Program-made: the position numbers and the translations under genes
The notes under the pieces: generated by a model
Databases searched by the model: none
What the model saw: only the letters and a program-made list of their open reading frames with translations
What the model was told of the DNA's origin: nothing
Assembly (NCBI GenBank): GCA_046734435.1
Contig: JBKPRE010000018.1
Coordinates: 2,471 to 66,470, forward strand
DNA from: Pseudomonadota bacterium
GTDB lineage: Bacteria; Pseudomonadota; Alphaproteobacteria; Rhizobiales; Xanthobacteraceae
Direction of reading: 5' to 3'
Length of the DNA stretch: 64,000 nt
Shown here: positions 1 to 64,000 of the stretch, in pieces
How positions within the stretch are numbered: position 1 is the first letter of the stretch
How the letters are laid out: every line of letters starts with the position of its first letter

Positions 1-750
1 GATCGCGTCGTTGAGACGGCTGACCGCGATGAGCGCTTCGGCACCGGTCGCCTTGGCTTTTGAGATCTCCACCGAGAGATCGCGCGCGGCGGGGTCATAA
101 GCAATTTCCTGCAGAATTTTATAGGGCATGTCGAACTTCGGGAACATGGCAGCCATGCCCTTCTGAATCGATGTGCCATAGGTGTCGTTGACATGCAGCA
201 TAACCGCCGTTTTCGGCGCCGAGCCGGTGACCTGGAAAACTTCCTTCTGATTGAGGAAAGCATCACGCAGGATCATGGGCCCGGTCGGGAAATTGCGAAA
301 CACGAACTTGTAGCCTTGCTCGGTGATCGGCGGAGCGGCCGCAATGTTGATGACGAGCGGAATGCCCTTTTGCTCGGCCACCTGTGCAATGGCCGTGGTC
401 TGTCCGGAGTCGAAAGCGCCGACGAGCAGCTGGGCGCCCTCGCTGATCAGTTTTTCGGCGCGCGAACGGGCGACATCCACGTTCGTTTCGGTATCCGCAT
501 TCAAGATCTGAAGCGATGGCAGGCCGAGATCCTTGAGAATGCCGGCCGAAATGTCGACGCCGCGCTGGCAGTCCTGGCCGATGCTGGCCTGGTAGCCTGA
601 ACGCGGCAGAAGCACGCCGACCTTGAGCGCGGCGCCTTGCGCACGAACGATGTTGAACGGCGCAGTTCCAGCAACGATGCCTGCAGCGCCGAGCCCGGCG
701 CTAAAGCTTCGGCGGGTCACGGCCGCCTTCGACTGAGATTTCTTCTTCAT
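1..750 (-). CDS. ABC transporter substrate-binding protein, branched-chain amino acid (Liv) type; 3' end runs off window start
   Basis: Manual translation from ATG at 750: MKKKSQSKAAVTRRSFSAGLGAAGIVAG... (Tat-like TRR signal), then LKVGVLLPRSG...LVGAFDSGQT...; open to position 1. Not in the supplied ORF track. Confidence 0.85.
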   Translation of the reverse strand, partial: MKKKSQSKAAVTRRSFSAGLGAAGIVAGTAPFNIVRAQGAALKVGVLLPRSGYQASIGQDCQRGVDISAGILKDLGLPSLQILNADTETNVDVARSRAEKLISEGAQLLVGAFDSGQTTAIAQVAEQKGIPLVINIAAAPPITEQGYKFVFRNFPTGPMILRDAFLNQKEVFQVTGSAPKTAVMLHVNDTYGTSIQKGMAAMFPKFDMPYKILQEIAYDPAARDLSVEISKAKATGAEALIAVSRLNDAI

Positions 751-959
751 CGGATACCCTCCCTGGCCGAGCACGCGGCCCTTGTTCCGGATGATGCCGG
801 ATTTTTTCCAATCTTCACAAGATCGAACCTCGGCCGCAGCAACCACGCGCGGGCCGTTCACCCATTCCCGGTATTCACCCGGTCATATTGTTGACTAGGA
901 CAACAAATTTCGTCAACACCATTGGTGACGACCACGACAAGCTGCCCCAAGGCTACCCT

Positions 960-1451
960 ATGTCTGACGCCAAACACGCCTCCAAACGGGCCGTGTCACT
1001 GCGCAAAACGCCGCAGAAGCGCACGAGCGCGCCCGTTATCGACCTCGGCGTTCTCAACGAGCGCCTCGGCTACTTCATCCGGCGGGCACAGCTTTGGGTG
1101 TTTCAGGACTTCATCCGCCGCCTGTCGTCGATCGACATCAGTCCGGCCGAATTCTCCGTTCTGGTCGTCATCGGCGCCAATACGGGATTGTCCCAGGCGG
1201 AGCTGGCGGCAACTCTGGGCATTGAACGGGCGCGATTGGTCCGCCTGTTGCATCGCCTCGAAAAACGCGGCCTGACGCAGCGGCTGCCATCATCTGCCGA
1301 TGGCCGCCGTCACGCGCTCCGGCTTACCGCGGACGGTCAAAAACTTCTGGTGCGCGCCAAAATGCTGGCTGCACAACATGAAGGCGCACTGAAAGAAAAG
1401 TTCGGCGCCGAACGCCACCGGTTGCTGCTTGAATCGCTGCGGTCGCTCTAG
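960..1451 (+). CDS. MarR family transcriptional regulator
   Basis: LGYFIRRA...ISPAEFSVL...LSQAELA...LVRLLHRLEKRGL...DGRRHALRLT winged-helix pattern; divergent from the SBP gene. Confidence 0.9.
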   Translation: MSDAKHASKRAVSLRKTPQKRTSAPVIDLGVLNERLGYFIRRAQLWVFQDFIRRLSSIDISPAEFSVLVVIGANTGLSQAELAATLGIERARLVRLLHRLEKRGLTQRLPSSADGRRHALRLTADGQKLLVRAKMLAAQHEGALKEKFGAERHRLLLESLRSL

Positions 1452-1455
1452 GCGC

Positions 1456-2757
1456 CTATCCGCCGAACAATCGTTCAACCGCCATCGCCACGCGGAACAG
1501 GTGATTGTCCTGACCGTTGCGAGCAACCAGCATCAGGCCGGCAGGAAGACCGCCTTCGCGCGGGATCGGCACCGAGATCGCGCAGAGGTCAAAGAAATTC
1601 ACAAAAACCGTATTGCGCAGCAACATCAGGTTCCTGCGCGCGAACTCATCGGCTGACGCCACCTCTTGCATCGTCGGCGCCACAATCGAGGTCGTCGGCA
1701 ATGCCAGAATGTCGAGACCGGCCAGCCTCTGATCCATCAGCCGAATGAGTTGTGCGCGCCGCCGCACCATATCGACGTAGTCAGCAGCGCTAATGCTGCG
1801 CGCCCGCTCAAGTCGTACCCGGACATTCGGATCGATGTCATCGGCACGGCGCGACATCGTTTCACGGTGGACCGCAAATGCCTCAGCGGGATGCACGCCA
1901 CCCTTGCTGTTGACGTCGGCCATATCGGCAAGCAATGCGAGTTTTTCATCAGACAAACGCGCACCCGCCTTGCGCAATTGATCGACCGCACCGGCGAAAC
2001 GCTTCGACACGGTCTCGTCGAGATTCTCCACCGGAGCTCCTTGCGCGATGCCGATGCGAAGGCCGGCCAGCTGCGCGGGCTCGAGCGGCACGAAATCCTC
2101 GGCCGCCATGACGGCATCGGCCCGGGCGCAGGCTTCCACCGTGCGCGCAATCGGGCCGATTGAGTCGATGCTGTATGACAGCGGAAAGGCGCCGTCGGTC
2201 GGGATGCGCTGCCGGCTTGGCTTGTAGCCGACGATCCCGCAGATCGCCGCAGGGATCCGGCATGAGCCGCCGGTGTCCGAACCGATGGCAATCTCGCACA
2301 TACCGTCAGCCGCCGACACCACGGCGCCGGACGATGAGCCGCCAGGAACGCGCTTGCGGTCAGCCGGATTGCCGGGCGTCCCGAAATGCGGATTGGCGCC
2401 GATGCCGGTATAGGCAAATTCGCTCATGTTCGTTTTGGCAACGACAATCGCACCGCCGGCGCGCAGCCGGCGCACGACGGATGCATCGGCGGTGGCCGGC
2501 TTTCCTTCCTCGGCGAGGATCCTCGATCCCGCGCGCGTGACTTCGCCCGCGACGTCAAAAAGATCCTTGATGCTCACGATCGTGCCGTCCACCGGGCCGA
2601 GCGAGATTCCGTATTTTGCGCGCGCGTCAGCCGCATCAGCGGCAGCCTTCGCCTGCTCGCGATAGACCGTGAGGCAGGCGCGGGCCCCTTCCCCTTTTGG
2701 ATCATCGATGCGGGCCAACGCGGCTTCAAGCCGCTCGCGCGCGGTATTCCGTGCCAT
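1456..2757 (-). CDS. Amidase signature family protein
   Basis: SIKDLFDV, KTNMSEFA, PGGSSSG and IGSDTGGSCRIPAAICG amidase motifs. Confidence 0.92.
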   Translation of the reverse strand: MARNTARERLEAALARIDDPKGEGARACLTVYREQAKAAADAADARAKYGISLGPVDGTIVSIKDLFDVAGEVTRAGSRILAEEGKPATADASVVRRLRAGGAIVVAKTNMSEFAYTGIGANPHFGTPGNPADRKRVPGGSSSGAVVSAADGMCEIAIGSDTGGSCRIPAAICGIVGYKPSRQRIPTDGAFPLSYSIDSIGPIARTVEACARADAVMAAEDFVPLEPAQLAGLRIGIAQGAPVENLDETVSKRFAGAVDQLRKAGARLSDEKLALLADMADVNSKGGVHPAEAFAVHRETMSRRADDIDPNVRVRLERARSISAADYVDMVRRRAQLIRLMDQRLAGLDILALPTTSIVAPTMQEVASADEFARRNLMLLRNTVFVNFFDLCAISVPIPREGGLPAGLMLVARNGQDNHLFRVAMAVERLFGG

Positions 2758-2888
2758 GGGACAACCTTTGTGGATCGGTTTCGTTGGGACTGTCGGATTA
2801 TTTTCAGGTCCCGTCCAGCCCACCACTGTTCACGCGGGGCGCGCCTGTGCAATCAATTAAAGAGGCAGCGAAAAAAAGAGAGGCCGTC

Positions 2889-3365
2889 ATGACCGCGAAG
2901 GGCAAGCACTCACCACCGGGCAAAGGCAACATCTACGCGAAGGCCAACGAGGTCATCGTGAAGATCACCGGCGGTGACACCGATCAAACTTTCGAGGTGG
3001 TCGAGGAGAACTGCAAGCCCGGCTTCCAGTCGCGCGCGCATTATCACATCAAGGCCTACGAAACGTTCTATTTGTTCGAGGGCAGCGCGGACTTTCAGGT
3101 TGGCGACGAGTTGTTTCACGCAACGAAAGGATCTTGCATTCACATTCCGCCCGGTGTGCCGCACCAGGTCACGTCGAAAGACGGTGTGCGCATGCTGATG
3201 ATCTACAGTCCGGCGGGCACCGAAGGAATGTTCGCTGACATGCACGCGCTCACGCAGGATCAGTTGATGAATGCCGAGCTCACCAAGCAACTCGCGCTCA
3301 AGCATGACACGGTCATGGTCGAGCAAAGCAAGGATGGCCGCGGCAAAGGCACAATTTTGGGCTGA
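2889..3365 (+). CDS. Cupin domain protein
   Basis: AHYH...ETFYLFEGSADFQVGD...GSCIHIPPGVPHQ cupin motifs. Confidence 0.85.
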   Translation: MTAKGKHSPPGKGNIYAKANEVIVKITGGDTDQTFEVVEENCKPGFQSRAHYHIKAYETFYLFEGSADFQVGDELFHATKGSCIHIPPGVPHQVTSKDGVRMLMIYSPAGTEGMFADMHALTQDQLMNAELTKQLALKHDTVMVEQSKDGRGKGTILG

Positions 3366-3692
3366 TCAGCGCCGCCATATTTCATCCTCAGAATTATCAA
3401 CAGCGATTCTTCGGCCTTGCCCCGCCGCATGGTGGAGGTAGGCTTCCCGACAGGTCGCCCATCTTCGGCTCTGCCGGACACGGATGGCCGCCATGACCGG
3501 ACTGGACATGGGACGTGGGTGCAGCTTGCTGTATTCGTGGCTCATGACTACCGGCCCTGGCTCTCAGTAACTGGTACCTCCGCTGCGGGTTTCGGCCTGC
3601 GCGCCAGGAATGGATCCGAGAGCTTGTGACGGGTGGACGACGGTCTGCCCGTTATGGCTTTTAGGAGGCCCGTTCGCGAGTGCCCTCCCCGC

Positions 3693-4046
3693 TCACAGAC
3701 TCGCGCCGTCGAATTTCTTCACCCTGAACTGCTCGACGTCTACGCCGTCCAGGCAGCGCACGTTGAGCATCACCATGTCCCTGCCGCCGGGGCCCTTGCC
3801 GTAGGCGTAAGATTCGATCCCACACGTCTTGCAGAATGGATGATGAATCGCGCGCTTGTTGAACTGGTAGTCGGTCATTTCATTCTCGCCCGACAGCAGC
3901 TTGAAGTCCGACATTGCGACCGCGGACAGCAACGGGCCCGCCTTGCGGCAGCGCGAGCAGTTGCACGTGATCACCTCTCCGATGTCGGCTTGCGCCTCGT
4001 AGCGTACTTTTCCGCATTGGCAGCCGCCGGTGTAGGTCTTTTTCAT
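3693..4046 (-). CDS. GFA (CENP-V/glutathione-dependent formaldehyde-activating) family protein
   Basis: GGCQCGKVRY, CNCSRC, HPFCKTCG cysteine pattern. Confidence 0.88.
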   Translation of the reverse strand: MKKTYTGGCQCGKVRYEAQADIGEVITCNCSRCRKAGPLLSAVAMSDFKLLSGENEMTDYQFNKRAIHHPFCKTCGIESYAYGKGPGGRDMVMLNVRCLDGVDVEQFRVKKFDGASL

Positions 4047-4079
4047 TGGCAACGAGCTCCTTTTCCAGACTGTTTGCTT

Positions 4080-4943
4080 TCACCAAAGTTGGTCGAAATT
4101 CGGCCGCCGTGAAATCAATTTCTGCTGCTGACAATATGACATGAGAAGCTCCAGGCAGCGCCGGTTCGCTTCCTTGCCGAACGGCGCGGTGTCGATGGTC
4201 CCGAGTGGCGGTGCGGCTTTCCGCGCCTCTTCTAGCAATCGGTAGAGCTCGCCAACAGCTTGCGGATTTGATCGGACAAGCTCGTCGGTCACCACGACCA
4301 TGTGGTTGACGGGAACAAGGCCGTGCTTGCCGTACCAGCCGCGCGCGGCGGCCTGGGGATCAGGAATGACGCTTTGCAACCGCGGATCCTTCGGCAGCGC
4401 GGCACCAAAGACCGCCGCGTCCAGTTCCCCGGCAATCAGCATGTCGGTGATGTCCTGCCCTTTGCGGGCGCGCACGACGCCGGCCGGATCGGCGGCCTCG
4501 GCGACATGCCCGTCCTCGAACGTCACCCATTGCACGCCGCTGAGATCTACGCCGTAGTCATTTTCGAGGATGCCGCGAATCCAAACACCGGTGGTCTGGC
4601 TGTACGAACGCACGCCGATGCGCTTGCCTGGAAGATCGGCCGGCGCAAGCTTTCCCCGCTCAGCATTGAACAACATGGTGCCATGCTGAAAACGCGCGAG
4701 CATCGCAGCCGGCAGCAATGTGAGTCCCTTGTTGTGATCTTTCGCCTGGAAGTACGTCACGAGCGCCATCTCGCTGGCATCGAAGGCATGCTCGCGAACC
4801 ATCGGTTTGAAGGCCTGGTATAGGGGCTTAACTTCGACAAATTCGAGTTTCAGCCGGGACGATGTGATCTCGCCACGCTTGAGCGGCAGCGTATGCGGAT
4901 AGTCGCCGAGCGCGACGCGCAATGTCGTGCCGCCATTTGCCAT
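4080..4943 (-). CDS. 4,5-dihydroxyphthalate decarboxylase-like protein (periplasmic-binding-protein fold)
   Basis: LRVALGDYPHT, FDASEMAL, GKRIGVRSYSQTTGVWIRGIL, PVNHMVVV resemble the Pht5/OphC family; no signal peptide. Confidence 0.65.
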   Translation of the reverse strand: MANGGTTLRVALGDYPHTLPLKRGEITSSRLKLEFVEVKPLYQAFKPMVREHAFDASEMALVTYFQAKDHNKGLTLLPAAMLARFQHGTMLFNAERGKLAPADLPGKRIGVRSYSQTTGVWIRGILENDYGVDLSGVQWVTFEDGHVAEAADPAGVVRARKGQDITDMLIAGELDAAVFGAALPKDPRLQSVIPDPQAAARGWYGKHGLVPVNHMVVVTDELVRSNPQAVGELYRLLEEARKAAPPLGTIDTAPFGKEANRRCLELLMSYCQQQKLISRRPNFDQLW

Positions 4944-5034
4944 TGTGAGACGCTCCGCTTGAAACCGATCCGACGGCTTGACCGCCCGCCACTCAACCTA
5001 GTTTAACAAGCCGGCATGTAAAAGGAGTGGTGGC

Positions 5035-5757
5035 ATGGCGGATCAGAAGACCGGGCTTGTCGTGACGGCCCATCCCGGTGATTTCGTATGGCGCGCGGGC
5101 GGAGCGATCGCGCTGCATGCCAAGCGCGGCTATCGGGTCAAAATCGTCTGCATGTCATACGGCGAGCGCGGGGAAAGCCAGTTTGCCTGGAAAGAACCGG
5201 GCGCCACATTGGAAAAAGTAAAAGCCGGCCGCAAGGACGAGGCCGAGCGCGCCGCAAAACTGCTCGGCGCAGAGATCGAATTCTTCGACTGCGGCGACTA
5301 TCCGCTGAAGCTCAACGAGAGCCATTTCGATCGCATGGTCGACATCTATCGCGAGTTCAACCCGTCCTTCGTGCTGACGCATGCGCTCGAGGACCCGTAC
5401 AATTTCGACCATCCCAATGCCGCTCACTTCGCGCAGGAAACGCGTGTGGTCGCTCAGGCGATGGGCCACAAGCCCGACGCCAAGTACAAATATGCGGCGC
5501 CGCCGGTGTTCCTGTTCGAGCCGCACCAGCCGGAAATGTGCAACTACAAGCCCAATCTCATTCTGAAAATCGACGATGTCTGGGAGCAGAAGTACAAGGC
5601 GTTCCAGATCCTTGCCGCGCAAAAGCACTTGTGGGGCTATTATGAGCGGGTCGCGCTCAACCGGGGCATCCAGGGCAGCCGCAACACCGGCGTTCCGATG
5701 ACCTATGGCGAGGCGTATCAGCGATTGTTCCCGACTGTTGAGGAGATATTGAAATGA
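5035..5757 (+). CDS. galB: 4-oxalomesaconate hydratase, PIG-L/LmbE family
   Basis: AHPGDFVWRAGGAIALH...SYGERGES...GDYP...DPYNFDHP...FEPHQPE...YYERVALNRG closely follow GalB; ATGA overlap with next gene. Confidence 0.85.
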   Translation: MADQKTGLVVTAHPGDFVWRAGGAIALHAKRGYRVKIVCMSYGERGESQFAWKEPGATLEKVKAGRKDEAERAAKLLGAEIEFFDCGDYPLKLNESHFDRMVDIYREFNPSFVLTHALEDPYNFDHPNAAHFAQETRVVAQAMGHKPDAKYKYAAPPVFLFEPHQPEMCNYKPNLILKIDDVWEQKYKAFQILAAQKHLWGYYERVALNRGIQGSRNTGVPMTYGEAYQRLFPTVEEILK

Positions 5758-6446
5758 AGCCCGTCGTCATCCGCAACATCAAACGCGCCGACAGCAATGC
5801 TATAGGGACGCTTGGCGCGGTCGGCGTTTCCACAGCGCACGAAGCGCTCGGACGATCGGGTTTGATGAAGCCCTATATGCGGCCGATCTGGGCCGGCGCG
5901 CAGATTGCGGGCCCTGCGGTCACCGTGCTGGCGCAGCCGGGTGACAACTGGATGATCCATGTCGCGGTCGAGCAGTGCCAGAAGGGCGATGTCCTGGTTG
6001 TCGGCTGCACGGCCGACAATTCCGACGGAATGTTCGGCGAGTTGCTCGCGACCGCATTGCGCGCGCGGGGCGTCGCCGGGCTTGTCATCGATGCCGGCTG
6101 CCGCGACGTCCGTCCGATCTCGGACATGCGCTTCCCTGTCTGGTCGAAAGCCATTTCGGCAAAAGGCACCGTGAAAGCCACGCTGGGTGCGGTCAACGTC
6201 CCGGTGGTTTGCGCCGGCGTCAACGTTGAGCCGGGCGATGTCGTGGTTGCGGATGACGATGGCGTCGTCGTAATCCCCAAGAAGGCTGCGGTCGAGACCG
6301 CGCGGAAGGCGCAAAAGCGCAAGGACGATGAAGACGGCAAGCGCAAGCAACTCGAGGCCGGCACGCTCAGTCTCGACATGTACAAGATGCGCGAGCCGCT
6401 TGCGAAAGCAGGATTGGTCTACATCGACCATCCGGAGGACAATTGA
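5754..6446 (+). CDS. ligK: 4-carboxy-4-hydroxy-2-oxoadipate aldolase / oxaloacetate decarboxylase (RraA fold)
   Basis: PGDNWMIHVAVEQ, DGMFGELLATA, GLVIDAGCRDV, GTVKATLG, GDVVVADDDGVV. Confidence 0.9.
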   Translation: MKPVVIRNIKRADSNAIGTLGAVGVSTAHEALGRSGLMKPYMRPIWAGAQIAGPAVTVLAQPGDNWMIHVAVEQCQKGDVLVVGCTADNSDGMFGELLATALRARGVAGLVIDAGCRDVRPISDMRFPVWSKAISAKGTVKATLGAVNVPVVCAGVNVEPGDVVVADDDGVVVIPKKAAVETARKAQKRKDDEDGKRKQLEAGTLSLDMYKMREPLAKAGLVYIDHPEDN

Positions 6447-6702
6447 CGGCGGTCATATACAACGCTGCGTTAACGTGCGCGGCTGCCGAGCAGTATTTTT
6501 AGAAAAGCCATCGTCCATTCGGATATCTCAGCAGCATTGAAAAATATTTTGTTCTCGGTGTCGCCAAAAATTTTTTGCATGTGACGACTCGCGTTTGTCC
6601 GCAAGCGGTCCGGATTTTTGGAAATTGCTCGCGCGCGATCGAAGAGGCTCTTAAGAGCGCATCGCTACTGTGACCGTGTACGCAGTCACAGGGAGTATGC
6701 AG

Positions 6703-6891
6703 ATGTCCAAAGTGTTTGCTTTTCTGAAGGACGAGTCCGGCGCGACCGCGATCGAGTACGGCCTGATCGCTGCCGGCATTTCGGTCGTGATCATTACTGC
6801 CGTAAAGTCAGTCGGATCGAATCTCACAACCACGTTCGAGAGCATCGCTGACGCGATGAAGGGCGCCAGTGGTGGTGGCGGCAGCAACTAA
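6703..6891 (+). CDS. flp: Flp family type IVb pilin, copy 1
   Basis: FLKDESGATAIEYGLIAAGISVVII prepilin cleavage motif and Flp motif. Confidence 0.92.
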   Translation: MSKVFAFLKDESGATAIEYGLIAAGISVVIITAVKSVGSNLTTTFESIADAMKGASGGGGSN

Positions 6892-7049
6892 AACGCATTG
6901 TCGGATCCGGTTCACCTGAACTGACAACCGTCTGGGTGAGATGCGGCAGCTGCCTGCGCGCAATGGCGGCTTCCGTGAGCGGGCCAACAGTCGCTTGTAC
7001 GCATCCTCGCGACCTGGCTCGTTCAGAACTGGCAGATTTCAGGTGAGAA

Positions 7050-7080
7050 GAGGCCGCCGGCAACGGCGGCTTCTTTTTTC
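7050..7080 (+). terminator. Rho-independent terminator downstream of pilin copy 1
   Basis: GAGGCCGCCGGCAACGGCGGCTTC hairpin followed by TTTTTT. Confidence 0.8.
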
Positions 7081-7443
7081 GAATACTCTCTGGTCATCCG
7101 CACACCCGCTGGGGCTCTCCCGATGCGGTTCCACCTGCATGCGCGATTTAAGCCTCGTGGATAACGGCCCGTTAACGAGCGTGGCTTCGGCCACGGGCAT
7201 TACCGGACGTATCGATCGCCCTTCGGGTATTCCGGCATCGCAATTTCCATTGGAAATTCGCATCAAAGCCAGCGCTCCCCGCGGTCGGCACGCGCGTTCC
7301 GCAACGGAATATCGATAACAATTTTAAACAATTCTCCGTGTATTGACGAAGCTTCTTCTTAACGGGCCACCGGTAAGGTCCTGCCATCATCCACCCAGAT
7401 GATGACTGAGTACTCGAGTTCCCAGCTACATGGAGGATGCGTG

Positions 7444-7605
7444 ATGTCTAAAGTTGTTGCGTTTCTGAAGGACGAGTCCGGCGCGACCGCGATCGAATAT
7501 GGTCTCATTGCCGCCGGCATTTCGGTCGTGATTATCGCTACCGTGAACGCGATCGGTTCGAGCCTCAACAGCAAGTTCCAGTACATCTCTGACCAGCTGA
7601 AGTAA
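7444..7605 (+). CDS. flp: Flp family type IVb pilin, copy 2
   Basis: MSKVVAFLKDESGATAIEYGLIAAGISVVIIATVNAIG; GGAGG RBS upstream. Confidence 0.93.
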   Translation: MSKVVAFLKDESGATAIEYGLIAAGISVVIIATVNAIGSSLNSKFQYISDQLK

Positions 7606-7629
7606 TTTCAGCGGTTAGCTGATTTGATT

Positions 7630-7660
7630 GAGGCCGCCGGCAACGGCGGCTTCTTTCATT
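7630..7660 (+). terminator. Rho-independent terminator downstream of pilin copy 2
   Basis: Same GAGGCCGCCGGCAACGGCGGCTTCTTT sequence as at 7050. Confidence 0.8.
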
Positions 7661-7703
7661 TTTGCGGATGTTTTGCGGTGCCCTGGCGCCCACGGCCCGA
7701 AGT

Positions 7704-8192
7704 CTAGGAGCCCGGCCGAAATCTCCTCACAGCCAGCGTTCCCAGAATGAGGACCGCGGCCAAAGTCACGCCCTGCGCGATTTGGAAGGGTGGCTCGGAC
7801 TGCGTCGGTGCCAGTTTTTGCAACGCCGGCACCTTCTGGAAGGACTGCACGATCAGAACGAAGACATTGAAATAAAGCGCCATGAGTGCCGTCACGACGT
7901 AGATCCATCGCCAGGCTCCGCTCAGGTATTTCAGGTAGAGCGCCATCAGTGCGATCGCCAATATCACGACCGATATCAGGCCAACGACAATGGCGGGCGT
8001 GAGGCCGTTTATCGGAAACATGAACCCGGTCACACTCGTAAGAACGGTGGTGGCAAGAAACAACGCCGTCCAACCGGGCAGCCTGCGGGCGCGAAGCATG
8101 CCGGCCAGCACGACCAACCCGCTGACAATCGCGACCAGACTGATGGCGACGTGAAGAATGGTGAAATTCTCAATCGACAGCGCGGCAATCAT
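7704..8192 (-). CDS. Hypothetical integral membrane protein (about 5 TM segments)
   Basis: Alternating hydrophobic segments, FTILHVAISLVAIVSG...; GGAGG RBS upstream. Confidence 0.75.
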   Translation of the reverse strand: MIAALSIENFTILHVAISLVAIVSGLVVLAGMLRARRLPGWTALFLATTVLTSVTGFMFPINGLTPAIVVGLISVVILAIALMALYLKYLSGAWRWIYVVTALMALYFNVFVLIVQSFQKVPALQKLAPTQSEPPFQIAQGVTLAAVLILGTLAVRRFRPGS

Positions 8193-8280
8193 TGGACACC
8201 TCCGCCCCAAGACGTGCAGCGATCTTGCACATTCTCTCGTACGAATGCGGCGGTAGCAATACGACCAACGAGGAGAGGCA

Positions 8281-9108
8281 CTAGCGGTTGGCGGCGCTCC
8301 AGGGCGCGATGCGACGGCCGACCCACTTCAGCAGTGTGGTCAATGATACGCCCAGGACCATCAAAACGATGACCGGCACGAAGGTCTTATCCATCGCGAA
8401 GACGTTTGCGTACTTCGTGATCATGAATCCCAGGCCGGAAATCGTCGTATAAAATTCCGCAATGATCATGCCGATCAGACCGCGGCCGATGGCAAGGCGC
8501 AGGCCCGCGATGATGTAGGGCACGGCAAACGGCAGCAGCACATCCCGCCACATTCTCCATTCGCTCGAGCGGAAAGACTGCGCGACTTCGATCATGCCTT
8601 TGTCGCATTCGCGCACGCCTTGGTACGTGTTGATCAGGATCGGGAATACCGCGAACAGGAAGACGACGATGATCTTCGCCTTCAGGTAGATCCCGAACCA
8701 AAGGACAAGCAGCGGGACGACCGCAACCAGTGGCGTCGCATAAAGGGCATTGATCGGCAGGTCGAGCGCCCAGTCGAGCCAACGGATTCGCGCCATCGCA
8801 ACGCCCAGCGGGATACCGACAACGATTGCGGTGACCAGGCCGTAGACCATGACCTCCAGGCTTTGCGCCAGAAAGTATGGCAGCTCGCCGGAAACGGTTG
8901 TCTCGTAAAAGGCAACCGCGATCTTGCTCGGCGAGGTGAAAAAGATCGGGCTGATAAAGGGCGCGACGATTTCCCAGACGATCAGGATGGCGACCACAAA
9001 GCCGTAACGATAGAGGGCGGCGTATTCCCACCATGCTGTCTTGACCGTAGCCGGCGCCTGCGCATTGCCGGCAATCGCGCCGGTATCGACCTGCTGGGCA
9101 ACGGTCAT
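8281..9108 (-). CDS. ABC transporter permease, NitT/TauT family
   Basis: TM segments plus IEVAQSFRSS EAA-like loop and PYIIAGLRLAIG. Confidence 0.9.
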   Translation of the reverse strand: MTVAQQVDTGAIAGNAQAPATVKTAWWEYAALYRYGFVVAILIVWEIVAPFISPIFFTSPSKIAVAFYETTVSGELPYFLAQSLEVMVYGLVTAIVVGIPLGVAMARIRWLDWALDLPINALYATPLVAVVPLLVLWFGIYLKAKIIVVFLFAVFPILINTYQGVRECDKGMIEVAQSFRSSEWRMWRDVLLPFAVPYIIAGLRLAIGRGLIGMIIAEFYTTISGLGFMITKYANVFAMDKTFVPVIVLMVLGVSLTTLLKWVGRRIAPWSAANR

Positions 9109-9193
9109 TGTCGTCCTTCCTTTGTGCCCTTTAGGCACGGATGGTATGACAGGCGCCAAGGCGGCGCCTGCCATTTCAGGGAAAGCGTCTACT

Positions 9194-10207
9194 TCAGAAC
9201 GCCGCGGTCGGGCAAACGGGTCCCTTCCACTCGCCAAGCTGCTCAATGGCTTTTTTGGCAAACGTGGTGTCGACCACGTCGTCATAGGTCGGCGTCTTGC
9301 CCTCTTTGATGTTGCCAACCTTGGTCATCAGCTCGGCGGTGAAGTTTATGCGCTCAGGGCTCAGGCCGCTATTGGCATCCCAGATGCATTGCTTGACCAG
9401 GAAGTCAAAGCTTTCGGCCAGAACCTTTTCCGGATAGCCGGTCTGCTTGACGAGGATCGGGATGATCTTGGCCCGGTCCGAGTACATGATGCGGGTGGCC
9501 TCGATATTGGCCGACACGACTCTCTGGACGATGTCCGGATGGTCCTTGATCGTCTTTTCGGTCGCCGACAGGAACGTATAGAGTGTCTTCGGCTGCAGCT
9601 CCCACATGCGCGCGACAGCGTGCAGGTCCGGCACCTTGCTCTTGGCGAACATCTCCTGTTCGACATGCAGGATGGCGGTGTCAACCTGATTGGCAACGAG
9701 CGCCGGCACGTCCTCGCTCGCGATGGTGACGAAGTTGACCTCCTTTGGGTCGATCTTCGCGGCGCGTAGCACACTGCGGCTGAGGATGTCGGCGAAGCCG
9801 CCCGGCTCCTGAATGCCGATACGCTTGCCTTTGAGATCGGCCAAGGTCTTGATCTCGCTGCGCACAACCATCGAGGCTTCAAATTTCGGCAGATTGGCGG
9901 ACAGCGCTTTCACCGCCGCTCCATTCGAGCGGCCGATAATCGTCGGTGCGCCGGGCGTGAGCCCGAACTCGATGTTGCCCGCGAGCAGGGCGCGGTAGAC
10001 CTTTGTCCCGTCTCCGAGCGACACGATATCGACGTCGAGCCCGGCCTTCTTGTACAGGCCGAGCTCCTTGGCGACGATCGCGGGCATATGGACGATATTC
10101 GGCGGCGATGTCGGTATGCCGATGGTGATCTTGGTCTGTGCCTGCGCGGCCGCCGGCAACATGATCGCGGCGGCCAGCACCGCCAGCGATAATTTGAAGT
10201 TTTGCAT
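9194..10207 (-). CDS. ABC transporter substrate-binding protein, NitT/TauT/NMT1 family
   Basis: Signal peptide (AAAQAQ), VAKELGLYKKAGLDV, LADLKGKRIGI. Confidence 0.88.
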   Translation of the reverse strand: MQNFKLSLAVLAAAIMLPAAAQAQTKITIGIPTSPPNIVHMPAIVAKELGLYKKAGLDVDIVSLGDGTKVYRALLAGNIEFGLTPGAPTIIGRSNGAAVKALSANLPKFEASMVVRSEIKTLADLKGKRIGIQEPGGFADILSRSVLRAAKIDPKEVNFVTIASEDVPALVANQVDTAILHVEQEMFAKSKVPDLHAVARMWELQPKTLYTFLSATEKTIKDHPDIVQRVVSANIEATRIMYSDRAKIIPILVKQTGYPEKVLAESFDFLVKQCIWDANSGLSPERINFTAELMTKVGNIKEGKTPTYDDVVDTTFAKKAIEQLGEWKGPVCPTAAF

Positions 10208-10390
10208 CTTTGCTCCTCCCTGTATTCTTGTCGTTCGTGCGCAAATGGCCCGTGAAAGCGTGGGATTTTGCCCCATTGTGTGTGCAAAAACAACGAAGCC
10301 CAGCCCTTTAGTCCAGGCCACGGCACAGCCTTTGACCGACAGCCAATGCAAGGGTTAAGGCACTTACCGGAGCAGTAGCCGGCAGCCATC

Positions 10391-11074
10391 ATGGCGCAAT
10401 TCGTCCGCGAGTTCGGTAAGACCACCGCACCACCGCACCCTGATGGCCGGCTGGACGCGCCCGCATTTCATCGTAACCATGAGGCGATCTGGTCAGCCAT
10501 TGGCGGTTTTCTGGCGGCACAAAACGGCGACCTTCTGGAAATCGGCAGCGGCACCGGCCAGCACGCCGCCGCATTCGCTCCGCTCGCACCCGCAATGACG
10601 TGGTGGCCCAGCGACATATACGACTCGCATCTCAAGAGCATTGCCGCATGGCACGCACTTTCGGGCGCCGCAAACCTGCGCCCGCCCCAGCGCATTGATC
10701 TCAGCAACTCCGATTGGAGCTGGACCGGTGATGCCGGCCGCAATGGGCCGCTCACGGCCATGCTGTGCATCAACGTCCTGCACATCTCGCCCTGGAGCGT
10801 ATCTGAGAATCTGTTTGCAGGCGCGGGCCGATTTCTGCGAAAGCATGGCCGCCTTTTCGTCTATGGCCCATTCCGGCGGAATGGCGCGCATACGTCGCCA
10901 AGCAACGCGGCATTCGATGCCAGCCTGCGGGCGGAGAATCCCGAATGGGGCGTGCGTGACATATCAGACCTGAATGGGCTCGCCAAATCTGCCGGCTTGA
11001 CGGAGGCAGAAATTTCGCCGATGCCGGCGAACAACCTGGTGCTGGCCTTCGTGCGAGAGCTTGGGCAGAATTGA
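10391..11074 (+). CDS. DUF938 family class I SAM-dependent methyltransferase-like protein
   Basis: LLEIGSGTGQHA, WWPSD, INVLHISPW, YGPF...SNAAFDASLR...WGVRD, MPANN. Confidence 0.85.
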   Translation: MAQFVREFGKTTAPPHPDGRLDAPAFHRNHEAIWSAIGGFLAAQNGDLLEIGSGTGQHAAAFAPLAPAMTWWPSDIYDSHLKSIAAWHALSGAANLRPPQRIDLSNSDWSWTGDAGRNGPLTAMLCINVLHISPWSVSENLFAGAGRFLRKHGRLFVYGPFRRNGAHTSPSNAAFDASLRAENPEWGVRDISDLNGLAKSAGLTEAEISPMPANNLVLAFVRELGQN

Positions 11075-11107
11075 ATTTAGCGACGACAACACAAGAAGAA
11101 ACCAACT

Positions 11108-12076
11108 ATGCAGCCTGAACCGATCCACGACATCGCGCACCTCGGCCATGTCGAGTTGCTGACACCGAAATTCGAGGAGAGCCGCCGGTTTTTCATCGAC
11201 ATCATGGGGATGACGCAAAGCGGAGAGAAAGACGGCAGCGTCTATCTCCGCGGCTGGGACGACTATGAGCGCTATTCGCTCAAGCTGACGGACTCGAAGA
11301 CGTCCGGTCTCGGCCATGCCGCCTTCCGGACCCGCTCGCCGCAGGCGCTCGAACGCCGCGCTGCTGCGCTCAAGGGTTCGGGCTTCGACATCGGATGGAC
11401 GGATGGAGATCTCGGCCACGGTAAGACGTTTGTTTTCAAGGATCCGGACGGGCACAGATTCGAGATCTACTACGACACCGAATGGTACGAGCCACCTCAC
11501 GAATTGCGGCCCGCGCTCAAGAATCAGGCGCAGAAGTTTCCGGCCCGCGGCATCAACGTGCGGCGCATCGACCACTTCAACGGCTTGGCCGTGGACATCA
11601 AGGCCAACCGCGAATTCTTCCAGAAATATCTCGGCTTTATGTTGACCGAGCAGATCGTGCTCGACGACGGAACCGAAGCCGGCATGTGGATGACGGCGAC
11701 GAACAAGAGTTACGACTTCGCCTACACCCGCGACCACACCGGCACGAAAGGACGCCTGCACCACGTCACCTTCGCGCTGGATGCGCGCGAGGATGTGCTG
11801 CGTGCCGCGGACATCTTCCTGGAGAACGGCGTCTATATCGAAACGGGACCGCACAAGCACGCAATTCAGCAGACCTTTTTCCTGTACGTCTATGAACCGG
11901 GCGGCAACCGGGTCGAAGTCTCATGCGCAGGCGCGCGCCTCGTGCTTGCCCCCGACTGGAAGCCGATCACCTGGACCGAAGCGGAGCGAAAGAAGGGTCA
12001 GGCCTGGGGCCTGCAGACGATCAAATCGTTCCATACCAAGGGCACGCCACCCGTTCCCGGCCTTCCGGACTCCTGA
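11108..12076 (+). CDS. Catechol 2,3-dioxygenase (type I extradiol dioxygenase, VOC family)
   Basis: IAHLGHVEL, RRIDHFN, LHHVTFA, GPHKHAI...FFLYVYEPGGNRVE. Confidence 0.88.
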   Translation: MQPEPIHDIAHLGHVELLTPKFEESRRFFIDIMGMTQSGEKDGSVYLRGWDDYERYSLKLTDSKTSGLGHAAFRTRSPQALERRAAALKGSGFDIGWTDGDLGHGKTFVFKDPDGHRFEIYYDTEWYEPPHELRPALKNQAQKFPARGINVRRIDHFNGLAVDIKANREFFQKYLGFMLTEQIVLDDGTEAGMWMTATNKSYDFAYTRDHTGTKGRLHHVTFALDAREDVLRAADIFLENGVYIETGPHKHAIQQTFFLYVYEPGGNRVEVSCAGARLVLAPDWKPITWTEAERKKGQAWGLQTIKSFHTKGTPPVPGLPDS

Positions 12077-12089
12077 GTGAGTTTGCATC

Positions 12090-12992
12090 ATGAATCGTCG
12101 CAACACCCCGCGAATTTCCTTTATCGGTTTCGGTGAGGCAGGCCAGGCCATTGCCTCCGGACTCAAGGATGCCGGCGTTGAGCGCATCGCGGCCTGGGAC
12201 ATCCTGTTTCCCGAACGGGCTGGTGCACCTCTCAAGGCCGCCGGCGAGGCGATCGGGGTGCGTGCCGCCGCCTCAGCTGCCGATGCCGTGCGCGAGACGG
12301 ACATCGTCATCTCTGCCGTCACAGCCGCCTCGAGCGTGGACGCTGCGCGCTCCGTTGCCCCGCACCTGAACAACAATCCCTATTATCTCGATATCAATTC
12401 GGTTTCTCCAGGCCGCAAGCTGGAGACCGCCAAACTCCTAAGCGAGCGGGCCCGCTACGTCGACGTAGCGGTGGTTGCCGCCATTCACCCTGCCCGGCAC
12501 CGGACGCCCCTCCTCATCGCCGGCCCGCATGCGGAGGAGATTTCGCCTCTGTTGCGCGAACTCGAGATGCAGCTGTCGGTGGTTAGTCCCGAAACCGGCG
12601 CGGCCGCGGCCATCAAGATGATCCGCAGCGTGATGATCAAAGGCATCGAGGCCCTGACGCTGGAATGCTTCCTGGCTGCGGCGCGTGCCGGGGTTTTGGA
12701 CGAAGTGACGGCGTCCTTGAAGAACAACTATCCGACGCTCGATTGGGGACAGATCGCCGATTACAACCTCGAGCGCATGGCAAGCCATGGCGTCCGGCGC
12801 GCAGCCGAAATGGAGGAATCCGCCGCCACACTGCGCGAGCTAGGGCTCGACCCGTTGATGGTGGAATCTACCGTCAAACGCCAGCGCGAGATGGGCGCAA
12901 TTGGCAAGCTTGATACCGTGCGCGCCACGCTCAATTCGGGCCGTAGCGCAATTCTCGACGCAATCAATGCCGTCACGAAAGACAAACATTGA
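12090..12992 (+). CDS. NAD(P)-dependent oxidoreductase, 6PGD/HIBADH-like with DUF1932-type C-terminus
   Basis: IGFGEAG Rossmann motif; IKMIRSVMIKGIEAL; HGVRRAAEMEE. Confidence 0.8.
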   Translation: MNRRNTPRISFIGFGEAGQAIASGLKDAGVERIAAWDILFPERAGAPLKAAGEAIGVRAAASAADAVRETDIVISAVTAASSVDAARSVAPHLNNNPYYLDINSVSPGRKLETAKLLSERARYVDVAVVAAIHPARHRTPLLIAGPHAEEISPLLRELEMQLSVVSPETGAAAAIKMIRSVMIKGIEALTLECFLAAARAGVLDEVTASLKNNYPTLDWGQIADYNLERMASHGVRRAAEMEESAATLRELGLDPLMVESTVKRQREMGAIGKLDTVRATLNSGRSAILDAINAVTKDKH

Positions 12993-13111
12993 GCGCAAAC
13001 TATATGAACGCACGTTCAGATTAGGGATCGGCCGCTTCAGCGCAAATTTCTTGTAATCCTGCCGCGCGACCTTCTACTATGTTTCGTCCAAAAACTGGTG
13101 GGGAGGAATCG

Positions 13112-13423
13112 ATGAAGTTCAAAAATCTCGCATATGCCACGTTCGTTGCGGCGGCCGCCGTTGCCTTTGTGATCGGCTCGGCCGTGCCCAGCGAGGCCGC
13201 GAAAAAGAAGAAGGCGGCCGCCGCGGCGCCGCCCCCGCCCCCGCAGGTCGTGTGCATGGGACCGCCGGCTCCAGTGTGCGCAACCAAGGGCGACCAGAAA
13301 TTCACCTATCACAACGCCTGTTGGGCCGCGAAAGATGGCGCGAAGGCCGCCAAGCCGGGTGAATGCAAAGCCGCCAAGGCGGCTGCCGGCGGCAAGAAAA
13401 AGGCTAAGAAGAAAAAAGCGTAA
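13112..13423 (+). CDS. Small secreted protein with a four-cysteine Kazal-like domain and Lys-rich flanks
   Basis: Signal peptide, then CMGPPAPVCATKGDQKFTYHNACW...PGEC matching C-x5-PVC...TY-x-N-x-C...G-x-C; GGAGG RBS. Confidence 0.7.
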   Translation: MKFKNLAYATFVAAAAVAFVIGSAVPSEAAKKKKAAAAAPPPPPQVVCMGPPAPVCATKGDQKFTYHNACWAAKDGAKAAKPGECKAAKAAAGGKKKAKKKKA

Positions 13424-13445
13424 TTCAGAATTCAGTCTAAACAAC

Positions 13446-13471
13446 CGGGCCGCTGCGCACGCAGCGGCCCG
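13446..13471. terminator. Hairpin between convergent genes, possible bidirectional terminator
   Basis: CGGGCCGCTGC-GCAC-GCAGCGGCCCG perfect 11-bp stem. Confidence 0.55.
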
Positions 13472-13494
13472 CTCTCATTTTGCGGACGTGAGTT

Positions 13495-14460
13495 CTATTT
13501 CTTGCGCGGCGGAATCTGCAGCAGTTCCGCAATCTGTTCCTTGGTCAGCGGTTTTTCCAGGAATTTCAACTTCACCGCGTCGGCAATCGCGCCGTCAAGA
13601 TCGGCAAACTTGTCCGTCTGCAGCGCTTCCTTCGGCTGGAATTTTGCCATCGAGTCTTTCAGCAAGTCGACCGGCCGGTGAATCTTCGCGGAGTACATCT
13701 CAACCGCCTTGGGGTCGGAGTACATCCAGTCAACCGACTCCCGGTACGCATCCATGAAACGCATGATCGCGTCACGCTTTGTCTTCAGCGCATTTGCATT
13801 GACGATCAGCAACCGAACCGTCTGGCCTCGCAGCGAAGGCACGTCACTGCCATGCGCAACAATGCGAATTTTGCCTTCCTTGATTTCCTGCAGGCCGAAT
13901 GGAGGCGCCGCCCAGCCAATATCGACCTGCCCGGACATCACGGCAGTCAGCGTGGCGGCCGGACCGCCGGTCGCCGTGGGCTTCGCTTTGGCGCCGAGTT
14001 CGCTGACAAATGCGACGACGATGTTGTTCGAGCTTGACCCGTTGGTCGAGTAAGCGATCGTGTTCTCGGGCGTGGCATCTTTCAGGCTTTGGATTTTCGA
14101 ATCCGCTTTCACGTACCAGAACAGATCGCCAGTGCCGGTGAACATCGGCGCCAGGATGCGCATCGGCGCGCCTTTCGAGAAAGCGCGCATCACGCCGGCG
14201 GCGCCGACGCCGGCACCGATGTCGGCCGAACCCGAGATCACTGCCTGAATGGTCTCGCCCGCGCCTTGCGTGCCAACATTCTCAAGCACAAGTCCATGCT
14301 TCTTGAAGATGCCGGCATCCTGGCCAAGCGTCGGAGCCTGGTTTTCCCAGTTGTTGATCTGTCCGATGGCAACCTTCAGCTGATCCTCAGCCGAGGCCGG
14401 TCCGATGGCGAGCGCAAGGGCAAATCCCAGCACGCCGCCGATTGTCTTGAAGGCCTTCAT
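13495..14460 (-). CDS. ABC transporter substrate-binding protein, NMT1/SsuA-like
   Basis: Signal peptide (PASAED), GIFKKHGLVLE, TIQAVISGSADIG, VMSGQVDIGW. Confidence 0.87.
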   Translation of the reverse strand: MKAFKTIGGVLGFALALAIGPASAEDQLKVAIGQINNWENQAPTLGQDAGIFKKHGLVLENVGTQGAGETIQAVISGSADIGAGVGAAGVMRAFSKGAPMRILAPMFTGTGDLFWYVKADSKIQSLKDATPENTIAYSTNGSSSNNIVVAFVSELGAKAKPTATGGPAATLTAVMSGQVDIGWAAPPFGLQEIKEGKIRIVAHGSDVPSLRGQTVRLLIVNANALKTKRDAIMRFMDAYRESVDWMYSDPKAVEMYSAKIHRPVDLLKDSMAKFQPKEALQTDKFADLDGAIADAVKLKFLEKPLTKEQIAELLQIPPRKK

Positions 14461-14551
14461 GCGTTTCCTCCCTGGATACTTATTGCTTGTTCGCGCTCGC
14501 CCCCTGTGGGCGGCATTCAACACCGGCTTCCGGCCGCAGAAAAGCGTATTG

Positions 14552-15367
14552 TCAGCGCCGTTTCTTACGGCTTCGCTTGGGTGCGGACTTTTTGGCGGGA
14601 GCAGCACGGCGCTTTGGGCTCGCTTTCCGCTCTGGAGCGGCCGCAAGTCCGCCGGCCTTGGCGACCCGCATCGACCAATATTCCCACGATCGCGTGAGGC
14701 CTGTGGTCTTGGCGCTGATCTGGCCCGCCAACATGGTTTCGCCGGGTGAAAGCGTGGCGATATCGGACCCAATGGTCATCGCACGCACCTGATAGTCGGC
14801 ATTACGGGCCGAGTAGACCGAGCGGAAAACGCAATCGCGCACGCTGGTGCCGGCCACCGTGACGCCGTGGCGCATCATCAGCACCATCCAGTGCTTGCCG
14901 AGCGCACGCGCCAGCGAAGCGCCCTCCTCCGGCTTTATCACCAGCATATTGGTGTCGCCGAACTCGTCGCGCTGATCCCAGAACGGCGGTCTGATGCCGC
15001 CAACGGAGCCGAGATGGAAAATCGGCATGTAGTCGGTGCCCGTCGCGAGCAATGGCATGAATGCCGGACAATGGTGGTGACACACCGAATTCACCTCCGG
15101 CCGCGCTTTGTAGATTTCGCCATGGATCACCCGTTCGGAATACTGCCCAACACCCGGATCGCGCTCCGGCTGGGAGTCCAGGTTGTATTCAATGAAGTCG
15201 TCTGGCGTCACCAGCTCGGGCGCGCGCGAGCGCGACAGTAAATAGCGTCTCGGATTGTCCGGATGACGCATGCTGACATGGCCGAAGGCATCGATCACGC
15301 CCTCGTTGGCGACAATCCGGTTTGCAAGCGCGAGCTCGCGGCGGGCTTCGAGAAGCGTATTGGCCAC
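14552..15367 (-). CDS. Class II aldolase/adducin family protein
   Basis: DAFGHVSMRHP, YSERVIHGEIYKARPEVNSVCHHH, LMMRHGVTVAG; GTG start with GAGGA RBS. Confidence 0.88.
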   Translation of the reverse strand: MANTLLEARRELALANRIVANEGVIDAFGHVSMRHPDNPRRYLLSRSRAPELVTPDDFIEYNLDSQPERDPGVGQYSERVIHGEIYKARPEVNSVCHHHCPAFMPLLATGTDYMPIFHLGSVGGIRPPFWDQRDEFGDTNMLVIKPEEGASLARALGKHWMVLMMRHGVTVAGTSVRDCVFRSVYSARNADYQVRAMTIGSDIATLSPGETMLAGQISAKTTGLTRSWEYWSMRVAKAGGLAAAPERKASPKRRAAPAKKSAPKRSRKKRR

Positions 15368-15487
15368 TGATATTTCCTCTTGAAAATGCTGAAAGTCCGA
15401 GGTCCCGCATTATAGGACATCATCGGCACCGAGCCAGAGCGAACGGCGCTTGACAGTTCGTCCCGGTTAGGGACGCTTCCTTCCGTC

Positions 15488-16279
15488 ATGGCAGCTGCAG
15501 CACAGATCGTTATCGATCGGGTCAACCATCTCTATCGTCCGCCGCGCGGGCGCGAAGTGCTGGCACTCGACCAGGTTTCGCTGGAAGTTGCCAATCGTGA
15601 GTTCGTCGCGCTGCTCGGGCCATCAGGCTGCGGCAAATCCACCTTGCTCTATCTCATCGGCGGATTTTTGCCGGTCGAAACCGGCGCGATCCTGATCGAT
15701 GGCCAGAATGTCGCCGGGCCGGGACCTGACCGCGGCATCGTCTTTCAGCACTTCGCGCTGTTCCCGTGGAAGACGGTGCGCGGCAACATTCTTTACGGAC
15801 TCGAGCGGCAAGGCATGCCCAAGGACGAGCGCGAAAAGCGCGCCATGGACTTTATCGAACTGGTGGGGCTCTCGGGCTTTGAAGACAGTTATCCGTCGCA
15901 ACTGTCCGGGGGCATGAAACAACGTACGGCGATCGCGCGTACGCTCGCTTTCGACCCGAAGATCCTGCTGATGGATGAGCCATTCGGGGCGCTCGACGCC
16001 CAGACGCGCGGCCTGATGCAGAGCGAGCTACTGCGCATCTGGCAGCGCACCCCGAAAACCGTCATCTTCGTGACTCACGATGTGCAAGAGGCCGTCTACC
16101 TCGCCGACCGCGTCGCAGTGATGTCTGCGCGCCCGGGGCGTATCAAGACAATCGTCGACACTAAGTTCGACAAGAACGATCCCGATATCTTCAAGAACAA
16201 GTTTTTCGTCGAGAAAGTCGACGAAATCTGGAATCTGGTGAAGGAAGAAGCGATCAAGGCGCAGGGCAAGCGGTCATGA
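15488..16279 (+). CDS. ABC transporter ATP-binding protein, NitT/TauT family
   Basis: GPSGCGKST, LSGGMKQR, LLMDEPF, FVTHD. Confidence 0.95.
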   Translation: MAAAAQIVIDRVNHLYRPPRGREVLALDQVSLEVANREFVALLGPSGCGKSTLLYLIGGFLPVETGAILIDGQNVAGPGPDRGIVFQHFALFPWKTVRGNILYGLERQGMPKDEREKRAMDFIELVGLSGFEDSYPSQLSGGMKQRTAIARTLAFDPKILLMDEPFGALDAQTRGLMQSELLRIWQRTPKTVIFVTHDVQEAVYLADRVAVMSARPGRIKTIVDTKFDKNDPDIFKNKFFVEKVDEIWNLVKEEAIKAQGKRS

Positions 16280-17019
16280 AGCAATCCCTGATCCGCTATC
16301 TTCCCCTGCTGCTGCTCGCGATCGCCTGGGAGGTCGTGGCACGGCTTGAGCTTGTCTCGACCTCGGCGTTGCCGCCCTTGTCCGAAGTGATCTCGGCGGG
16401 GGTCGCCATGGTCAGGGATGGCGAGCTAGTCACCAATGGCGCATCCTCGCTTTACCGGGCCGGCGCTGGCCTCGCTCTGGCGATCCTGATCGGCAGCACC
16501 CTCGGGATTGCCATGGCCTGGTGGAAACCGGTGAACGTATTGGTCGCTCCGATCGTGGAAATTTTTTACCCGCTGCCGAAGTCGGCGCTGATCCCCGTGA
16601 CGGTTATCTGGCTTGGCTTTGGCGATGGATCGAAAATCCTGCTGATCTTTCTGGGCTGCATGCTGCCGGTGACGATCGGTGCGTTCAACGGTGCGCGATC
16701 GAGCGAACAGGTGCTGGTCTGGTCGGCGCGCAGTATGGGCGCAAGCCGGTTGCGCATGTTGTGGGACGTCGTGGTGCCGAGCGCCATGCCGGAGCTGCTC
16801 AATGGTGTCCGCACCGCGCTCGCGCTTTCTTTCATCCTTCTGGTTTCGTCAGAACTGATCGTGGCGCAGAAAGGCTTCGGCTACCTCATCGGATTCACCG
16901 GCGCCAATGGCAACTACGACGCGATGTACGCGGTGGTTCTCACGGTGGCGTTTCTGGGCTTTGCCGCCGATCGTATCTATCTGCAGATCACCAGGCGGGC
17001 GCTCGCATGGCGCGACTGA
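16276..17019 (+). CDS. ABC transporter permease
   Basis: TM segments, SARSMGAS loop; ATGA overlap with the ATPase gene. Confidence 0.9.
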   Translation: MKQSLIRYLPLLLLAIAWEVVARLELVSTSALPPLSEVISAGVAMVRDGELVTNGASSLYRAGAGLALAILIGSTLGIAMAWWKPVNVLVAPIVEIFYPLPKSALIPVTVIWLGFGDGSKILLIFLGCMLPVTIGAFNGARSSEQVLVWSARSMGASRLRMLWDVVVPSAMPELLNGVRTALALSFILLVSSELIVAQKGFGYLIGFTGANGNYDAMYAVVLTVAFLGFAADRIYLQITRRALAWRD

Positions 17020-17858
17020 ACCCAGCCAATCCGGTCGCCGGCGCACCGCCGGATGGCCTGCCCGAAAAGGCGGCACGGGTTCTCTATATGGGGCTCTGGG
17101 GCTTTGCGCGTATTTCCTCCGTGCTCGCGCTCGCAATTGCCTGGGAATGGCTGGCCCGTAGCGGGACATTCACCCCGTTTCAGCTGCCGGCTTTGAGCGC
17201 CGTCCTCGAACGGATCTGGAGCGACGCCGTCGATGGGGATCTCTGGATCAATACCGCGTTGACGCTCTATCGCGCTCTGGTCGCCTTCGCGATCTGCGCG
17301 GTTGGCGGCGTGATTATCGGCATGGCGATGTCCCGCAATATCCTCGCCCACTGGTTTTTCGATCCGATCGTCTCGGTCGGCTTTCCGATGCCCAAGATCG
17401 CCTTCCTTCCTGTGGTGATCCTCTGGCTCGGCGTCTACGACGTCTCCAAGATCACCATCATCGTCGTTGACGCAATATTCCCTGTGATCGCGGCGACCGT
17501 CATCGCCATTCAGGGTGTCGAGCGCGAGCTGATCTGGTCGGCACGCAATATGGGGGCGACGAACCGTGAGCTTCTGTATCAGATCATATTGCCGGCGGCC
17601 TTGCCGCAGATCATGACCGGGCTGCAGGTCGCTCTGCCGCTGTCGCTGATCGTGGCGGTGGTGGCCGAAATGCTGATGGGCGGCTACGGCCTTGGCGGCG
17701 CCATGATGACCGCCTCACGCTTTGCTAACTCCACCAGCGTCTTTGCAGGTATCCTGGAAATCGCCGTCGTCGGGTACATCCTGGTCAAGGCCATGAGCCT
17801 TGTTCGCCGCCGTCTGCTGATCTGGCATCAGGAAGCAAATGCGCCCAGCACGGCCTGA
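17007..17858 (+). CDS. ABC transporter permease
   Basis: TM segments, SARNMGAT loop; ATG at 17007 overlaps the previous gene end. Confidence 0.88.
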   Translation: MARLNPANPVAGAPPDGLPEKAARVLYMGLWGFARISSVLALAIAWEWLARSGTFTPFQLPALSAVLERIWSDAVDGDLWINTALTLYRALVAFAICAVGGVIIGMAMSRNILAHWFFDPIVSVGFPMPKIAFLPVVILWLGVYDVSKITIIVVDAIFPVIAATVIAIQGVERELIWSARNMGATNRELLYQIILPAALPQIMTGLQVALPLSLIVAVVAEMLMGGYGLGGAMMTASRFANSTSVFAGILEIAVVGYILVKAMSLVRRRLLIWHQEANAPSTA

Positions 17859-17993
17859 GTGTACCGGATGGCGGGCGTTTGCCGATCCCGGCAGGCTTGC
17901 CAAAATCAGTTGGACCCCCGACAATCTCGCCGTCTTCGCAACGAGAAGCTTGCAGCTTGAGCGCGCAAGCCCGGCGAAACTGGGAGGAAAATC

Positions 17994-18995
17994 ATGCGCC
18001 TTTTGAAACTCGCGCTGGCCGGCGTGTGCGTGCTCGGCCTCGCTGGCACCGCCAACAGCGCGGAGCCGGTGAAAATTCGCATGTCGTGGGTGGCGCCGGT
18101 CTCGAACTGGGCGTCGATCGTGCTGGAGAAGAAGGATCTCGCCAAACATCTCGGCAAGTCCTACACGCTGGAGCCGGTTCGCTATCAGGGCACCCCGCCG
18201 ATGATCACGGCGATCGCCAATAACGAGCTTGAAGTCTCCAACCTCGCCTACTCATCGCTCGCAATCGCGATCGAAAATGCCGGCCTCGACGATATTCGCG
18301 TCATTGCCGATGAATTCCAGGATGGGGTGCCGGGCTATTACACGCAGGAATATTTTGTCCGCAAAGACAGCGGCATCAACAAGGTCGAGGACCTCAAGGG
18401 CAAGGTCGTCGGCACCAATGCGGGCGGAAGCGCGGTCGACGTCGCCATGCGCGCTATGCTGAAGAAGCACGGACTCGAGGCCAACCGCGATTACACGATG
18501 CTCGAGGCGCCGCTACCGACAATGCCGGCGGTCCTGTCGGACAAAAAGGCCGACCTGATCCCGGCCGTTCTGCCCTTCTCCTTCAATCCAAAGCTGCGTG
18601 AGGAGGGAAAGGTCCTGTTCAAGCAGACCGAGGCGCTCGGTGTGACACAAATGATCGTATGGACGGCGCGCAAGTCGTTCATCGACAAGCACCGCGCGGC
18701 GATGGTGGACTTCATGGAAGACATGCTGATCATCACGCGCTGGTTCACCGACCCGAAAAATCACGCTGAGGTTGCCCAGATCGCGTCGAAGATCACAAAG
18801 GCGCCGCCCGAGCGCTTCGGCTGGCTCTTCACCAAGCAGGACACCTATCGCGATCCCAACCTGCTGCCGAACCTCGAGGCCTTGCAGCGCAACGTCGACA
18901 CGACGCGCGACCTCGGTTTTGTGAAGAAGAAGATCGATGTCAAGAAATACTCGGACCTCAGTCTCGTTCAGGAAGCCGCCAAGCGCCTGAAATAA
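17994..18995 (+). CDS. ABC transporter substrate-binding protein, NitT/TauT family
   Basis: Signal peptide (ANSAEP), VEDLKGKVVGTN; GGAGG RBS. Confidence 0.9.
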   Translation: MRLLKLALAGVCVLGLAGTANSAEPVKIRMSWVAPVSNWASIVLEKKDLAKHLGKSYTLEPVRYQGTPPMITAIANNELEVSNLAYSSLAIAIENAGLDDIRVIADEFQDGVPGYYTQEYFVRKDSGINKVEDLKGKVVGTNAGGSAVDVAMRAMLKKHGLEANRDYTMLEAPLPTMPAVLSDKKADLIPAVLPFSFNPKLREEGKVLFKQTEALGVTQMIVWTARKSFIDKHRAAMVDFMEDMLIITRWFTDPKNHAEVAQIASKITKAPPERFGWLFTKQDTYRDPNLLPNLEALQRNVDTTRDLGFVKKKIDVKKYSDLSLVQEAAKRLK

Positions 18996-19011
18996 GACTC
19001 TCCCGCAATAC

Positions 19012-19050
19012 AAAAGCGGCCCCGGATTTTTTCCGGGGCCGCTTCTTTTT
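19012..19050 (+). terminator. Rho-independent terminator
   Basis: AAGCGGCCCCGGA-TTTTT-TCCGGGGCCGCTT stem followed by a T tract. Confidence 0.85.
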
Positions 19051-19088
19051 GGTTGCCTTGTAGGCCTTGGAGCAGCGTTGACTCACAA

Positions 19089-19214
19089 CGTCATGGCCGG
19101 GCTCGTCCCGGCCATCAACGTCTTTGAACTTGTATGGTCTTTAAGACGTGGATGCCTGTGACATAGGCGCGCGAAAGCACGCCGTCCTTCGGACGGCTAT
19201 GCGCGGGCATGACG
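19089..19214. repeat. CGTC-type REP-like inverted pair (GTCATGGCCGGG...GCATGAC) with a nested hairpin
   Basis: CGTCATGGCCGGGCTCGTCCCGGCCATC left arm; right arm TGGATGCC...GGGCATGACG interrupted by ATAG...CTAT at 19163-19200. Confidence 0.8.
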
Positions 19215-19241
19215 ATTCAATCTGAAAGGATCATTCACAAC

Positions 19242-19922
19242 CTAAAGCTCGGCCCACTGCCGAAGCAGATTGTGATAGGCGGACGTGAGCTCGACGACCG
19301 AGCTGTGCTCGGGGTGATCGCGCGTGAGCTTGATGATGGCCACGTCCATGTCGAACAGAAGCGATCGCTTGCTCTCGTCGCGTATCATGCTCTGCGTCCA
19401 GAAAAATGACGCGATCCGTGACCCGCGTGTGATTGGAGTGACGTGGTGCAGCGAGGTCGCCGGATAGACGATCATGTCGCCGGCGGGCAGCTTCACGGTG
19501 TGGCTGCCATAGGTGTCTTCGACGACGAGCTCTCCGCCATCGTAATCGTCCGGCGCGGAGATGAATAGCGTAGATGAGACATCCGTGCGAATGCGGATGC
19601 CGCTGTTGGCGATGCCGCGGATGGCGTTATCAACGTGCGCGCCGAAAGTCATTCCGGCGTCGTATCTGTTGAACAGCGGCGGGAAAATCTGCTTCGGCAA
19701 GACCGCTGACATGAAGAGGTTGTTGCGCGCCAACGCTTCGACCACCACGCCGCCGAGCTCACGCGCCTCCGGCGAGCCTTCGGGAAGCTGCAGGTTGTTC
19801 TTCACCTTGGACGATTGGTGCCCGGCGGTGACGCGGCCGTCGACCCACGCCGCCTTTTCCATGACGTCACGGCAGCGCGCCACCTGTTCGGACGTCAACA
19901 CCTCGGGTACATGAATCATCAT
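19242..19922 (-). CDS. piuC: Fe(II)/2-oxoglutarate-dependent dioxygenase, PiuC/YbiX (PKHD-type)
   Basis: [45 protein letters not shown]. Confidence 0.9.
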
Positions 19923-19942
19923 TGCGGCGTGTGCCTTCCCAC

Positions 19943-22321
19943 TTACCAGCGCGTGCGGTAGGAGAGCGACGCCCAGCGCCCGGATGCCGGAACCGCTTGG
20001 CCCTGATAGTACTGCGCGAAATAGAACTCATTGGTGATGTTGTAGACATTGAGCTGTATCGTCGATTTGTTGTCGACCTTGTAGCTCACCATCGCGTCGA
20101 ACTTCCAATACTCGGGCACGAAAGCGGTGTTCGTCGTGTTGACGAAAGCATCCGACTGATAGGTGGCGCCCGCGCCGACCGTCAATTTCGGAAGGATGTC
20201 GTAGGTTGTCCAGAGCGCCAGGTTGTGACGCGGCGCATTCGGCAACCAGCGATACAGTTCGGCGAGATTGGTTGTCTTGAGGATTCTCGAGTCAAGGTAA
20301 CTGTAGCCACCGATGACCTGCCATTTGTCGGTCACCTTGCCGGCGGCGCCGAGTTCAAAGCCATCTACGCGTGCGAGGCCATCGAGCACCAGAAATTGCT
20401 GTGCCGTCGGCGCAGTCGGGTCGCCAGGTATGCGCAGGTTGGTCTTTTCGATCCGGAATACCGCACCGGTGAGGCTGAGCTGGCCCTCCAGCACATCCCA
20501 TTTGACCCCCGCCTCATAGGAAATGTTTTTTTCCGGTGCGAGTGTCACGCTCGCGGCGTTGTTCGGACTGCCGGACAAAGTGCCCAGTTCGGCGGAGGGG
20601 TTGTATGAATTGCCGTAAACGACATAGACGCTCGAGTTCGGCGTCGGGTGATAGACCCCGCCAAGGCGGTAGCTCGGCAGGTTGTCGGTACGCTTCAAAT
20701 CCTGTTGGCCCGCCGGCTGGCTTCCATCCAGGTAGTGGGTATAGAAGCGATCGAACCTGAACGATCCAAGCAACTCGAAATACTTCGTGATCTTCATCTG
20801 GTCGATCACGTAGGCCGCGTAGTCGGTCGACAGGGTCTGATTTCCCGGGACGAAGGTGAAGCCTGTTGCTGGCACGCCACCCGCCGTGGGATTAACCAGG
20901 CTGGTATAGCAAGCGAGCTTGGCGGCTGCCCCGGTCGGCACGCACAGATCGGTGCGCGTCTGGTCCCGGAGTTCACGGGATAACTCGATGCCCGCGGTCA
21001 GCGTGTGATTGATGATGCCGGTATCGAACTTTCCGGTCAGGTCGGTTGCATTGACCAAATAGCCAGCGTCGGTTTCGCGTTCGCGCCGCTCGCGGCCGAT
21101 GGTCATGAGATTGACCGGATATCCGATGCCAAGGCCGCCGGTTCCAGTGGTCAGGCCGCTGGTGAATGGCTGCATGGCGGCGTTGGCAAGACCGCGCGGC
21201 GCCGTGTTGCGGCCGAAGCGATCGTTCAGCAGATAGCGCGTGCCGTTGGTGATCTTGAAATTACTTCCAAGCTCACGCTCAATCTTGGCGGTCAGGATGT
21301 GCGTCTCGGTGGTGACGATATCGCGAAGCGGACCTGTGGCGATGCCGAACCATGTATTGCGGGGAATCGACACCGGCGTCACCGGCGATCCGTCCCCATT
21401 GTAGCCGCGGTTGACCAGGTTGCCGGTCGTTGTGCTGTAGCCGGGCTGCGGCAGATAGGGCCACCCATAATCCGGTGCGCCCTCTTCACCCTGGTAGATG
21501 TACCAGAGCGTCAACTTGGTAGCGTCGTCGAGGTGTGCGCTGACGGAAGGCGCCACGCCCCAACGCCGTGTCCAGACATTGTCGCGATCCGGCGTGTCGG
21601 TTTCGGTGTAGAGCGCTGCGATGCGGCCCGAAATATTGCCGCGCTTGCCGCTGGCGTCGACATCGGCGCGATAACCGCCCACCGAGTTGATCGTTGCGGT
21701 GCCCTCGACGAAAGTCTGGCCGGTCGGAAGCTTCGAGACGTTGTTGATGGCGCCGCCGGTCGAGCCGCGGCCGAAGGCGAAGGAGGAAGGTCCTTTGTAG
21801 ACCTCGACACGATCAACGTCGAAAAGATCGCGCGTGTACCAGCCGGGATCGCGGAACCCGTCGCGGAAGATGTCGCCGCGGGCGACGAAGCCCCGGATGA
21901 TAGGGCTGTCGCCCTGCTGGCCGCCCTCGCCGGCCATGAACGTGATGCCGGGGACCGTGCGCAGCGCATCCTCCATCGTGGTGAGACGTCGCTCCTGGAT
22001 TTCCTGTTGTGGGACCACGTTGATGGTCTGGGGCGTGTCGAGCAGTTGCGTCTGCAGGCGGGTGATGGACTGCTGGGTCGCCTGATAGCCGGTCTGGTTG
22101 CTGCCGGAGACGTCGATCGTCGGTAGTTGCAGGCCTGAACTTCCACCTTCCTGCGCCGATGCGGTGGACGCCGCCATCAAGGACGCAAGACTTACGGCCG
22201 TGCGCAACAAACTACGATTGGACGATTCAGAGGAGTAACCGGCGCTCGACTTCAGAAATTGTGAAGAGCTGCCGCAGCGGTCGAATGACTGCGACCGAAT
22301 ACTTGAAACCACGTTGTTCAT
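19943..22321 (-). CDS. TonB-dependent siderophore receptor (Fiu/PiuA-like)
   Basis: TPQTINVV plug, VEVYKGPSS...[10 protein letters not shown]-terminal SLSYRTRW; start at 22321 chosen over the AT-rich upstream extension. Confidence 0.92.
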
Positions 22322-22448
22322 AGTCCCCAGCCCTGACCGAATACTATACTTTAGAACCGTAATAATCAGGCTGATTATTAGGCTATATTTAAAACCATGG
22401 ACTGTATTCGAGGTCAAGAAGAGACTGATAATCAATAACTATTCTTGA

Positions 22449-22465
22449 ATTAGAATATTTCTAAA
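22449..22465. promoter_or_regulatory. Iron control element (Irr box)
   Basis: ATTAGAA-TAT-TTCTAAA versus established ICE consensus TTTAGAA-N3-TTCTAAA, between divergent iron-uptake genes; a half-matching TTTAGAA site at 22350. Confidence 0.75.
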
Positions 22466-22575
22466 CTGAGTATTACTGTTTTGAATACTTACAAACTAGA
22501 CACCGGATGCTGTTTTGTATTTCGCGAATGTCGAAGGGCTGATATAGCTCCCGGCCAATTGCGAAAGGGCGTCCC

Positions 22576-23730
22576 ATGGCGGACACGCGTGCGGCCAAGC
22601 TGCGCCGCCTCTGGCTGAACGTGCACTTATGGATCGGCGTCGGCTTTTGCGCGCTGCTCATACCGATCTCGGTCTCAGGTAGCCTGCTGGTCTGGCACGA
22701 CGAAATCGATTCCTGGATCAATCCGCAGCGTTACGCAGTCTCGGCTTCGCCAACGCTGCTGCCGCCCGTGGTCTACCTGGCGCAAGCACAAGAAGCCGTC
22801 GCCAGCGATCCGGCACGCGCGACTGCACTGCGGTATCCCGAGCCTGGGTGGCCAATGCGCGTCGTCATGCGCGCACAACCGAGCGAACCTGACGCACGTC
22901 CGCGCGTGCTGACGGTCTACCTTGATCCGTCAATGGCCAAGGTTCTCGACGTCGTGGATTTCCGGTCATCGTTTTTTGGATTCCTCCATGTGTTCCACGA
23001 GAACCTGACAGTCCCGGAGTACAGCGGCCGCCAGATCGTCGGGTGGGCCGGCGTCGGAATGTTGCTCCTGTCACTGACGGGAATTTGGTTGTGGTGGCCC
23101 CGCGGCGGCAATTTTCTGCGCGGCCTGCGCTGGCGGCGCTCCGTGCTCTTCACCTTCAACGTGCACCACCTTCTAGGCTTCTGGATTTCCTTGCCGCTCG
23201 CCGTCGTGTCGGCAACTGGAATCTATCTGTCGTTTCCACAGACGGCACGCGAGGCGATGTCGTCAATTGCGCCGATGACCCCGCAGGCACAACGCGGTTT
23301 TGGCGGTCAAATCGCGCAGCGCACCGCACTGACCGCCGATCAGGCTCTTGCGGCGGCATTGACGGCCGAACCGAAAGCCAGGCCGGTCGCTCTTTTCCTC
23401 CCGATCCAGCAGCGCGAACGGCCACTCACCTGGCGTACGCAATTATCGCGCGCGGGCAGCGGCGAAATCGTCACCGTGACAACGGACGATCGCAGCGGAC
23501 AAACATCGCCGGCGACAGCGATGCTCTCCGGCGACCGGGCCGCCGCCTGGATCCGATGGATTCATGAAGGCAGCCACTCCGGAATTGTGTGGGCTGTTGT
23601 CGTGACCCTGACAGGAATTTTCCCGACGATCTTTGCGGTTACGGGCATCATCATGTGGCTGCGCAAGCGCTCCGACCGCAAGGAACTGGCTGGCAAAGGC
23701 GCCAAACCACGCCTACGTCCCGCCGCGTGA
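22576..23730 (+). CDS. PepSY-associated TM helix domain protein
   Basis: WLNVHLWIG, FLHVFHENL, SLTGIWLWWPR, VHHLLGFW, WIRWIHEG. Confidence 0.88.
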   Translation: MADTRAAKLRRLWLNVHLWIGVGFCALLIPISVSGSLLVWHDEIDSWINPQRYAVSASPTLLPPVVYLAQAQEAVASDPARATALRYPEPGWPMRVVMRAQPSEPDARPRVLTVYLDPSMAKVLDVVDFRSSFFGFLHVFHENLTVPEYSGRQIVGWAGVGMLLLSLTGIWLWWPRGGNFLRGLRWRRSVLFTFNVHHLLGFWISLPLAVVSATGIYLSFPQTAREAMSSIAPMTPQAQRGFGGQIAQRTALTADQALAAALTAEPKARPVALFLPIQQRERPLTWRTQLSRAGSGEIVTVTTDDRSGQTSPATAMLSGDRAAAWIRWIHEGSHSGIVWAVVVTLTGIFPTIFAVTGIIMWLRKRSDRKELAGKGAKPRLRPAA

Positions 23731-23772
23731 CATTGTGCTAGAATTTGGAAGGCAGAAAGGACCGAGCGTTCA

Positions 23773-24693
23773 ATGAGCTGTCATCGTCACAAGTACCGCG
23801 CCATCGTGGCGGCCATTCTTGCCGCTATCCTTGTTCTGCCTGCACCTGTTTGCGCGCAAACAGCGCCTGCCGCTGAAACGCCGCCTGCCGTCGCTCCGCA
23901 ACCCGCGTCCGCTGCCGCGCCTCCAGCCGTCGCCACGCCCGCAGCCGGCCCAGTTGCAAGTTCGCCCGACAACGCGCTCAAGCTGCCGCGCGACCTCTCG
24001 CCATGGGGCATGTTCATGGCGGCCGATATCGTCGTGAAAGCTGTAATGGTCGGCCTTGTCTTTGCATCGATACTGACCTGGACGATCTGGTTTGCGAAAG
24101 CCATCGAGCTTATGTTCGCACGGCGCCGAATGCGCGCAGCGATCGAGAAGCTCAGTCACGCAAAATCGTGGAGCGAAGCCAATGTCCGGGGCAAAGGCCG
24201 GGATGTCGGCGTCGCCGCGATGCTGCGCGCCGCCGATATCGAGCTGCGCATGTCGGCCGATGCGCATTCGGCGACTGGCATCAAGGAGCGCATCGCCTCG
24301 CGGCTGGAGCGCCTCGAAGCCGCTGCCGGCCGGCAGATGATCCGCGGCACCGGCATTCTCGCGACCATCGGCGCGACGGCGCCCTTCGTGGGCCTGTTCG
24401 GCACGGTGTGGGGCATCATGAACAGTTTCATCGGCATCTCGAAGTCACACACCACCAATCTCGCGGTGGTGGCGCCCGGGATAGCCGAGGCGTTGCTGGC
24501 GACCGCGCTTGGCCTTGTCGCGGCGATCCCGGCCGTGGTCATGTACAACATGTTCTCACGCTGGATCGCAGGCTACCGCGCCTTGCATGCCGATGCCGCC
24601 GCCGAGATTCTGCGGATCGTCAGCCGCGATCTCGATCGTGGCGCTTTCGATCAGCACCCGGCCGATCGCCGGCGCGCCATAGCCGCCGAGTGA
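23773..24693 (+). CDS. exbB: TonB system energizer ExbB
   Basis: LATIGATAPFVGLFGTVWGIMNSF, APGIAEALLATALGL. Confidence 0.92.
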   Translation: MSCHRHKYRAIVAAILAAILVLPAPVCAQTAPAAETPPAVAPQPASAAAPPAVATPAAGPVASSPDNALKLPRDLSPWGMFMAADIVVKAVMVGLVFASILTWTIWFAKAIELMFARRRMRAAIEKLSHAKSWSEANVRGKGRDVGVAAMLRAADIELRMSADAHSATGIKERIASRLERLEAAAGRQMIRGTGILATIGATAPFVGLFGTVWGIMNSFIGISKSHTTNLAVVAPGIAEALLATALGLVAAIPAVVMYNMFSRWIAGYRALHADAAAEILRIVSRDLDRGAFDQHPADRRRAIAAE

Positions 24694-24697
24694 CGCC

Positions 24698-25120
24698 ATG
24701 AGCGTACGTCTTGATCACGGCGACGATCAGCTCAGCGAGGTCCACGAGATCAACGTCACGCCGTTCATCGACGTGATCCTGGTGCTGCTGATCATCTTCA
24801 TGATCGCGGCACCGCTGGCGACGGTTGACATCTCGGTCGATCTGCCGGCCTCGAGCGCGGAGCGCACGCCGCGCCCCGACAAGCCGTTGTTCCTGACGCT
24901 CAAGTCCGATTTGTCCGTATCACTCGATAACGACACGATCAGCCGGGCGACGCTGGCGGGCGCGCTCGACCGTGCCACGGCGGGCGACAGGCAGCAGCGC
25001 GTCTACCTTCGCGCCGACAAGACGGTCCCCTATGGAGAGCTGATGAGCCTGATGAACGAGCTGCGTGGGGCCGGCTATCTCCACGTAGCGCTGGTCGGGC
25101 TCGAAGCCGATAAGATGTAG
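24698..25120 (+). CDS. exbD: TonB system transport protein ExbD
   Basis: EINVTPFIDVILVLLIIFM, YLRADK. Confidence 0.92.
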   Translation: MSVRLDHGDDQLSEVHEINVTPFIDVILVLLIIFMIAAPLATVDISVDLPASSAERTPRPDKPLFLTLKSDLSVSLDNDTISRATLAGALDRATAGDRQQRVYLRADKTVPYGELMSLMNELRGAGYLHVALVGLEADKM

Positions 25121-25122
25121 GC

Positions 25123-25869
25123 ATGGTTGGCACCGCGACATTCTCATTCAGGCGGTGGCCAGAGGCCGCCCGCTGGGGTGCTTGCTTTGCGTTGGCCGTC
25201 GCATTTCATGCCGCCGGCGCGGTCGCGCTGTTTGCGCGCTGGACCGAGGATTCAAAGCTGGTTGCCGGCACGGCAATCGTCATGGTCGATCTTGCGCCCG
25301 TCGCGGTTTCGCCGAACATCACAACCGACGTGCCACCCGGGCCGCTGCAGCAGGAGGCCCAGCCCGAGCCTGAGCCGGAGAAGCCGATTGAAAAGATCGA
25401 GCTGCCGCCGGATCCGCAGGCCGAACCGGCCGTCGCCGTGACGCCGCCGCCCAAGCCGATCGAAAAGCCGAAAGAGAAAAAGCCGAAGCAGAAACATGCG
25501 AGCCTTGCGAGCGCGCCGACCAGGGCCGATCAGCAGGCCGATCGGCCCGCGGCACCGATGCCGGGACTGTCATCGCGTAACTCGGATGCGCTGCCGAACT
25601 GGAAGACACAGCTCGTCGCCAAGCTCGAGCGTGCCAAGAGGTATCCATCGGAGGCGCGCGGCGACCAGGGTACCGCGCAACTCGCCTTCAGCGTCGATCG
25701 TCAGGGCGGGGTGCACAATGCGCGGGTCACGCGCAGCTCCGGCTCCAGTGTCCTCGACCACGAGGCTCTCGCGCTGGTGCAGCGTGCGCAGCCTTTGCCG
25801 CCGCCTCCGCCGGAAGTGCAAGGCGCACAAATTCCAATCATCGTGCCGATCCGCTACAACGCGCGCTGA
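25123..25869 (+). CDS. tonB: Energy transducer TonB
   Basis: N-terminal TM, EP/KP-rich linker, YPSEAR...LAFSVDRQG...SSGSSVLDHEAL C-domain. Confidence 0.88.
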   Translation: MVGTATFSFRRWPEAARWGACFALAVAFHAAGAVALFARWTEDSKLVAGTAIVMVDLAPVAVSPNITTDVPPGPLQQEAQPEPEPEKPIEKIELPPDPQAEPAVAVTPPPKPIEKPKEKKPKQKHASLASAPTRADQQADRPAAPMPGLSSRNSDALPNWKTQLVAKLERAKRYPSEARGDQGTAQLAFSVDRQGGVHNARVTRSSGSSVLDHEALALVQRAQPLPPPPPEVQGAQIPIIVPIRYNAR

Positions 25870-25924
25870 TTTTGGGTCCGCGCCGCAAATCCGCAGCGAC
25901 CGCCATACCTATGGTGGCTACCCG

Positions 25925-25951
25925 ATGTCCGCTTTCGCCAGAAGCAGACAC
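25925..25951. repeat. GTCCGC-type small palindrome at the 3' end of the solitary SBP gene
   Basis: TGTCCGCTT-N7-AAGCAGACA, 8 of 9 bp complementary. Confidence 0.6.
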
Positions 25952-25957
25952 TCGCCT

Positions 25958-26923
25958 TCATTCGATCACTTGGTCGGCGCGGCCGAGAAGTGATGGCGGC
26001 ACACTGAGACCGAGCGCCTTGGCGGTTTTCAAATTGATGACCAATTCGAATTTTGTTGGTTGCTCTACGGGCAGGTCAGCGGGCTTGGCGCCTTTCAATA
26101 TCTTGTCGACATAGATAGCAGCGCGGCGGTACATGTCGGCTAGCGGGAACGAATAGGTCATTAGTCCGCCTTCCTCAACAAACACACGAATGATCCCAAC
26201 GCTGGGTATTCGGTACCTCAGCGCCAGCTCAGCTACGCGTTTGGCCGGGAGACTCGGTTGGACGATGATAGCATCGGGCCGCTTTTGCTCCATTGCCGGA
26301 AAAGCCTTCTCGAGCTCATCAGCGCTACGAATCATTACTGCATCGATGGTGACTCCGATGGCTTGGCCACCAAGGCGGATTTGCTCGAGAAATGGTCCCG
26401 AGAACGGATCGGGCGCGTTGGCCAGTGCCGCCACGTGTCGAGCCGACGGTAACAACTCTTGGATCAGTTCTACACTTTTGCTGGCCAGCTCCGCGGCGAC
26501 TCCCGACATACCAGTGACATTCCCACCGGGCCGGTCGAGGCTTTCGACAAGTCCGTTTTCAACTGGATTTCCTGCAAGCGCCATGACGATTGGAATTTCG
26601 CGCGTCGCCTGCTTCGCAGCACGGGCAGCCGGTGTGAACCAAGTCACGATGATATCGACTTTGAGCCCCACCAACTCTGCCGCCAATTCGGGAAGTCGAT
26701 TTATCTTTCCTTCGTCCGATCGGAACTCATATCGAATGTTTTGCCCCTCGATGTAACCCAGCTCACGCATTCCATTTCGAAACAGCCGCCAGAATTGTTC
26801 AGAACCCGGAGAGCCAACCACCAGAACACCGACGGTCGGCGCTTTTGGCTGCTGTCCACGTGCCGCATGCGACCACCCGACTGCCGCCCCGCCGATGAGC
26901 GTAATAAATTCTCGCCGCTTCAT
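25958..26923 (-). CDS. Solitary ABC transporter substrate-binding protein (ABC_sub_bind type)
   Basis: MKRREFITLIGGAA leader, LAAELVGLKVDIIV, SLDRPGGNVTG, YVDKILKGAKPADLPVEQPTKFELVINLKTAKALG. Confidence 0.88.
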   Translation of the reverse strand: MKRREFITLIGGAAVGWSHAARGQQPKAPTVGVLVVGSPGSEQFWRLFRNGMRELGYIEGQNIRYEFRSDEGKINRLPELAAELVGLKVDIIVTWFTPAARAAKQATREIPIVMALAGNPVENGLVESLDRPGGNVTGMSGVAAELASKSVELIQELLPSARHVAALANAPDPFSGPFLEQIRLGGQAIGVTIDAVMIRSADELEKAFPAMEQKRPDAIIVQPSLPAKRVAELALRYRIPSVGIIRVFVEEGGLMTYSFPLADMYRRAAIYVDKILKGAKPADLPVEQPTKFELVINLKTAKALGLSVPPSLLGRADQVIE

Positions 26924-26982
26924 TGCCGCCCTCCCAATAGGACAGGGCATTGTCGGCTCAACCTAGCATAACGAACCACGAA

Positions 26983-27122
26983 TATCCGCTGTGGCAGCAA
27001 AGCTGATACCATCGCAGAAACGAGTAAGTGGTTCTGGCAGGCTTAGAGCGACGTCCGCTTTGGGTCATAAGCCGACATGTGCGCCGCAAAGCGAGGTCTG
27101 ATTCGCCGCCCAAAGAGACATT
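26983..27122. repeat. Cluster of degenerate GTCCGC-type palindromes upstream of the solitary SBP gene
   Basis: GTCCGCTTTGGGTCATAAGCCGAC at 27053-27076, plus weaker copies at 26983 and about 27095-27121. Confidence 0.5.
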
Positions 27123-27202
27123 CACCCGACGTTCGTCGTCTGGCGCGGTCCGCCTCCAAAGTTTGTCTCGTTAATTGAAATCAGCCAAGAATTTGCCAAG
27201 TG

Positions 27203-28666
27203 CTAGACTGTCGCGTTCGAGCGCCGCGATGCTGCACGGTCCGTCAAGGAGATCGTCATTCCGACGATCACAAGCACCGGGCCGGGCAACCCCGCCTGCG
27301 CCAGCCGCTCCGGAAGCTCGGCGATCGGCGCGGTGACGACGGCTTGATCGGGCCGGGTCGCGCGCGAGATCGCCAGCGCCGGCGTGTGCGGATCGAGACC
27401 TTCGACGATTGCTTTCTCGGCCAGCGCGGCAAGCGTGCGCGTCGGCATGAAGACGGCGGTGGTGGTCGTGGGATCCGTGAGACTCTTCCAGTCAAGGTCG
27501 GCCGGCACCCCGCCGTTTTTTGCATGACCGGTGACGTACTGGAGCCGACGCGCCTTCTTGCGGTCGGTCAGCGCGATCCCAAGCCGCGACGCCGCGCCCT
27601 GCACCGACGTGATGCCAGGCACGATATCGACAGCGATCTTGGCCGCCTCGCACGCCGCGATCTCCTCGGCCGCGCGTCCGAAAATCAGCGGATCGCCGCC
27701 TTTGAGGCGGACGACGCGCTTGCCTTGTTTGGCAAGGCTCACCATGAGCGTGTTGATGTCTTCCTGCGTGCAGGACGGCCCGAAGCCGGTCTTCCCGACC
27801 AGCATCTTCCTCGCCTCCCGGCGCGCGAAGTCCATCACCTCGCGCGACACGAGATCGTCGAACAAGATCACGTCCGCAGATTGCAGCGCCCGCACGGCAC
27901 GCAATGTCAGCAATTCGGGATCGCCGGGCCCAGCCCCGACCAAAGTCACGGAGCCGCCCTCGACCGATGCTCCCAAACCTTTCACTTCCGCGATGAAGCT
28001 GTCGAAGTCCGCTTGCGCCGGCGCGCAATCGGGATTGGCGACCGCATGAGCGGTGAACAGCTGCCAGAATTTCCGCCGTGCCGCGAAGGACAGCCCCGCA
28101 AGCTTCAACGCACCGCGCCAGCGCGCCGCAGCGGCGGCCCAATCCGCAAAACCTTTCGGCAGCAGTGCCTCGAGCTTGGCGCGGATTGCCTGCGCAAAGA
28201 CGGGCGCCGCGCCGTCGGTCGAAACGCCGATCACCAGCGGCGACCGATTGACGATGGCGCCGAATGAAAAATCGCAGAATGCCGGTTTGTCGATCACATT
28301 CACCGGCACGCCGGCAGCGCGTGCGGCCGCCGCAAACTCGGCTGCGCCGTCGTCGTCTTCGAACGCGCCCACCGCAATCGCCGCATCATCGAAATTGTTT
28401 GCCGACCACGTGCAACGATGGATAACGATCGCGCCGCGCGGCGGGTCGTCGGCCAGATGCTGGAGCTCATCGCATATATCGGTCGCATAGACCTCGACGC
28501 GCGCACCCGAAGCCGACAGCAGCTCCGCTTTCCACGTCGCGGCCGGGCTTCCGCCAGCGAGCACAGCCCGTTTCCCGTCGAGCGAAAGGAATACTGGCAA
28601 GCGAGCCAGCGTGCCCATGCGCGCGGGTTTTGCTTCTGACGGAGTGCGCTGCTCGTTCACCGGCAT
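27203..28666 (-). CDS. cysG: Siroheme synthase
   Basis: LPVFLSLDGKRAVLAGG, VNVIDKP, LVGAGPGDPELLTLRA, RLKGGDP. Confidence 0.92.
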   Translation of the reverse strand: MPVNEQRTPSEAKPARMGTLARLPVFLSLDGKRAVLAGGSPAATWKAELLSASGARVEVYATDICDELQHLADDPPRGAIVIHRCTWSANNFDDAAIAVGAFEDDDGAAEFAAAARAAGVPVNVIDKPAFCDFSFGAIVNRSPLVIGVSTDGAAPVFAQAIRAKLEALLPKGFADWAAAAARWRGALKLAGLSFAARRKFWQLFTAHAVANPDCAPAQADFDSFIAEVKGLGASVEGGSVTLVGAGPGDPELLTLRAVRALQSADVILFDDLVSREVMDFARREARKMLVGKTGFGPSCTQEDINTLMVSLAKQGKRVVRLKGGDPLIFGRAAEEIAACEAAKIAVDIVPGITSVQGAASRLGIALTDRKKARRLQYVTGHAKNGGVPADLDWKSLTDPTTTTAVFMPTRTLAALAEKAIVEGLDPHTPALAISRATRPDQAVVTAPIAELPERLAQAGLPGPVLVIVGMTISLTDRAASRRSNATV

Positions 28667-28672
28667 GGCCTC

Positions 28673-30277
28673 TTAATACACGTCGACCTGGTAGCGGTCA
28701 TTCTTTTTCAGTTCGGCCACATAGCGCGCGGCATCCTCGGGGCTGCGTTTACCGTGCTCGGCGACGACGTCGATCAAAGCGCGTTCGACGTCTTTCGCCA
28801 TGCGCAAAGCATCGCCGCATACATATATGTGCGCACCGCGCTCAAGCCAGGCCCAAAGATCGCGTCCGTCATCGCGCATACGATTCTGGACATATATTTT
28901 CTCGTCGGCATCGCGCGACCATGCAAGCGTCAGCCGGGTGAGATGGCCCGACTTGCGCATGGCCTTGAGCTCGTCCTCATAGAAGAAATCGTAGTCGCTG
29001 CGCTGGTGGCCGAAATAGAGCCAGTTCGGGCCCGGCGCCTGGGTGGCGAGGCGCTCCTGCAGAAACGCACGGAATGGCGCGACGCCGGTGCCTGGCCCGA
29101 TCATGATGATCGGTTTGTTCGGATCGGCGGGCAATGCAAAATGCTGTGCCTTCTGCACATAGACTTGCACCTTTTGGCCCGGCTCGATGCGACCCGCGAG
29201 GAACGTCGAGGCGACTCCAAGACGGATGCGCTCGTTGATCTCGTAGCGCACCGCATCGACCGTGAGCGACACGCGACCCGCAGTCATCTTGGGCGAGGAC
29301 GAGATCGAATAGACGCGCGGCTGCAGGGGATCGAGCGCCTCGATGAAAGCCTCGGGATCGGGCCTGATCCCGTCAAATTTCTGCAAAGCCGCCAGAACGT
29401 CGAGCGTGGCGGCGTCGCCGTCCGGGTCCTGTCCGCCGGCCAGTGCCTTTGCTTTCTGCCGCCGGTCGCCCCCGGTCAGATAAGAGATGAGCTCGAACAG
29501 CATGTCGGGCGCAGGCGACAGCGACACGCTATCGGAGAGTACCTCGCGCAGCGTTCGCCCGCCGATCGGAAAATCCGGCGGTGCGCCGAGCGCGGCAATC
29601 ACCGCGTCGGCCAGTCCCGGATCATTGACCGGATAGACTCCAAGCGAGTCACCGACCTCATAGGCAAGCTCGGTGCCTTCGAGATCGATTTCGATGTGCC
29701 AAGTCTCTTTATGCGACCCGTCCTTGTTGAGGCGGTGGCGCTGCGCGAGCGTCGCGACGACCGGATTGTCGCGCGAATAGCCGAGCTTCGCCGCCGGCGC
29801 AGGCGCCGTCTTTTCGGCCGACGGCGTGCCGGCGGGCGTGTCCAGCTCGCGAAACAGCTCCTTGAGCATGCGCGCGGTCTCCTTGCCGCCCGGCACGCAC
29901 AGGTTCAGCCGCTCTTCTGTCCTGGCAAAGATCGCCGCCGAATAATCCTTGCAGTTATAGCCGCACTGCCCGCAGTCCTGCTGCGCCATCGCCGCCATCA
30001 TGCGGCGCGGCAGTGACTTGCCCTCGGCCAACTTCATACGATCGACGAGCGGCATCGCCGGATCGTGCCAGGGAGCCCCGTCATCGATTTCGACGGATGG
30101 TGCGAGCGCAACCCCGGGCACGAGCTGCGCGACCTCCTGCGCTGTCAGCGGCGTCACGCCTTCCGTCAAACCGTAGAGTCCCGCGAACAGGCCGTTGAGC
30201 CAGGCGCGCTGCTCCGGCGAAAACGGTGCGTTATCGGGCAGGAATGACGGAATCGGCGGGCGTGGCGTGATGCTCAT
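28673..30277 (-). CDS. CysJ-like FAD/NADPH flavoprotein with an N-terminal Fe-S domain in place of flavodoxin
   Basis: QQDCGQCGYNC...CVPG, then RVYSISSS, GVASTFL, MIGPGTGVAPFR, YVCGDA, RYQVDVY; no flavodoxin SESGN motif. Confidence 0.85.
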   Translation of the reverse strand: MSITPRPPIPSFLPDNAPFSPEQRAWLNGLFAGLYGLTEGVTPLTAQEVAQLVPGVALAPSVEIDDGAPWHDPAMPLVDRMKLAEGKSLPRRMMAAMAQQDCGQCGYNCKDYSAAIFARTEERLNLCVPGGKETARMLKELFRELDTPAGTPSAEKTAPAPAAKLGYSRDNPVVATLAQRHRLNKDGSHKETWHIEIDLEGTELAYEVGDSLGVYPVNDPGLADAVIAALGAPPDFPIGGRTLREVLSDSVSLSPAPDMLFELISYLTGGDRRQKAKALAGGQDPDGDAATLDVLAALQKFDGIRPDPEAFIEALDPLQPRVYSISSSPKMTAGRVSLTVDAVRYEINERIRLGVASTFLAGRIEPGQKVQVYVQKAQHFALPADPNKPIIMIGPGTGVAPFRAFLQERLATQAPGPNWLYFGHQRSDYDFFYEDELKAMRKSGHLTRLTLAWSRDADEKIYVQNRMRDDGRDLWAWLERGAHIYVCGDALRMAKDVERALIDVVAEHGKRSPEDAARYVAELKKNDRYQVDVY

Positions 30278-32091
30278 GCAGCCTCCGCAGCAAATGCCTT
30301 GAGCGCATCGATCTCGTGCCGGCGCGCGAAGTCGATGAAGCTTTCCTGTGGCGACGCGCGATGCGCGAGATAGGTCCTTAGGATCCGCTCGACGGTCTGC
30401 GGCGCGTCCTCAGCCTTGACGTCGCGGTAGAGTTCGCGCCCGAGCGCAGCATCAGGCCCGAAACCGCCGCCGACCAGCACGTGATAGCCCTCGACCGGGT
30501 CGGCATTCTCGTTGGCCTGCACCTTGCAGGCCAGCAGGCCGATTTCCGCCACGAAATGCTGCGCACAGGAGTGATGACAGCCGGTGAGATGGATATTGAC
30601 CGGCGTATCGAGCGCAACGCGCGTCTCGCACCAGCTGGCGATCTCCTCGGCATGGCGCTTGGTGTTGGAGGCGGCAAATTTGCAGCCAGTATTGCCGGTG
30701 CAGGCGACGAGACCGGAGCGCAGCGCATTTGTTTCGATCGCCAGGCCCAGCACTTCGAGGCGCCTACGCGCCTCTGGCACTTTCGCGGAGTGGACGCCTG
30801 AAATCAGAAGATTCTGCCAGACTGTGAGGCGAATATCGCCGTCGCCAAATTCGTGTGCGATATCGGCGAGCCCGCGCATTTGCGCAACGCTGAGATAGCC
30901 GACCGGCACAACGACACCGATCCAGTGCAATCCTTCCTGTTTTTGCGCGTGAATGCCGATATGGGCGGTCCGCGAGAACGGCGGCCGCGGCGCCAGCGCG
31001 CCGGGCACCGCGCGGTCGAGCTTGCGCCCGAGCTTCTCCTCGACGAGCACGAGAAACTTCTCGACCCCCATCTTGTCGAGCACGTATTTGAGCCGCGCCT
31101 TGGTGCGGTCGGTGCGGTCGCCATGGTCGATGAAGACGCGCACCACCGCGTCAGCTACCAACGTCGCGTCCGCAGGACGGACTATGACGCCGGTGTCGCC
31201 GGCGAAGCTGCGATGTCCTGTCAGACCGCCGAGGCACAGACGGAACCAGACACCGGCCTCAAGCCCGAAGCCTTCGTTGACCTGCACCGCCTGGAAGCCG
31301 ATGTCGTTGGTGTCTTCCAGCACGGGGATCACGCCCCCGCCGTCAAATCCGACATTGAACTTGCGCGGCAGGCCATAGAGCGAGCGGTCGTTGAGAATGT
31401 GGAAATGCCATTCGCGAGCATAAGGCCGCGTATCGATTAATTCCTGAGGATCGATGCCGGCCGTCGGGGTGCCGGTGACGTTGCGGATATTGTCGGCGCC
31501 GGAGCCGCGCGAGCACAGGCCGAGGTCCTGCACCGCTTCGATCATGGCGACGGAATTTTTCGCCTCGATCTCGCGGATCTGGATATTCGCACGCGTCGTG
31601 ACATGCGCGTAGCCGCCGCCATAACGTTCGGCGAGATCGGCGAGCCCCGCAAACTGTGCGGCCTTCAGAATACCGTTCGGTAATCTCAAACGGCACATGT
31701 AAGAATTTTGGTTCGGCGCAACGTAGAACAGCCCGAAGTAGCGCCAGCGGAAATTATCCGGAGGCTTCGGATATTCGTTTCTCGCGGCGTGCGCTTTCAG
31801 CCGCTCGTAAGTATCGAAAGGGTGTTCGTCACGCTTGAATTTTTCCGGATCGGACAGCTTGCCGCCTGTTGCAATGACTTGATCTTGCGCTTTGCACGCG
31901 GCGGCCTCCGGCCCGATCGCCTCGGTGGACGCCGTCGACGCATTGGCGGCGGGCGCGGCGATTCCTTTCGCCGTCTTGGCGATCTGCAGGCCTGCGACGA
32001 AGCCTTCGAGATATCGTTTTTGTTCGGGCTCGAAGTCGCCGGACGTGGTTTCGCCCGACGGCTTCAGCGTAGTCCCGGCTTCGGTCGTCAT
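30274..32091 (-). CDS. nirA: NirA family siroheme nitrite reductase
   Basis: WRYFGLF, DNIRNV, LPRKFNV, ACTGNTGC, HLTGCHHSC; nitrite specificity inferred from the sigma54/FNT context. Confidence 0.8.
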   Translation of the reverse strand: MTTEAGTTLKPSGETTSGDFEPEQKRYLEGFVAGLQIAKTAKGIAAPAANASTASTEAIGPEAAACKAQDQVIATGGKLSDPEKFKRDEHPFDTYERLKAHAARNEYPKPPDNFRWRYFGLFYVAPNQNSYMCRLRLPNGILKAAQFAGLADLAERYGGGYAHVTTRANIQIREIEAKNSVAMIEAVQDLGLCSRGSGADNIRNVTGTPTAGIDPQELIDTRPYAREWHFHILNDRSLYGLPRKFNVGFDGGGVIPVLEDTNDIGFQAVQVNEGFGLEAGVWFRLCLGGLTGHRSFAGDTGVIVRPADATLVADAVVRVFIDHGDRTDRTKARLKYVLDKMGVEKFLVLVEEKLGRKLDRAVPGALAPRPPFSRTAHIGIHAQKQEGLHWIGVVVPVGYLSVAQMRGLADIAHEFGDGDIRLTVWQNLLISGVHSAKVPEARRRLEVLGLAIETNALRSGLVACTGNTGCKFAASNTKRHAEEIASWCETRVALDTPVNIHLTGCHHSCAQHFVAEIGLLACKVQANENADPVEGYHVLVGGGFGPDAALGRELYRDVKAEDAPQTVERILRTYLAHRASPQESFIDFARRHEIDALKAFAAEAA

Positions 32092-32119
32092 TCGCGCAAC
32101 AATCCTTTGCTGTTATCTG

Positions 32120-32135
32120 AGCAATGACCGTGCCA
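32120..32135 (-). promoter_or_regulatory. Sigma54 -24/-12 promoter for nirA-flavoprotein-cysG
   Basis: Reverse complement reads TGGCAC-GGTCA-TTGCT, 29 nt upstream of the nirA ATG. Confidence 0.85.
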
Positions 32136-32353
32136 GACCATAAACAACTGAAATCAAATGATATTTTCGCAATGCGCGATCCCGTTGCTCGCTAATTAGC
32201 CCGCTGCCGGCGAAATTTTGTGCAGTGCAACGCAAGTAGGCAGACGATCGCGCGCGCACGGACCGACACGCCATCAGCGTGAGAACGCGGCACGACCCAT
32301 CTTCCGCGGTGAAAGCAGCGAACTGGCGCGACAACGCGCGGTCATCCGGCAGT

Positions 32354-32369
32354 TGGCATGTCAATTGCT
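32354..32369 (+). promoter_or_regulatory. Sigma54 -24/-12 promoter for FNT-kinase
   Basis: TGGCAT-GTCAA-TTGCT upstream of the AAGGAG RBS. Confidence 0.8.
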
Positions 32370-32416
32370 CAATGGCGGTTGAGAACACTGCAACCGACAA
32401 CAAGGAGAGCGCTCCC

Positions 32417-33244
32417 GTGTCCTATCTCGTTCCTTCAGAATTCGTCACCAAGATGATCGACGCCGGAGAGTCAAAAATCTTCATGTCGACCAGAGACACG
32501 CTCGTGCGCGCCTATATGGCCGGCGCAATTCTCGCATTGGCGGCCTGGTTCGCCATCACGATCAACGTCAATACCGGTCAGCCGCTCGTTGGCGCCCTTT
32601 TGTTTCCGGTCGGATTTTCCATGCTGATCTTGCTGGGCTTCGATCTGCTGACGGGCGTGTTCGTTCTCTGTCCTCTCGCGTGGCTCGACAAACGGCCGGG
32701 CGTCACGATCGCAGGTGTACTTAGAAACTGGGGCCTGGTTTTTGTCGGCAACTTTGCCGGCGCTCTTACGACGGCGTTTTTGATGGCATTCGTGACAACC
32801 TACGGCTTCACGCAGGCGCCCGACAAAGTCGGCACCGTCATCTCAAACATCGGCGAAGCCCGGACTCTCGGTTATGCGGCGCACGGAGCAGCCGGCATGG
32901 CGACATTGTTCCTGCGTGGTGCGCTGTGCAACTGGATGGTCTCATTGGGCGTGGTCGGCGCCATGATCTCCACGACGGTCCCCGGAAAGGTGCTCGCGAT
33001 GTGGATGCCGATCCTGGTCTTCTTCTACATGGTCTTCGAGCATTCCGTCGTGAACATGTTCCTGTTCCCGTCGGGCCTGATGCTGCACGCGCCCTTCTCG
33101 ATCGCGGACTATTTCATCTGGAACGAGATTCCAACCGTGCTCGGCAATCTGGTCGGCGGCCTCTCCTTCACCGGCCTGACCCTGTATGCCACTCATGTGC
33201 GGACGGCGCCCAAGCGCACCGCCGCGCTCAAGCGCGTCGCGTGA
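32417..33244 (+). CDS. Formate/nitrite transporter family protein (NirC-like)
   Basis: LFPVGF...GFDLLTG, NFAG, GALCNWMV, FEHSVVNM, TVLGNLVGG; GTG start after RBS. Confidence 0.9.
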   Translation: MSYLVPSEFVTKMIDAGESKIFMSTRDTLVRAYMAGAILALAAWFAITINVNTGQPLVGALLFPVGFSMLILLGFDLLTGVFVLCPLAWLDKRPGVTIAGVLRNWGLVFVGNFAGALTTAFLMAFVTTYGFTQAPDKVGTVISNIGEARTLGYAAHGAAGMATLFLRGALCNWMVSLGVVGAMISTTVPGKVLAMWMPILVFFYMVFEHSVVNMFLFPSGLMLHAPFSIADYFIWNEIPTVLGNLVGGLSFTGLTLYATHVRTAPKRTAALKRVA

Positions 33245-33306
33245 TGCAATTTGCTATGGTGGAGCCTCAGCCCGAAAGGGTTGAGGCTCTTTTCTTTGAT
33301 CGGCCG

Positions 33307-35046
33307 ATGCCAAGCCAGCTCGCAATATCGATCGGACAGCGCTCCGACAAAGGCCGGAAGGAGGTCAATCAGGATTTTCATGGCGCGTTGATTCCGGACG
33401 AGCCGCTGCTGAGCCTGAAGGGCATCGCCGTTGTCCTGGCCGACGGGATCAGCACCAGCGAGGTCAGCGCGATCGCGAGTGAATCGGCCGTCAAAAGCTT
33501 CCTGACGGACTATTACTGCACCTCGGATTCATGGTCCGTCAAAACATCGGCGCAGCGCGTCATTGCCGCGACGAATTCCTGGCTGCACGCGCAAACACGG
33601 CAAAGCCAGTATCTCTACGACAGGGACCGCGGCTACGTGTGCACGCTCAGCGCCATGGTCATCAGGTCGACCACGGCGCATATTTTCCATATCGGCGATG
33701 CCCGCATCTATCGGGTCGTCGGACGCGGGCTGGAACAACTGACCGCGGATCACCGCGTCGTTGTTTCGTCCCAGCAGAGCTATCTCGGGCGCGCCCTGGG
33801 CATCAATCCGCAGGTCGAGATCGACTACCGGGCTCTCGCGATCGAAAAGGGCGACCTTTTTCTGCTGGCGACCGACGGCGTTTACGAGCATGTCGGCAGC
33901 CGCTTTGTCGCCGATAAAATCGCCGGCCACGCGAACGACCTGGATCGCGCCGCGGCGGCGATCATCGAGGGGGCCAAGCGCCGCGGCAGCTCCGACAACC
34001 TGACCGTCCAGATCGTCAGGATCGACGCGCTGCCGGACAGCGAGAGCGGCGAAATCGTCAGGCAGGCGTCCGAACTTCCCTGCCCGCCTCTGCCCGAGGC
34101 AAGGACCGTATTGGACGGATACCAGATCGTCCGGGAGATCCATGGCAGCAGCCGCAGCCACATCTATCTGGCGGTCGACAGCGCCGATAACGCGCTCGTT
34201 GCCCTCAAGATTCCGTCGATCGACCTGCGCGGTGACCCGGCCTACCTGCAACGTTTCATGATGGAGGAGTGGGTGGCCCGGCGCGTCAACAGCGCCCACG
34301 TGCTGAAGCCGCGCATGCAGTCGAGACGACAGAACTACCTGTACGTCGTGACGGAATTTGTCGACGGACAAACCTTGACCCAATGGATGATCGACAATCC
34401 AAAGCCGGACCTGGAAACGGCGCGCGGTATTGTCGAGCAGATCGCCAAGGGCCTGCAGGCCTTCCACCGGCTCGAAATGCTGCACCAGGACCTGCGGCCC
34501 GACAACATCATGATCGACAGGACCGGCACCGTGAAAATCATCGATTTCGGCTCGGTGCGGATTGCTGGCATCACCGACGACGCAGACGACGATATTCCCG
34601 GCCAGATTTTGGGGACGGCGCAGTACACCGCGCCCGAGTATTTCCTCGGCGAGGGCGGATCGCAGCGCTCCGATATCTTCTCGCTGGGAGTCATCGCCTA
34701 CCAGATGCTGACCGGGCGGCTCCCTTACGGCGCAGAGGTGGCAAGGACGCGGACGAAAGCCCAGCAAAAAAAATTAAGATACATATCGCTACTGAACGAC
34801 ACCCGAGACATTCCCGCCTGGGTCGATGGGGCCTTGCGGAAAGCTTTGCACCCCGATCCGTACCAGCGTTACGACGAACTGTCCGAATTTGTCTTCGATC
34901 TGCGACACCCTAACAAGAAATTCCTCGCCACGGCGGCAAAGCCGCTCATCGAGCGCGATCCGCTACTGTTCTGGAAATCCCTGTCCGCGATCTTGTTTGG
35001 GGCTCTTATGCTCGCCCTGGCCGCGCTCGTCCTCGGCAAGCACTAG
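33307..35046 (+). CDS. Bifunctional PP2C-type phosphatase / Ser-Thr protein kinase with C-terminal TM
   Basis: VLADGIS, ATDGV, SDNLT (PP2C); VALK, HQDLRPDN, DFG, GTAQYTAPE (kinase); alternative start at 33244. Confidence 0.88.
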   Translation: MPSQLAISIGQRSDKGRKEVNQDFHGALIPDEPLLSLKGIAVVLADGISTSEVSAIASESAVKSFLTDYYCTSDSWSVKTSAQRVIAATNSWLHAQTRQSQYLYDRDRGYVCTLSAMVIRSTTAHIFHIGDARIYRVVGRGLEQLTADHRVVVSSQQSYLGRALGINPQVEIDYRALAIEKGDLFLLATDGVYEHVGSRFVADKIAGHANDLDRAAAAIIEGAKRRGSSDNLTVQIVRIDALPDSESGEIVRQASELPCPPLPEARTVLDGYQIVREIHGSSRSHIYLAVDSADNALVALKIPSIDLRGDPAYLQRFMMEEWVARRVNSAHVLKPRMQSRRQNYLYVVTEFVDGQTLTQWMIDNPKPDLETARGIVEQIAKGLQAFHRLEMLHQDLRPDNIMIDRTGTVKIIDFGSVRIAGITDDADDDIPGQILGTAQYTAPEYFLGEGGSQRSDIFSLGVIAYQMLTGRLPYGAEVARTRTKAQQKKLRYISLLNDTRDIPAWVDGALRKALHPDPYQRYDELSEFVFDLRHPNKKFLATAAKPLIERDPLLFWKSLSAILFGALMLALAALVLGKH

Positions 35047-35063
35047 GCCAGACCGCAAGCAAT

Positions 35064-36776
35064 TTATCTCGGCTTATAGGCCCGCACATTGGCGTGGAAG
35101 TCGGCGCCGTTGCCGCTCGCGGCGATGTGGCCCGCGCGGATGACGAAATCGCCGAAGTGTTCGCCTTTCTGCCGTCCGCTGACGTAAGCCGCAAACAACA
35201 GGTCGAGCGCGGCGACGATGCCGGCATGATCGAGATCTTCGGCGTAGAGCTTGTTCATGCGCGAGCCGTCGAAAGCCGCGCCGAGATAAAGGTTGTAGCG
35301 CCCCGGCCCCTTGCCGACCAGGCCGATCTCGGCGAGATAAGGCCGCGCGCAGCCGTTCGGGCAACCCGTCATGCGGATGACGATGTCGTCGGCCGACAGC
35401 CCGTGCGCGGCCAGCTTCTGGTCGAGCGCGTCGAGCAGCTCCGGCAGGTAACGCTCGCTTTCCGCCAGCGCGAGGCCGCAGGTCGGCAGCGCGACGCAGG
35501 CCATCGAGTTGCGCCGCATGCCCGACCAGGGCGCGAGCAGGCCCGCCTCACGCGCGATACGCTCAATTTCGGCCTGCTTCTCGGTCGGCACGTTGGAAAT
35601 GATCAGGTTTTGGTTCGGTGTGATGCGGAATTCGCCATCGTGCATTTGCGCAATGGTGCGCAGCGCGCTCTGCTGCGCAGCGCCGGCGACATCGTGCACG
35701 CGCCCGTTCTGCACGAACAAAGTGAGATGGCCGCTCCCATCCATCCCTTCGGTCCAGCCGTAGCGATCACCGGTCGAGGTGAACACGTAGGGCTTTGCCG
35801 GCGCGAGCGTGACGCCCGAGCGCTTCTCGACCTCGGCGCGGAACGCGTCGAGCCCGCGGTCCTCGATCGTATATTTGAGGCGGGCGTGCTTGCGGTTCTT
35901 GCGGTCGCCCCAGTCGCGCTGCACGGTGACCACCGCCTCGGAGACTTTGAGAACGTCTTCGGTGCGGCAGAAGCCCATGACCTCGGCGATGCGCGGATAG
36001 GTGTCGGGCTCGCCATGGGTCATGCCCATACCGCCGCCGACGGTCACGTTCCAGCCGGCGATGTTGCCGGCATCATCCGTGATCGCGATGTAGCCGAGGT
36101 CGTGCGCGAAGATATCGACGTCGTTCGATGGCGGCACTGCCACCACCACCTTGAATTTACGCGGCAGATAGGTCTTGCCGTAGATCGGCTCGACCACCTC
36201 TCCCTCGCCGCCCGCGATGCGCTCGCCGTCGAGCCAGATCTCGCGATAGGCCGGCGTGTGCGGCAGCAGATGGTCGGAGATCGCGCGCGCCAGCGCGAGC
36301 GCTTCCGCGTGGGCACGCGACTGCTCCGGCAACACGTTGCACATGACGTTGCGGTTGATGTCGCCGCAGGCCGCGATCGAGTTGAGCAACACCGTGTCGA
36401 TCGACTTCAGCGTCGCCTTCAGGTTCGACTTGATGACGCCGTGCAGCTGCACCGTCTGCCGCGTGGTGAGCCGCATCGTGCCGTTGCCGTAATCGCGGGC
36501 GACCTTGTCGAGCGTAAGCCACTGCTGCGGCGTCAGCACCCCGCCCGGAATGCGCACGCGGATCATGAAGGCAAAGGCCTTCTCCATCTTCTTGCGGGTG
36601 CGCTCGGGCCGCAGGTCGCGGTCGTCCTGCAGATACATGCCGTGAAACTTCACCAGCTGCGCGTCGTCCTCGATGATGGCGCCGGTGACCTCCTCGCGCA
36701 GGCCCTGCTCGAGCGTGCCGCGCAGATAGTCGCTCGCTTCCTTGATGCGCTCGTTGCGCGACAATTCGTCGGTCAT
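35064..36776 (-). CDS. cysI: Assimilatory sulfite reductase hemoprotein
   Basis: KFHGMYLQDDRD, TYLPRKFK, ACVALPTCGLALAESER, MTGCPNGCARP. Confidence 0.93.
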   Translation of the reverse strand: MTDELSRNERIKEASDYLRGTLEQGLREEVTGAIIEDDAQLVKFHGMYLQDDRDLRPERTRKKMEKAFAFMIRVRIPGGVLTPQQWLTLDKVARDYGNGTMRLTTRQTVQLHGVIKSNLKATLKSIDTVLLNSIAACGDINRNVMCNVLPEQSRAHAEALALARAISDHLLPHTPAYREIWLDGERIAGGEGEVVEPIYGKTYLPRKFKVVVAVPPSNDVDIFAHDLGYIAITDDAGNIAGWNVTVGGGMGMTHGEPDTYPRIAEVMGFCRTEDVLKVSEAVVTVQRDWGDRKNRKHARLKYTIEDRGLDAFRAEVEKRSGVTLAPAKPYVFTSTGDRYGWTEGMDGSGHLTLFVQNGRVHDVAGAAQQSALRTIAQMHDGEFRITPNQNLIISNVPTEKQAEIERIAREAGLLAPWSGMRRNSMACVALPTCGLALAESERYLPELLDALDQKLAAHGLSADDIVIRMTGCPNGCARPYLAEIGLVGKGPGRYNLYLGAAFDGSRMNKLYAEDLDHAGIVAALDLLFAAYVSGRQKGEHFGDFVIRAGHIAASGNGADFHANVRAYKPR

Positions 36777-36787
36777 TGCTTTACCTT

Positions 36788-36900
36788 GTCATTCCGGCCG
36801 AGGCCGCGGAACGGTTGAGAGCCGGAATCCAGACCCACAAAAGGCATTGAGATGGTTCTGGATTCCAGGTTCGCGCCTAATCGGCGCGCCCCGGAATGAC
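36788..36900. repeat. REP-like inverted pair, GTCATTCCGG...CCGGAATGAC type
   Basis: GTCATTCCGG...CCGGAATCCA ... TGGATTCCAGG...CCGGAATGAC between cysJ and cysI. Confidence 0.85.
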
Positions 36901-36908
36901 ACTCCTGA

Positions 36909-38654
36909 TCAATACGTATCCTGCAGATAGCGCTTTTCGCGCTCCAATGTCACCACCGCCTGCTCGGCCGCCTCGGGGGACAAAGCCTTTACTTCGGCAA
37001 AAGCGCGCACCAGCGCGGCGCGCACGTCCTTCGCCATCGCCTTGGCGTCGCCGCACACATAGAAATAGGCGCCGCCGTCGAGCCATTCGACCAGCTCGGC
37101 GCGGCGGTCCCACAATTTGTGCTGGACGTAGATCTTCTCCGGAGTGTCGCGCGAGAAGGCAACGTCCATGCGCGTCAGCGCGCCGTCCTTGAGCGCGTCC
37201 TGCCAGTCGAGCTGGTAAAGGAAGTCGTGCGTGAAGGTGCGGTCGCCGAAGAACAGCCAGCTGCGGCCGCTCGCTTCGGTCGCGCGGCGCTCCTGCACGA
37301 AGGCGCGGAACGGCGCGACGCCGGTGCCGGGGCCGACCATGATGACGTCCTTGTCGGGCGCCGGCAGCGCAAAATGCTTGTTCGGCTTCAGCTTTACGCG
37401 CACACGGCCGCCGCGCTTGAGCTGCTCGGCGACGAAGTTCGAGGCGACACCCTTGCGCTGGCGGCCGTGGCTCTCGTAGCGCACGGCGGAAATGAGCAGG
37501 TGTGCTTCATCTCCCACCTCGCGCCGCGATGATGCAATCGAATAGGCGCGCGGCGCCAGCGGCCGCGTCAGCGCGCGCAGCTTCTCGGCATCGAGCGCGA
37601 TCGGGAAGGTGGCGATCAGGTCGATCAGCTGGCGCCCGGCGATCCACTCGCGCGCCTGACCGTCGGCGATCAGCGCCTTGACGTAGTGATGGCCGGTCTT
37701 CTCGGCATAGGTCTCGACCGTCTTGAGCGAGAGGGTGGTCACGTCGCGCGACGTGAGGAAATCGCTGCGCAGCTTCTCCTCGCCCGCAAGGCCTGCGACC
37801 TTGAGCAGATCGTCGACATAGGCCGGGTCGTTCTCCGGATAGAGGTCGAGCGAGTCGCCCGGCTCGTAGGCCGGCGCGCCATTCTCGAAGGACAGCGCCA
37901 GATGGACGGTTTCCTTGTCGGAGCGCGAGGAGTTGAGATCGACATGCTCGGTGATCTCGGCCTCGATGATGTCGGTGCTCGCGGGTGCGGCCGGCTTGCC
38001 GCCGAAATCGACCTCGATGACGCGGCCGCCGGCATTCGGCGGCGTCAGCACCTTCACGGCATCGCCGATCCAGTGTGCCGCAGGCTCCGCGAAATCAAGA
38101 TCGAGATCGACGCGGTCGACGACGCGCTTGCCGCCAAGGGCTGCGAGGCGCTCGTCGATCTTCTTGCCGATGGCGCAGAATTCCTCATAGGCGGTGTCGC
38201 CCAGCGCCAGCACGCCGAACTCGACGCCGTCGAGGCGCGGCGCGCTTTCACCCATCAACTCGTTATAGGCCCGCACGGCGCGCGCCGGCGGATCGCCCTC
38301 GCCCCAGGTAGCGGCGATGAAGACAAGTTTTTTAGCGGAGGTGAGTTGCGACAGGTCGAGATCCGCCATGTCGATGACGGTCGGCTTGAGGCCATTCTTA
38401 CGCGCCGACTTGGCGATGTCGCCGGCGAGCTTCTCCGAATTCCCGGACTCGCTCGCAAACACAATGGTCAAGGGCTCAGCCGGCCGCGCCGGCCCCGCCG
38501 GCTGGATCGGCAATGCGCCGCCTGCCGAGGCATCGAGCCCCGCCAGGAATCCTGCGAGCCAGGCCCGCTGAACCGGCGTTGCGGTGCCGACCACGCGATT
38601 GAGGAGATCGATCTCCTCGTCGGCGAAAGGCGCGGTCTTCGGAATAGGCGACAT
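36909..38654 (-). CDS. cysJ: Sulfite reductase flavoprotein (flavodoxin + FAD/NADPH)
   Basis: FASESGNS, AATWGEGDPP, LALGDTAY, RAYSIASS, MVGPGTGVAPFR, RYLQDTY. Confidence 0.9.
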   Translation of the reverse strand: MSPIPKTAPFADEEIDLLNRVVGTATPVQRAWLAGFLAGLDASAGGALPIQPAGPARPAEPLTIVFASESGNSEKLAGDIAKSARKNGLKPTVIDMADLDLSQLTSAKKLVFIAATWGEGDPPARAVRAYNELMGESAPRLDGVEFGVLALGDTAYEEFCAIGKKIDERLAALGGKRVVDRVDLDLDFAEPAAHWIGDAVKVLTPPNAGGRVIEVDFGGKPAAPASTDIIEAEITEHVDLNSSRSDKETVHLALSFENGAPAYEPGDSLDLYPENDPAYVDDLLKVAGLAGEEKLRSDFLTSRDVTTLSLKTVETYAEKTGHHYVKALIADGQAREWIAGRQLIDLIATFPIALDAEKLRALTRPLAPRAYSIASSRREVGDEAHLLISAVRYESHGRQRKGVASNFVAEQLKRGGRVRVKLKPNKHFALPAPDKDVIMVGPGTGVAPFRAFVQERRATEASGRSWLFFGDRTFTHDFLYQLDWQDALKDGALTRMDVAFSRDTPEKIYVQHKLWDRRAELVEWLDGGAYFYVCGDAKAMAKDVRAALVRAFAEVKALSPEAAEQAVVTLEREKRYLQDTY

Positions 38655-38703
38655 TCCATTCTCACTTCCCGACGGCACCAGCGGCGCCGCCGTATTGCGG
38701 GCG

Positions 38704-38859
38704 TCAGATCGACGCGGGGTACAGGTGGTTGACGATGGCAAGGACGACGAGCAGGCCGACGCCGATCCCGAGGCTCCAGCCGATCAGTTTCTTCTCGACC
38801 GGCAGCAGCGGCTCGACTTCAGCCTTGCGCAGTTCCTCGCCGATATTCACGTCTGACAT
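38704..38859 (-). CDS. Small single-TM protein (51 aa)
   Basis: Manual translation MSDVNIGEELRKAEVEPLLPVEKKLIGWSLGIGVGLLVVLAIVNHLYPASI; GGGAG RBS; fills the gap between transporter and cysJ. Confidence 0.7.
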   Translation of the reverse strand: MSDVNIGEELRKAEVEPLLPVEKKLIGWSLGIGVGLLVVLAIVNHLYPASI

Positions 38860-38875
38860 TTCGTTTCTCCCAAAC

Positions 38876-40363
38876 TCAGCTGGCCAGCGGCGGCTTGACG
38901 CCGGCGAAGAACAGCCAGGAAATCAACAGTCCCACCCAGATCACGAAACCGAACAGGCTCAGGACGTAGACTGCGGCGAGCTTGCCGATGCCCTCCTGCC
39001 AGAGCTTCTTGAAGTTCGACAAAACGCCGATCGAGAAGAACGTCAGGATGAAAAACACGACGCGCAGCGTATTCGCCTCGCCCATCGCGGCCGGCACCTT
39101 GTGCGCGATGTCGGCGGGCGTCGCGAGCGCGAGATAGAGCCCGACGATGAAGGTGATCACGAAGCCGATCACGAATTTCGGGAAGCGGTCCCAGATCTCG
39201 CGGATGCTCGCTTTGTCCGACGTGCGGTTGATGTGATTGGTCCAGATGTAGCCGAGCACGAAGGCCCAGATGCCGATGAAGATGTCGATGAACACCTTGA
39301 TCGTCGCGGTGGTGCCGAGGATCCAGCCGGCCTGATATTTGACGCCTTCCGCCGCGTTCTGCGCGAGGATCAGCGATTCGGTGATGGCACCGGCGGCAAC
39401 CGCAGCGCCATCGGTCTTGACCGCAAGGCCCATCCAGGCGCCGGCGACCAGCGGCTCGTGCGCGAGGAAGTGCTGCGCCAGGAACGGCAGGATCAGCACT
39501 TCGACCACCGCGAAGACGACGACCAGCGATGATACCAGCACCGGCACAATGGGGCGCGCGCGGATGGCGCCGCCGGTGGCGATCGCCGCCGAGACGCCGC
39601 AGATCGAGATGCCGGAGGCGAGCGGCGCCGCCCATTCGCGGTTGAAGCCGAAATATTTGCGGGCGATGAAATAGACCACCGCCCAGTAGATGAGGTAGGC
39701 CTCGATGATCGCCGCGACGCCGCGCAGCAGCAGCGAGCTCGCCAGCGACAATTTTCCGGCCGCGGTCACCGCGAAGAAACCGCCGAGGATCACGATCGCA
39801 ATCTTGATGTAGAGCTCGGGCCGCACTGCGTCCTTGATCGCCTCTGCGAAGCGCGGAAACACGTTGGCGATCACCAGGCCGACGATGAGTGCAAAGATAT
39901 AGGCGCCTTCATTGGTCAGCTTCAGCGACCAGCTGATGCCGAACTTCTGCAGGTCGGCCGGCGTCACCGCCGCGAAGGTTGCGAAATTGCCGACGATCCA
40001 GCTCGCATAGGCGATCCAGAACACGGCGGTGAAGGAAAGCGCAAACTTCCTGATATCGATCTTGAGCGCGACCGCCGCCGCACTCAGCAAAACGAGGAGC
40101 GCGGCATAGGTCGCAACCAGCGCGCCGACGCCGCCGAGCGCTGCGTAGGATTTCGACACGGTGCCGAGCGCCTTGCTGAAGTCGACCCACACTGCCGTCG
40201 TGACGACCCAGCCGAGCAGATCGATATTGACGATCGCCGCGAGCGACAGCACGAAAATGAACAGACCGACGATCAGCGACAGCCAGTCTTCGCTGATGCG
40301 CGGCGTGATCTCGACATTGTCGGCGCGTTTTGGTGCGCGCTCGTTCCAGGTCGTTGTTGTCAT
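38876..40363 (-). CDS. YeiH-like putative sulfate exporter family transporter
   Basis: Many TMs with SGISICGVSAAIATGGA and AWMGLAVKTDGAAVAAG; upstream of cysJI. Confidence 0.8.
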   Translation of the reverse strand: MTTTTWNERAPKRADNVEITPRISEDWLSLIVGLFIFVLSLAAIVNIDLLGWVVTTAVWVDFSKALGTVSKSYAALGGVGALVATYAALLVLLSAAAVALKIDIRKFALSFTAVFWIAYASWIVGNFATFAAVTPADLQKFGISWSLKLTNEGAYIFALIVGLVIANVFPRFAEAIKDAVRPELYIKIAIVILGGFFAVTAAGKLSLASSLLLRGVAAIIEAYLIYWAVVYFIARKYFGFNREWAAPLASGISICGVSAAIATGGAIRARPIVPVLVSSLVVVFAVVEVLILPFLAQHFLAHEPLVAGAWMGLAVKTDGAAVAAGAITESLILAQNAAEGVKYQAGWILGTTATIKVFIDIFIGIWAFVLGYIWTNHINRTSDKASIREIWDRFPKFVIGFVITFIVGLYLALATPADIAHKVPAAMGEANTLRVVFFILTFFSIGVLSNFKKLWQEGIGKLAAVYVLSLFGFVIWVGLLISWLFFAGVKPPLAS

Positions 40364-40378
40364 GAATTGTCGTCCTGC

Positions 40379-40498
40379 TTACCAATGCACATGCGGGACG
40401 ACGCCGACGGCAATCAGCGCCACCAGCGCCGTGGCAAGCGCGAGCGTCCAGGCTTCGAGCTGCGAAACGCGCTCGGGCTCATGCGGGAAATCGGACAT
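40379..40498 (-). CDS. Candidate small single-TM protein (39 aa)
   Basis: Manual translation MSDFPHEPERVSQLEAWTLALATALVALIAVGVVPHVHW; GGAG upstream; ends 15 nt before the transporter start. Confidence 0.5.
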   Translation of the reverse strand: MSDFPHEPERVSQLEAWTLALATALVALIAVGVVPHVHW

Positions 40499-40723
40499 CG
40501 GGCCTGCTCCGGTTACGGAACCTCTGGACCCGATAAGTAGGAGGTTGTTCTCCAAAACCGCAATAAGTGCCCGAAAATAAGAAGAAATTTGCTTCCCCAG
40601 GGGTCAGGCGGCGTAACAATTTCCTTCCCCGCTCGCGTTGTGGAGAACGCCGGTTACGCTCGAAAGCCGCATTTACGTATGCAAAACACGGAAGATGTTG
40701 CTCACTCCGGAACGCATTCACTG

Positions 40724-41404
40724 ATGCCGAGCTATCGCCGCAGGGTGCACGACCTCCTGTCGCCGCGCGAGCACCGGCTGTTCGCGCGTCTCGACACGCC
40801 GCAAAAAATCCAGACCTATCTCGACAGGCTGCCGGTAAACTTCAGTCTCAACGGCGACACCGCAATGTCGCCGCGCCGCGTGCTCGAAGCACGCATGGCG
40901 CATTGCGCGGAGGGCGCGGTCTTCGCCGCCGCGGCGCTGGCCTATCACGGCCGGCCGCCGCTGCTGATGGACATCCGCGCGCTGCCAAGCGACCAGGATC
41001 ACATCATTACGTTGTTTCGTGAGCGCGGGCTGTGGGGCGCGATCAGCAAGACCAACCACGCGGTCCTGCGCTGGCGCGATCCGATCTATCGCAGCGTGCG
41101 CGAGCTCGCGATGAGCTATGCGCACGAATATTGTCTGCCGGGCGGCAAGAAATCGATGCTGTCTTACTCGAGGCCGTTCTCGCTCAAGCGCTACACGCCG
41201 AAGGACTGGGTGATCGCGCCGGAGGATCTCGACCAGCTGCTGGTCGATCTCGACACCTCGCCGCATCTTCCGGTCGCGCCGCCGCCGGCATTGCGCAACC
41301 GCCGGCGCGTCTCGCGCGTGGAGCTGCTGTCGCAGGATGTCGTCGAGTGGCCGGAACCGAAGAAGAAAAGAAGGAAGAGAAAGACGCCGAAGAGGCGGGC
41401 ATAG
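40724..41404 (+). CDS. Hypothetical protein, possible transglutaminase/papain-like fold
   Basis: KIQTYLD, AHCAEGA, DHIITLF, WGAISKTN, RDPIYRS. Confidence 0.6.
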   Translation: MPSYRRRVHDLLSPREHRLFARLDTPQKIQTYLDRLPVNFSLNGDTAMSPRRVLEARMAHCAEGAVFAAAALAYHGRPPLLMDIRALPSDQDHIITLFRERGLWGAISKTNHAVLRWRDPIYRSVRELAMSYAHEYCLPGGKKSMLSYSRPFSLKRYTPKDWVIAPEDLDQLLVDLDTSPHLPVAPPPALRNRRRVSRVELLSQDVVEWPEPKKKRRKRKTPKRRA

Positions 41405-41415
41405 CCCCTCACCCG

Positions 41416-41526
41416 GTCATTGCCGGGCTTGACCCGGCAATCCATGAGACAGCTCCACACGCACAACCATAAGGCCACCATTCGTTGCAATTCATCATGG
41501 ATGCGCGGGTCAAGCCCGCGCATGAC
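41416..41526 (-). repeat. 111-bp REP-dimer unit (reverse orientation)
   Basis: GTCATTGCCGGGCTTGACCCGGCAATCCA ... TGGATGCGCGGGTCAAGCCCGCGCATGAC. Confidence 0.92.
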
Positions 41527-41559
41527 CGTGCCTTACATTTGCGCCGACGGCGGTGGCCG

Positions 41560-41586
41560 TGGGTTCCCGCTTTCGCGGGGACGAAC
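41560..41586. repeat. Single palindrome of a related type
   Basis: TGGGTTCCCGCTTTCGCGGGGACGAAC. Confidence 0.55.
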
Positions 41587-41662
41587 GGTTGGAGCTGGTG
41601 GCTGACAGATGAAGGGCTGCCCGGTATAAGCAATGTGCATCGTGTGACCTGAGGCAACCGGC

Positions 41663-42091
41663 GTGGCGTCGTTCACCTACCGCAGGCAATTGACCATCGA
41701 ATGGGGCCAGTGCGATCCGGCCGGCATCGTGTTCAACAGCCGGTTCTTCGAGATCTTCGACATCGGCACCTGGCACATGTTTGAGGCCGTCCTCGGCGTG
41801 AAGCCGCACGAGCTCGCCGGCACCTTCGGCATCATTGGCATCCCGCTGGTCGACGCGAGCGCCAATTTCATCACGCCGATCAGGTTCGGCGACACCGTCG
41901 AAATGACCTCGCGGGTGAGCGAGTTCCGTCGCTCCAGTTTCGACGTCGAGCATCGCCTTTCGGTTAACGGCGCGCTTGCGGTCGAGGGCGCGGAAACCCG
42001 CGTCTGGGCGGCGCGCAGCAAGGATGACCCCGGAAAGATCGGCGGTATGGCCATCCCACCTGACGTCATCGCGAAATTCGGCCCCGCCTAA
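41663..42091 (+). CDS. Acyl-CoA thioesterase, 4-hydroxybenzoyl-CoA thioesterase (hotdog) family
   Basis: IEWGQCDPAGIVFNSRFFE, PLVDASANF, RFGD; GTG start. Confidence 0.85.
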   Translation: MASFTYRRQLTIEWGQCDPAGIVFNSRFFEIFDIGTWHMFEAVLGVKPHELAGTFGIIGIPLVDASANFITPIRFGDTVEMTSRVSEFRRSSFDVEHRLSVNGALAVEGAETRVWAARSKDDPGKIGGMAIPPDVIAKFGPA

Positions 42092-42225
42092 CGTTCCAGC
42101 CATTCCCGGGAATTGGCTTGTGGAAGCGCTTCGGCGCTGCCCGCGGCGCAGATACAATTGGGCGTCGATACGCGAATAAGAACAATGAGAAGGCGCGCCT
42201 AAGCGCGCTTGAAGGGAAGAAACAT

Positions 42226-42708
42226 TTGGCCCGGCTGCTGTCATGCAGGCTGAACGGGCGCGACCGCTCCGATGCGGTCGCCGACAATATTCTGCTGCTC
42301 GATTACCTGCGCGAGAAGGTCGGCCTCACCGGCACCAAGACGGGCTGCGACGGCGGCGAGTGCGGCGCCTGTACGGTCTTGATCGACGACAAACCCACTT
42401 TATCCTGCCTGACCCTTGCGGCCACCGTCCAAGGCAGGCGCGTCGACACCATCGAGTCGCTTGGCCGCGACGGGCAGCTTTCCGCCGTGCAGCGCGGCTT
42501 CCACGAGAAGCTCGGCTCGCAGTGCGGCTATTGCACGCCCGGATTCATCATGGCGTCGGCCGGCTTGCTGCGGCGAAATCCGGATCCGAGTGATCACGAG
42601 ATTCTGGAAGCGCTCGGCAGCAACATCTGCCGCTGCACCGGCTACGTGAAGATCATCGAGGCGGTGAAATACGCGGTGGCGCTCGGCAAGCAGGGAGTCG
42701 CGCCGTGA
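42226..42708 (+). CDS. hcrC: 4-hydroxybenzoyl-CoA reductase gamma subunit, two [2Fe-2S]
   Basis: GTKTGCDGGECGACTV, QCGYCTPG, NICRCTGY; start codon uncertain (TTG chosen). Confidence 0.85.
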   Translation: MARLLSCRLNGRDRSDAVADNILLLDYLREKVGLTGTKTGCDGGECGACTVLIDDKPTLSCLTLAATVQGRRVDTIESLGRDGQLSAVQRGFHEKLGSQCGYCTPGFIMASAGLLRRNPDPSDHEILEALGSNICRCTGYVKIIEAVKYAVALGKQGVAP

Positions 42709-42755
42709 GTTTCCTTTTTCGGGAGAGAAGGCAGGCGCTCGCCACACTCTCAGGC

Positions 42756-42866
42756 GTCATGCGCGGGCCTGGCCCGCGCATCCATGATGAGGCGCAGCAC
42801 GCAAAATTCTTACGGATGTGCTCGGGGCGCTGCCTCATGGATGGCCGGGTCAAGCCCGGCCATGAC
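42756..42866 (+). repeat. 111-bp REP-dimer unit between hcrC and hcrA
   Basis: GTCATGCGCGGGCCTGGCCCGCGCATCCA ... TGGATGGCCGGGTCAAGCCCGGCCATGAC. Confidence 0.92.
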
Positions 42867-42907
42867 AGCGGAGGGGTTGTGCCCCCAACATCATTATGCG
42901 TGGCGCC

Positions 42908-45250
42908 ATGAACAAGCCCATGCCCGCGCATAACATCGGCGGCTACGTCCCGATGATCGACGGGCCGGAGAAAGTCTCTGGCCGCGCCAAATACACCGCC
43001 GACATCGTGGCGCCGGGGCAGCTCGCCGGCCGCATCTATCGCAGCCCCTATTCACACGCCGACATCGTCAGCGTGGATGTGACTGACGCACTGAAGGTGC
43101 CCGGCGTCATTTCCATCGTCACTGGCGCCGACTGCGACAAGGGCTTCGGCGTGCTGCCGATCGCGCGCACCGAATATCCGCTGGCGCGCGACAAAGTGCG
43201 CTATCGCGGCGAGCCGGTCGCCGCCGTGGCCGCGCTCGACGACAATGCCGCGCGTGAAGCCCTTCGCCACATAAGAATGACCGTGAAGGAGCTGCCGGCC
43301 TATTACACCTCGAAGGACGCGCTCGCGCCCGGCGCCGCGCTCCTGCACGAGAAGAAGCCCGGCAATATCGAGCGTGACGTGCTGTTCGAGCTCGGCTCGA
43401 CCGCGCAGGGCTTCGCCGAGGCCGATCTCGTGCGCGAGGGCACCTATAACTGCGCCGAGGTCTGCCAGAACCAGATGGAGATGCACGCCGCGGTCGCCGA
43501 ATACGACGCCGTGCGCGAGCGCATGACCGTGCACGCCTCGACCCAGGTGCCCTATTACGTGCACCTGATGCTGTCGCAGATCCTCGGCATGGACATGTCG
43601 CGCATCCGCGTGATCAAGCCGCATGTCGGCGGCGGCTTCGGCTGCCGCACCGAGACGCTCAATGTCGAATTGATCGCAGCGCTTCTTGCGCGCAAGGCCA
43701 ACGGCACCGTGCGCATGGTGACGACGCGCGAGGAGACCTTCATCACCCATCGCGGCCGGCCCGAGACCGATATCAAGCTGAAGATCGGCATGCGCAAGGA
43801 CGGCCGCATCACCGCGGTCGAATGCGACTGCGACCAGCGCGGCGGCGCGCATTCCGGCTACGGCGTGGTGACGATCCTCTATGCCGGCTCGATGCTCTAC
43901 GCCATCTACGACCTGCACAATGTGAAATACACCGGCCGCCGCGTGCTCACCAACACGCCGCCCTGCGGCGCCTTCCGCGGCCACGGCACCGTCGACATCC
44001 GCTTCGCCTTCGAGAGCCTGGTGGACGAGATGGCGATTGAACTCGGCCTCGATCCCTTCGCGGTGCGGCGTGCCAACCTGCTGACGGCGCCGACCTTCAC
44101 CGACAACGACCTGATGGTGAACTCCTACGGCCTGCCGGAATGCCTCGACTGGGTCGAGCGCGAGAGCGGCTGGAAGAAACGCAAGAGCAAGACCGGAAAC
44201 GGCAAAGGCCTGCGCAAGGGATACGGCATGGCCTGCTCTCATTATATCAGCGGCGCATCCAAGCCGGTGAACTGGACCGGCGAGCCGCATGCGACAGTGA
44301 AGATCAAGCTCGATTTCGACGGCTCGATCGTGGTGCTGTCGGGCGCGGCCGATATCGGCCAGGGCTCGACCACGATCCTCGCGCAGACCGTCGCCGAGGT
44401 GCTGGGCCTCGATCTGTCGCGGGTGCGCGTCGTCACCGGCGACAGCGAGGTGGTGCCGAAGGACAACGGCTCCTACTCATCGCGCGTCACCTTCATGGTC
44501 GGCAATGCCGCGCTCGATGCCGCGCGTAACCTGAAAAGCGTGCTCACCAACGCCGCCGCGCGCAAGCTCGAGGCGCGCCCGGAGGACATCGAGTGCCTCG
44601 GCGAGATCTATCGCGCGGGCAAGCAGGACAAGGGCACGACCTTCGAGGAAGTGGTGACGGAAGCACTGAAGGACACCGGCACCATCACCGTCACTGGCAA
44701 CTACTCGACCATTCCGGAATCGCACGGCGGCAAGAAATATCGCGGCGCCGCCATCGGCGGCACCATGGGCTACTCATATTCGGCGCAGGTGGTCGAGGTT
44801 TCCGTCGACGAGGAAACCGGCGTCGTCACCGTCGACAAGGTCTGGGTCGCGCATGACTGCGGCAAGGCGCTTAACCGCCTCACCGTCGAAGGCCAGGTGC
44901 AGGGCTCGGTCTGGATGGGCATGGGCCAGGCGATGAGCGAGGAAGCCGCCTATCACGACGGGCTGATGGTCACCGCCAATATGCTCGATTACCGCGTGCC
45001 GACCATCCAGGATTCCCCGCCGATCGAGGTCGGCATCGTCGAGAGCAACGACCCGCACGGGCCGTTCGGCGCCAAGGAGGCGGGCGAAGGCTCGCTCGCC
45101 GCGTTTCTGCCGGCGCTCACCAACGCTATCGCCGATGCCATTGGCATCCGCTTTAACGATCTGCCGGTGACTCCCGACCGCGTCTTCGAGGCGATCGAGA
45201 AGCGGCGGCGGGCGGCGGAGAAGTCGTCCAAGAAGAATGGGGGCGCGTGA
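42908..45250 (+). CDS. hcrA: 4-hydroxybenzoyl-CoA reductase alpha subunit (molybdenum)
   Basis: FGVLPIA...[70 protein letters not shown] match HcrA/HbaC as recalled. Confidence 0.9.
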
Positions 45251-45282
45251 TGGTGAATAGCGCGCACGCCGTCCTCTCAGTC

Positions 45283-45393
45283 GTCATGCGCGGGTTTGAC
45301 CCGCGCATCCCCGATGAGATTCCGCACGTCTCAACCTTACGGCTGTCATTGCGCCGCCGCCTCATGGATTGCCGGGTCAAGCCCGGCAATGAC
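45283..45393 (+). repeat. 111-bp REP-dimer unit between hcrA and hcrB
   Basis: GTCATGCGCGGGTTTGACCCGCGCATCC ... TGGATTGCCGGGTCAAGCCCGGCAATGAC. Confidence 0.92.
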
Positions 45394-45443
45394 AACCGAG
45401 GGGTCGGTGTTTGCCTCATGGCCTGCGAGGGCGGAGACTGGTA

Positions 45444-46460
45444 ATGGACGCCCTGCCCCAGTTCCGCATCGTCACGCCGCGCACGGTCGAGGAAGCAATC
45501 GCCGCGCGCGCCGACAATCCGAACGCCATGCCGCTCGGCGGCGGCACCGATCTTGTCGTCAACATCCGCCGCGGCATCGTCGCCCCGCCGGTTCTGATCG
45601 ACATGAACCGCGTGCAGGAGCTGCACAAAATTCACGCCGATGAGACATCGATCGAGCTCGGCGCCTCGGTGACGCTGAGCGAGATCGCCGCGCATCCCGC
45701 CATCAACAGGCACTATCCCGTTGTTGCGCAGGCGGCCGCGCATATCGCCGGCCCCACCCACCGCAACATGGGCACCGTCGGCGGCAATCTCTGCCTCGAC
45801 ACCCGCTGCATCTTCTATAACCAGAGCGAATGGTGGCGTGACGCCAACAATCACTGCCTGAAGACCACCGGCACGATCTGCCACGTCGCGCCGAAGAGCC
45901 GCGGCGTGTGCTTTGCGACCTTCTCGGGCGATCTTGCGCCTGCTTTGCTCACGCTCGGCGCCGAGGTCGACATCGCCGGCCCGTCCGGCAAGCGCACCAT
46001 TCCGCTCGAAAAGCTCTATATCGGCTTCGCCCGCCAGGACGTGCCGGTCAGCGAGACCCAGGGCGACGGCAAATATTATCTGTCGCTGCGCCCGGGCGAG
46101 CTCGTCACCGCCGTGCGCGCGAAAAACACGGCCGGTTTACGCTCCGCCTACGACAAGATCCGCATCCGCCGCTCGATCGAGTATCCGGTCGCCGGCGTTG
46201 CCGTCGCGCTGAAGAAGAACAAAGGCAAGCTCGCTGATCTGCGCATCGGCTTCACCGGCACCAATCCGCGCCCGGTGCTGCTCGCCGGCACCGCCGAGCT
46301 GTGCGGCGGCGGGCTCGACGATCGCGTCATCAAGGGCCTCGATGCGCTGGTGCGCGACCAGATCATGCCGATGAAGACGACGTTCACGCCCGGCCATTAC
46401 CGCCGGCGCGTCGCCGGCGTGCTGGCGCGCCGCCTGCTGACGCGGCTGTTCGAAAGCTGA
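45444..46460 (+). CDS. hcrB: 4-hydroxybenzoyl-CoA reductase beta subunit (FAD, extra [4Fe-4S])
   Basis: GGGTDL, RNMGTVGGNLCLDTRCIFYNQSEWWR, HCLK...CHVAP...CFATFSGDLAP. Confidence 0.9.
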   Translation: MDALPQFRIVTPRTVEEAIAARADNPNAMPLGGGTDLVVNIRRGIVAPPVLIDMNRVQELHKIHADETSIELGASVTLSEIAAHPAINRHYPVVAQAAAHIAGPTHRNMGTVGGNLCLDTRCIFYNQSEWWRDANNHCLKTTGTICHVAPKSRGVCFATFSGDLAPALLTLGAEVDIAGPSGKRTIPLEKLYIGFARQDVPVSETQGDGKYYLSLRPGELVTAVRAKNTAGLRSAYDKIRIRRSIEYPVAGVAVALKKNKGKLADLRIGFTGTNPRPVLLAGTAELCGGGLDDRVIKGLDALVRDQIMPMKTTFTPGHYRRRVAGVLARRLLTRLFES

Positions 46461-46477
46461 AGACGGGGGGCCGGGGG

Positions 46478-48187
46478 GTGGACATCTTCACCGAGCGCAG
46501 GCCCTACAACGCCGTCTCCGATTTCGTCGACGCGCATATCGCGGCCGGGCGCGGCAACAAGGTCGCCTTCGTCGATCCCGAGCGCTCCATGACGTATAGC
46601 GAATTGCGGGCGCGCAGCGTGCGCTTTGCCAATGCGCTGCGCGCGCTCGGCATCGAGGAGGAGCAGCGCGTCGCGCTGCTGCTCAATGACACCGTCGACT
46701 ATCCGGTCGCGTTCTGGGGCGCGATCCGCGCCGGCTGCGTCGCGATCCCGCTCAATGTCTATCTGACGCTGCCGCAATATGCCTACATCCTGGCCGATTG
46801 CCGCGCGCGGGCGCTGGTGGTCGAGGCGTCGCTGCTGGAAACGATCGCTCCGGTGCTGGACAAGCTGCCGCGCAAGCCGGTGATGATCGTGGTTGGTTCC
46901 CCTCCCGGTCATTCCGGGGCGCGAGCGCATAGCGCGTTGAAGACGCGCGTAAACGCGCTTATGGCGAGCGAACCCGGAATCCAGACGCAAGCACCGCGCC
47001 CGCATCTGGATTCCGGGTCCGGCGCTGACGCGCCGTCCCGGAATGACAGAAGAATGCACGATTTCGAAACCCTCATCACCGACGCGGATCCGACGCCCTT
47101 GACCGCCGACACGTTGTCGGACGAAGTCGCATTCTGGTTCTACACCTCCGGCTCGACCGGCGACCCGAAGGGCGTCAAGCACGTCCACTCCAACCTGATG
47201 GCGACCGCGAAACTGTTCGGCCAGGGCATTCTTGGCATTACCGAGAACGACGTCGTGCATTCCGCCTCCAAGCTGTTCTTTGCCTACGGGCTTGGTAATG
47301 CGCTGACCTTCCCGCTCTCGGTCGGCGCCACCGCCGCGCTGTGGCCGCACCGGCCGTCGCCCGAGGGCGTGTTCGACATCATGCGCACGCACCAGCCGAC
47401 CATTTTCTACGGCGTGCCCTCGCTCTACACCGCGCTGCTGGCGCACAAGGACATCGGCAAGGGCGCCGGCTCCGACCGCCTGCGGCTCTGCGTCTCCGCG
47501 GGCGAGGCCATGCCCGCGCATATCGGCGAACGCTGGCGTGAGGTGACCGGCGTCGACGTGCTCGACGGCCTCGGCTCGACAGAGATGCTCAACACCTTTC
47601 TGTCAAACCGCCCGGGCGACATTCGTTACGGCTCGACCGGCAAGCCCGTGCCCGGCTACGAGGCGCGCATCGTCGACGAGCACGGCCGCGAGCTCGGCGA
47701 CGGCGAGATCGGCGAGCTGATCGTGCGCGGCCCGTCGGCCGGTGAAGGCTACTGGAACCAGCGCGAGAAGAGCCGCCGCACCTTTGCCGGCGAATGGACG
47801 CACACCGGCGACAAGTACCGGCGCGATGCCGAGGGCTACTATTATTACTGCGGGCGCACCGACGACATGTTCAAGGTCTCCGGCATGTGGGTGTCGCCCT
47901 TCGACGTCGAGGCCGCGCTTGTGTCACATGAAGCCGTGCTCGAGGCCGCCGTCATCGGCAAGGAAGATGCCGACGGGCTGATCAAGCCGAAGGCCTTCAT
48001 CGTGTTGCGCAACGGCTACGAGGCCGACGACGGCCTGCTCGAGACCCTCAAGCACCACGTCAAGGACAGAGCCGGCCCGTGGAAATTCCCGCGCTGGATC
48101 GAAGCGCGCGATCAACTCCCGCGTACAGCGACTGGCAAGATCCAGCGTTTCAAATTGCGCGAGGAAGACGCCCGCGCGGGACGGTGA
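46478..48187 (+). CDS. Benzoate/4-hydroxybenzoate-CoA ligase family protein with an in-frame repeat-derived insertion
   Basis: FYTSGSTGDPKG, KLFFAYGLGN, CVSAGE, DGLGSTEMLNTF, HTGDKY, GRTDDMFKVSG, LPRTATGKIQR. Confidence 0.9.
   Translation: MDIFTERRPYNAVSDFVDAHIAAGRGNKVAFVDPERSMTYSELRARSVRFANALRALGIEEEQRVALLLNDTVDYPVAFWGAIRAGCVAIPLNVYLTLPQYAYILADCRARALVVEASLLETIAPVLDKLPRKPVMIVVGSPPGHSGARAHSALKTRVNALMASEPGIQTQAPRPHLDSGSGADAPSRNDRRMHDFETLITDADPTPLTADTLSDEVAFWFYTSGSTGDPKGVKHVHSNLMATAKLFGQGILGITENDVVHSASKLFFAYGLGNALTFPLSVGATAALWPHRPSPEGVFDIMRTHQPTIFYGVPSLYTALLAHKDIGKGAGSDRLRLCVSAGEAMPAHIGERWREVTGVDVLDGLGSTEMLNTFLSNRPGDIRYGSTGKPVPGYEARIVDEHGRELGDGEIGELIVRGPSAGEGYWNQREKSRRTFAGEWTHTGDKYRRDAEGYYYYCGRTDDMFKVSGMWVSPFDVEAALVSHEAVLEAAVIGKEDADGLIKPKAFIVLRNGYEADDGLLETLKHHVKDRAGPWKFPRWIEARDQLPRTATGKIQRFKLREEDARAGR
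46908..47047. repeat. Intragenic REP-like element, GTCATTCCGG...CCGGAATGAC type
   Basis: Right arm 47007-47047 is identical over 41 bp to 52679-52719; the reading frame stays open. Confidence 0.92.
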
Positions 48188-48218
48188 GTGTTCTTTGGCT
48201 AGACGCGACCTCTCATTT

Positions 48219-48328
48219 GTCATGCGCGGGCTTGACCCGCGCATCCACGGTGAAGTGCAACGGGAAAAGCAGTACTGCCGTCATGGCGGAACGGCCTCAT
48301 GGATCGCCGGGTCAAGCCCGGCGATGAC
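48219..48328 (+). repeat. 110-bp REP-dimer unit
   Basis: GTCATGCGCGGGCTTGACCCGCGCATCCA ... CAGTACTG ... TGGATCGCCGGGTCAAGCCCGGCGATGAC. Confidence 0.92.
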
Positions 48329-48449
48329 AACGGAGAGGCCTTTCAACAGTCATTCTCGGGGTGAATCCAGGCGCAGCCTAGGCCCTCCCATGGCAAAAAC
48401 CTCAGGTTTTTCGTAAGCTTGCTCGTTGTCGTGAACACCGGCGGGGGCC

Positions 48450-51400
48450 ATGCTGCGGCGCGGCGGAAGCGGACGGCAGGTGAAAAAACGCCGCCCTGGG
48501 CCTGCCAAGGCCAGGGCCCGTGGCGCTGTGACGGCACGCGCGTCCGCCGTACCGAAAGGCCAGGCGACCGCCCTCGCCCGCGAGTTGAAAGAAGCGCGCG
48601 ACCAGCAGGCCGCCACCGCCGCAATTCTCAAGGTGATCAGCACGTCTCCGGCCGACACGCAGCCCGTCTTCGAGGCCATCGTGCACAGCGGACTGAAGCT
48701 CTTTCCCGACGCCGCGATCCTCATTGCCTTGCCTGATGGCGACAGGCTGCGCGCTGCTGCATTTGCCGAAACGAATCCCGCTCGCATCAAGGCAATGCTC
48801 CGCCGTTGGCCGATTCCGATCACGCGCGAATATATCCACGCTGTCGCGATCCTTGATCGGAAGCTGATCGACATTCCCGACGGAAGAGAAGCTCCGCCTG
48901 AATTTGCATCCGGAGCGCGCTACTTTCTGACGACCGGCTACCGGGCGATAACCATCATGCCATTGATCCGTGGCAAAAAGGCCATCGGCGCGCTCAGCGT
49001 CGTGCGGGTCGCGCCCGGGCCGCTCTCGAAGAGACAGATTGGCGTGCTCAGGACCTTCGCCGCGCAGGCCGTCATCGCCATCGAGAACACACGGGTGCTC
49101 AACGAGCTGCGCGAGTCGCTGGACCAGCAGACCGCAACCGCCGACGTCCTCAAGGTCATCAGCGCCTCGCCCGGCGACATGACGCCAGTGTTCGAGGCGA
49201 TGCTCGCGAACGCCCTGCGCCTCTGCGAGGCCAAGTTCGGCCATCTCCTGCTCTTTGACGGCGAGCGATTTCACGCCACGCATCTGCACGACGTTCCCGC
49301 GGCCTATCGTGAGTACTGGGAGAAGCACGGGCCGATTCGCCCAGGCCCGAAGACAGGTCTCGGCCGCATCGCCCGCGAAAAGCGGATGTTCCATATCCCC
49401 GATCTCAAGGCCGAAGCCGCCTACACCGCACGCGAGCCGTTGCGCGTCGTCACCGTCGAAGAGGCAGGCGCACGGTCGTTCGTCGGCGTGCCGATGCTCA
49501 AGGACGACAAACTCGTCGGCGCCATCGTCATCTACCGTCAGGAGGTCCGCCCCTTCACCGACAGGCAGATCGAGCTGCTCGAGAACTTCGCCGCGCAAGC
49601 CGTCATCGCCATCGAGAACACGCGGCTGCTCAACGAGCTGCGCGAGTCGCTGCAGCAGCAGACCGCGACCGCAGACGTGCTCAAGGTCATCAGCTCTTCG
49701 CCCGGCGAACTCGAACCGGTCTTCAAGGCCATACTTGCGAATGCGACCGATATATGCGGGGCCAAATTCGGCACGCTCTATTTACGCAAAGACGACGCAT
49801 ATTATGCGCGGGCATTTCATAACGCCCCTCCGGCCTTTATTGATGCGCGTAAGGATAAGGCGCTGCATCCTGGCCCGGAAACCACGGTCGGCCGCGCGGC
49901 ACGGACCAAGCAGGTTGAACAGGTTCTCGATGCCACCAACCGCGAAGCGTACCGCAAAGGCGACCCCTTCGTCCTCGCCGGGACAGACCTTGGCGGCTAC
50001 CGGACGATTATGTCAGTCCCGATGCTCAAGGACGATGAGCTGATCGGCGCCATCACCATCTATCGGCAGGAGGTGCTGGCTTTCAATGACAAGCAGATCG
50101 AGCTGGTCAAAAATTTTGCCGCGCAGGCAGTGATCGCCATCGAGAATGCTCGCTTGCTCAACGAGCTGCGCCAGCGCACCGATGATCTCACAGACTCGCT
50201 GGAGCAGCAGACCGCGACGTCGGAGATTCTCAAGGTCATCAGCAACTCGCCGACCGACACGCAGCCAGCCTTCGACGCAATCGTGCGCAGCGGGCTGAAC
50301 CTGTTCCCGGACGCGGTCGTGACCATTTCACTTCCCGACCGCGACCTGATCAAGCTTGGCGCTATTGGCGGAGCGGACAAGGCCGGTGTCGAAGCCCTTC
50401 GGGGGCGTTTTCCGATGCCGCTGTCGCACCAATTTATCACAGGCACATCCATCCTTGACCGGCGCGAAATTGATCTTGCTGACGCGCAGGAGCCGCCAAA
50501 GGAATTGACGGTCGGCGCGCAAAATCTGCTGGCAGGCGGCTACCGCGCCATGACGGTGATGCCGATGGTGCGCGGCGATGAGACGATCGGCTCGCTGAAC
50601 GTGGTACGACGCCACCCGGGTGCCCTCTCCGAAAAGCAGCGGGAACTATTACGCACCTTCGCCAATCAGGCTGTGATCGCCATCGAGAACACGCGGCTGT
50701 TCAATGAATTGCGCGAATCGCTGCAGCAGCAGACCGCCACCGCCGACGTGCTCAAGGTGATCAGCAGCTCACAGGGTGATCTGACAAGCGTGTTCAAGTC
50801 CATTCTGGTCAATGCAACTAACATCTGTGAAGCTAGTTTTGCGAACCTTGCTCTGCTCGAGCACGATGAACTGCGGCTCCGCGCAATGTATGGCGCTCCG
50901 GCTGCATTCGCCGAGGCGGTGGCAATCAATAGCGTCATACCGCAACAGACTCCGGTCATGCGCGTGATCGATACCAGGCAGGTGATTCATATAGCCGACA
51001 TTCAGGCTGAAGAGGCTTACCGCCGGACCCGCCTGGCCAATCTGGCGGGTGCCCGTACAACGCTTGGCGTGCCGATGCTCAAGGACGGCCAGATCATCGG
51101 GTCAATTCTCATCTATCGCCAGGAAGTCCGGGAGTTCAACGACAAGCAGATCGAGCTAGTCAAGAATTTCGCTGCTCAGGCCGTCATCGCCATCGAGAAT
51201 GCGCGGCTGCTCGCCGAGCTGCGCGAATCTTTGCAGCAGCAGACCGCGACCTCGGACGTCCTCAAGGTCATCAGCCGCTCGACGTTCGATCTGCAGACCG
51301 TGCTGCAGACACTCGTTGAGTCAGCCGCGACGCTCTGCGACGCCGACCGGACGATTATCACCCGCCAGAAAGACGGGGTCTTCTACCGTGCCGAGGCGCA

Positions 51401-52589
51401 CGGCTTCTCCCGCGAATTCATGGACTACGTCAGAAATGTGCCGATCGCACCGGAACGCGGGTCGGCCTTCGGCCGCGCCCTGCTTGAAAAGCACGCGGTG
51501 CATATCCCCGACGTCAAGGCTGATCCGGAATATACCTCTGCCGAGATGCAGAAGCTGGGTGACTACCGGACGGTGCTCGCCGTTCCGATGTTGCGCGAAG
51601 GTGTTGCAACGGGTGTGCTCAGCCTGACGCGTTCGGAAGTCCGTCCGTTTACCGACAGGCAGATCGAGCTGGCCTCCACTTTCGCCGACCAGGCCGCGAT
51701 TGCGATCGAGAACGTGCGGCTGTTCGAAGAGGTGCAGGGGCGCACGCGCGAATTGGCAGCCTCGCTGGAAGACCTGCGCAACACGCAAGATCGGCTGGTG
51801 CAGACGCAGAAGCTCGCCTCGCTCGGCCAGCTCACCGCCGGCATCGCACACGAAATCAAGAATCCGCTTAATTTCGTCAACAACTTCTCGACGGTCTCGA
51901 GCGAGCTGGTCGACGAGCTGCAGGATACGCTGAAAGGCCTGGCGGTCGACGACAAGATGCGCAAGCAGATCGAGGAACTCACGGCGATGCTGCGAGGCAA
52001 TCTCGACAGGGTCGTGCAGCACGGCAAGCGCGCCGATTCGATCGTCAAGAACATGCTGCTGCACTCGCGCGAAGGCTCGGGCGAGCACCGGATCGTCGAT
52101 ATCAATTCGCTGGTCGAGGAGAGCCTCAACCTCGCCTATCACGGCAAGCGCGCCGAGACGCAGGGCTTCAACGTCACGCTTGAGCGCTCCTTGGATCCTG
52201 CCGCCGGCGAAGCCGACGTTTTCCCGCAGGACATCACGCGCGTGCTGCTCAACCTGATCTCGAACGGCTTCTACGCGGCGACGCGGCGCAAGGCGCAGGC
52301 CGGTGGCGGTTTCGAGCCGGTGCTGGCGGCTGCGACGCGCAGCCTTGGCGATCGCGTTGAAATCCGCATCCGCGACAACGGCACCGGTATCCCGCCCGAG
52401 GTGCGCGAGAAGATGTTCAATCCCTTCTTCACCACCAAGCCGGCCGGCGAAGGCACCGGCCTCGGGCTGTCCATCAGCCACGACATCGTGGTCAAGCAGC
52501 ATGCCGGCTCGATCGAGGTCGACACCGAGCCCGGCGCCTTCACCGAGATCCGCGTCATCCTGCCGCGCAAGGGTGTGTTTCCGGCTTAG
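48450..52589 (+). CDS. Cytoplasmic sensor histidine kinase with six tandem GAF domains
   Basis: Six QQ(T/A)AT(A/S)-x-(V/I)LKVIS...QA(V/A)IAIEN modules; AGIAHEIKNPLNF H box; LLNLISNG, IRDNGTGI, PFFTTKP, GTGLGLS. Confidence 0.92.
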   Translation: MLRRGGSGRQVKKRRPGPAKARARGAVTARASAVPKGQATALARELKEARDQQAATAAILKVISTSPADTQPVFEAIVHSGLKLFPDAAILIALPDGDRLRAAAFAETNPARIKAMLRRWPIPITREYIHAVAILDRKLIDIPDGREAPPEFASGARYFLTTGYRAITIMPLIRGKKAIGALSVVRVAPGPLSKRQIGVLRTFAAQAVIAIENTRVLNELRESLDQQTATADVLKVISASPGDMTPVFEAMLANALRLCEAKFGHLLLFDGERFHATHLHDVPAAYREYWEKHGPIRPGPKTGLGRIAREKRMFHIPDLKAEAAYTAREPLRVVTVEEAGARSFVGVPMLKDDKLVGAIVIYRQEVRPFTDRQIELLENFAAQAVIAIENTRLLNELRESLQQQTATADVLKVISSSPGELEPVFKAILANATDICGAKFGTLYLRKDDAYYARAFHNAPPAFIDARKDKALHPGPETTVGRAARTKQVEQVLDATNREAYRKGDPFVLAGTDLGGYRTIMSVPMLKDDELIGAITIYRQEVLAFNDKQIELVKNFAAQAVIAIENARLLNELRQRTDDLTDSLEQQTATSEILKVISNSPTDTQPAFDAIVRSGLNLFPDAVVTISLPDRDLIKLGAIGGADKAGVEALRGRFPMPLSHQFITGTSILDRREIDLADAQEPPKELTVGAQNLLAGGYRAMTVMPMVRGDETIGSLNVVRRHPGALSEKQRELLRTFANQAVIAIENTRLFNELRESLQQQTATADVLKVISSSQGDLTSVFKSILVNATNICEASFANLALLEHDELRLRAMYGAPAAFAEAVAINSVIPQQTPVMRVIDTRQVIHIADIQAEEAYRRTRLANLAGARTTLGVPMLKDGQIIGSILIYRQEVREFNDKQIELVKNFAAQAVIAIENARLLAELRESLQQQTATSDVLKVISRSTFDLQTVLQTLVESAATLCDADRTIITRQKDGVFYRAEAHGFSREFMDYVRNVPIAPERGSAFGRALLEKHAVHIPDVKADPEYTSAEMQKLGDYRTVLAVPMLREGVATGVLSLTRSEVRPFTDRQIELASTFADQAAIAIENVRLFEEVQGRTRELAASLEDLRNTQDRLVQTQKLASLGQLTAGIAHEIKNPLNFVNNFSTVSSELVDELQDTLKGLAVDDKMRKQIEELTAMLRGNLDRVVQHGKRADSIVKNMLLHSREGSGEHRIVDINSLVEESLNLAYHGKRAETQGFNVTLERSLDPAAGEADVFPQDITRVLLNLISNGFYAATRRKAQAGGGFEPVLAAATRSLGDRVEIRIRDNGTGIPPEVREKMFNPFFTTKPAGEGTGLGLSISHDIVVKQHAGSIEVDTEPGAFTEIRVILPRKGVFPA

Positions 52590-52616
52590 GCGGAAGCGGG
52601 CCTAAATGCTTCACTT

Positions 52617-52719
52617 GTCATTCCGGGGCGCGCCGAAGGCGCGAGGCCGGAATCCATAACCCGCAGCGCTGCGGAGTATGGATTCCGGGTCCGGCGCTGA
52701 CGCGCCGTCCCGGAATGAC
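52617..52719. repeat. REP-like inverted pair, GTCATTCCGG type
   Basis: GTCATTCCGGGGCGCGCC...CCGGAATCCA ... TGGATTCCGGG...CCCGGAATGAC. Confidence 0.9.
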
Positions 52720-52730
52720 GGCCGGGAGTA

Positions 52731-53543
52731 TCAACGCCCCACCAGCTCCGGCCGATACTCGAAGTGCATCGTATCGTAGTGATACCAGGCGCCGCCCCAG
52801 ATGAAGCCGTGCTGCTCGAAGATGCGCACGATCGCAAGCGGAATGCGGTTGCGCCAGCGGGGCGTCTCGCCCGGCGACCAGCGCCAGTAATCCGCATGGC
52901 GCGTGTCGATGTCGATCGCCGCGCCATAGGCGTGCATCGAGATTGCGCGCGAGCCTGCGACCCTCCGGCAATTATATGTTCCGGCCGCCGGCACGAGATA
53001 CGTGGCGACATCGCCCGGCAGCTCGTCGAGCGCGCGCGACACGCGCGCGAGCGCATCGGCGACGCCATTCACCGTCGTCACCTTGACGCTGCCGCCGCCG
53101 TGCTTGGGCAGCCATTTCACCGTGCGCAAATTTTTGACGACCTCGTTCTTTTTACAGTCGCCATACATGGCGGCGAACAAAGGCGCGAAGCGCACGCGGC
53201 CCGGGTCGCTGTTCATGCCGGGCTGCTTTGGCTCGGCGCCCGCCGCCGGATAGCGGGCATAGAACATGTCGTCGATGTCCGGGTTTTCCAGCAGCTCTTG
53301 GAACGTTTTGTCGGTGCGCCCATCCGAGATGGGGAATCGCGTGCCGTTCTTGAGCACGAGAAACGTGCCGTCGTGGCCGGCGACCGTATGCGGATAGGCG
53401 GCCACGAACCTGTCCAGATGCTGTTTTATGGAGTCCGGCACCGCGCCGTAGCGTTCCTCGGCGCCGGTTGCGTTGACGCAGAGCACGCCAAAAATCGCAC
53501 CAAGGATCGCAGAAGTTGCAATGAACCGTTTTCCCCTGGCCAT
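52731..53543 (-). CDS. M15 family metallopeptidase (D-Ala-D-Ala carboxypeptidase-like), secreted
   Basis: Signal peptide; YNCR, SMHAYGAAIDI, WGGAWYHYDTMHFEY. Confidence 0.88.
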   Translation of the reverse strand: MARGKRFIATSAILGAIFGVLCVNATGAEERYGAVPDSIKQHLDRFVAAYPHTVAGHDGTFLVLKNGTRFPISDGRTDKTFQELLENPDIDDMFYARYPAAGAEPKQPGMNSDPGRVRFAPLFAAMYGDCKKNEVVKNLRTVKWLPKHGGGSVKVTTVNGVADALARVSRALDELPGDVATYLVPAAGTYNCRRVAGSRAISMHAYGAAIDIDTRHADYWRWSPGETPRWRNRIPLAIVRIFEQHGFIWGGAWYHYDTMHFEYRPELVGR

Positions 53544-53636
53544 TGGGTCTCATCCTCAAATGCGATACACTTTGTGCCGTATCGTCGGACGCTTCGTTTG
53601 ATGCCTGACGCAAGGCAACCCAAAAGGGAGGATGCC

Positions 53637-53852
53637 ATGCCTGACTCCGTCTACAAGGTCATTGAACTGGTCGGCAGCAGCACGGAATCGTGGGAGAAGG
53701 CCGCAAAGGCCGCCGTCGACCGGGCGGCAAAATCCCTGCGCGACCTGCGGATCGCCGAGGTCGTCGCACAAGACATGGTGCTGAAGGACGGAAAGGTCGA
53801 AGCCTATCGGGCGAAGGTGAAGGTCTCGTTCAAGTTCGAGGGGAAAGGTTAG
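53637..53852 (+). CDS. Dodecin family flavin-binding protein
   Basis: VYKVIELVGSSTESWEKAAKAAV...AYRAKVKVSFK; GGAGG RBS. Confidence 0.9.
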   Translation: MPDSVYKVIELVGSSTESWEKAAKAAVDRAAKSLRDLRIAEVVAQDMVLKDGKVEAYRAKVKVSFKFEGKG

Positions 53853-53921
53853 CGTGCGGCGTTGCGCGGCTGGCGGGGCATGGCGCAGGCATCGAGCGGC
53901 ACTAAAAGCGGGGAGACGGAC

Positions 53922-54248
53922 GTGACACGATTGTTCATCGCAATGTTGATCGTAAGCCTTGCCGGTTGCACATCGACCAGCAGCCTCTTCTCGTCGAACG
54001 AGCCGCCGCCTCCCCCGCCGACACCGGCCGAGGAGGCCGCACCGCCGCCATCGTCAGGCGCGCCGGCAGCAGCCGGGCCCCGCGGCCCGATGACGCCAGC
54101 GGCGAGCGCGGCTGCTTCGCAGACCGCCGGTGCCGCGCCGGGCGAGTTGCTCGAGTGTGTAAGCCAGTCGTGCAAGATCAACTGCTCACAGAAAGTGAAG
54201 CCGCAGTTCCGGCCGAAATGGTGCGCGAATTTCAAGTCGCCGGATTGA
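53922..54248 (+). CDS. Hypothetical lipoprotein
   Basis: LAGC lipobox, Pro/Ala-rich linker, four C-terminal Cys; GTG start after GGGAG. Confidence 0.6.
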   Translation: MTRLFIAMLIVSLAGCTSTSSLFSSNEPPPPPPTPAEEAAPPPSSGAPAAAGPRGPMTPAASAAASQTAGAAPGELLECVSQSCKINCSQKVKPQFRPKWCANFKSPD

Positions 54249-54276
54249 ACGGCCTTAACGGACAACCTCTCCATTG

Positions 54277-54330
54277 GTCATGCGCGGGCTTGACCCGCGC
54301 ATCCATGATGAGCGGCAACAGGTAAAGTAG
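54277..54330 (+). repeat. Half REP-dimer unit (left arm plus first part of spacer) abutting the GIY-YIG stop codon
   Basis: GTCATGCGCGGGCTTGACCCGCGCATCCA-TGATGAGCGGCAACAGGTAAAGTAG aligns with the first half of the units at 54701 and 56446. Confidence 0.88.
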
Positions 54331-54621
54331 CTAACGAGTGATATCGCGATAGAGATCGCGCCACTGCGGATTGGTCATTTCAACGAGCTGCAGTTTCCAC
54401 AACCTTGGCCAGTGCTTGATGTTCTTCTCACGCTGAATTGCCGGCAGTGGGGCATCGTACTGTTCAAAGTGAACCAACATTTTAAGTTGATATCGTTTCG
54501 AAAACCCGTTGACCAAGCCTTCGCGATGTTCGTACGCGCGGCGAACGAGATCACTGGTGACGCCAACATACAATGTTCCGCGCGGCTTGTCGGTCAGAAC
54601 GTAAACCCAATAGCCATCCAT
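54331..54621 (-). CDS. Small stand-alone GIY-YIG nuclease family protein (96 aa)
   Basis: YWVYVL...TLYVGVTSDLVRRAYEH...FEQY...AIQREKNIKHW...NPQWRDL; alternative start at 54636. Confidence 0.88.
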   Translation of the reverse strand: MDGYWVYVLTDKPRGTLYVGVTSDLVRRAYEHREGLVNGFSKRYQLKMLVHFEQYDAPLPAIQREKNIKHWPRLWKLQLVEMTNPQWRDLYRDITR

Positions 54622-54700
54622 GGCCGACGGCATCACGGACCGTCGGACCCGACAATTGCCCGTTCAGAGGATGACTGATTGACGGACGGCCTCTTCGCTC

Positions 54701-54940
54701 GTCATGCGCGGGCTTGACCCGCGCATCCATGATGACCGTCAGCAAGCAAAACAGTACTGTCGTTTTAGTGGCACGGCCTCATGGATTGCCGGGTCAAGCC
54801 CGGCAATGACCGTGGGTGGGGTTGTGCCTCTCAATTCGTCATGCGCGAGTCAAGCCCGCGCATGACGATTTGAGAGGTGGTTCCGGGTCAAGTTTACGAC
54901 CGGGCCGGCCTTCGACCGGACCCGGTTGCCCGGCAATGAC
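54701..54940 (+). repeat. REP cluster: intact 110-bp unit (54701-54810), collapsed arm (54838-54866), interrupted right arm (54883-54940)
   Basis: Same arm sequences as the other units; the third has a 35-nt hairpin inserted in its loop. Confidence 0.88.
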
Positions 54941-54960
54941 CGTACTGAGAGGTCGTAACC

Positions 54961-56403
<1,443 letters not shown>

Positions 56404-56445
56404 GGCGTTACCCTTTCTTTATCCACTGTGCACTGCTTCTCCACG

Positions 56446-56555
56446 GTCATGCGCGGGCTTGACCCGCGCATCCATGATGAGTGGCAGCAAGCAAAGCAGT
56501 ACTGTCGTTCCGGTGGCGCAGCCTCATGGATTGCCGGGTCAAGCCCGGCAATGAC
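56446..56555 (+). repeat. 110-bp REP-dimer unit between boxC and boxB
   Basis: Canonical arms with the CAGTACTG centre. Confidence 0.92.
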
Positions 56556-56583
56556 AGCCAAGAGGCTGTGCATTCAATCCGCA

Positions 56584-58239
56584 TCACACCCGATCCCTGT
56601 TGAACGTCGGCGACACGCCGCTGCCGTACAATTTCAGGGCGCCCTGCTCGCCGATTGCGTTCGGGCGCTGGAAGATCCAGTTCTGCCAGGCGGTGAGCCG
56701 CCCGAAAATCTTGGTCTCCATCGTCTCGGGGCCGGCGAAACGCAGATTCGCCTCCATGCCGGTCATGGCGTCGGGCGAGAAGCTGGTGCGCTCCTCGAGC
56801 ATCACGCGCAACTCGTCGTCCCAGTCGAAATCTTCATAGGCAGCCGTCACCAGGCCGAGCTCGGCCGCCTCCTCGCCTTCCACCGCAACGCCGGTCTTGC
56901 CTTTGAGTTCGGTAAGCGTCTCCGGTTCGCCGAGGAAGCGCGTCTCGAGCCGCGTCAGCCCGTTACCCATCGGATAGAAGCCGAAATTGGCCTGTCCCAA
57001 GGTGATCGCGGCCGGCTTGCGGTTGTCGCCCTCCCGCGTGCCGATCAGCATCAGCGAGCGGTCGGCCGCGAAAGCGAGCTCGGCGAGCGTACCGGCAAAG
57101 CAGGAGCCCGGCTCGATCAGCGCGATGAAGCTTTTGGCCGTGACATCGACGCGCTTCAGGACACGCTTGAGATAATGGCGGATCTCGCGCATCAGCCAGT
57201 CGCCATTGGCCTTGGCGAGGAAATCGTCGTGCGCGAGCACGGCCTCGGCGTTGCCGTCGGTGCGGAACAGCACCACGCCGATGGCGGCTTCGTTGGTGCG
57301 CAGGTGCAAAATCGCGTCTTCCAGCTCGCGCGCCACCGTGAGCGGCCAGAATTTCGCACCCAGCGCGTGCGCCGCTTCGACCGATGCAGGCACCGCGCCC
57401 GCCGGGCCGCGCACGGTCACGGTCGCGAGCCCGCGTTCGCGGTCGATCTCGATATCGACATGCGAATACGACACCTTGTCCTTCTCGATCTTGCGCGCGA
57501 GCGGCGTCAGCGCAATGCCCTTGGCATCCTTCGGCCGGTCGGACTTCGCCGCGATCTCTTTCGCGCGCGCCGCCACCACCTCTTTCCATTTCGAGTTCGG
57601 CACCACCTCGTCGACCAGCCGCCACTCCACCGCGCGCGTGCCGCGCACGCCTTCCTCGATCGAGCAGAAGACGTCGGCGCGGTCGCGCCGCACCTTGCGC
57701 TTGTCGGTGACGCGGGTGAGCCCGCCGGTGCCGGGCAGCACCGCCAGCAGCGGCGTCTCCGGCAGTGCCACCGCCGAGCGGCGGTCGTCGACCAGCATGA
57801 TGTGATCGGCCGCGAGCGCGAGCTCGTAGCCGCCGCCCGCCGCATTGCCGTTGATGGCGCAGACGTAAATCTGCTTCGAGCTCTCGGACGCGTCCTCGAT
57901 GGCGAGGCGCGTCTCGTTGGTGAACTTGCAGAAGTTCACCTTGGCGCCATGCGTCGCCTTGCCGAGCATGCGGATATTGGCGCCGGCGCAGAACACATTG
58001 TCCTTGCCCGACTTGATGACGACGCAGCGGATCTCCGGATGCTCGAAGCGCAGCCTTTGGACAGCATCGTTCAATTCAATGTCGACGCCGAGGTCGTAGG
58101 AATTGAGCTTGAGCTCGTAGTCGCCGAGCCCGCCGGCCTGGTCGACGTCCATGATCAGATAGGCGACGTCGCCGTCATACTGGATTTTCCAGTGGCGGTA
58201 CCGGGAAGGATCCGTTTGGTAATCGATGATGTCAGGCAT
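56584..58239 (-). CDS. boxC: 2,3-epoxybenzoyl-CoA dihydrolase
   Basis: YRHWK, LKLNSYDLGVDIELNDA, FCAGANI, AGGGYELALA, LPETPLLAVLPGTGG, LTAWQNWIFQRPNA. Confidence 0.95.
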   Translation of the reverse strand: MPDIIDYQTDPSRYRHWKIQYDGDVAYLIMDVDQAGGLGDYELKLNSYDLGVDIELNDAVQRLRFEHPEIRCVVIKSGKDNVFCAGANIRMLGKATHGAKVNFCKFTNETRLAIEDASESSKQIYVCAINGNAAGGGYELALAADHIMLVDDRRSAVALPETPLLAVLPGTGGLTRVTDKRKVRRDRADVFCSIEEGVRGTRAVEWRLVDEVVPNSKWKEVVAARAKEIAAKSDRPKDAKGIALTPLARKIEKDKVSYSHVDIEIDRERGLATVTVRGPAGAVPASVEAAHALGAKFWPLTVARELEDAILHLRTNEAAIGVVLFRTDGNAEAVLAHDDFLAKANGDWLMREIRHYLKRVLKRVDVTAKSFIALIEPGSCFAGTLAELAFAADRSLMLIGTREGDNRKPAAITLGQANFGFYPMGNGLTRLETRFLGEPETLTELKGKTGVAVEGEEAAELGLVTAAYEDFDWDDELRVMLEERTSFSPDAMTGMEANLRFAGPETMETKIFGRLTAWQNWIFQRPNAIGEQGALKLYGSGVSPTFNRDRV

Positions 58240-58266
58240 CAGCAATTGTCCTGAGGACTCTCATTC

Positions 58267-58494
58267 GTCATGGCCGGGCTCGTCCCGGCCATCCATGTCG
58301 TTCCAACGCACCGCCCCTCTGCTTTCATTGCCGGGCTTGACCCGGTCACACTCCATGTCGTTCCAACGCACCGCCCCTCCGCTGTCATTGCCGGGCTTGA
58401 CCCGGCAATCCATGAGGCCGGGAGGCGATGACAACCGTAAGGCTGTTCTACGCGGCAGCTCATCATGGATGCGCGGATCAAGTCCGCGCATGAC
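58267..58494. repeat. Tandem REP arms followed by a 111-bp unit (58384-58494, reverse orientation)
   Basis: Three left arms about 57-60 bp apart separated by a near-identical CCATGTCGTTCCAACGCACCGCCCCTC spacer. Confidence 0.88.
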
Positions 58495-58577
58495 CGTGGG
58501 AGAGGTTGTGCCCTCCCGAGCGCGTCGTCGTTATGCACTATCTTGCATACGAATAACACCTTGCCGGGGGACAGTCA

Positions 58578-58651
58578 TCAGTAATCGGTAATCGGTGAGA
58601 AAAAGCCTATTTTGACCCCGGCACGCGGACCCACTGATTACTGATTACTGA
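58578..58651. repeat. 20-bp inverted repeat built from CAGTAAT heptamers in the boxC/boxR divergent region
   Basis: TCAGTAATCGGTAATCGGTG (58578-58597) versus CACTGATTACTGATTACTGA (58632-58651), 18 of 20 complementary. Confidence 0.8.
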
Positions 58652-58690
58652 CCCATTGATTGCTGAATACCTGCTTGCCCCGGCAATATA

Positions 58691-59686
58691 ATGCATGTTA
58701 CTCAAAAGCCCATGAAACCCGCGCGTGCCGCCGTCAAAGCCGCGACAAAGCCGGTCCGCGAGACCGACGCCTATCTGCGCCGGCTCGGCGAGCGCGTGCG
58801 CATCTTGCGCAACCAGCGCGGCATGACCCGAAAGGCGCTCGCACGCCACGCGAAAGTCTCCGAGCGCTACCTCGCCCAGCTCGAGGCCGGGCTCGGCAAC
58901 GGCTCGATCGTTCTCCTGCGCCGGATCTCGCGCGCCATGGGCCTGCCGGTGACGCAGCTCGTGCACGAAGGCACCGAGCCCGCGCTCGATTTCGTGCTGC
59001 TCAACCAGTTTCTCGAGCGGCTGTCTCCGCCGGCGCTTGGCGAAGCGCGCGATCTGCTGCTGCGCCATTTCAGCGCGCCGTCGGACGACGCGCGCCGCCA
59101 CCGCATTGCATTGATCGGCCTGCGCGGCGGCGGCAAGTCCACGCTCGGCAAGCTCGCCGCCGAGCGCCTCGGCCTGCCCTTCATCGAGCTCGACCGCGAG
59201 ATCGAGAAGCGCAGCGGCGCAACCTTGAGCGAGATCTTCGACATGTTCGGCCAGGAGACCTTCCGGCGCGCCGAGCGCGAGGCGCTCGACGATGTGCTGC
59301 GCCGGCACAAGGGCTTCGTGGTCGCGACCTCCGGTAGCATCGTCACCGAGCCGGGCACGCTGGAGGTGCTGCTCGCTTCCTGCTTCACGGTGTGGGTGAA
59401 GGCCGCGCCTGAGGAGCACATGAAGCGCGTGATGGCGCAGGGCGACATGCGCCCGATGGCGAACAGCGCGCGCGCGATGCAGGATCTTGTTTCGATCCTG
59501 CGCAGCCGCGAGCCGCTTTACGCCAAGGCCGATGTGGCCCTGTCGACCAGCGGCCGCACGCCCGAGCAGAACGTGGCGGAACTCTTGCGTTTGCTCGAAG
59601 TTCCGGATACGCGCAAAGGTTCAAACTTGGCCGCGGATGCGCGGTCGCGCAGCGGTTCCCCCACATTGGATAAGGAACGGGTCTGA
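58691..59686 (+). CDS. boxR: BzdR/BoxR family regulator (XRE HTH plus shikimate kinase-like domain)
   Basis: MTRKALA...VSERYLAQLEAGLGN HTH; IALIGLRGGGKST, FIELD, GDMRPM; divergent from boxC. Confidence 0.9.
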   Translation: MHVTQKPMKPARAAVKAATKPVRETDAYLRRLGERVRILRNQRGMTRKALARHAKVSERYLAQLEAGLGNGSIVLLRRISRAMGLPVTQLVHEGTEPALDFVLLNQFLERLSPPALGEARDLLLRHFSAPSDDARRHRIALIGLRGGGKSTLGKLAAERLGLPFIELDREIEKRSGATLSEIFDMFGQETFRRAEREALDDVLRRHKGFVVATSGSIVTEPGTLEVLLASCFTVWVKAAPEEHMKRVMAQGDMRPMANSARAMQDLVSILRSREPLYAKADVALSTSGRTPEQNVAELLRLLEVPDTRKGSNLAADARSRSGSPTLDKERV

Positions 59687-59710
59687 TGGGATACGTACGG
59701 CCCCTCCTCC

Positions 59711-59821
59711 GTCATGCGCGGGCTTGACCCGCGCATCCATGATGAGGGGCATCAGGCAAATCAGTACTGCTTTTGCCGGGGCGCTTGCCTCATGGATTGC
59801 CGGGTCAAGCCCGGCAATGAC
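59711..59821 (+). repeat. 111-bp REP-dimer unit
   Basis: Canonical arms with the CAGTACTG centre. Confidence 0.92.
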
Positions 59822-59869
59822 AGTGGAGAGGGTGCGTAGCCACAAGAGGTCAAAGGACAAAGGGATTAG

Positions 59870-60913
<1,044 letters not shown>

Positions 60914-60957
60914 TGGGGGGAATGAGGGGAATGGACTCGCGTGCCTCATTCTCGGAA

Positions 60958-61095
60958 GTCATGCGCGGGCACTTCCTCTCCGCTGTCATTGCCGGGCTTG
61001 ACCCGGCAATCCATGAGGAGGCCCAGCATGTACGGCTGTAAGGCTTTTGCGCCCTGCATCTCATCATGGATGCGCGGGTCAAGCCCGCGCATGAC
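60958..61095 (-). repeat. REP arm fragment (60958-60970) plus 111-bp unit (60985-61095, reverse orientation)
   Basis: GTCATTGCCGGGCTTGACCCGGCAATCCA ... TGGATGCGCGGGTCAAGCCCGCGCATGAC. Confidence 0.9.
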
Positions 61096-61136
61096 GTCTG
61101 AGTGTGTGGCACCCGCGCACTAGTAGCTGGACGACA

Positions 61137-61460
61137 ATGCCCAAGATCACCTACATCGAGCACGACGGCACGCAGCACACGGTCGAGGCCGAGATCGGCT
61201 CGACCGTGATGGAGACCGCGCTGCGTAACGACATCGCCAGCATCGTCGCCGAGTGCGGCGGCTCATGCACCTGCGCGACCTGCCTGGTGCATGTCGACGA
61301 GAAATGGTTTCCGGTGGTCGGCCCGCCCTCGGCCGAGGAGGAAGAGCAGCTCGATGCTGCCTTCGAGGTGAAGCCGACCTCGCGCCTCTCCTGCCAGATC
61401 AAGGTGACCGAGCAGCTCGACGGTCTGATCGTCTACACGCCGGCCTATCAGGGGCGGTAA
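61137..61460 (+). CDS. [2Fe-2S] ferredoxin, adrenodoxin/putidaredoxin type
   Basis: AECGGSCTCATC, SRLSCQI. Confidence 0.92.
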   Translation: MPKITYIEHDGTQHTVEAEIGSTVMETALRNDIASIVAECGGSCTCATCLVHVDEKWFPVVGPPSAEEEEQLDAAFEVKPTSRLSCQIKVTEQLDGLIVYTPAYQGR

Positions 61461-61468
61461 CGCAACCG

Positions 61469-61677
61469 GTCATTCCGGGACGCCGCGAAGGGGCGGACCC
61501 GGAATCCAGATGCCAGCACAGATTTCGTTCTAATTCCGGGTTCGCTCGCTATCGCTTGCGCCCCGGAATGACGACTGTGGACCTCTCCACGTCATGCCCG
61601 GCTATATGCCGGGCATCAACGTCTTTATGCGGCAAACTCGCCAAGACGTGGATGGCCGGAACAAGTCCGGCCATGAC
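61469..61677. repeat. Two adjacent REP-like inverted pairs (61469-61572 GTCATTCCGG type; 61591-61677, 87 bp)
   Basis: GTCATTCCGGGA...CCCGGAATGAC; GTCATGCCCGG...TGGATGGCCGGAACAAGTCCGGCCATGAC. Confidence 0.88.
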
Positions 61678-61862
61678 GTGGAGAGCTGCCGACGTCATTT
61701 TGATTGCGCCGGTCAATTCGCTGCGTTGACATTACATTCCGTTCTCCAAATACTGACCCCAACAACAGCGCGCAAAACGGGCCGTAGAAACCGGCGCTGA
61801 AGCATCGTTCATGACGTTGTCGCCGGCGGTACGCCGTGCCGGTATTCCTGGGGAGGAATGCG

Positions 61863-63173
61863 ATGAAGACATCTCGCCGAACGCTTCTGAAAAATTCCGC
61901 CGCTGCCGCAGCTGCTCTCAGCCTCGACTGGCGCTACGCCCAGGCGCAGGCTGAAACCGTGCGCATCGGAGTCATCTTCGATCACTCCGGGCCCTTCGCG
62001 GCGGGCGGTTCGGTCGCGAGCTCAGTTGGAACCCAGATCGCGATCGACCTGTGCAACGAGCGCGGCGGCGTCGGCGGCAAATACAAGGTCGCGCCGGTCA
62101 ACGCGGACTCACAGAGCAAGGCGGACGTGGCGATCAACGAGGTCGAGCGCCTGATCAACCAGGAGAAGGTCGACATCATCGACGGCGTCTACGCCAGCGC
62201 GCACGCAGTGCCGCTCGCCGCCAAAGTCGAGGCGCAGAAGAAGATCCTCTGGATCACCACCGCGGTCTCGACCGCCGTGTTCAAGGACAAGAACCTGAAA
62301 TACGTGTTCCGCGGGCAGATCCACTCCGACCAGTACGGCCAGGCCTTCGCCGGCTTCCTGGTCGAGCACGCCAAGGCGAAGCTCGGCATCGATCCCAAGA
62401 CGGTGAAGGTCGCGCTCATCCACGAGGACGGGCCCTATGGCGTCGGCGTCGCCGCCGCCGACGAGCAATACGCGAAGGAAGCCGGCCTGCAGGTCGTGCT
62501 GCGCGAAGGCTATTCGGCCTCGGCGCCCGACCTGTCGGCGCTGGTCACCAAGCTCAAGCGCGCCAATGCCGACGTCCTCTCGCATGCCGGCTACAACCCC
62601 GACATCACTCTGTTCCTGCGCCAGGCGCGCGAGAGCGGCCTTCGCTTCAAGATGCTGTTCGGCGCCGGCGCCGGCTATAGCCAGCTCGACAAGCTGCGCG
62701 CCACCTTCGGCAAGGACATCGACAATTTCTGCAACATCGACCCGGTGCCGGCACAGCTGCTCGACGCCTCGAAGCTCGCGCCGGGCGTCGGCGAGCTGAC
62801 CAAGATCATGGTCGAGCGCTACAAGGGCAAGACCGGCGCCACCGACGTGCCGCCGCACTGCTCGATGGGCTTCAACCAGACCTGGGTGCTGCTCAACAAC
62901 GTTCTGCCGGTCGCCAAGGAGAAATATGGCGGCTTCGACCCCGAGGCGGTGCGCAAGGCCGCGCTCGACGTCGACATTCCGGTGGGCGGCACCATTCAGG
63001 GCTACGGCGTGAAGTTCTACCCGCCCGGCACGCAGATGGCCGGCCAGAACGAGCGCTCGACGCCGGTGGTCATGCAGAATGCCGGCGAGCACATCTCGGT
63101 TGTGTACCCGACCGCGATCCGCACGCAGGAGCCAGTGCTGCCGCTGCCGAAGTCGTCGGTCTACGCCGCCTAG
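61863..63173 (+). CDS. Branched-chain/aromatic-acid ABC transporter substrate-binding protein
   Basis: SRRTLLK Tat-like signal, IGVIFDHSGPFA, YVFRGQ, IHEDGPYG; aromatic substrate inferred from context. Confidence 0.88.
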   Translation: MKTSRRTLLKNSAAAAAALSLDWRYAQAQAETVRIGVIFDHSGPFAAGGSVASSVGTQIAIDLCNERGGVGGKYKVAPVNADSQSKADVAINEVERLINQEKVDIIDGVYASAHAVPLAAKVEAQKKILWITTAVSTAVFKDKNLKYVFRGQIHSDQYGQAFAGFLVEHAKAKLGIDPKTVKVALIHEDGPYGVGVAAADEQYAKEAGLQVVLREGYSASAPDLSALVTKLKRANADVLSHAGYNPDITLFLRQARESGLRFKMLFGAGAGYSQLDKLRATFGKDIDNFCNIDPVPAQLLDASKLAPGVGELTKIMVERYKGKTGATDVPPHCSMGFNQTWVLLNNVLPVAKEKYGGFDPEAVRKAALDVDIPVGGTIQGYGVKFYPPGTQMAGQNERSTPVVMQNAGEHISVVYPTAIRTQEPVLPLPKSSVYAA

Positions 63174-63203
63174 CAGCATGCCTGTCGTGGCAAGCCAAGG
63201 TTC

Positions 63204-63290
63204 GTCATGCCCGGGCTTGTCCCGGCCATCCACGACTTTCGGTGCGTCCACAAGGAAGACGTGGATGGCCGGAACAAGTCCGGCCATGAC
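63204..63290. repeat. 87-bp REP-like inverted pair
   Basis: GTCATGCCCGGGCTTGTCCCGGCCATCCA ... TGGATGGCCGGAACAAGTCCGGCCATGAC; same length and right arm as 61591-61677. Confidence 0.9.
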
Positions 63291-63350
63291 AAATGAGAGG
63301 CAGCCTCAGCCCGTAAAGCGGGCTGAGGCGCGCCACGGCGCGTAAACGCG

Positions 63351-64000
63351 ATGCTGGAAGTCCAGGGGCTCTGCAAGCGCTTCGGGGGATTCCTGGCGGT
63401 CAATCAGGTGTCCTTCGGCGTGCGCGAGGGTGAGATCCTCGGCCTCATCGGGCCCAACGGCTCCGGCAAGAGCACGACGTTCAACCTGATCGCGGGCAAC
63501 CTGCAGCCGACCGCGGGTTCGATCCGCTTCGCCGGCCAGGAAATCGGCGGCCTGCCCGCGCACGCGATCTGCCACCAGGGCATCGCGCGCACGTTCCAGA
63601 TCCCGCGGCCCTTCCGCAAGCTGTCGCTGCGCGAGAACGTCGCGCTCGCCGCCTATTACGGCCAGTCCGGAAGCATCTCGCGCGAGGAGGCGACGGGCCG
63701 CGCGAAAGAGGCGCTCGACTTGGTGGGCCTGCCGTCGGACGCCTCGGCGCTGACCGGCGGGCTCGGCGCCGCGGCGCTGAAGAAGCTTGAGCTAGCGCGC
63801 GCCCTCGCCACGAAACCAAAACTTCTTCTCGCGGATGAAAGCCTCGGCGGGCTCGACCATGCCGAGATGGAGCGCGCCGCCGACATGCTCGGCAATATCC
63901 GCAGCCGCATGGGCATCACCATCGTCTGGGTCGAGCACATCATGGGCGTGCTGATGCGCATCGTCGACCGCGTCATCGTGCTCGACCACGGCGAGAAGAT
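63351..64000 (+). CDS. ABC transporter ATP-binding protein, LivG-like; runs off window end
   Basis: Manual translation MLEVQGLCKRFGGFLAVNQVSF...GLIGPNGSGKST...RTFQ...LLADE...VEH. Confidence 0.92.
   Translation, partial: MLEVQGLCKRFGGFLAVNQVSFGVREGEILGLIGPNGSGKSTTFNLIAGNLQPTAGSIRFAGQEIGGLPAHAICHQGIARTFQIPRPFRKLSLRENVALAAYYGQSGSISREEATGRAKEALDLVGLPSDASALTGGLGAAALKKLELARALATKPKLLLADESLGGLDHAEMERAADMLGNIRSRMGITIVWVEHIMGVLMRIVDRVIVLDHGEK

Follow-up and report, generated by a model that had tools for sequence, protein, structure and literature searches.

A hairpin repeat dimer lying in frame within a benzoate/4-hydroxybenzoate-CoA ligase gene of a Pseudolabrys-like Xanthobacteraceae bacterium

The ligase gene at 46478..48187 (+) of the window, the 64,000-nt stretch of DNA analysed here, contains a palindromic repeat that is read through without interruption. 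The repeat, a 140-nt head-to-head dimer of REP hairpins henceforth referred to as family A, occupies 46908..47047 (+) and residues 144-190 of the 569-aa protein, and was delineated by inverted repeats, translation and RNA folding. It is very probably a CGTC-REP dimer that inserted in a permissive loop of the ligase and is translated there, a tolerated passenger at the protein level with hairpins that are kept at the DNA level.

Structure of the intragenic element

The element begins with GTCATTCCGGG and ends with CCCGGAATGAC, which form a 14-nt terminal inverted repeat (93% complementary), and the ligase ORF is continuous across it, as a preliminary description of this DNA had reported. The translated insert reads G144HSGARAHSALKTRVNALMASEPGIQTQAPRPHLDSGSGADAPSRND190, touching 47 codons with no stop. 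RNA folding of the 140-nt element gave -85.4 kcal/mol (z = -7.5).

The left REP unit (46908..46983, +), identified by its inverted repeat, consists of a GTC tag preceded by G, an 8-bp stem and a CCA tail, with ATTCCGGG (46911-46918) pairing with CCCGGAAT (46973-46980). Its inner stem-loop is enlarged by a nested palindromic module of 36 nt, CATAGCGCGTTGAAGACGCGCGTAAACGCGCTTATG (46928..46963, +), which supplies 12 codons, about AHSALKTRVNALM, and was defined by comparison of 140-nt with 104-nt alleles. The module is missing from the 104-nt alleles P0006, P0007, P0008 and P0012, is restricted among the ligase orthologs to the nearest alleles P0001-P0005 and P0013, and is also present within the loops of other repeat copies (C102, C107, C187, C20 and C195). 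The 7-nt direct repeat GCGAGCG around the module was considered as a target duplication and rejected: its two copies form an imperfect stem with each other, and the flanks at other copies of the module are complementary, not direct.

A spacer whose sequence varies among alleles (46984..47006, +) separates the left unit from the inverted right unit (47007..47047, +). The latter, also recognized by its inverted repeat, runs through TGG, stem, inner hairpin, stem and GAC, with ATTCCGGG at 47010-47017, the inner hairpin TCCGGCGC-TGAC-GCGCCGTC, and CCCGGAAT at 47037-47044. Several inner loops read GCGAAGC, a very stable DNA mini-hairpin.

The right unit is identical at 41 of 41 positions to the intergenic sequence at 52679-52719. 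The preliminary description had noted this match and taken it as a sign of a recent event, a reading that the ortholog comparison contradicts. The 104-nt dimer sits at the identical nucleotide position and codon phase in P0006, P0007, P0008 and P0012, at dS 0.22-0.40 from the window gene. The arm is letter-identical in P0007 as well, and seven units lie within 3 mismatches of the 41-nt sequence, which is thus a conserved sequence type and not a fresh copy.

The host ligase and its loop

Assignment of the host ORF (GTG start) as a benzoate/4-hydroxybenzoate-CoA ligase is based on a TIGR02262 (benz_CoA_lig) score of 736.6 bits, above the curated cut-off of 375.25, and on its nearest PDB relatives, the benzoate-CoA ligases 2V7B and 4EAT. 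The AlphaFold2 (AF2) model, with an overall pLDDT of 87.4, matched 2V7B (TMt 0.88), 4EAT and 4WV3 in Foldseek, indicating an ANL fold. Close homologs carry the JGI name 4-hydroxybenzoate-CoA ligase. Pathway context is provided by the gene directly upstream (45411..46460, +), which encodes the beta subunit of 4-hydroxybenzoyl-CoA reductase (TIGR03195, 409.6 bits versus a cut-off of 404.55); this gene order is conserved on metagenome contigs.

Among insert-bearing alleles, dN was 0.03-0.07 compared to a dS of 0.22-0.41 (dN/dS ~0.1), and all ANL motifs are present, with the core motifs invariant in the ortholog comparison. Purifying selection, as judged from these substitution rates, acts on the insert-bearing gene, and the protein is probably made and active. 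Inactivation of the gene by the insertion, or an assembly artefact, would be compatible with the draft state of the source genome (253 contigs, ~91% complete) and with a paralogous ligase (48% identical, at C187 of the same genome) that could cover the function. Such an account is highly improbable given the intact ORF with its motifs, the low dN/dS, an AF2 model that folds like solved ligases, and the recurrence of the identical 569-aa protein in 10 JGI metagenome samples, on one independently assembled contig each, which excludes the one-off misassembly raised in the preliminary description. All sequences compared are metagenome-derived, so that the repeat interior is open in principle to assembler mis-threading; presence or absence of the repeat and its family are not affected.

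The insert precedes HDFETLI and the TSGSTGDPKG P-loop. It is absent from other orthologs, P0045 among them, and these measure 522-528 aa, in line with the roughly 520-530 aa given for benzoate-CoA ligases in the preliminary description. Their loop is 15-22 aa long versus 61 aa here, and the corresponding segment is 84 nt versus 222 nt, so that alignment revealed no equally long insert-free segment. The net gain of 138 nt equals 46 codons, agreeing with the roughly 47 added residues first described. Solved homologs are without the loop: query residues 142-194 align with residues 153-162 of 2V7B, and the PDB homologs run through the site without a break. In the AF2 model, for which species-level orthologs and genome paralogs served as the final input, residues 141-190 are the sole low-confidence stretch, with pLDDT below 50 at residues 166-189 and a weakly predicted helix (pLDDT 55-70) at residues 148-163, the region of the nested module. 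An earlier model, from an input of 66 sequences with identities all above 78%, was discarded (pLDDT 48). The insert residues are accordingly predicted to be mostly disordered and to form a surface loop of the N-terminal domain, the position proposed in the preliminary description.

The stop-free frame and a net gain that is a multiple of three mean that the repeat would be translated into about 46 extra residues. In the proposed course of events, the dimer would have entered the codons of a short N-terminal-domain loop, between the strand at residues 135-139 and the strand/helix at 193-202; its host at that time would have been ancestral to one sub-lineage of the Pseudolabrys-like Xanthobacteraceae. 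A net gain of 102 nt would have come first and the 36 nt of the nested module later, adding some 46 predicted, mostly disordered residues to a ligase that presumably keeps working. The family A dimer measures 104 nt compared to the net gain of 102 nt, and no clean empty-versus-filled pair for family A was found among the orthologs compared, so that the insertion junction is approximate. The "empty" loops (…ATTCCCGGCGCA…) are suggestive of family A footprints.

Exchange of loop contents among strains

Orthologs at least 75% identical to the ligase contain family A, family B, a form of family B in which the spacer differs, composites of B and A, and nested, tandem and remnant forms at this position, and empty loops are common. 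Family B is CGTC-3-like, encodes the peptide SWPG...GHDG, and has 5-nt loops (CTCGT, ACAAG) in the orthologs; the ligase of the B allele P0010 is 558 aa long. Loop states are scattered on the tree, with at least 34 changes, at least 8 of them forced by well-supported branches; such tree-based counts of gain and loss are inflated by recombination. A literal count of independent insertions was dropped, since comparison of A and B alleles demonstrated that recombination moves the loop. These alleles reside in 99.8%- and 99.35%-identical backgrounds, and 121 of ~140 differences fall within 46800-47199, where the B allele forms a mosaic tract of ~250 nt centred on the repeat. As judged from these alleles, the loop is permissive, with REP families, nested modules and deletion remnants swapped among strains via short recombination tracts. 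The loop would thus collect such inserts, and the tracts would shuffle its contents.

This variety bears on whether the inserted peptide has been recruited to a new role in the protein, such as an interaction surface or regulation of the ligase. Its persistence through a dS of ~0.4, over which the translation (GHSGA...LDSGSGA.APSRND) stayed fairly conserved, and the weakly predicted helix in the nested module would fit recruitment. The conservation follows nucleotide palindromy rather than amino-acid properties, however, and the UvrD and ValRS genes discussed below read the same element in another frame. Moreover, 99.8%-identical strains bear an unrelated repeat peptide, loops that are empty or hold a deletion remnant are common, and residues 166-189 have pLDDT values below 50. 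Recruitment is therefore very unlikely. Taken literally, the earlier statement that a repeat is creating new protein sequence holds, but loop content that is freely exchangeable among close relatives counts against a specific new function. A passenger tolerated in a permissive loop remains the preferred reading at the protein level.

Genomic distribution, related repeats and hairpin conservation

An 11-mer of the repeat was found at 10 places in the window when up to 1 mismatch was allowed, compared to 1.6 expected by chance, and 0 of 100 shuffles reached a count of 10. In addition to the ligase copy, the window repeat search located an intergenic family A dimer of 103 nt after a GAF histidine-kinase gene (52617..52719) and, together with nhmmer, dimers at 36788..36900 and 61469..61572, all three listed without strand. 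Across the genome, nhmmer detected 34 family A loci, and a pattern search returned 24 dimers whose tags point outward. GTCATTCCGG is preceded by C in 34 cases, T in 30, G in 22 and A in 9, and GTC itself is invariant. The scan for other in-frame copies that the preliminary description had suggested located family A in UvrD, ValRS and the tail of RluB of the same genome. UvrD and ValRS read the element in another frame (VIPGR...PGMT), and the UvrD insert occurs in six congeneric species and in none beyond the genus. A census of family B units in long ORFs of the genome yielded nothing but spurious read-through ORFs that lie 5' of the real starts.

CGTC REPs are defined by a CGTC/TGTC tag (CCTC tolerated), an 8-9 bp stem starting with AT, a 4-5-nt loop and a CCA tail (PMC3733652). 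They occur predominantly as head-to-head dimers, have no linked transposase and are mainly alphaproteobacterial (PMC3733652; Di Nocera, De Gregorio, Rocco 2013), with CGTC-1 and CGTC-3 as families of Bradyrhizobium and Rhodopseudomonas palustris. In-frame intragenic copies have been reported, frequently in genes for DNA repair, UvrD/Rep among them; aberrant loops occur in Bradyrhizobium CGTC-1, and grouped CGTC elements are rare (PMC3733652). Both family A units share the 8-bp ATTCCGGG/CCCGGAAT stem followed by CCA, and the outward-tag dimers, the missing transposase and an in-frame UvrD copy are likewise found here. The ligase copy differs in its left tag (GGTC versus CGTC; the right tag, on the reverse complement, is TGTC) and in an inner stem-loop of 15 nt, or 51 nt with the nested module, versus a loop of 4-5 nt. 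The host also differs, being an uncultured Pseudolabrys-like lineage, and one and the same ligase loop is the site of several REP families, of remnants and of nested modules, where grouped elements are otherwise rare.

Rickettsia palindromic elements (RPEs), the parallel drawn in the preliminary description, are in-frame insertions in ORFs, as summarized from Ogata et al. in PMC3733652, and RPE-4 and RPE-6 have been assigned to the CGTC superfamily (PMC3733652). The parallel is apt in that the tag-stem-tail architecture fits this superfamily and that palindromic repeats are translated at permissive positions in genes inferred to be functional. It is a likeness of architecture by description only: RPE sequences differ, RPE-1 is a separate and longer element, and the host here is free-living and GC-rich in contrast to a reduced intracellular genome.

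Two other types of mobile repeat were considered and rejected. The REPIN/RAYT model was set aside because no Y1 transposase gene (Y1_Tnp/RAYT, PF01797) was matched in the ~91%-complete genome and the tag reads GTC instead of GTAG. Bacterial MITEs that have inserted in frame, as outlined for Coxiella in PMC5896051 and in a review (PMC10969869), are, by that outline, also small non-autonomous repeats that give proteins extra peptide segments. A MITE model was rejected because no target-site duplication was present at the 24 dimers, 18 of which are without a flanking direct repeat and the rest of which have 1-2 nt, at chance level. The family A elements differ further from MITEs as outlined there in having no cognate IS and in their architecture, which is that of a REP dimer and does not consist of a core between terminal inverted repeats.

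The ligase element has diverged by 0.08-0.18 and its 60-nt coding flanks by 0.18-0.27, compared to a dS of 0.22-0.41. In 9 orthologous intragenic units, including UvrD across six species, all 126 of 126 stem cells are paired, 14 of them compensatory. On this comparison the intragenic repeat is not decaying as DNA, and its hairpins, tag and tail bases are kept. The conservation may stem from selection, either on a recognition site for an Ssn-like GIY-YIG single-stranded DNA nuclease or on mRNA structure, or from self-correcting template switching or gene conversion.

The Neisseria NTS/dRS3 repeats, which are cut by Ssn nucleases, belong to the same superfamily as the CGTC-tagged REPs. Like the SRM hairpin repeats, they are paired with GIY-YIG ssDNA nucleases of the Ssn family (Chenal et al. 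2025, PMC11893778), and for Neisseria SsnA the GTC upstream and the C downstream of the palindrome are critical for cleavage and binding (PMC11893778). Both ligase units read GTC-ATTCC...GGAAT-C, with GTC before the palindrome and C directly after it, and their flanks fit the NTS consensus CGTCATTCC...GGAATCYRG. The NTS differ in having a short loop and a placement around genes, with intragenic copies unmentioned in PMC11893778. Small GIY-YIG genes, known here from Pfam matches, number three in the genome and stand among the repeats. One, a candidate Ssn-family nuclease ORF of 101 aa (54331..54636, -; PF01541, E = 5e-11), lies 7.3 kb from the intragenic element and, by analogy, may recognise CGTC/NTS-like hairpins.

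It is possible, though clearly less probable than the preferred reading with which it overlaps, that the repeat is selected as a nucleic-acid element, either as an Ssn site shaping recombination or transformation or as an mRNA hairpin affecting translation or stability, with the peptide as a by-product. Such selection is suggested by conservation exceeding that of synonymous sites and coding flanks, the fully paired stems with compensatory changes, the intact GTC and post-palindrome C in a genome with GIY-YIG genes, the A/B mosaic tract centred on the repeat, the RNA fold z-score, and the inner loops reading as a mini-hairpin. The same compensatory pattern would nevertheless arise without selection from template-switch self-correction or gene conversion, many close relatives thrive with another repeat, a remnant or an empty loop, and SsnA is inactive on RNA (PMC11893778). 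A broader and rather doubtful proposal is that the intragenic CGTC/SRM dimers of this lineage are actively maintained, recognised by Ssn-like nucleases of the genome, and set recombination breakpoints within genes. Permissive loops, those of the ligase and of UvrD included, would then serve as landing pads, with repeats homing to earlier repeats and exchangeable peptide cassettes arising and being swapped between strains.

In-frame REP and RPE insertions are already known, for the most part from inventories of individual genomes. The present comparison sampled a single enzyme loop across more than 100 natural alleles, making the whole life cycle of an insert visible: at least two REP families inserted a few codons apart, nesting, tandems, internal deletions, footprints and short-tract exchange, with purifying selection on the ligase gene persisting throughout. 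New are the multi-family loop, the mosaic allele tract, the in-frame UvrD, ValRS and RluB copies, and the compensatory intragenic hairpins. Hairpins kept perfect by compensatory changes over speciation, in both the ligase and UvrD, bear on the question of selected elements versus self-correcting palindromes, and the ligase loop provides a concrete setting in which to test the Ssn nucleases, a family described only recently. The Xanthobacteraceae peptides HSGAR...SRND, VIPGR...PGMT and SWPG...GHDG should be annotated as REP insertions, not as domains.

The palindromic element of the ligase gene

A 140-nt element with the ends GTCATTCCGGG...CCCGGAATGAC is located at 46908-47047 and, as the preliminary description stated, is read in frame within a ligase ORF (GTG start at 46478, end at 48187, 569 aa). 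The ORF product was assigned to the benzoate-CoA ligase family (TIGR02262, 736.6 bits), the gene for a 4-hydroxybenzoyl-CoA reductase beta subunit (TIGR03195) lies immediately upstream, and close homologs carry the JGI name 4-hydroxybenzoate-CoA ligase. In this frame the element reads G144HSGARAHSALKTRVNALMASEPGIQTQAPRPHLDSGSGADAPSRND190, N-terminal to HDFETLI and the TSGSTGDPKG P-loop. On contig C187, this genome (G000) encodes a second, benzoate-CoA-ligase-like paralog of 534 aa (C187:18687-20288, minus strand) that is 48% identical and lacks an insert; together with boxBC in the window, it suggests that the box and 4-hydroxybenzoate routes use separate ligases.

By its sequence, the element is an inverted pair of hairpin units whose GTC tags point outward, because the 104-nt core reads GTC, ATTCCGGG, an inner stem-loop, CCCGGAAT and CCA in the first unit and, after a spacer of ~23 nt, TGG, ATTCCGGG, an inner stem-loop, CCCGGAAT and GAC in the second. 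A 36-nt palindromic module (46928-46963) is nested in the left unit and was found again in the loops of other element copies genome-wide. The whole element was predicted to fold at -85.4 kcal/mol (z = -7.5). Its terminal 11-mer is enriched in the window (10 matches vs 1.6 expected), where further copies of ~103 nt, referred to with the ligase element as family A, are present at 36788-36900, 52617-52719 and 61469-61572. The final 41 nt of the ligase element are identical to 52679-52719, and the genome contains 34 family A loci. Small palindromic modules of two kinds, CATAGCGCG...CGCGCTTATG and CAATGGGTCCGCGC...GATGACAGG, are nested in REP hairpin loops and yield dimer versions of 126-146 nt (C102:~10100, C107:16594-16732, C187:60666-60811, C20:10210-10335 and C195:35153-35283; also C210:3555-3693 and C134:2278-2407).

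This architecture matches that of the CGTC-tagged REP superfamily described by Di Nocera et al. 2013 (PMC3733652), which has a CGTC or TGTC tag, an 8-9-bp stem starting with AT, and a CCA tail. Superfamily units are mostly head-to-head dimers without an associated transposase, the hosts are mainly alphaproteobacterial (e.g. Bradyrhizobium and R. palustris), and copies also occur within genes, notably DNA-repair genes (PMC3733652). One defining feature differs, in that the loop is a 15-nt inner hairpin in the ligase element vs 4-5 nt in the superfamily. No Y1/RAYT transposase was found in the genome, and target-site duplication was observed for 0 of 24 dimers. The parallel previously drawn with Rickettsia palindromic elements (RPE) holds as a shared published superfamily, in which RPE-4 and RPE-6 have been placed (PMC3733652), and is a match of element architecture. 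The ligase element belongs to a described class, in-frame copies of which were reported earlier.

Insertion, retention and age

Alignment with orthologs upheld the reading of the segment as an insertion. The ortholog set comprised 120 homologs (75-100% identity) and 80 species-representative loci, chiefly from Pseudolabrys and other Xanthobacteraceae metagenome-assembled genomes. Many orthologs are 522-528 aa long with a loop of 15-22 residues (e.g. VGGKKHPGAHAFE or VGAIEDDKAAFPGRDVHLFE), and the loop segment measures 84 nt in insert-free orthologs vs 222 nt in the window gene, which corresponds to 46 extra codons net. Benzoate-CoA ligases of known structure can be aligned to the sequence flanking the segment, with query residues 142 and 194 corresponding to residues 153 and 162 of 2V7B. 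From the ortholog sequences, all metagenomic, the family A junction is defined with a residual imprecision, not to the single base. A one-off misassembly was excluded because 10 contigs, each from a different metagenome sample, encode exactly this 569-aa protein in a constant gene order. The insert-free loops of relatives L001 and L005 (loop DNA ...ACGATTCCCGGCGCA...) contain TTCCCGG(C/G)GC, resembling the REP stem ATTCCGGGGCGC; the resemblance could be fortuitous, or could stem from a preferred target or from a footprint.

An AlphaFold model of the ligase, computed from an alignment of species-level orthologs and genome paralogs, had a pLDDT of 87.4 and a pTM of 0.84. Its sole low-confidence region was 141-190 (residues 166-189 below 50), flanked by a strand at 135-139 and a strand/helix at 193-202, both above 90; a helix was weakly predicted across the nested module (148-163). 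The remainder superposes on benzoate-CoA ligases (2V7B, TMt 0.88). Because insert-bearing alleles show dN of 0.03-0.07 vs dS of 0.22-0.41 and core motifs are unchanged throughout the alignments, the gene is, on this comparative evidence, kept under purifying selection while carrying the insert.

Identity of the 41-nt arm to the neighbouring intergenic copy had been taken to suggest a recent event, a dating that comparison with orthologs did not support. The 104-nt dimer is present at the identical nucleotide and codon phase in four orthologs (P0006, P0007, P0008 and P0012), whose backbones are separated from that of the window gene by dS of 0.22-0.40. The arm is a conserved sequence type, since it is also identical in P0007 and 7 genome units lie within 3 mismatches of it, and the insertion therefore cannot be dated by its identity to the neighbouring copy. 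Restriction to the closest alleles was seen for the nested 36-nt module alone.

Allelic exchange in the ligase loop

Among orthologs at least 75% identical, family A is one of several forms occupying the loop. Family B is a head-to-head dimer of CGTC-3-like units (CGTCATGGCCGGG-CTCGT-CCCGGCCAT-CCA) translated as SWPG...RPSTSS...DVDARDK.GHDG, and a B variant has these units but differs in its spacer (...RLGTQ..LSEIAGTSPAMTAE). B+A composites, with two dimers six codons apart, occur in P0016 and L049, nested modules such as IAVQRTACFRTPM lie inside family B, and P0108 has a tandem form. Remnants include GHSGSGA.APSRND in P0017 and P0036, corresponding to a 99-nt deletion between ATTCCGGG direct repeats, as well as SWPGGHDG (P0105), SWPGLSRHDG (L007) and KPSWH (P0106). 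The B variant also provides an empty-versus-filled comparison between sisters, L016 and L009, in which the insert measures 90 nt and follows ...GCATCG. Repeat-derived alleles this dense and varied within a single loop go beyond the literature consulted. Single frameshifts in the ligase gene of L061, L064, L068 and L075, all from one metagenome assembly series (MFD... records), may be sequencing errors; L075 in addition has a family B insert that is long and contains a nested segment.

Mapped on a tree computed from the alignment minus its loop columns, the loop states required at least 34 changes, at least 8 of them forced by well-supported branches. The 34 changes are not a valid count of independent insertions, since the loop is swapped by recombination, as judged from P0010 and the window. 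In P0010, family B lies in a background with 99.8% identity to the window sequence upstream (3405 nt) and 99.35% downstream. Because 121 of the ~140 differences fall within 46800-47199, the loop is exchanged between strains by recombination as a cassette of roughly 250 nt. Exchange of repeat-derived alleles by short recombination tracts likewise goes beyond the literature consulted. When window 46800-47199 is set against L081-L083, the family B allele again lies in a background of 99.8% (upstream) and 99.35% (downstream) identity, the differences are confined to a ~250-nt tract, and the two alleles come from metagenome samples with neighbouring JGI numbers.

Other in-frame copies and conservation of the hairpin

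The family A dimer is also in frame in three further genes of the genome, all outside the window. In a UvrD/PcrA-type helicase (C50:10841-10938, minus strand), the insert lies between DEYQD (motif II) and motif III (VGDDDQSIY) and adds 45 residues where E. coli UvrD residues 240-243 are contiguous. Six species of the genus (L098-L103) have it at this site, with spacers that vary and stem changes that are compensatory; outside the genus it is absent, the site being empty in other families of the order. The valyl-tRNA synthetase insert (C81:1682-1788, minus strand; ...EELWAVTSQP-VIPGRAGSANPESR...GRPGMT-GRDLLALSQWP...) falls where the PDB ValRS 4XKZ is contiguous, and the copy in an RluB-like pseudouridine synthase (C114:34487-34587, minus strand) forms part of the C-terminal tail, translated as RHSGAGQRPEPGIQ...PRND. 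The helicase and synthetase inserts use another frame than the ligase (VIPGR...PGMT); in the third frame, ...GGAATGAC reads GAA TGA and so closes with a stop.

Family A alleles of the ligase diverge by 0.08-0.18 within the element vs 0.22-0.41 at synonymous sites. Their 60-nt coding flanks diverge by 0.18-0.27 and the outer 16 nt of the element by at most 0.06. Recent transfer of the whole cassette is argued against by an element that diverges less than its own flanks. Across nine orthologous intragenic left units (six UvrD and three ligase), 126/126 stem cells were paired, with four pairs changed on both sides and 14 compensatory cells; none of the shuffles matched the observed score for pairing or for covariation, and in slid controls pairing dropped to 14-44%. 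Hairpin covariation of intragenic copies this clear over speciation also goes beyond the literature consulted. The conservation could reflect selection on the hairpin, as an ssDNA site for the Ssn family of GIY-YIG ssDNA nucleases or as mRNA structure. A compensatory pattern can also arise without selection, when quasi-palindromes are corrected by template switching or when other copies act as donors in gene conversion, and these processes could equally account for it. In many of the intragenic left units (alignment A4), the inner loop has the sequence GCGAAGC, CCGAAGG or a similar one. The oligonucleotide d(GCGAAGC) forms an exceptionally stable DNA mini-hairpin, a stability that, if it applies here, hints at DNA as the form in which the relevant structure arises.

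A small GIY-YIG ORF matching the Pfam GIY-YIG domain is present at 54331-54636 (minus strand), and is one of three such Ssn-like genes in the genome (also C154:7423-7701 and C18:69284-69559). Ssn-family enzymes cut ssDNA beside NTS hairpins, a Neisseria repeat whose consensus, CGTCATTCCCGCGMAVGCGGGAATCYRG, covers dRS3 (Chenal et al. 2025, PMC11893778); dRS3 has been equated with Neisseria CGTC-1 (PMC3733652). For the Neisseria enzyme, the 3 bases before the palindrome are most important for cleavage and the C right after it for binding (PMC11893778). The pattern GTC-ATTCC...GGAAT-C is retained in both units of the ligase insert, and we infer that these units are candidate substrates of the local enzymes. 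The genome with its three Ssn-like genes has several CGTC-type repeat families, and each small nuclease is possibly paired with one repeat type.

Follow-up and report, generated by a model that had tools for sequence, protein, structure and literature searches.

The window, by which we mean the whole stretch of 64,000 nucleotides that was analyzed (C18:2471-66470), belongs to an assembly (G000) of 4.29 Mb in 253 contigs with a completeness of 91%. A previous sequence-only reading had described a stand-alone GIY-YIG open reading frame on its minus strand, and the coordinates of this frame as well as its domain match were confirmed. The product has 96 amino acids; the stop codon reads CTA on the plus strand at 54331-54333 and the ATG is found at 54619-54621. 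The sole Pfam match is PF01541 (GIY-YIG; E = 5e-11), which covers residues 9-80, and the AlphaFold2 model shows one compact GIY-YIG domain with a pLDDT of 94.9, the nearest solved folds being those of UPF0213, Slx1 and the N-terminal domain of UvrC. Residues Y7, Y18, R28, H32 and E65 are invariant, and for Y7, Y18 and E65 there was no variation across 63 homologues. When NCBIfam was searched with the protein, no family passed its own cut-off; TIGR01453, which describes GIY-YIG homing endonucleases, reached 16.1 bits (cut-off 56), and no additional domain was detected. A search for close similarity to UPF0213/YhbQ gave E = 0.003 for BH0048 and 0.06 for EF2693, at 23-26% identity, and judged by its sequence the protein belongs to the same superfamily as UPF0213/YhbQ and to a different family. 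Comparison of the gene with its syntenic orthologue in the closest relative, genome G008, yielded a dN of 0.063, a dS of 0.47 and a dN/dS of 0.13, and because of this low ratio we conclude that the gene is under purifying selection. In front of it no Shine-Dalgarno sequence or promoter could be recognized, in agreement with the earlier remark that a clear ribosome binding site is missing, and a scan of the locus for promoters and terminators gave nothing that exceeded the shuffled expectation.

Table 1. Coordinates of the nuclease gene and of the hairpin repeats around it (positions in the window;. = no strand assigned)
Feature	Position	Strand	Evidence
ssn-like gene, single-domain GIY-YIG nuclease	54331-54621	minus	ORF, Pfam, AlphaFold2 model, invariant residues
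Stop-side hairpin arm GTCATGCGCGGGCTTGACCCGCGCATCCATGA, CGTC-type REP/Ssn-related motif, intact	54277-54308	+	sequence, arm search
Half-spacer TGATGAGCGGCAACAGGTAAAGTAG, homologous to the GCG-arm side of gene-less doublets	54306-54330	+	alignment to unit 56446
Leader and decayed start-side arm	54622-54674	minus	alignment to canonical arms and to the G008 orthologue
Gene-less head-to-head doublet, complete, 110 bp	54701-54810	.	arm search, doublet alignment
Single palindromic arm, CGTCAT tag on each strand, CCTCTC/GAGAGG outer boxes	54827-54877	.	
TGC-type arm with a nested hairpin insert of ~36 nt in the loop	54883-54940	minus	
Gene-less doublet of the same class	56446-56555	.	92% identical to 54701-54810
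19.7-kb stretch with 9/18 of the genome's CCATGA-class doublets	41416-61095	.	arm search, C18 coordinates minus 2470

The arm on the stop side of the gene has GTC as its tag, a stem of 9 bp (ATGCGCGGG/CCCGCGCAT) closed by the loop CTTGA, and CCATGA as its tail, and arms of this type occur about 20 times in the genome when up to 3 mismatches are allowed. As had been described before for an orphan left arm, it continues into 25 nt of spacer that align with the unit at 56446 (20 of 25 positions identical), and this half-spacer ends at 54330, right at the stop codon. On the start side, the sequence reads GTCAT(cctc)TG(aa)CGGGC(aa)TTG...TCCGTGATGCCGTCGGCC-ATG in gene orientation, and GTCATCCTCTGAACGGGCAATTGTCGGGTCCGACGGTCCGTGATGCCGTCGGCC-ATG of the window can be aligned to the canonical GTCATTGCCGGGCTTGACCCGGCAATCCATGATGCCGTTCCGCG-ATG if several small insertions are permitted. 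A 7-bp hairpin (CCGACGG/CCGTCGG, 54624-54646) and a degenerate right arm (ATTGCCCG...GATGAC, 54654-54674) had been noted in this region; both are present, and they are parts of the relic of one decayed start-side arm. The three repeat pieces reported to follow were found as well, namely the doublet, made up of a GCG arm (54701-54732), a 46-nt spacer with CAGTACTG at its centre and a TGC arm (54779-54810), the palindromic arm and the arm with the nested loop. An Rfam search returned only a sub-threshold match to a miRNA, on the doublet.

In the composite arm, the nested GC-rich hairpin of about 36 nt (…AACCGGGTCCGGCCGAAGGCCGGCCCGGTCATAAAC…) is located between GGGC and TTGACCC of the loop. Composite arms of this kind recur in G008 (L084:1301-1345) and at L036, L108 and L014, as if a second small element targeted the REP loop.

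When the genome was searched for arms of the form GTCAT-NNNCGGG-CTTGW-CCCGNNN-AT (up to 2 mismatches), 113 were obtained, and since the reversed control pattern had 0 matches in all 41 genomes, the arms exceed what would be expected by chance. Their stem has 9 bp, their loop is CTTGA or CTTGT, and position -1 is a base other than G in about 84% of them. According to the tail that follows the hairpin, they were divided into the classes CCACGT (about 50 arms), CCATGA (37) and CTCGCT/CCCG (12); the classes other than CCATGA comprise arms with a CTCGCTTAGGA tail, NTS-like arms with a GCTCAT tag and arms with the CCACGT tail. An additional repeat family has the structure GCTCAT-TCCCGCG-AAAG-CGGGAAT-CCAGGGC. 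About 40 head-to-head doublets of 80-117 bp are present in the genome. CGTC-tagged REPs were defined by Di Nocera, De Gregorio and Rocco (2013; BMC Genomics 14:522, PMC3733652), who stated that no enzyme is dedicated to them, as repeats tagged with CGTC, TGTC or CCTC, in which a stem of 8-9 bp opens with AT, encloses a loop of 4-5 nt and is followed by a CCA tail; they form mostly head-to-head dimers and occur mainly in Alphaproteobacteria, including Bradyrhizobium and Rhodopseudomonas. Tag, stem, loop, CCA tail and head-to-head dimers of this definition are all found in the arms of the window genome.

The commonest arm class (tail CCACGTCTT, CCACGT; about 50 arms, in doublets of 80-89 bp) is represented in the window at 63204-63290 (C18:65674-65760). 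A search of the 91%-complete assembly for its cognate nuclease found the matching clade to be absent; this clade is carried by the congeners G009, G012, G015, G020 and G024.

Between doublets, the arms are 95-98% identical, compared to 58% for the spacers and 48% for shuffled spacers, which indicates that the arms are under constraint. Most doublets of the window genome and of three congeners possess a (T)TACGTAAG-like centre. The spacers, which are otherwise variable, retain a central palindrome near CTTACGTAAG across four genomes (for example at G000:C50:14499-14587, G005:C1:867517-867605 and G013:C9:1494-1582), and in the subfamily of the window this palindrome is CAGTACTG. A conserved central motif had been proposed for the repeat units, and CAGTACTG does occupy the centre of doublets, but only in a local subfamily (3/14 aligned doublets). 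A gene-less doublet equals the two ends of a gene-bearing unit, the leader side being a TGC arm with ATCCATGA(G/T)GCCG... and the stop side a GCG/GCC arm with ...CATCATGGAT, and this left-right asymmetry is maintained in four genomes. The inverted symmetry of the unit ends reaches about 20 nt past the hairpin and includes the last codons.

In some doublets, the motif '[CT]GCTGA-N4-CATCATGG' was considered as a remnant of the ORF end, which would have made the doublets deletion derivatives, and this was rejected with the doublets of three more genomes. The motif lies within the terminal repeat and is therefore silent on whether a gene was lost or inserted.

Doublets of the CCATGA class are clustered around their cognate gene (binomial P = 4e-17); those in the 19.7-kb stretch start at 41416, 42756, 45283, 48219, 54701, 56446, 58384, 59711 and 60985.

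By tblastn, three nuclease paralogues with mutual identities of 47-55% were detected in the genome. All three (3/3) are bracketed by inverted arms, each by a different class, and every class exists in gene-less copies as well. The paralogue on contig C154 forms a textbook unit of 380 bp, GTCATCGCCGGGCTTGTCCCGGCGATCTCGCTTAGGA - ORF - TCCTAAGCGAGATGGCCGGGACAAGCCCGGCCATGAC, with an arm on both sides. Another one (C18:69284-69562; L001:2814-3101; 47% identical) is located 2.8 kb past the end of the window. The copy studied here has kept its stop-side arm intact, and its start-side arm has decayed; arms on both sides are found at the C154 paralogue and at 68% of the homologues.

The paralogue at C18:69284 lies between two complete NTS-like doublets, in which the tag is GCTCAT in place of CGTCAT, and not inside a doublet.

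At 80 homologous loci of other genomes, nearly all genes are accompanied by inverted GTCAT-hairpin-ATCC arms, which are separated from the start by about 10 nt and from the stop codon by 3-7 nt. With an inverted repeat score of at least 20 within 80 nt of each gene end as threshold, flanking inverted repeats were found for 52 of 76 homologues (68%) versus 1 of 392 control ORFs taken from these loci (0.26%), which corresponds to an odds ratio of about 850 (Fisher P = 4e-49). When the arm-tail class was mapped onto a tree of 87 homologous proteins, 22 changes were required, compared to a mean of 56.3 for shuffled classes, and 0/200 shuffles gave a value as low. Several nuclease clades coexist within genomes of the same genus, each with an arm class of its own. 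The copy number of the nuclease (0-7) correlates with the arm count (Spearman coefficient 0.55 over 41 genomes; 0.70 over those 28 that are at least 90% complete); five related genomes have at least 20 arms yet no detectable nuclease gene, and only one of the five is at least 90% complete. The RAYT/Y1 transposase domain (PF01797) was absent from the window genome in a search that detected the positive controls. There is strong support for a link between nuclease and repeats. That the two belong together had been put forward from the sequence of the window, and tests for an enrichment of arms near nuclease homologues relative to control genes and for co-variation of the arm class with the nuclease phylogeny had been proposed; the flank enrichment, the clade co-variation and the three pairs of paralogue and repeat class bear the pairing out.

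One ssn clade with the arm tail ATCCATC occupies an intergenic position that is conserved among Bradyrhizobium, Rhodopseudomonas and related genomes (L010, L011, L024, L027, L029, L039, L042), where the end of the upstream gene is consistent with dnaN and the start of the downstream gene (ATGACC..TCCCGCATC) with recF. Because this site is conserved across genera, it points to long vertical inheritance of the clade.

A pairing of this kind has already been published, and the locus belongs to a type of gene-and-repeat system that was known before. Chenal et al. (2025; Nat Commun 16:2388, PMC11893778) described the Ssn family of site-specific GIY-YIG single-stranded DNA nucleases of about 94 amino acids, whose genes are typically flanked by the repeats; motifs of this type are found near 71% of the ssn homologues, and 42% are flanked by them on both sides. 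SsnA of Neisseria meningitidis, with 94 amino acids, a single GIY-YIG domain (CDD cd10448) and Y6, Y17 and E64 as the mutated residues, binds the NTS repeat CGTCATTCCCGCGMAVGCGGGAATCYRG exclusively when it is single-stranded, with cleavage a few nucleotides upstream of it, and none of the characterized members cleaves double-stranded DNA at all (PMC11893778). NTS corresponds to dRS3 in oriented form, and dRS3 is CGTC-1 of Di Nocera et al. The NTS-ssnA-NTS layout was compared by Chenal et al. to an insertion sequence, in parallel to RAYT/REP, with domestication as a suggestion (PMC11893778). The statement of the sequence-only reading that alphaproteobacterial CGTC-type REPs have no established dedicated enzyme is therefore outdated, as Ssn nucleases bind and cut at such repeats (PMC11893778).

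The spacing of Y7, Y18 and E65 in the protein from the window is identical to that of Y6, Y17 and E64 in SsnA, residues known from the published mutants. With the proteins of loci L071 and L072 it shares 53-54% identity (54% in the case of L072); the arms that flank the L072 nuclease (CGTCATCCCCGCGAAGGCGGGGATCCAG) fit both the published NTS consensus and the search motif for Ssn-related motifs (SRM), and the arms at L071 fit the NTS consensus. Membership in the Ssn family would thus be assigned by an indirect chain, which runs over size, fold, the catalytic spacing published for SsnA and the bridge provided by L072. Likewise, the GTCAT-hairpin-ATCCA arms would be this lineage's version of the Ssn-related motif and, at the same time, CGTC-tagged REPs. 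The published SRM search motif, HGTCWYN(0-2)YYVSBRHN(0-5)WNVSBRGN(0-2)RNCYNB (PMC11893778), matched none of the arms at the three paralogues, and it is not enriched, as 38 matches in the genome compare with 47 in the shuffled genome. In their general layout of tag, palindrome and C-rich tail the arms agree with the published motif, but they have longer stems. Therefore, the recognition rules of the characterized enzymes may not transfer exactly.

The history of the locus can be read from G008, where synteny extends to both sides of the gene and the orthologous protein is 86% identical; the closest homologues in the genome collection (72-81% identity) show no synteny with the window. The decay of the start-side arm is common to both copies and must be old, since it is shared with G008. 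The orthologue of the window's stop-side arm in G008 is the left arm of a complete doublet, and homology reaches as far as ...CAACAGG(T/C)A. Beyond this point, G008 contains the remainder of this doublet, then a truncated arm and finally 41 nt up to the stop codon, which together make up about 145 nt that are missing in the window. In canonical relatives the arms lie 3-4 nt past the stop codon and about 10 nt ahead of the start. The earlier suggestion that a fusion of the nuclease to the central motif of a unit is the native structure does not hold in view of this spacing and of the doublet in G008; because of the complete doublet and the additional ~145 nt of the orthologue, the junction at the stop codon is best read as a lineage-specific deletion that ended just outside the ORF.

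Across 30 kb of synteny, the doublet sites of the window genome are occupied in G008 by other REP types and not by empty sites, and for this reason neither doublet ends nor target duplications could be read from the comparison. At those corresponding intergenic sites that were inspected closely, G008 has no CCATGA-class doublet, and CCATGA-class arms are much less frequent over its syntenic stretch as a whole. An empty-site comparison, which had been proposed for the gene itself, did not provide a clean boundary: of the 21 congeners that have boxB, 19 lack both an arm and a nuclease downstream of it, but their neighbour gene on that side differs as well. Elsewhere, eight arm-gene-arm units of congeners sit at sites that are empty in the window genome, and pseudogenized nuclease copies were found among relatives. 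Whole arm-gene-arm units have thus been shown to be gained or lost between congeneric genomes.

At the window sites 42756, 48219, 56446 and 58384, contig C79 of G008 contains different hairpin types, for example GTCATTCCGGG…CCCGGAATGAC, and these intergenic sites appear to be hotspots of REP turnover. A sensor histidine kinase of 1379 amino acids encoded nearby (48450-52589, plus strand) contains many near-repeated modules (…QQTATADVLKVISSSPG…). As its counterpart in G008 gives multiple overlapping BLAST matches, the number of modules seems to differ between the two genomes.

It had been proposed that the region 54277-54674 is a nuclease-plus-arms element which is autonomous at present, with the ORF natively placed at the central motif. 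Gene-less doublets that have both ends of gene-bearing units, whole units of congeners at eight loci that are empty in the window genome and the clustering of cognate doublets near the gene would all suit such a transposable element. However, the start-side arm is decayed, and this decay is shared with G008 and hence old; the locus is syntenic and was inherited vertically in G000 and G008; the junction at the centre motif is missing from the orthologue, which indicates a deletion; and in canonical units the ORF is separated from the arms by 3-4 nt and by about 10 nt. Moreover, the enzyme would be a hydrolytic nuclease, and we know of no strand-transfer chemistry for the GIY-YIG fold. Present-day autonomy of this copy is therefore improbable. 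The accompanying idea that the 110-bp units are non-autonomous derivatives fared better in one part, as doublets do consist of both ends of the gene-bearing unit, but their mobilization is still conjecture.

GIY-YIG homing endonucleases are well known, and the gene might be a free-standing one that invades REP doublets by cutting their centre and being copied in by repair via the homology of the arms. The ORF sits where the centre of a doublet would be, and sequence alone cannot separate the loss of a gene from its insertion into a doublet. Yet there is usually one gene copy per arm class and genome beside tens of uninvaded cognate doublets, the protein is a single domain of 96 amino acids that lacks a DNA-binding extension of the I-TevI/Seg type, and TIGR01453 scores 16 bits where 56 are needed. 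Furthermore, some loci are conserved across genera, such as the dnaN-recF intergenic region in Bradyrhizobium and Rhodopseudomonas, and the characterized relatives do not cut double-stranded DNA (PMC11893778). We consider such a homing gene very unlikely. That a housekeeping nuclease similar to UPF0213/YhbQ lies by chance in a REP-rich intergenic region, as the unusual abundance of REPs in the window and the UPF0213 proteins as closest solved structures by sequence might suggest, is effectively refuted, because arms are enriched at the homologues with an odds ratio of about 850 versus control genes and the arm class tracks the protein clade, and the UPF0213 match itself is weak (E = 0.003, 26% identity).

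With a probability of roughly 85%, we favor the reading that the ORF encodes an Ssn-family nuclease located among its CGTC-type hairpins, and that the locus is an old, vertically inherited and partly decayed unit with cognate doublets in trans. By analogy to the enzymes from Neisseria, N. elongata, N. wadsworthii and Wolbachia, the nuclease would bind one strand of its cognate hairpin in single-stranded DNA, for which replication, repair or the entry of DNA by transformation or conjugation could provide the occasion. It would be expected to recognize the tag, the stem and the C that follows the stem, and to cut a few nucleotides 5' of the tag; as the tags point outward, the two strands would be cut just beyond the ends of a doublet or of an arm-gene-arm unit. 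In the copy of the window, a deletion of about 145 nt would have moved half of the neighbouring doublet against the stop codon, and the retained and selected gene most likely acts in trans on about 18 cognate doublets, half of which are no more than 20 kb away.

A CCTCTC box (GAGAGG on the other side) is found 5-10 nt upstream of the GTCAT tag of arms, for example at 54266-54271, 54690-54695 and 54827-54832. Outside the tag, arms of the CCATGA class have conserved this box, as have those of the CCACGT class in part, and its position is beyond the cut site of the characterized Ssn enzymes, on the far side. The box could be either a target-site preference or a part of the repeated unit.

The clustering of doublets, their expansion and the presence or absence of whole units are compatible with local spread by the nuclease. 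It is possible, although we lean against it, that Ssn nucleases also generate and spread CGTC-type REPs, in which case the arm-ssn-arm unit is or was an autonomous element and the doublets are miniature derivatives moved in trans, preferably to nearby sites. Such spreading would explain why 9 of 18 cognate doublets are located within 20 kb of the gene, the expansion of this doublet class after the split from G008 and the coming and going of units between congeners, and it would define a mechanistically new class of elements driven by a hydrolytic single-stranded DNA nuclease.

Which enzyme belongs to the alphaproteobacterial CGTC-type REPs is a question largely answered by Chenal et al. (2025; PMC11893778), and the locus agrees with their answer. 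Compared to that work, new points are that the repeats escape the search motif, that three pairs of nuclease and repeat class are present in one genome and that cognate doublets cluster around the gene. Surveys that rely on the motif undercount Ssn/repeat pairs, because repeats with 9-bp stems, as found in Xanthobacteraceae and Bradyrhizobium relatives, are not picked up by it. The three paralogues, each with a repeat class of its own, constitute a natural panel for studying specificity, and the clustering of doublets and the presence or absence of units among congeners bear on whether Ssn mobilizes repeats. Ssn-type enzymes are of practical interest as sequence-specific cutters of single-stranded DNA.

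Among known systems, Ssn/NTS is resembled in that the protein from the window is a single-domain GIY-YIG nuclease of about 95 amino acids with the same spacing of the catalytic Tyr/Tyr/Glu, that the gene is bracketed by inverted hairpins with a 5' (C/T)GTCAT tag and a CC(A) tail, and that the repeats exist in tens to hundreds of copies, cluster around particular genes and co-evolve with the nuclease. Differences are the arms with 9-bp stems, CTTGA/CTTGT loops and class-specific tails of up to 13 nt, which are missed by the SRM motif, the three pairs of paralogue and repeat class that occur together in the window genome, and the lack of one flanking arm in the window copy. To our knowledge, natural transformation is not known in the host.

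REPs of the CGTC-3/4 type (PMC3733652) share the same set of tags, an 8-9-bp stem that opens with A-T, T-A, a 4-5-nt loop, the CCA tail and the dimers; unlike in their original description, a GIY-YIG nuclease is their partner here and in the work of Chenal et al. REPIN-RAYT systems, or REPtrons, are similar as they have a single-copy enzyme gene inside its own inverted REPs next to many gene-less doublets, one enzyme clade per REP class, mostly vertical inheritance with patchy loss, and arms that are kept when spacers drift. In contrast to them, the enzyme of the present locus is a hydrolytic GIY-YIG nuclease and not a tyrosine HUH transposase, PF01797 being absent, and the tag is GTC and not GTAG. 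With homing endonucleases such as I-TevI and the Seg proteins, the locus shares the GIY-YIG catalytic fold and a small, selfish-looking intergenic gene; however, the protein from the window has no DNA-binding domain, relatives in its family do not cut double-stranded DNA, and it is associated with repeats and not with a single homing site.
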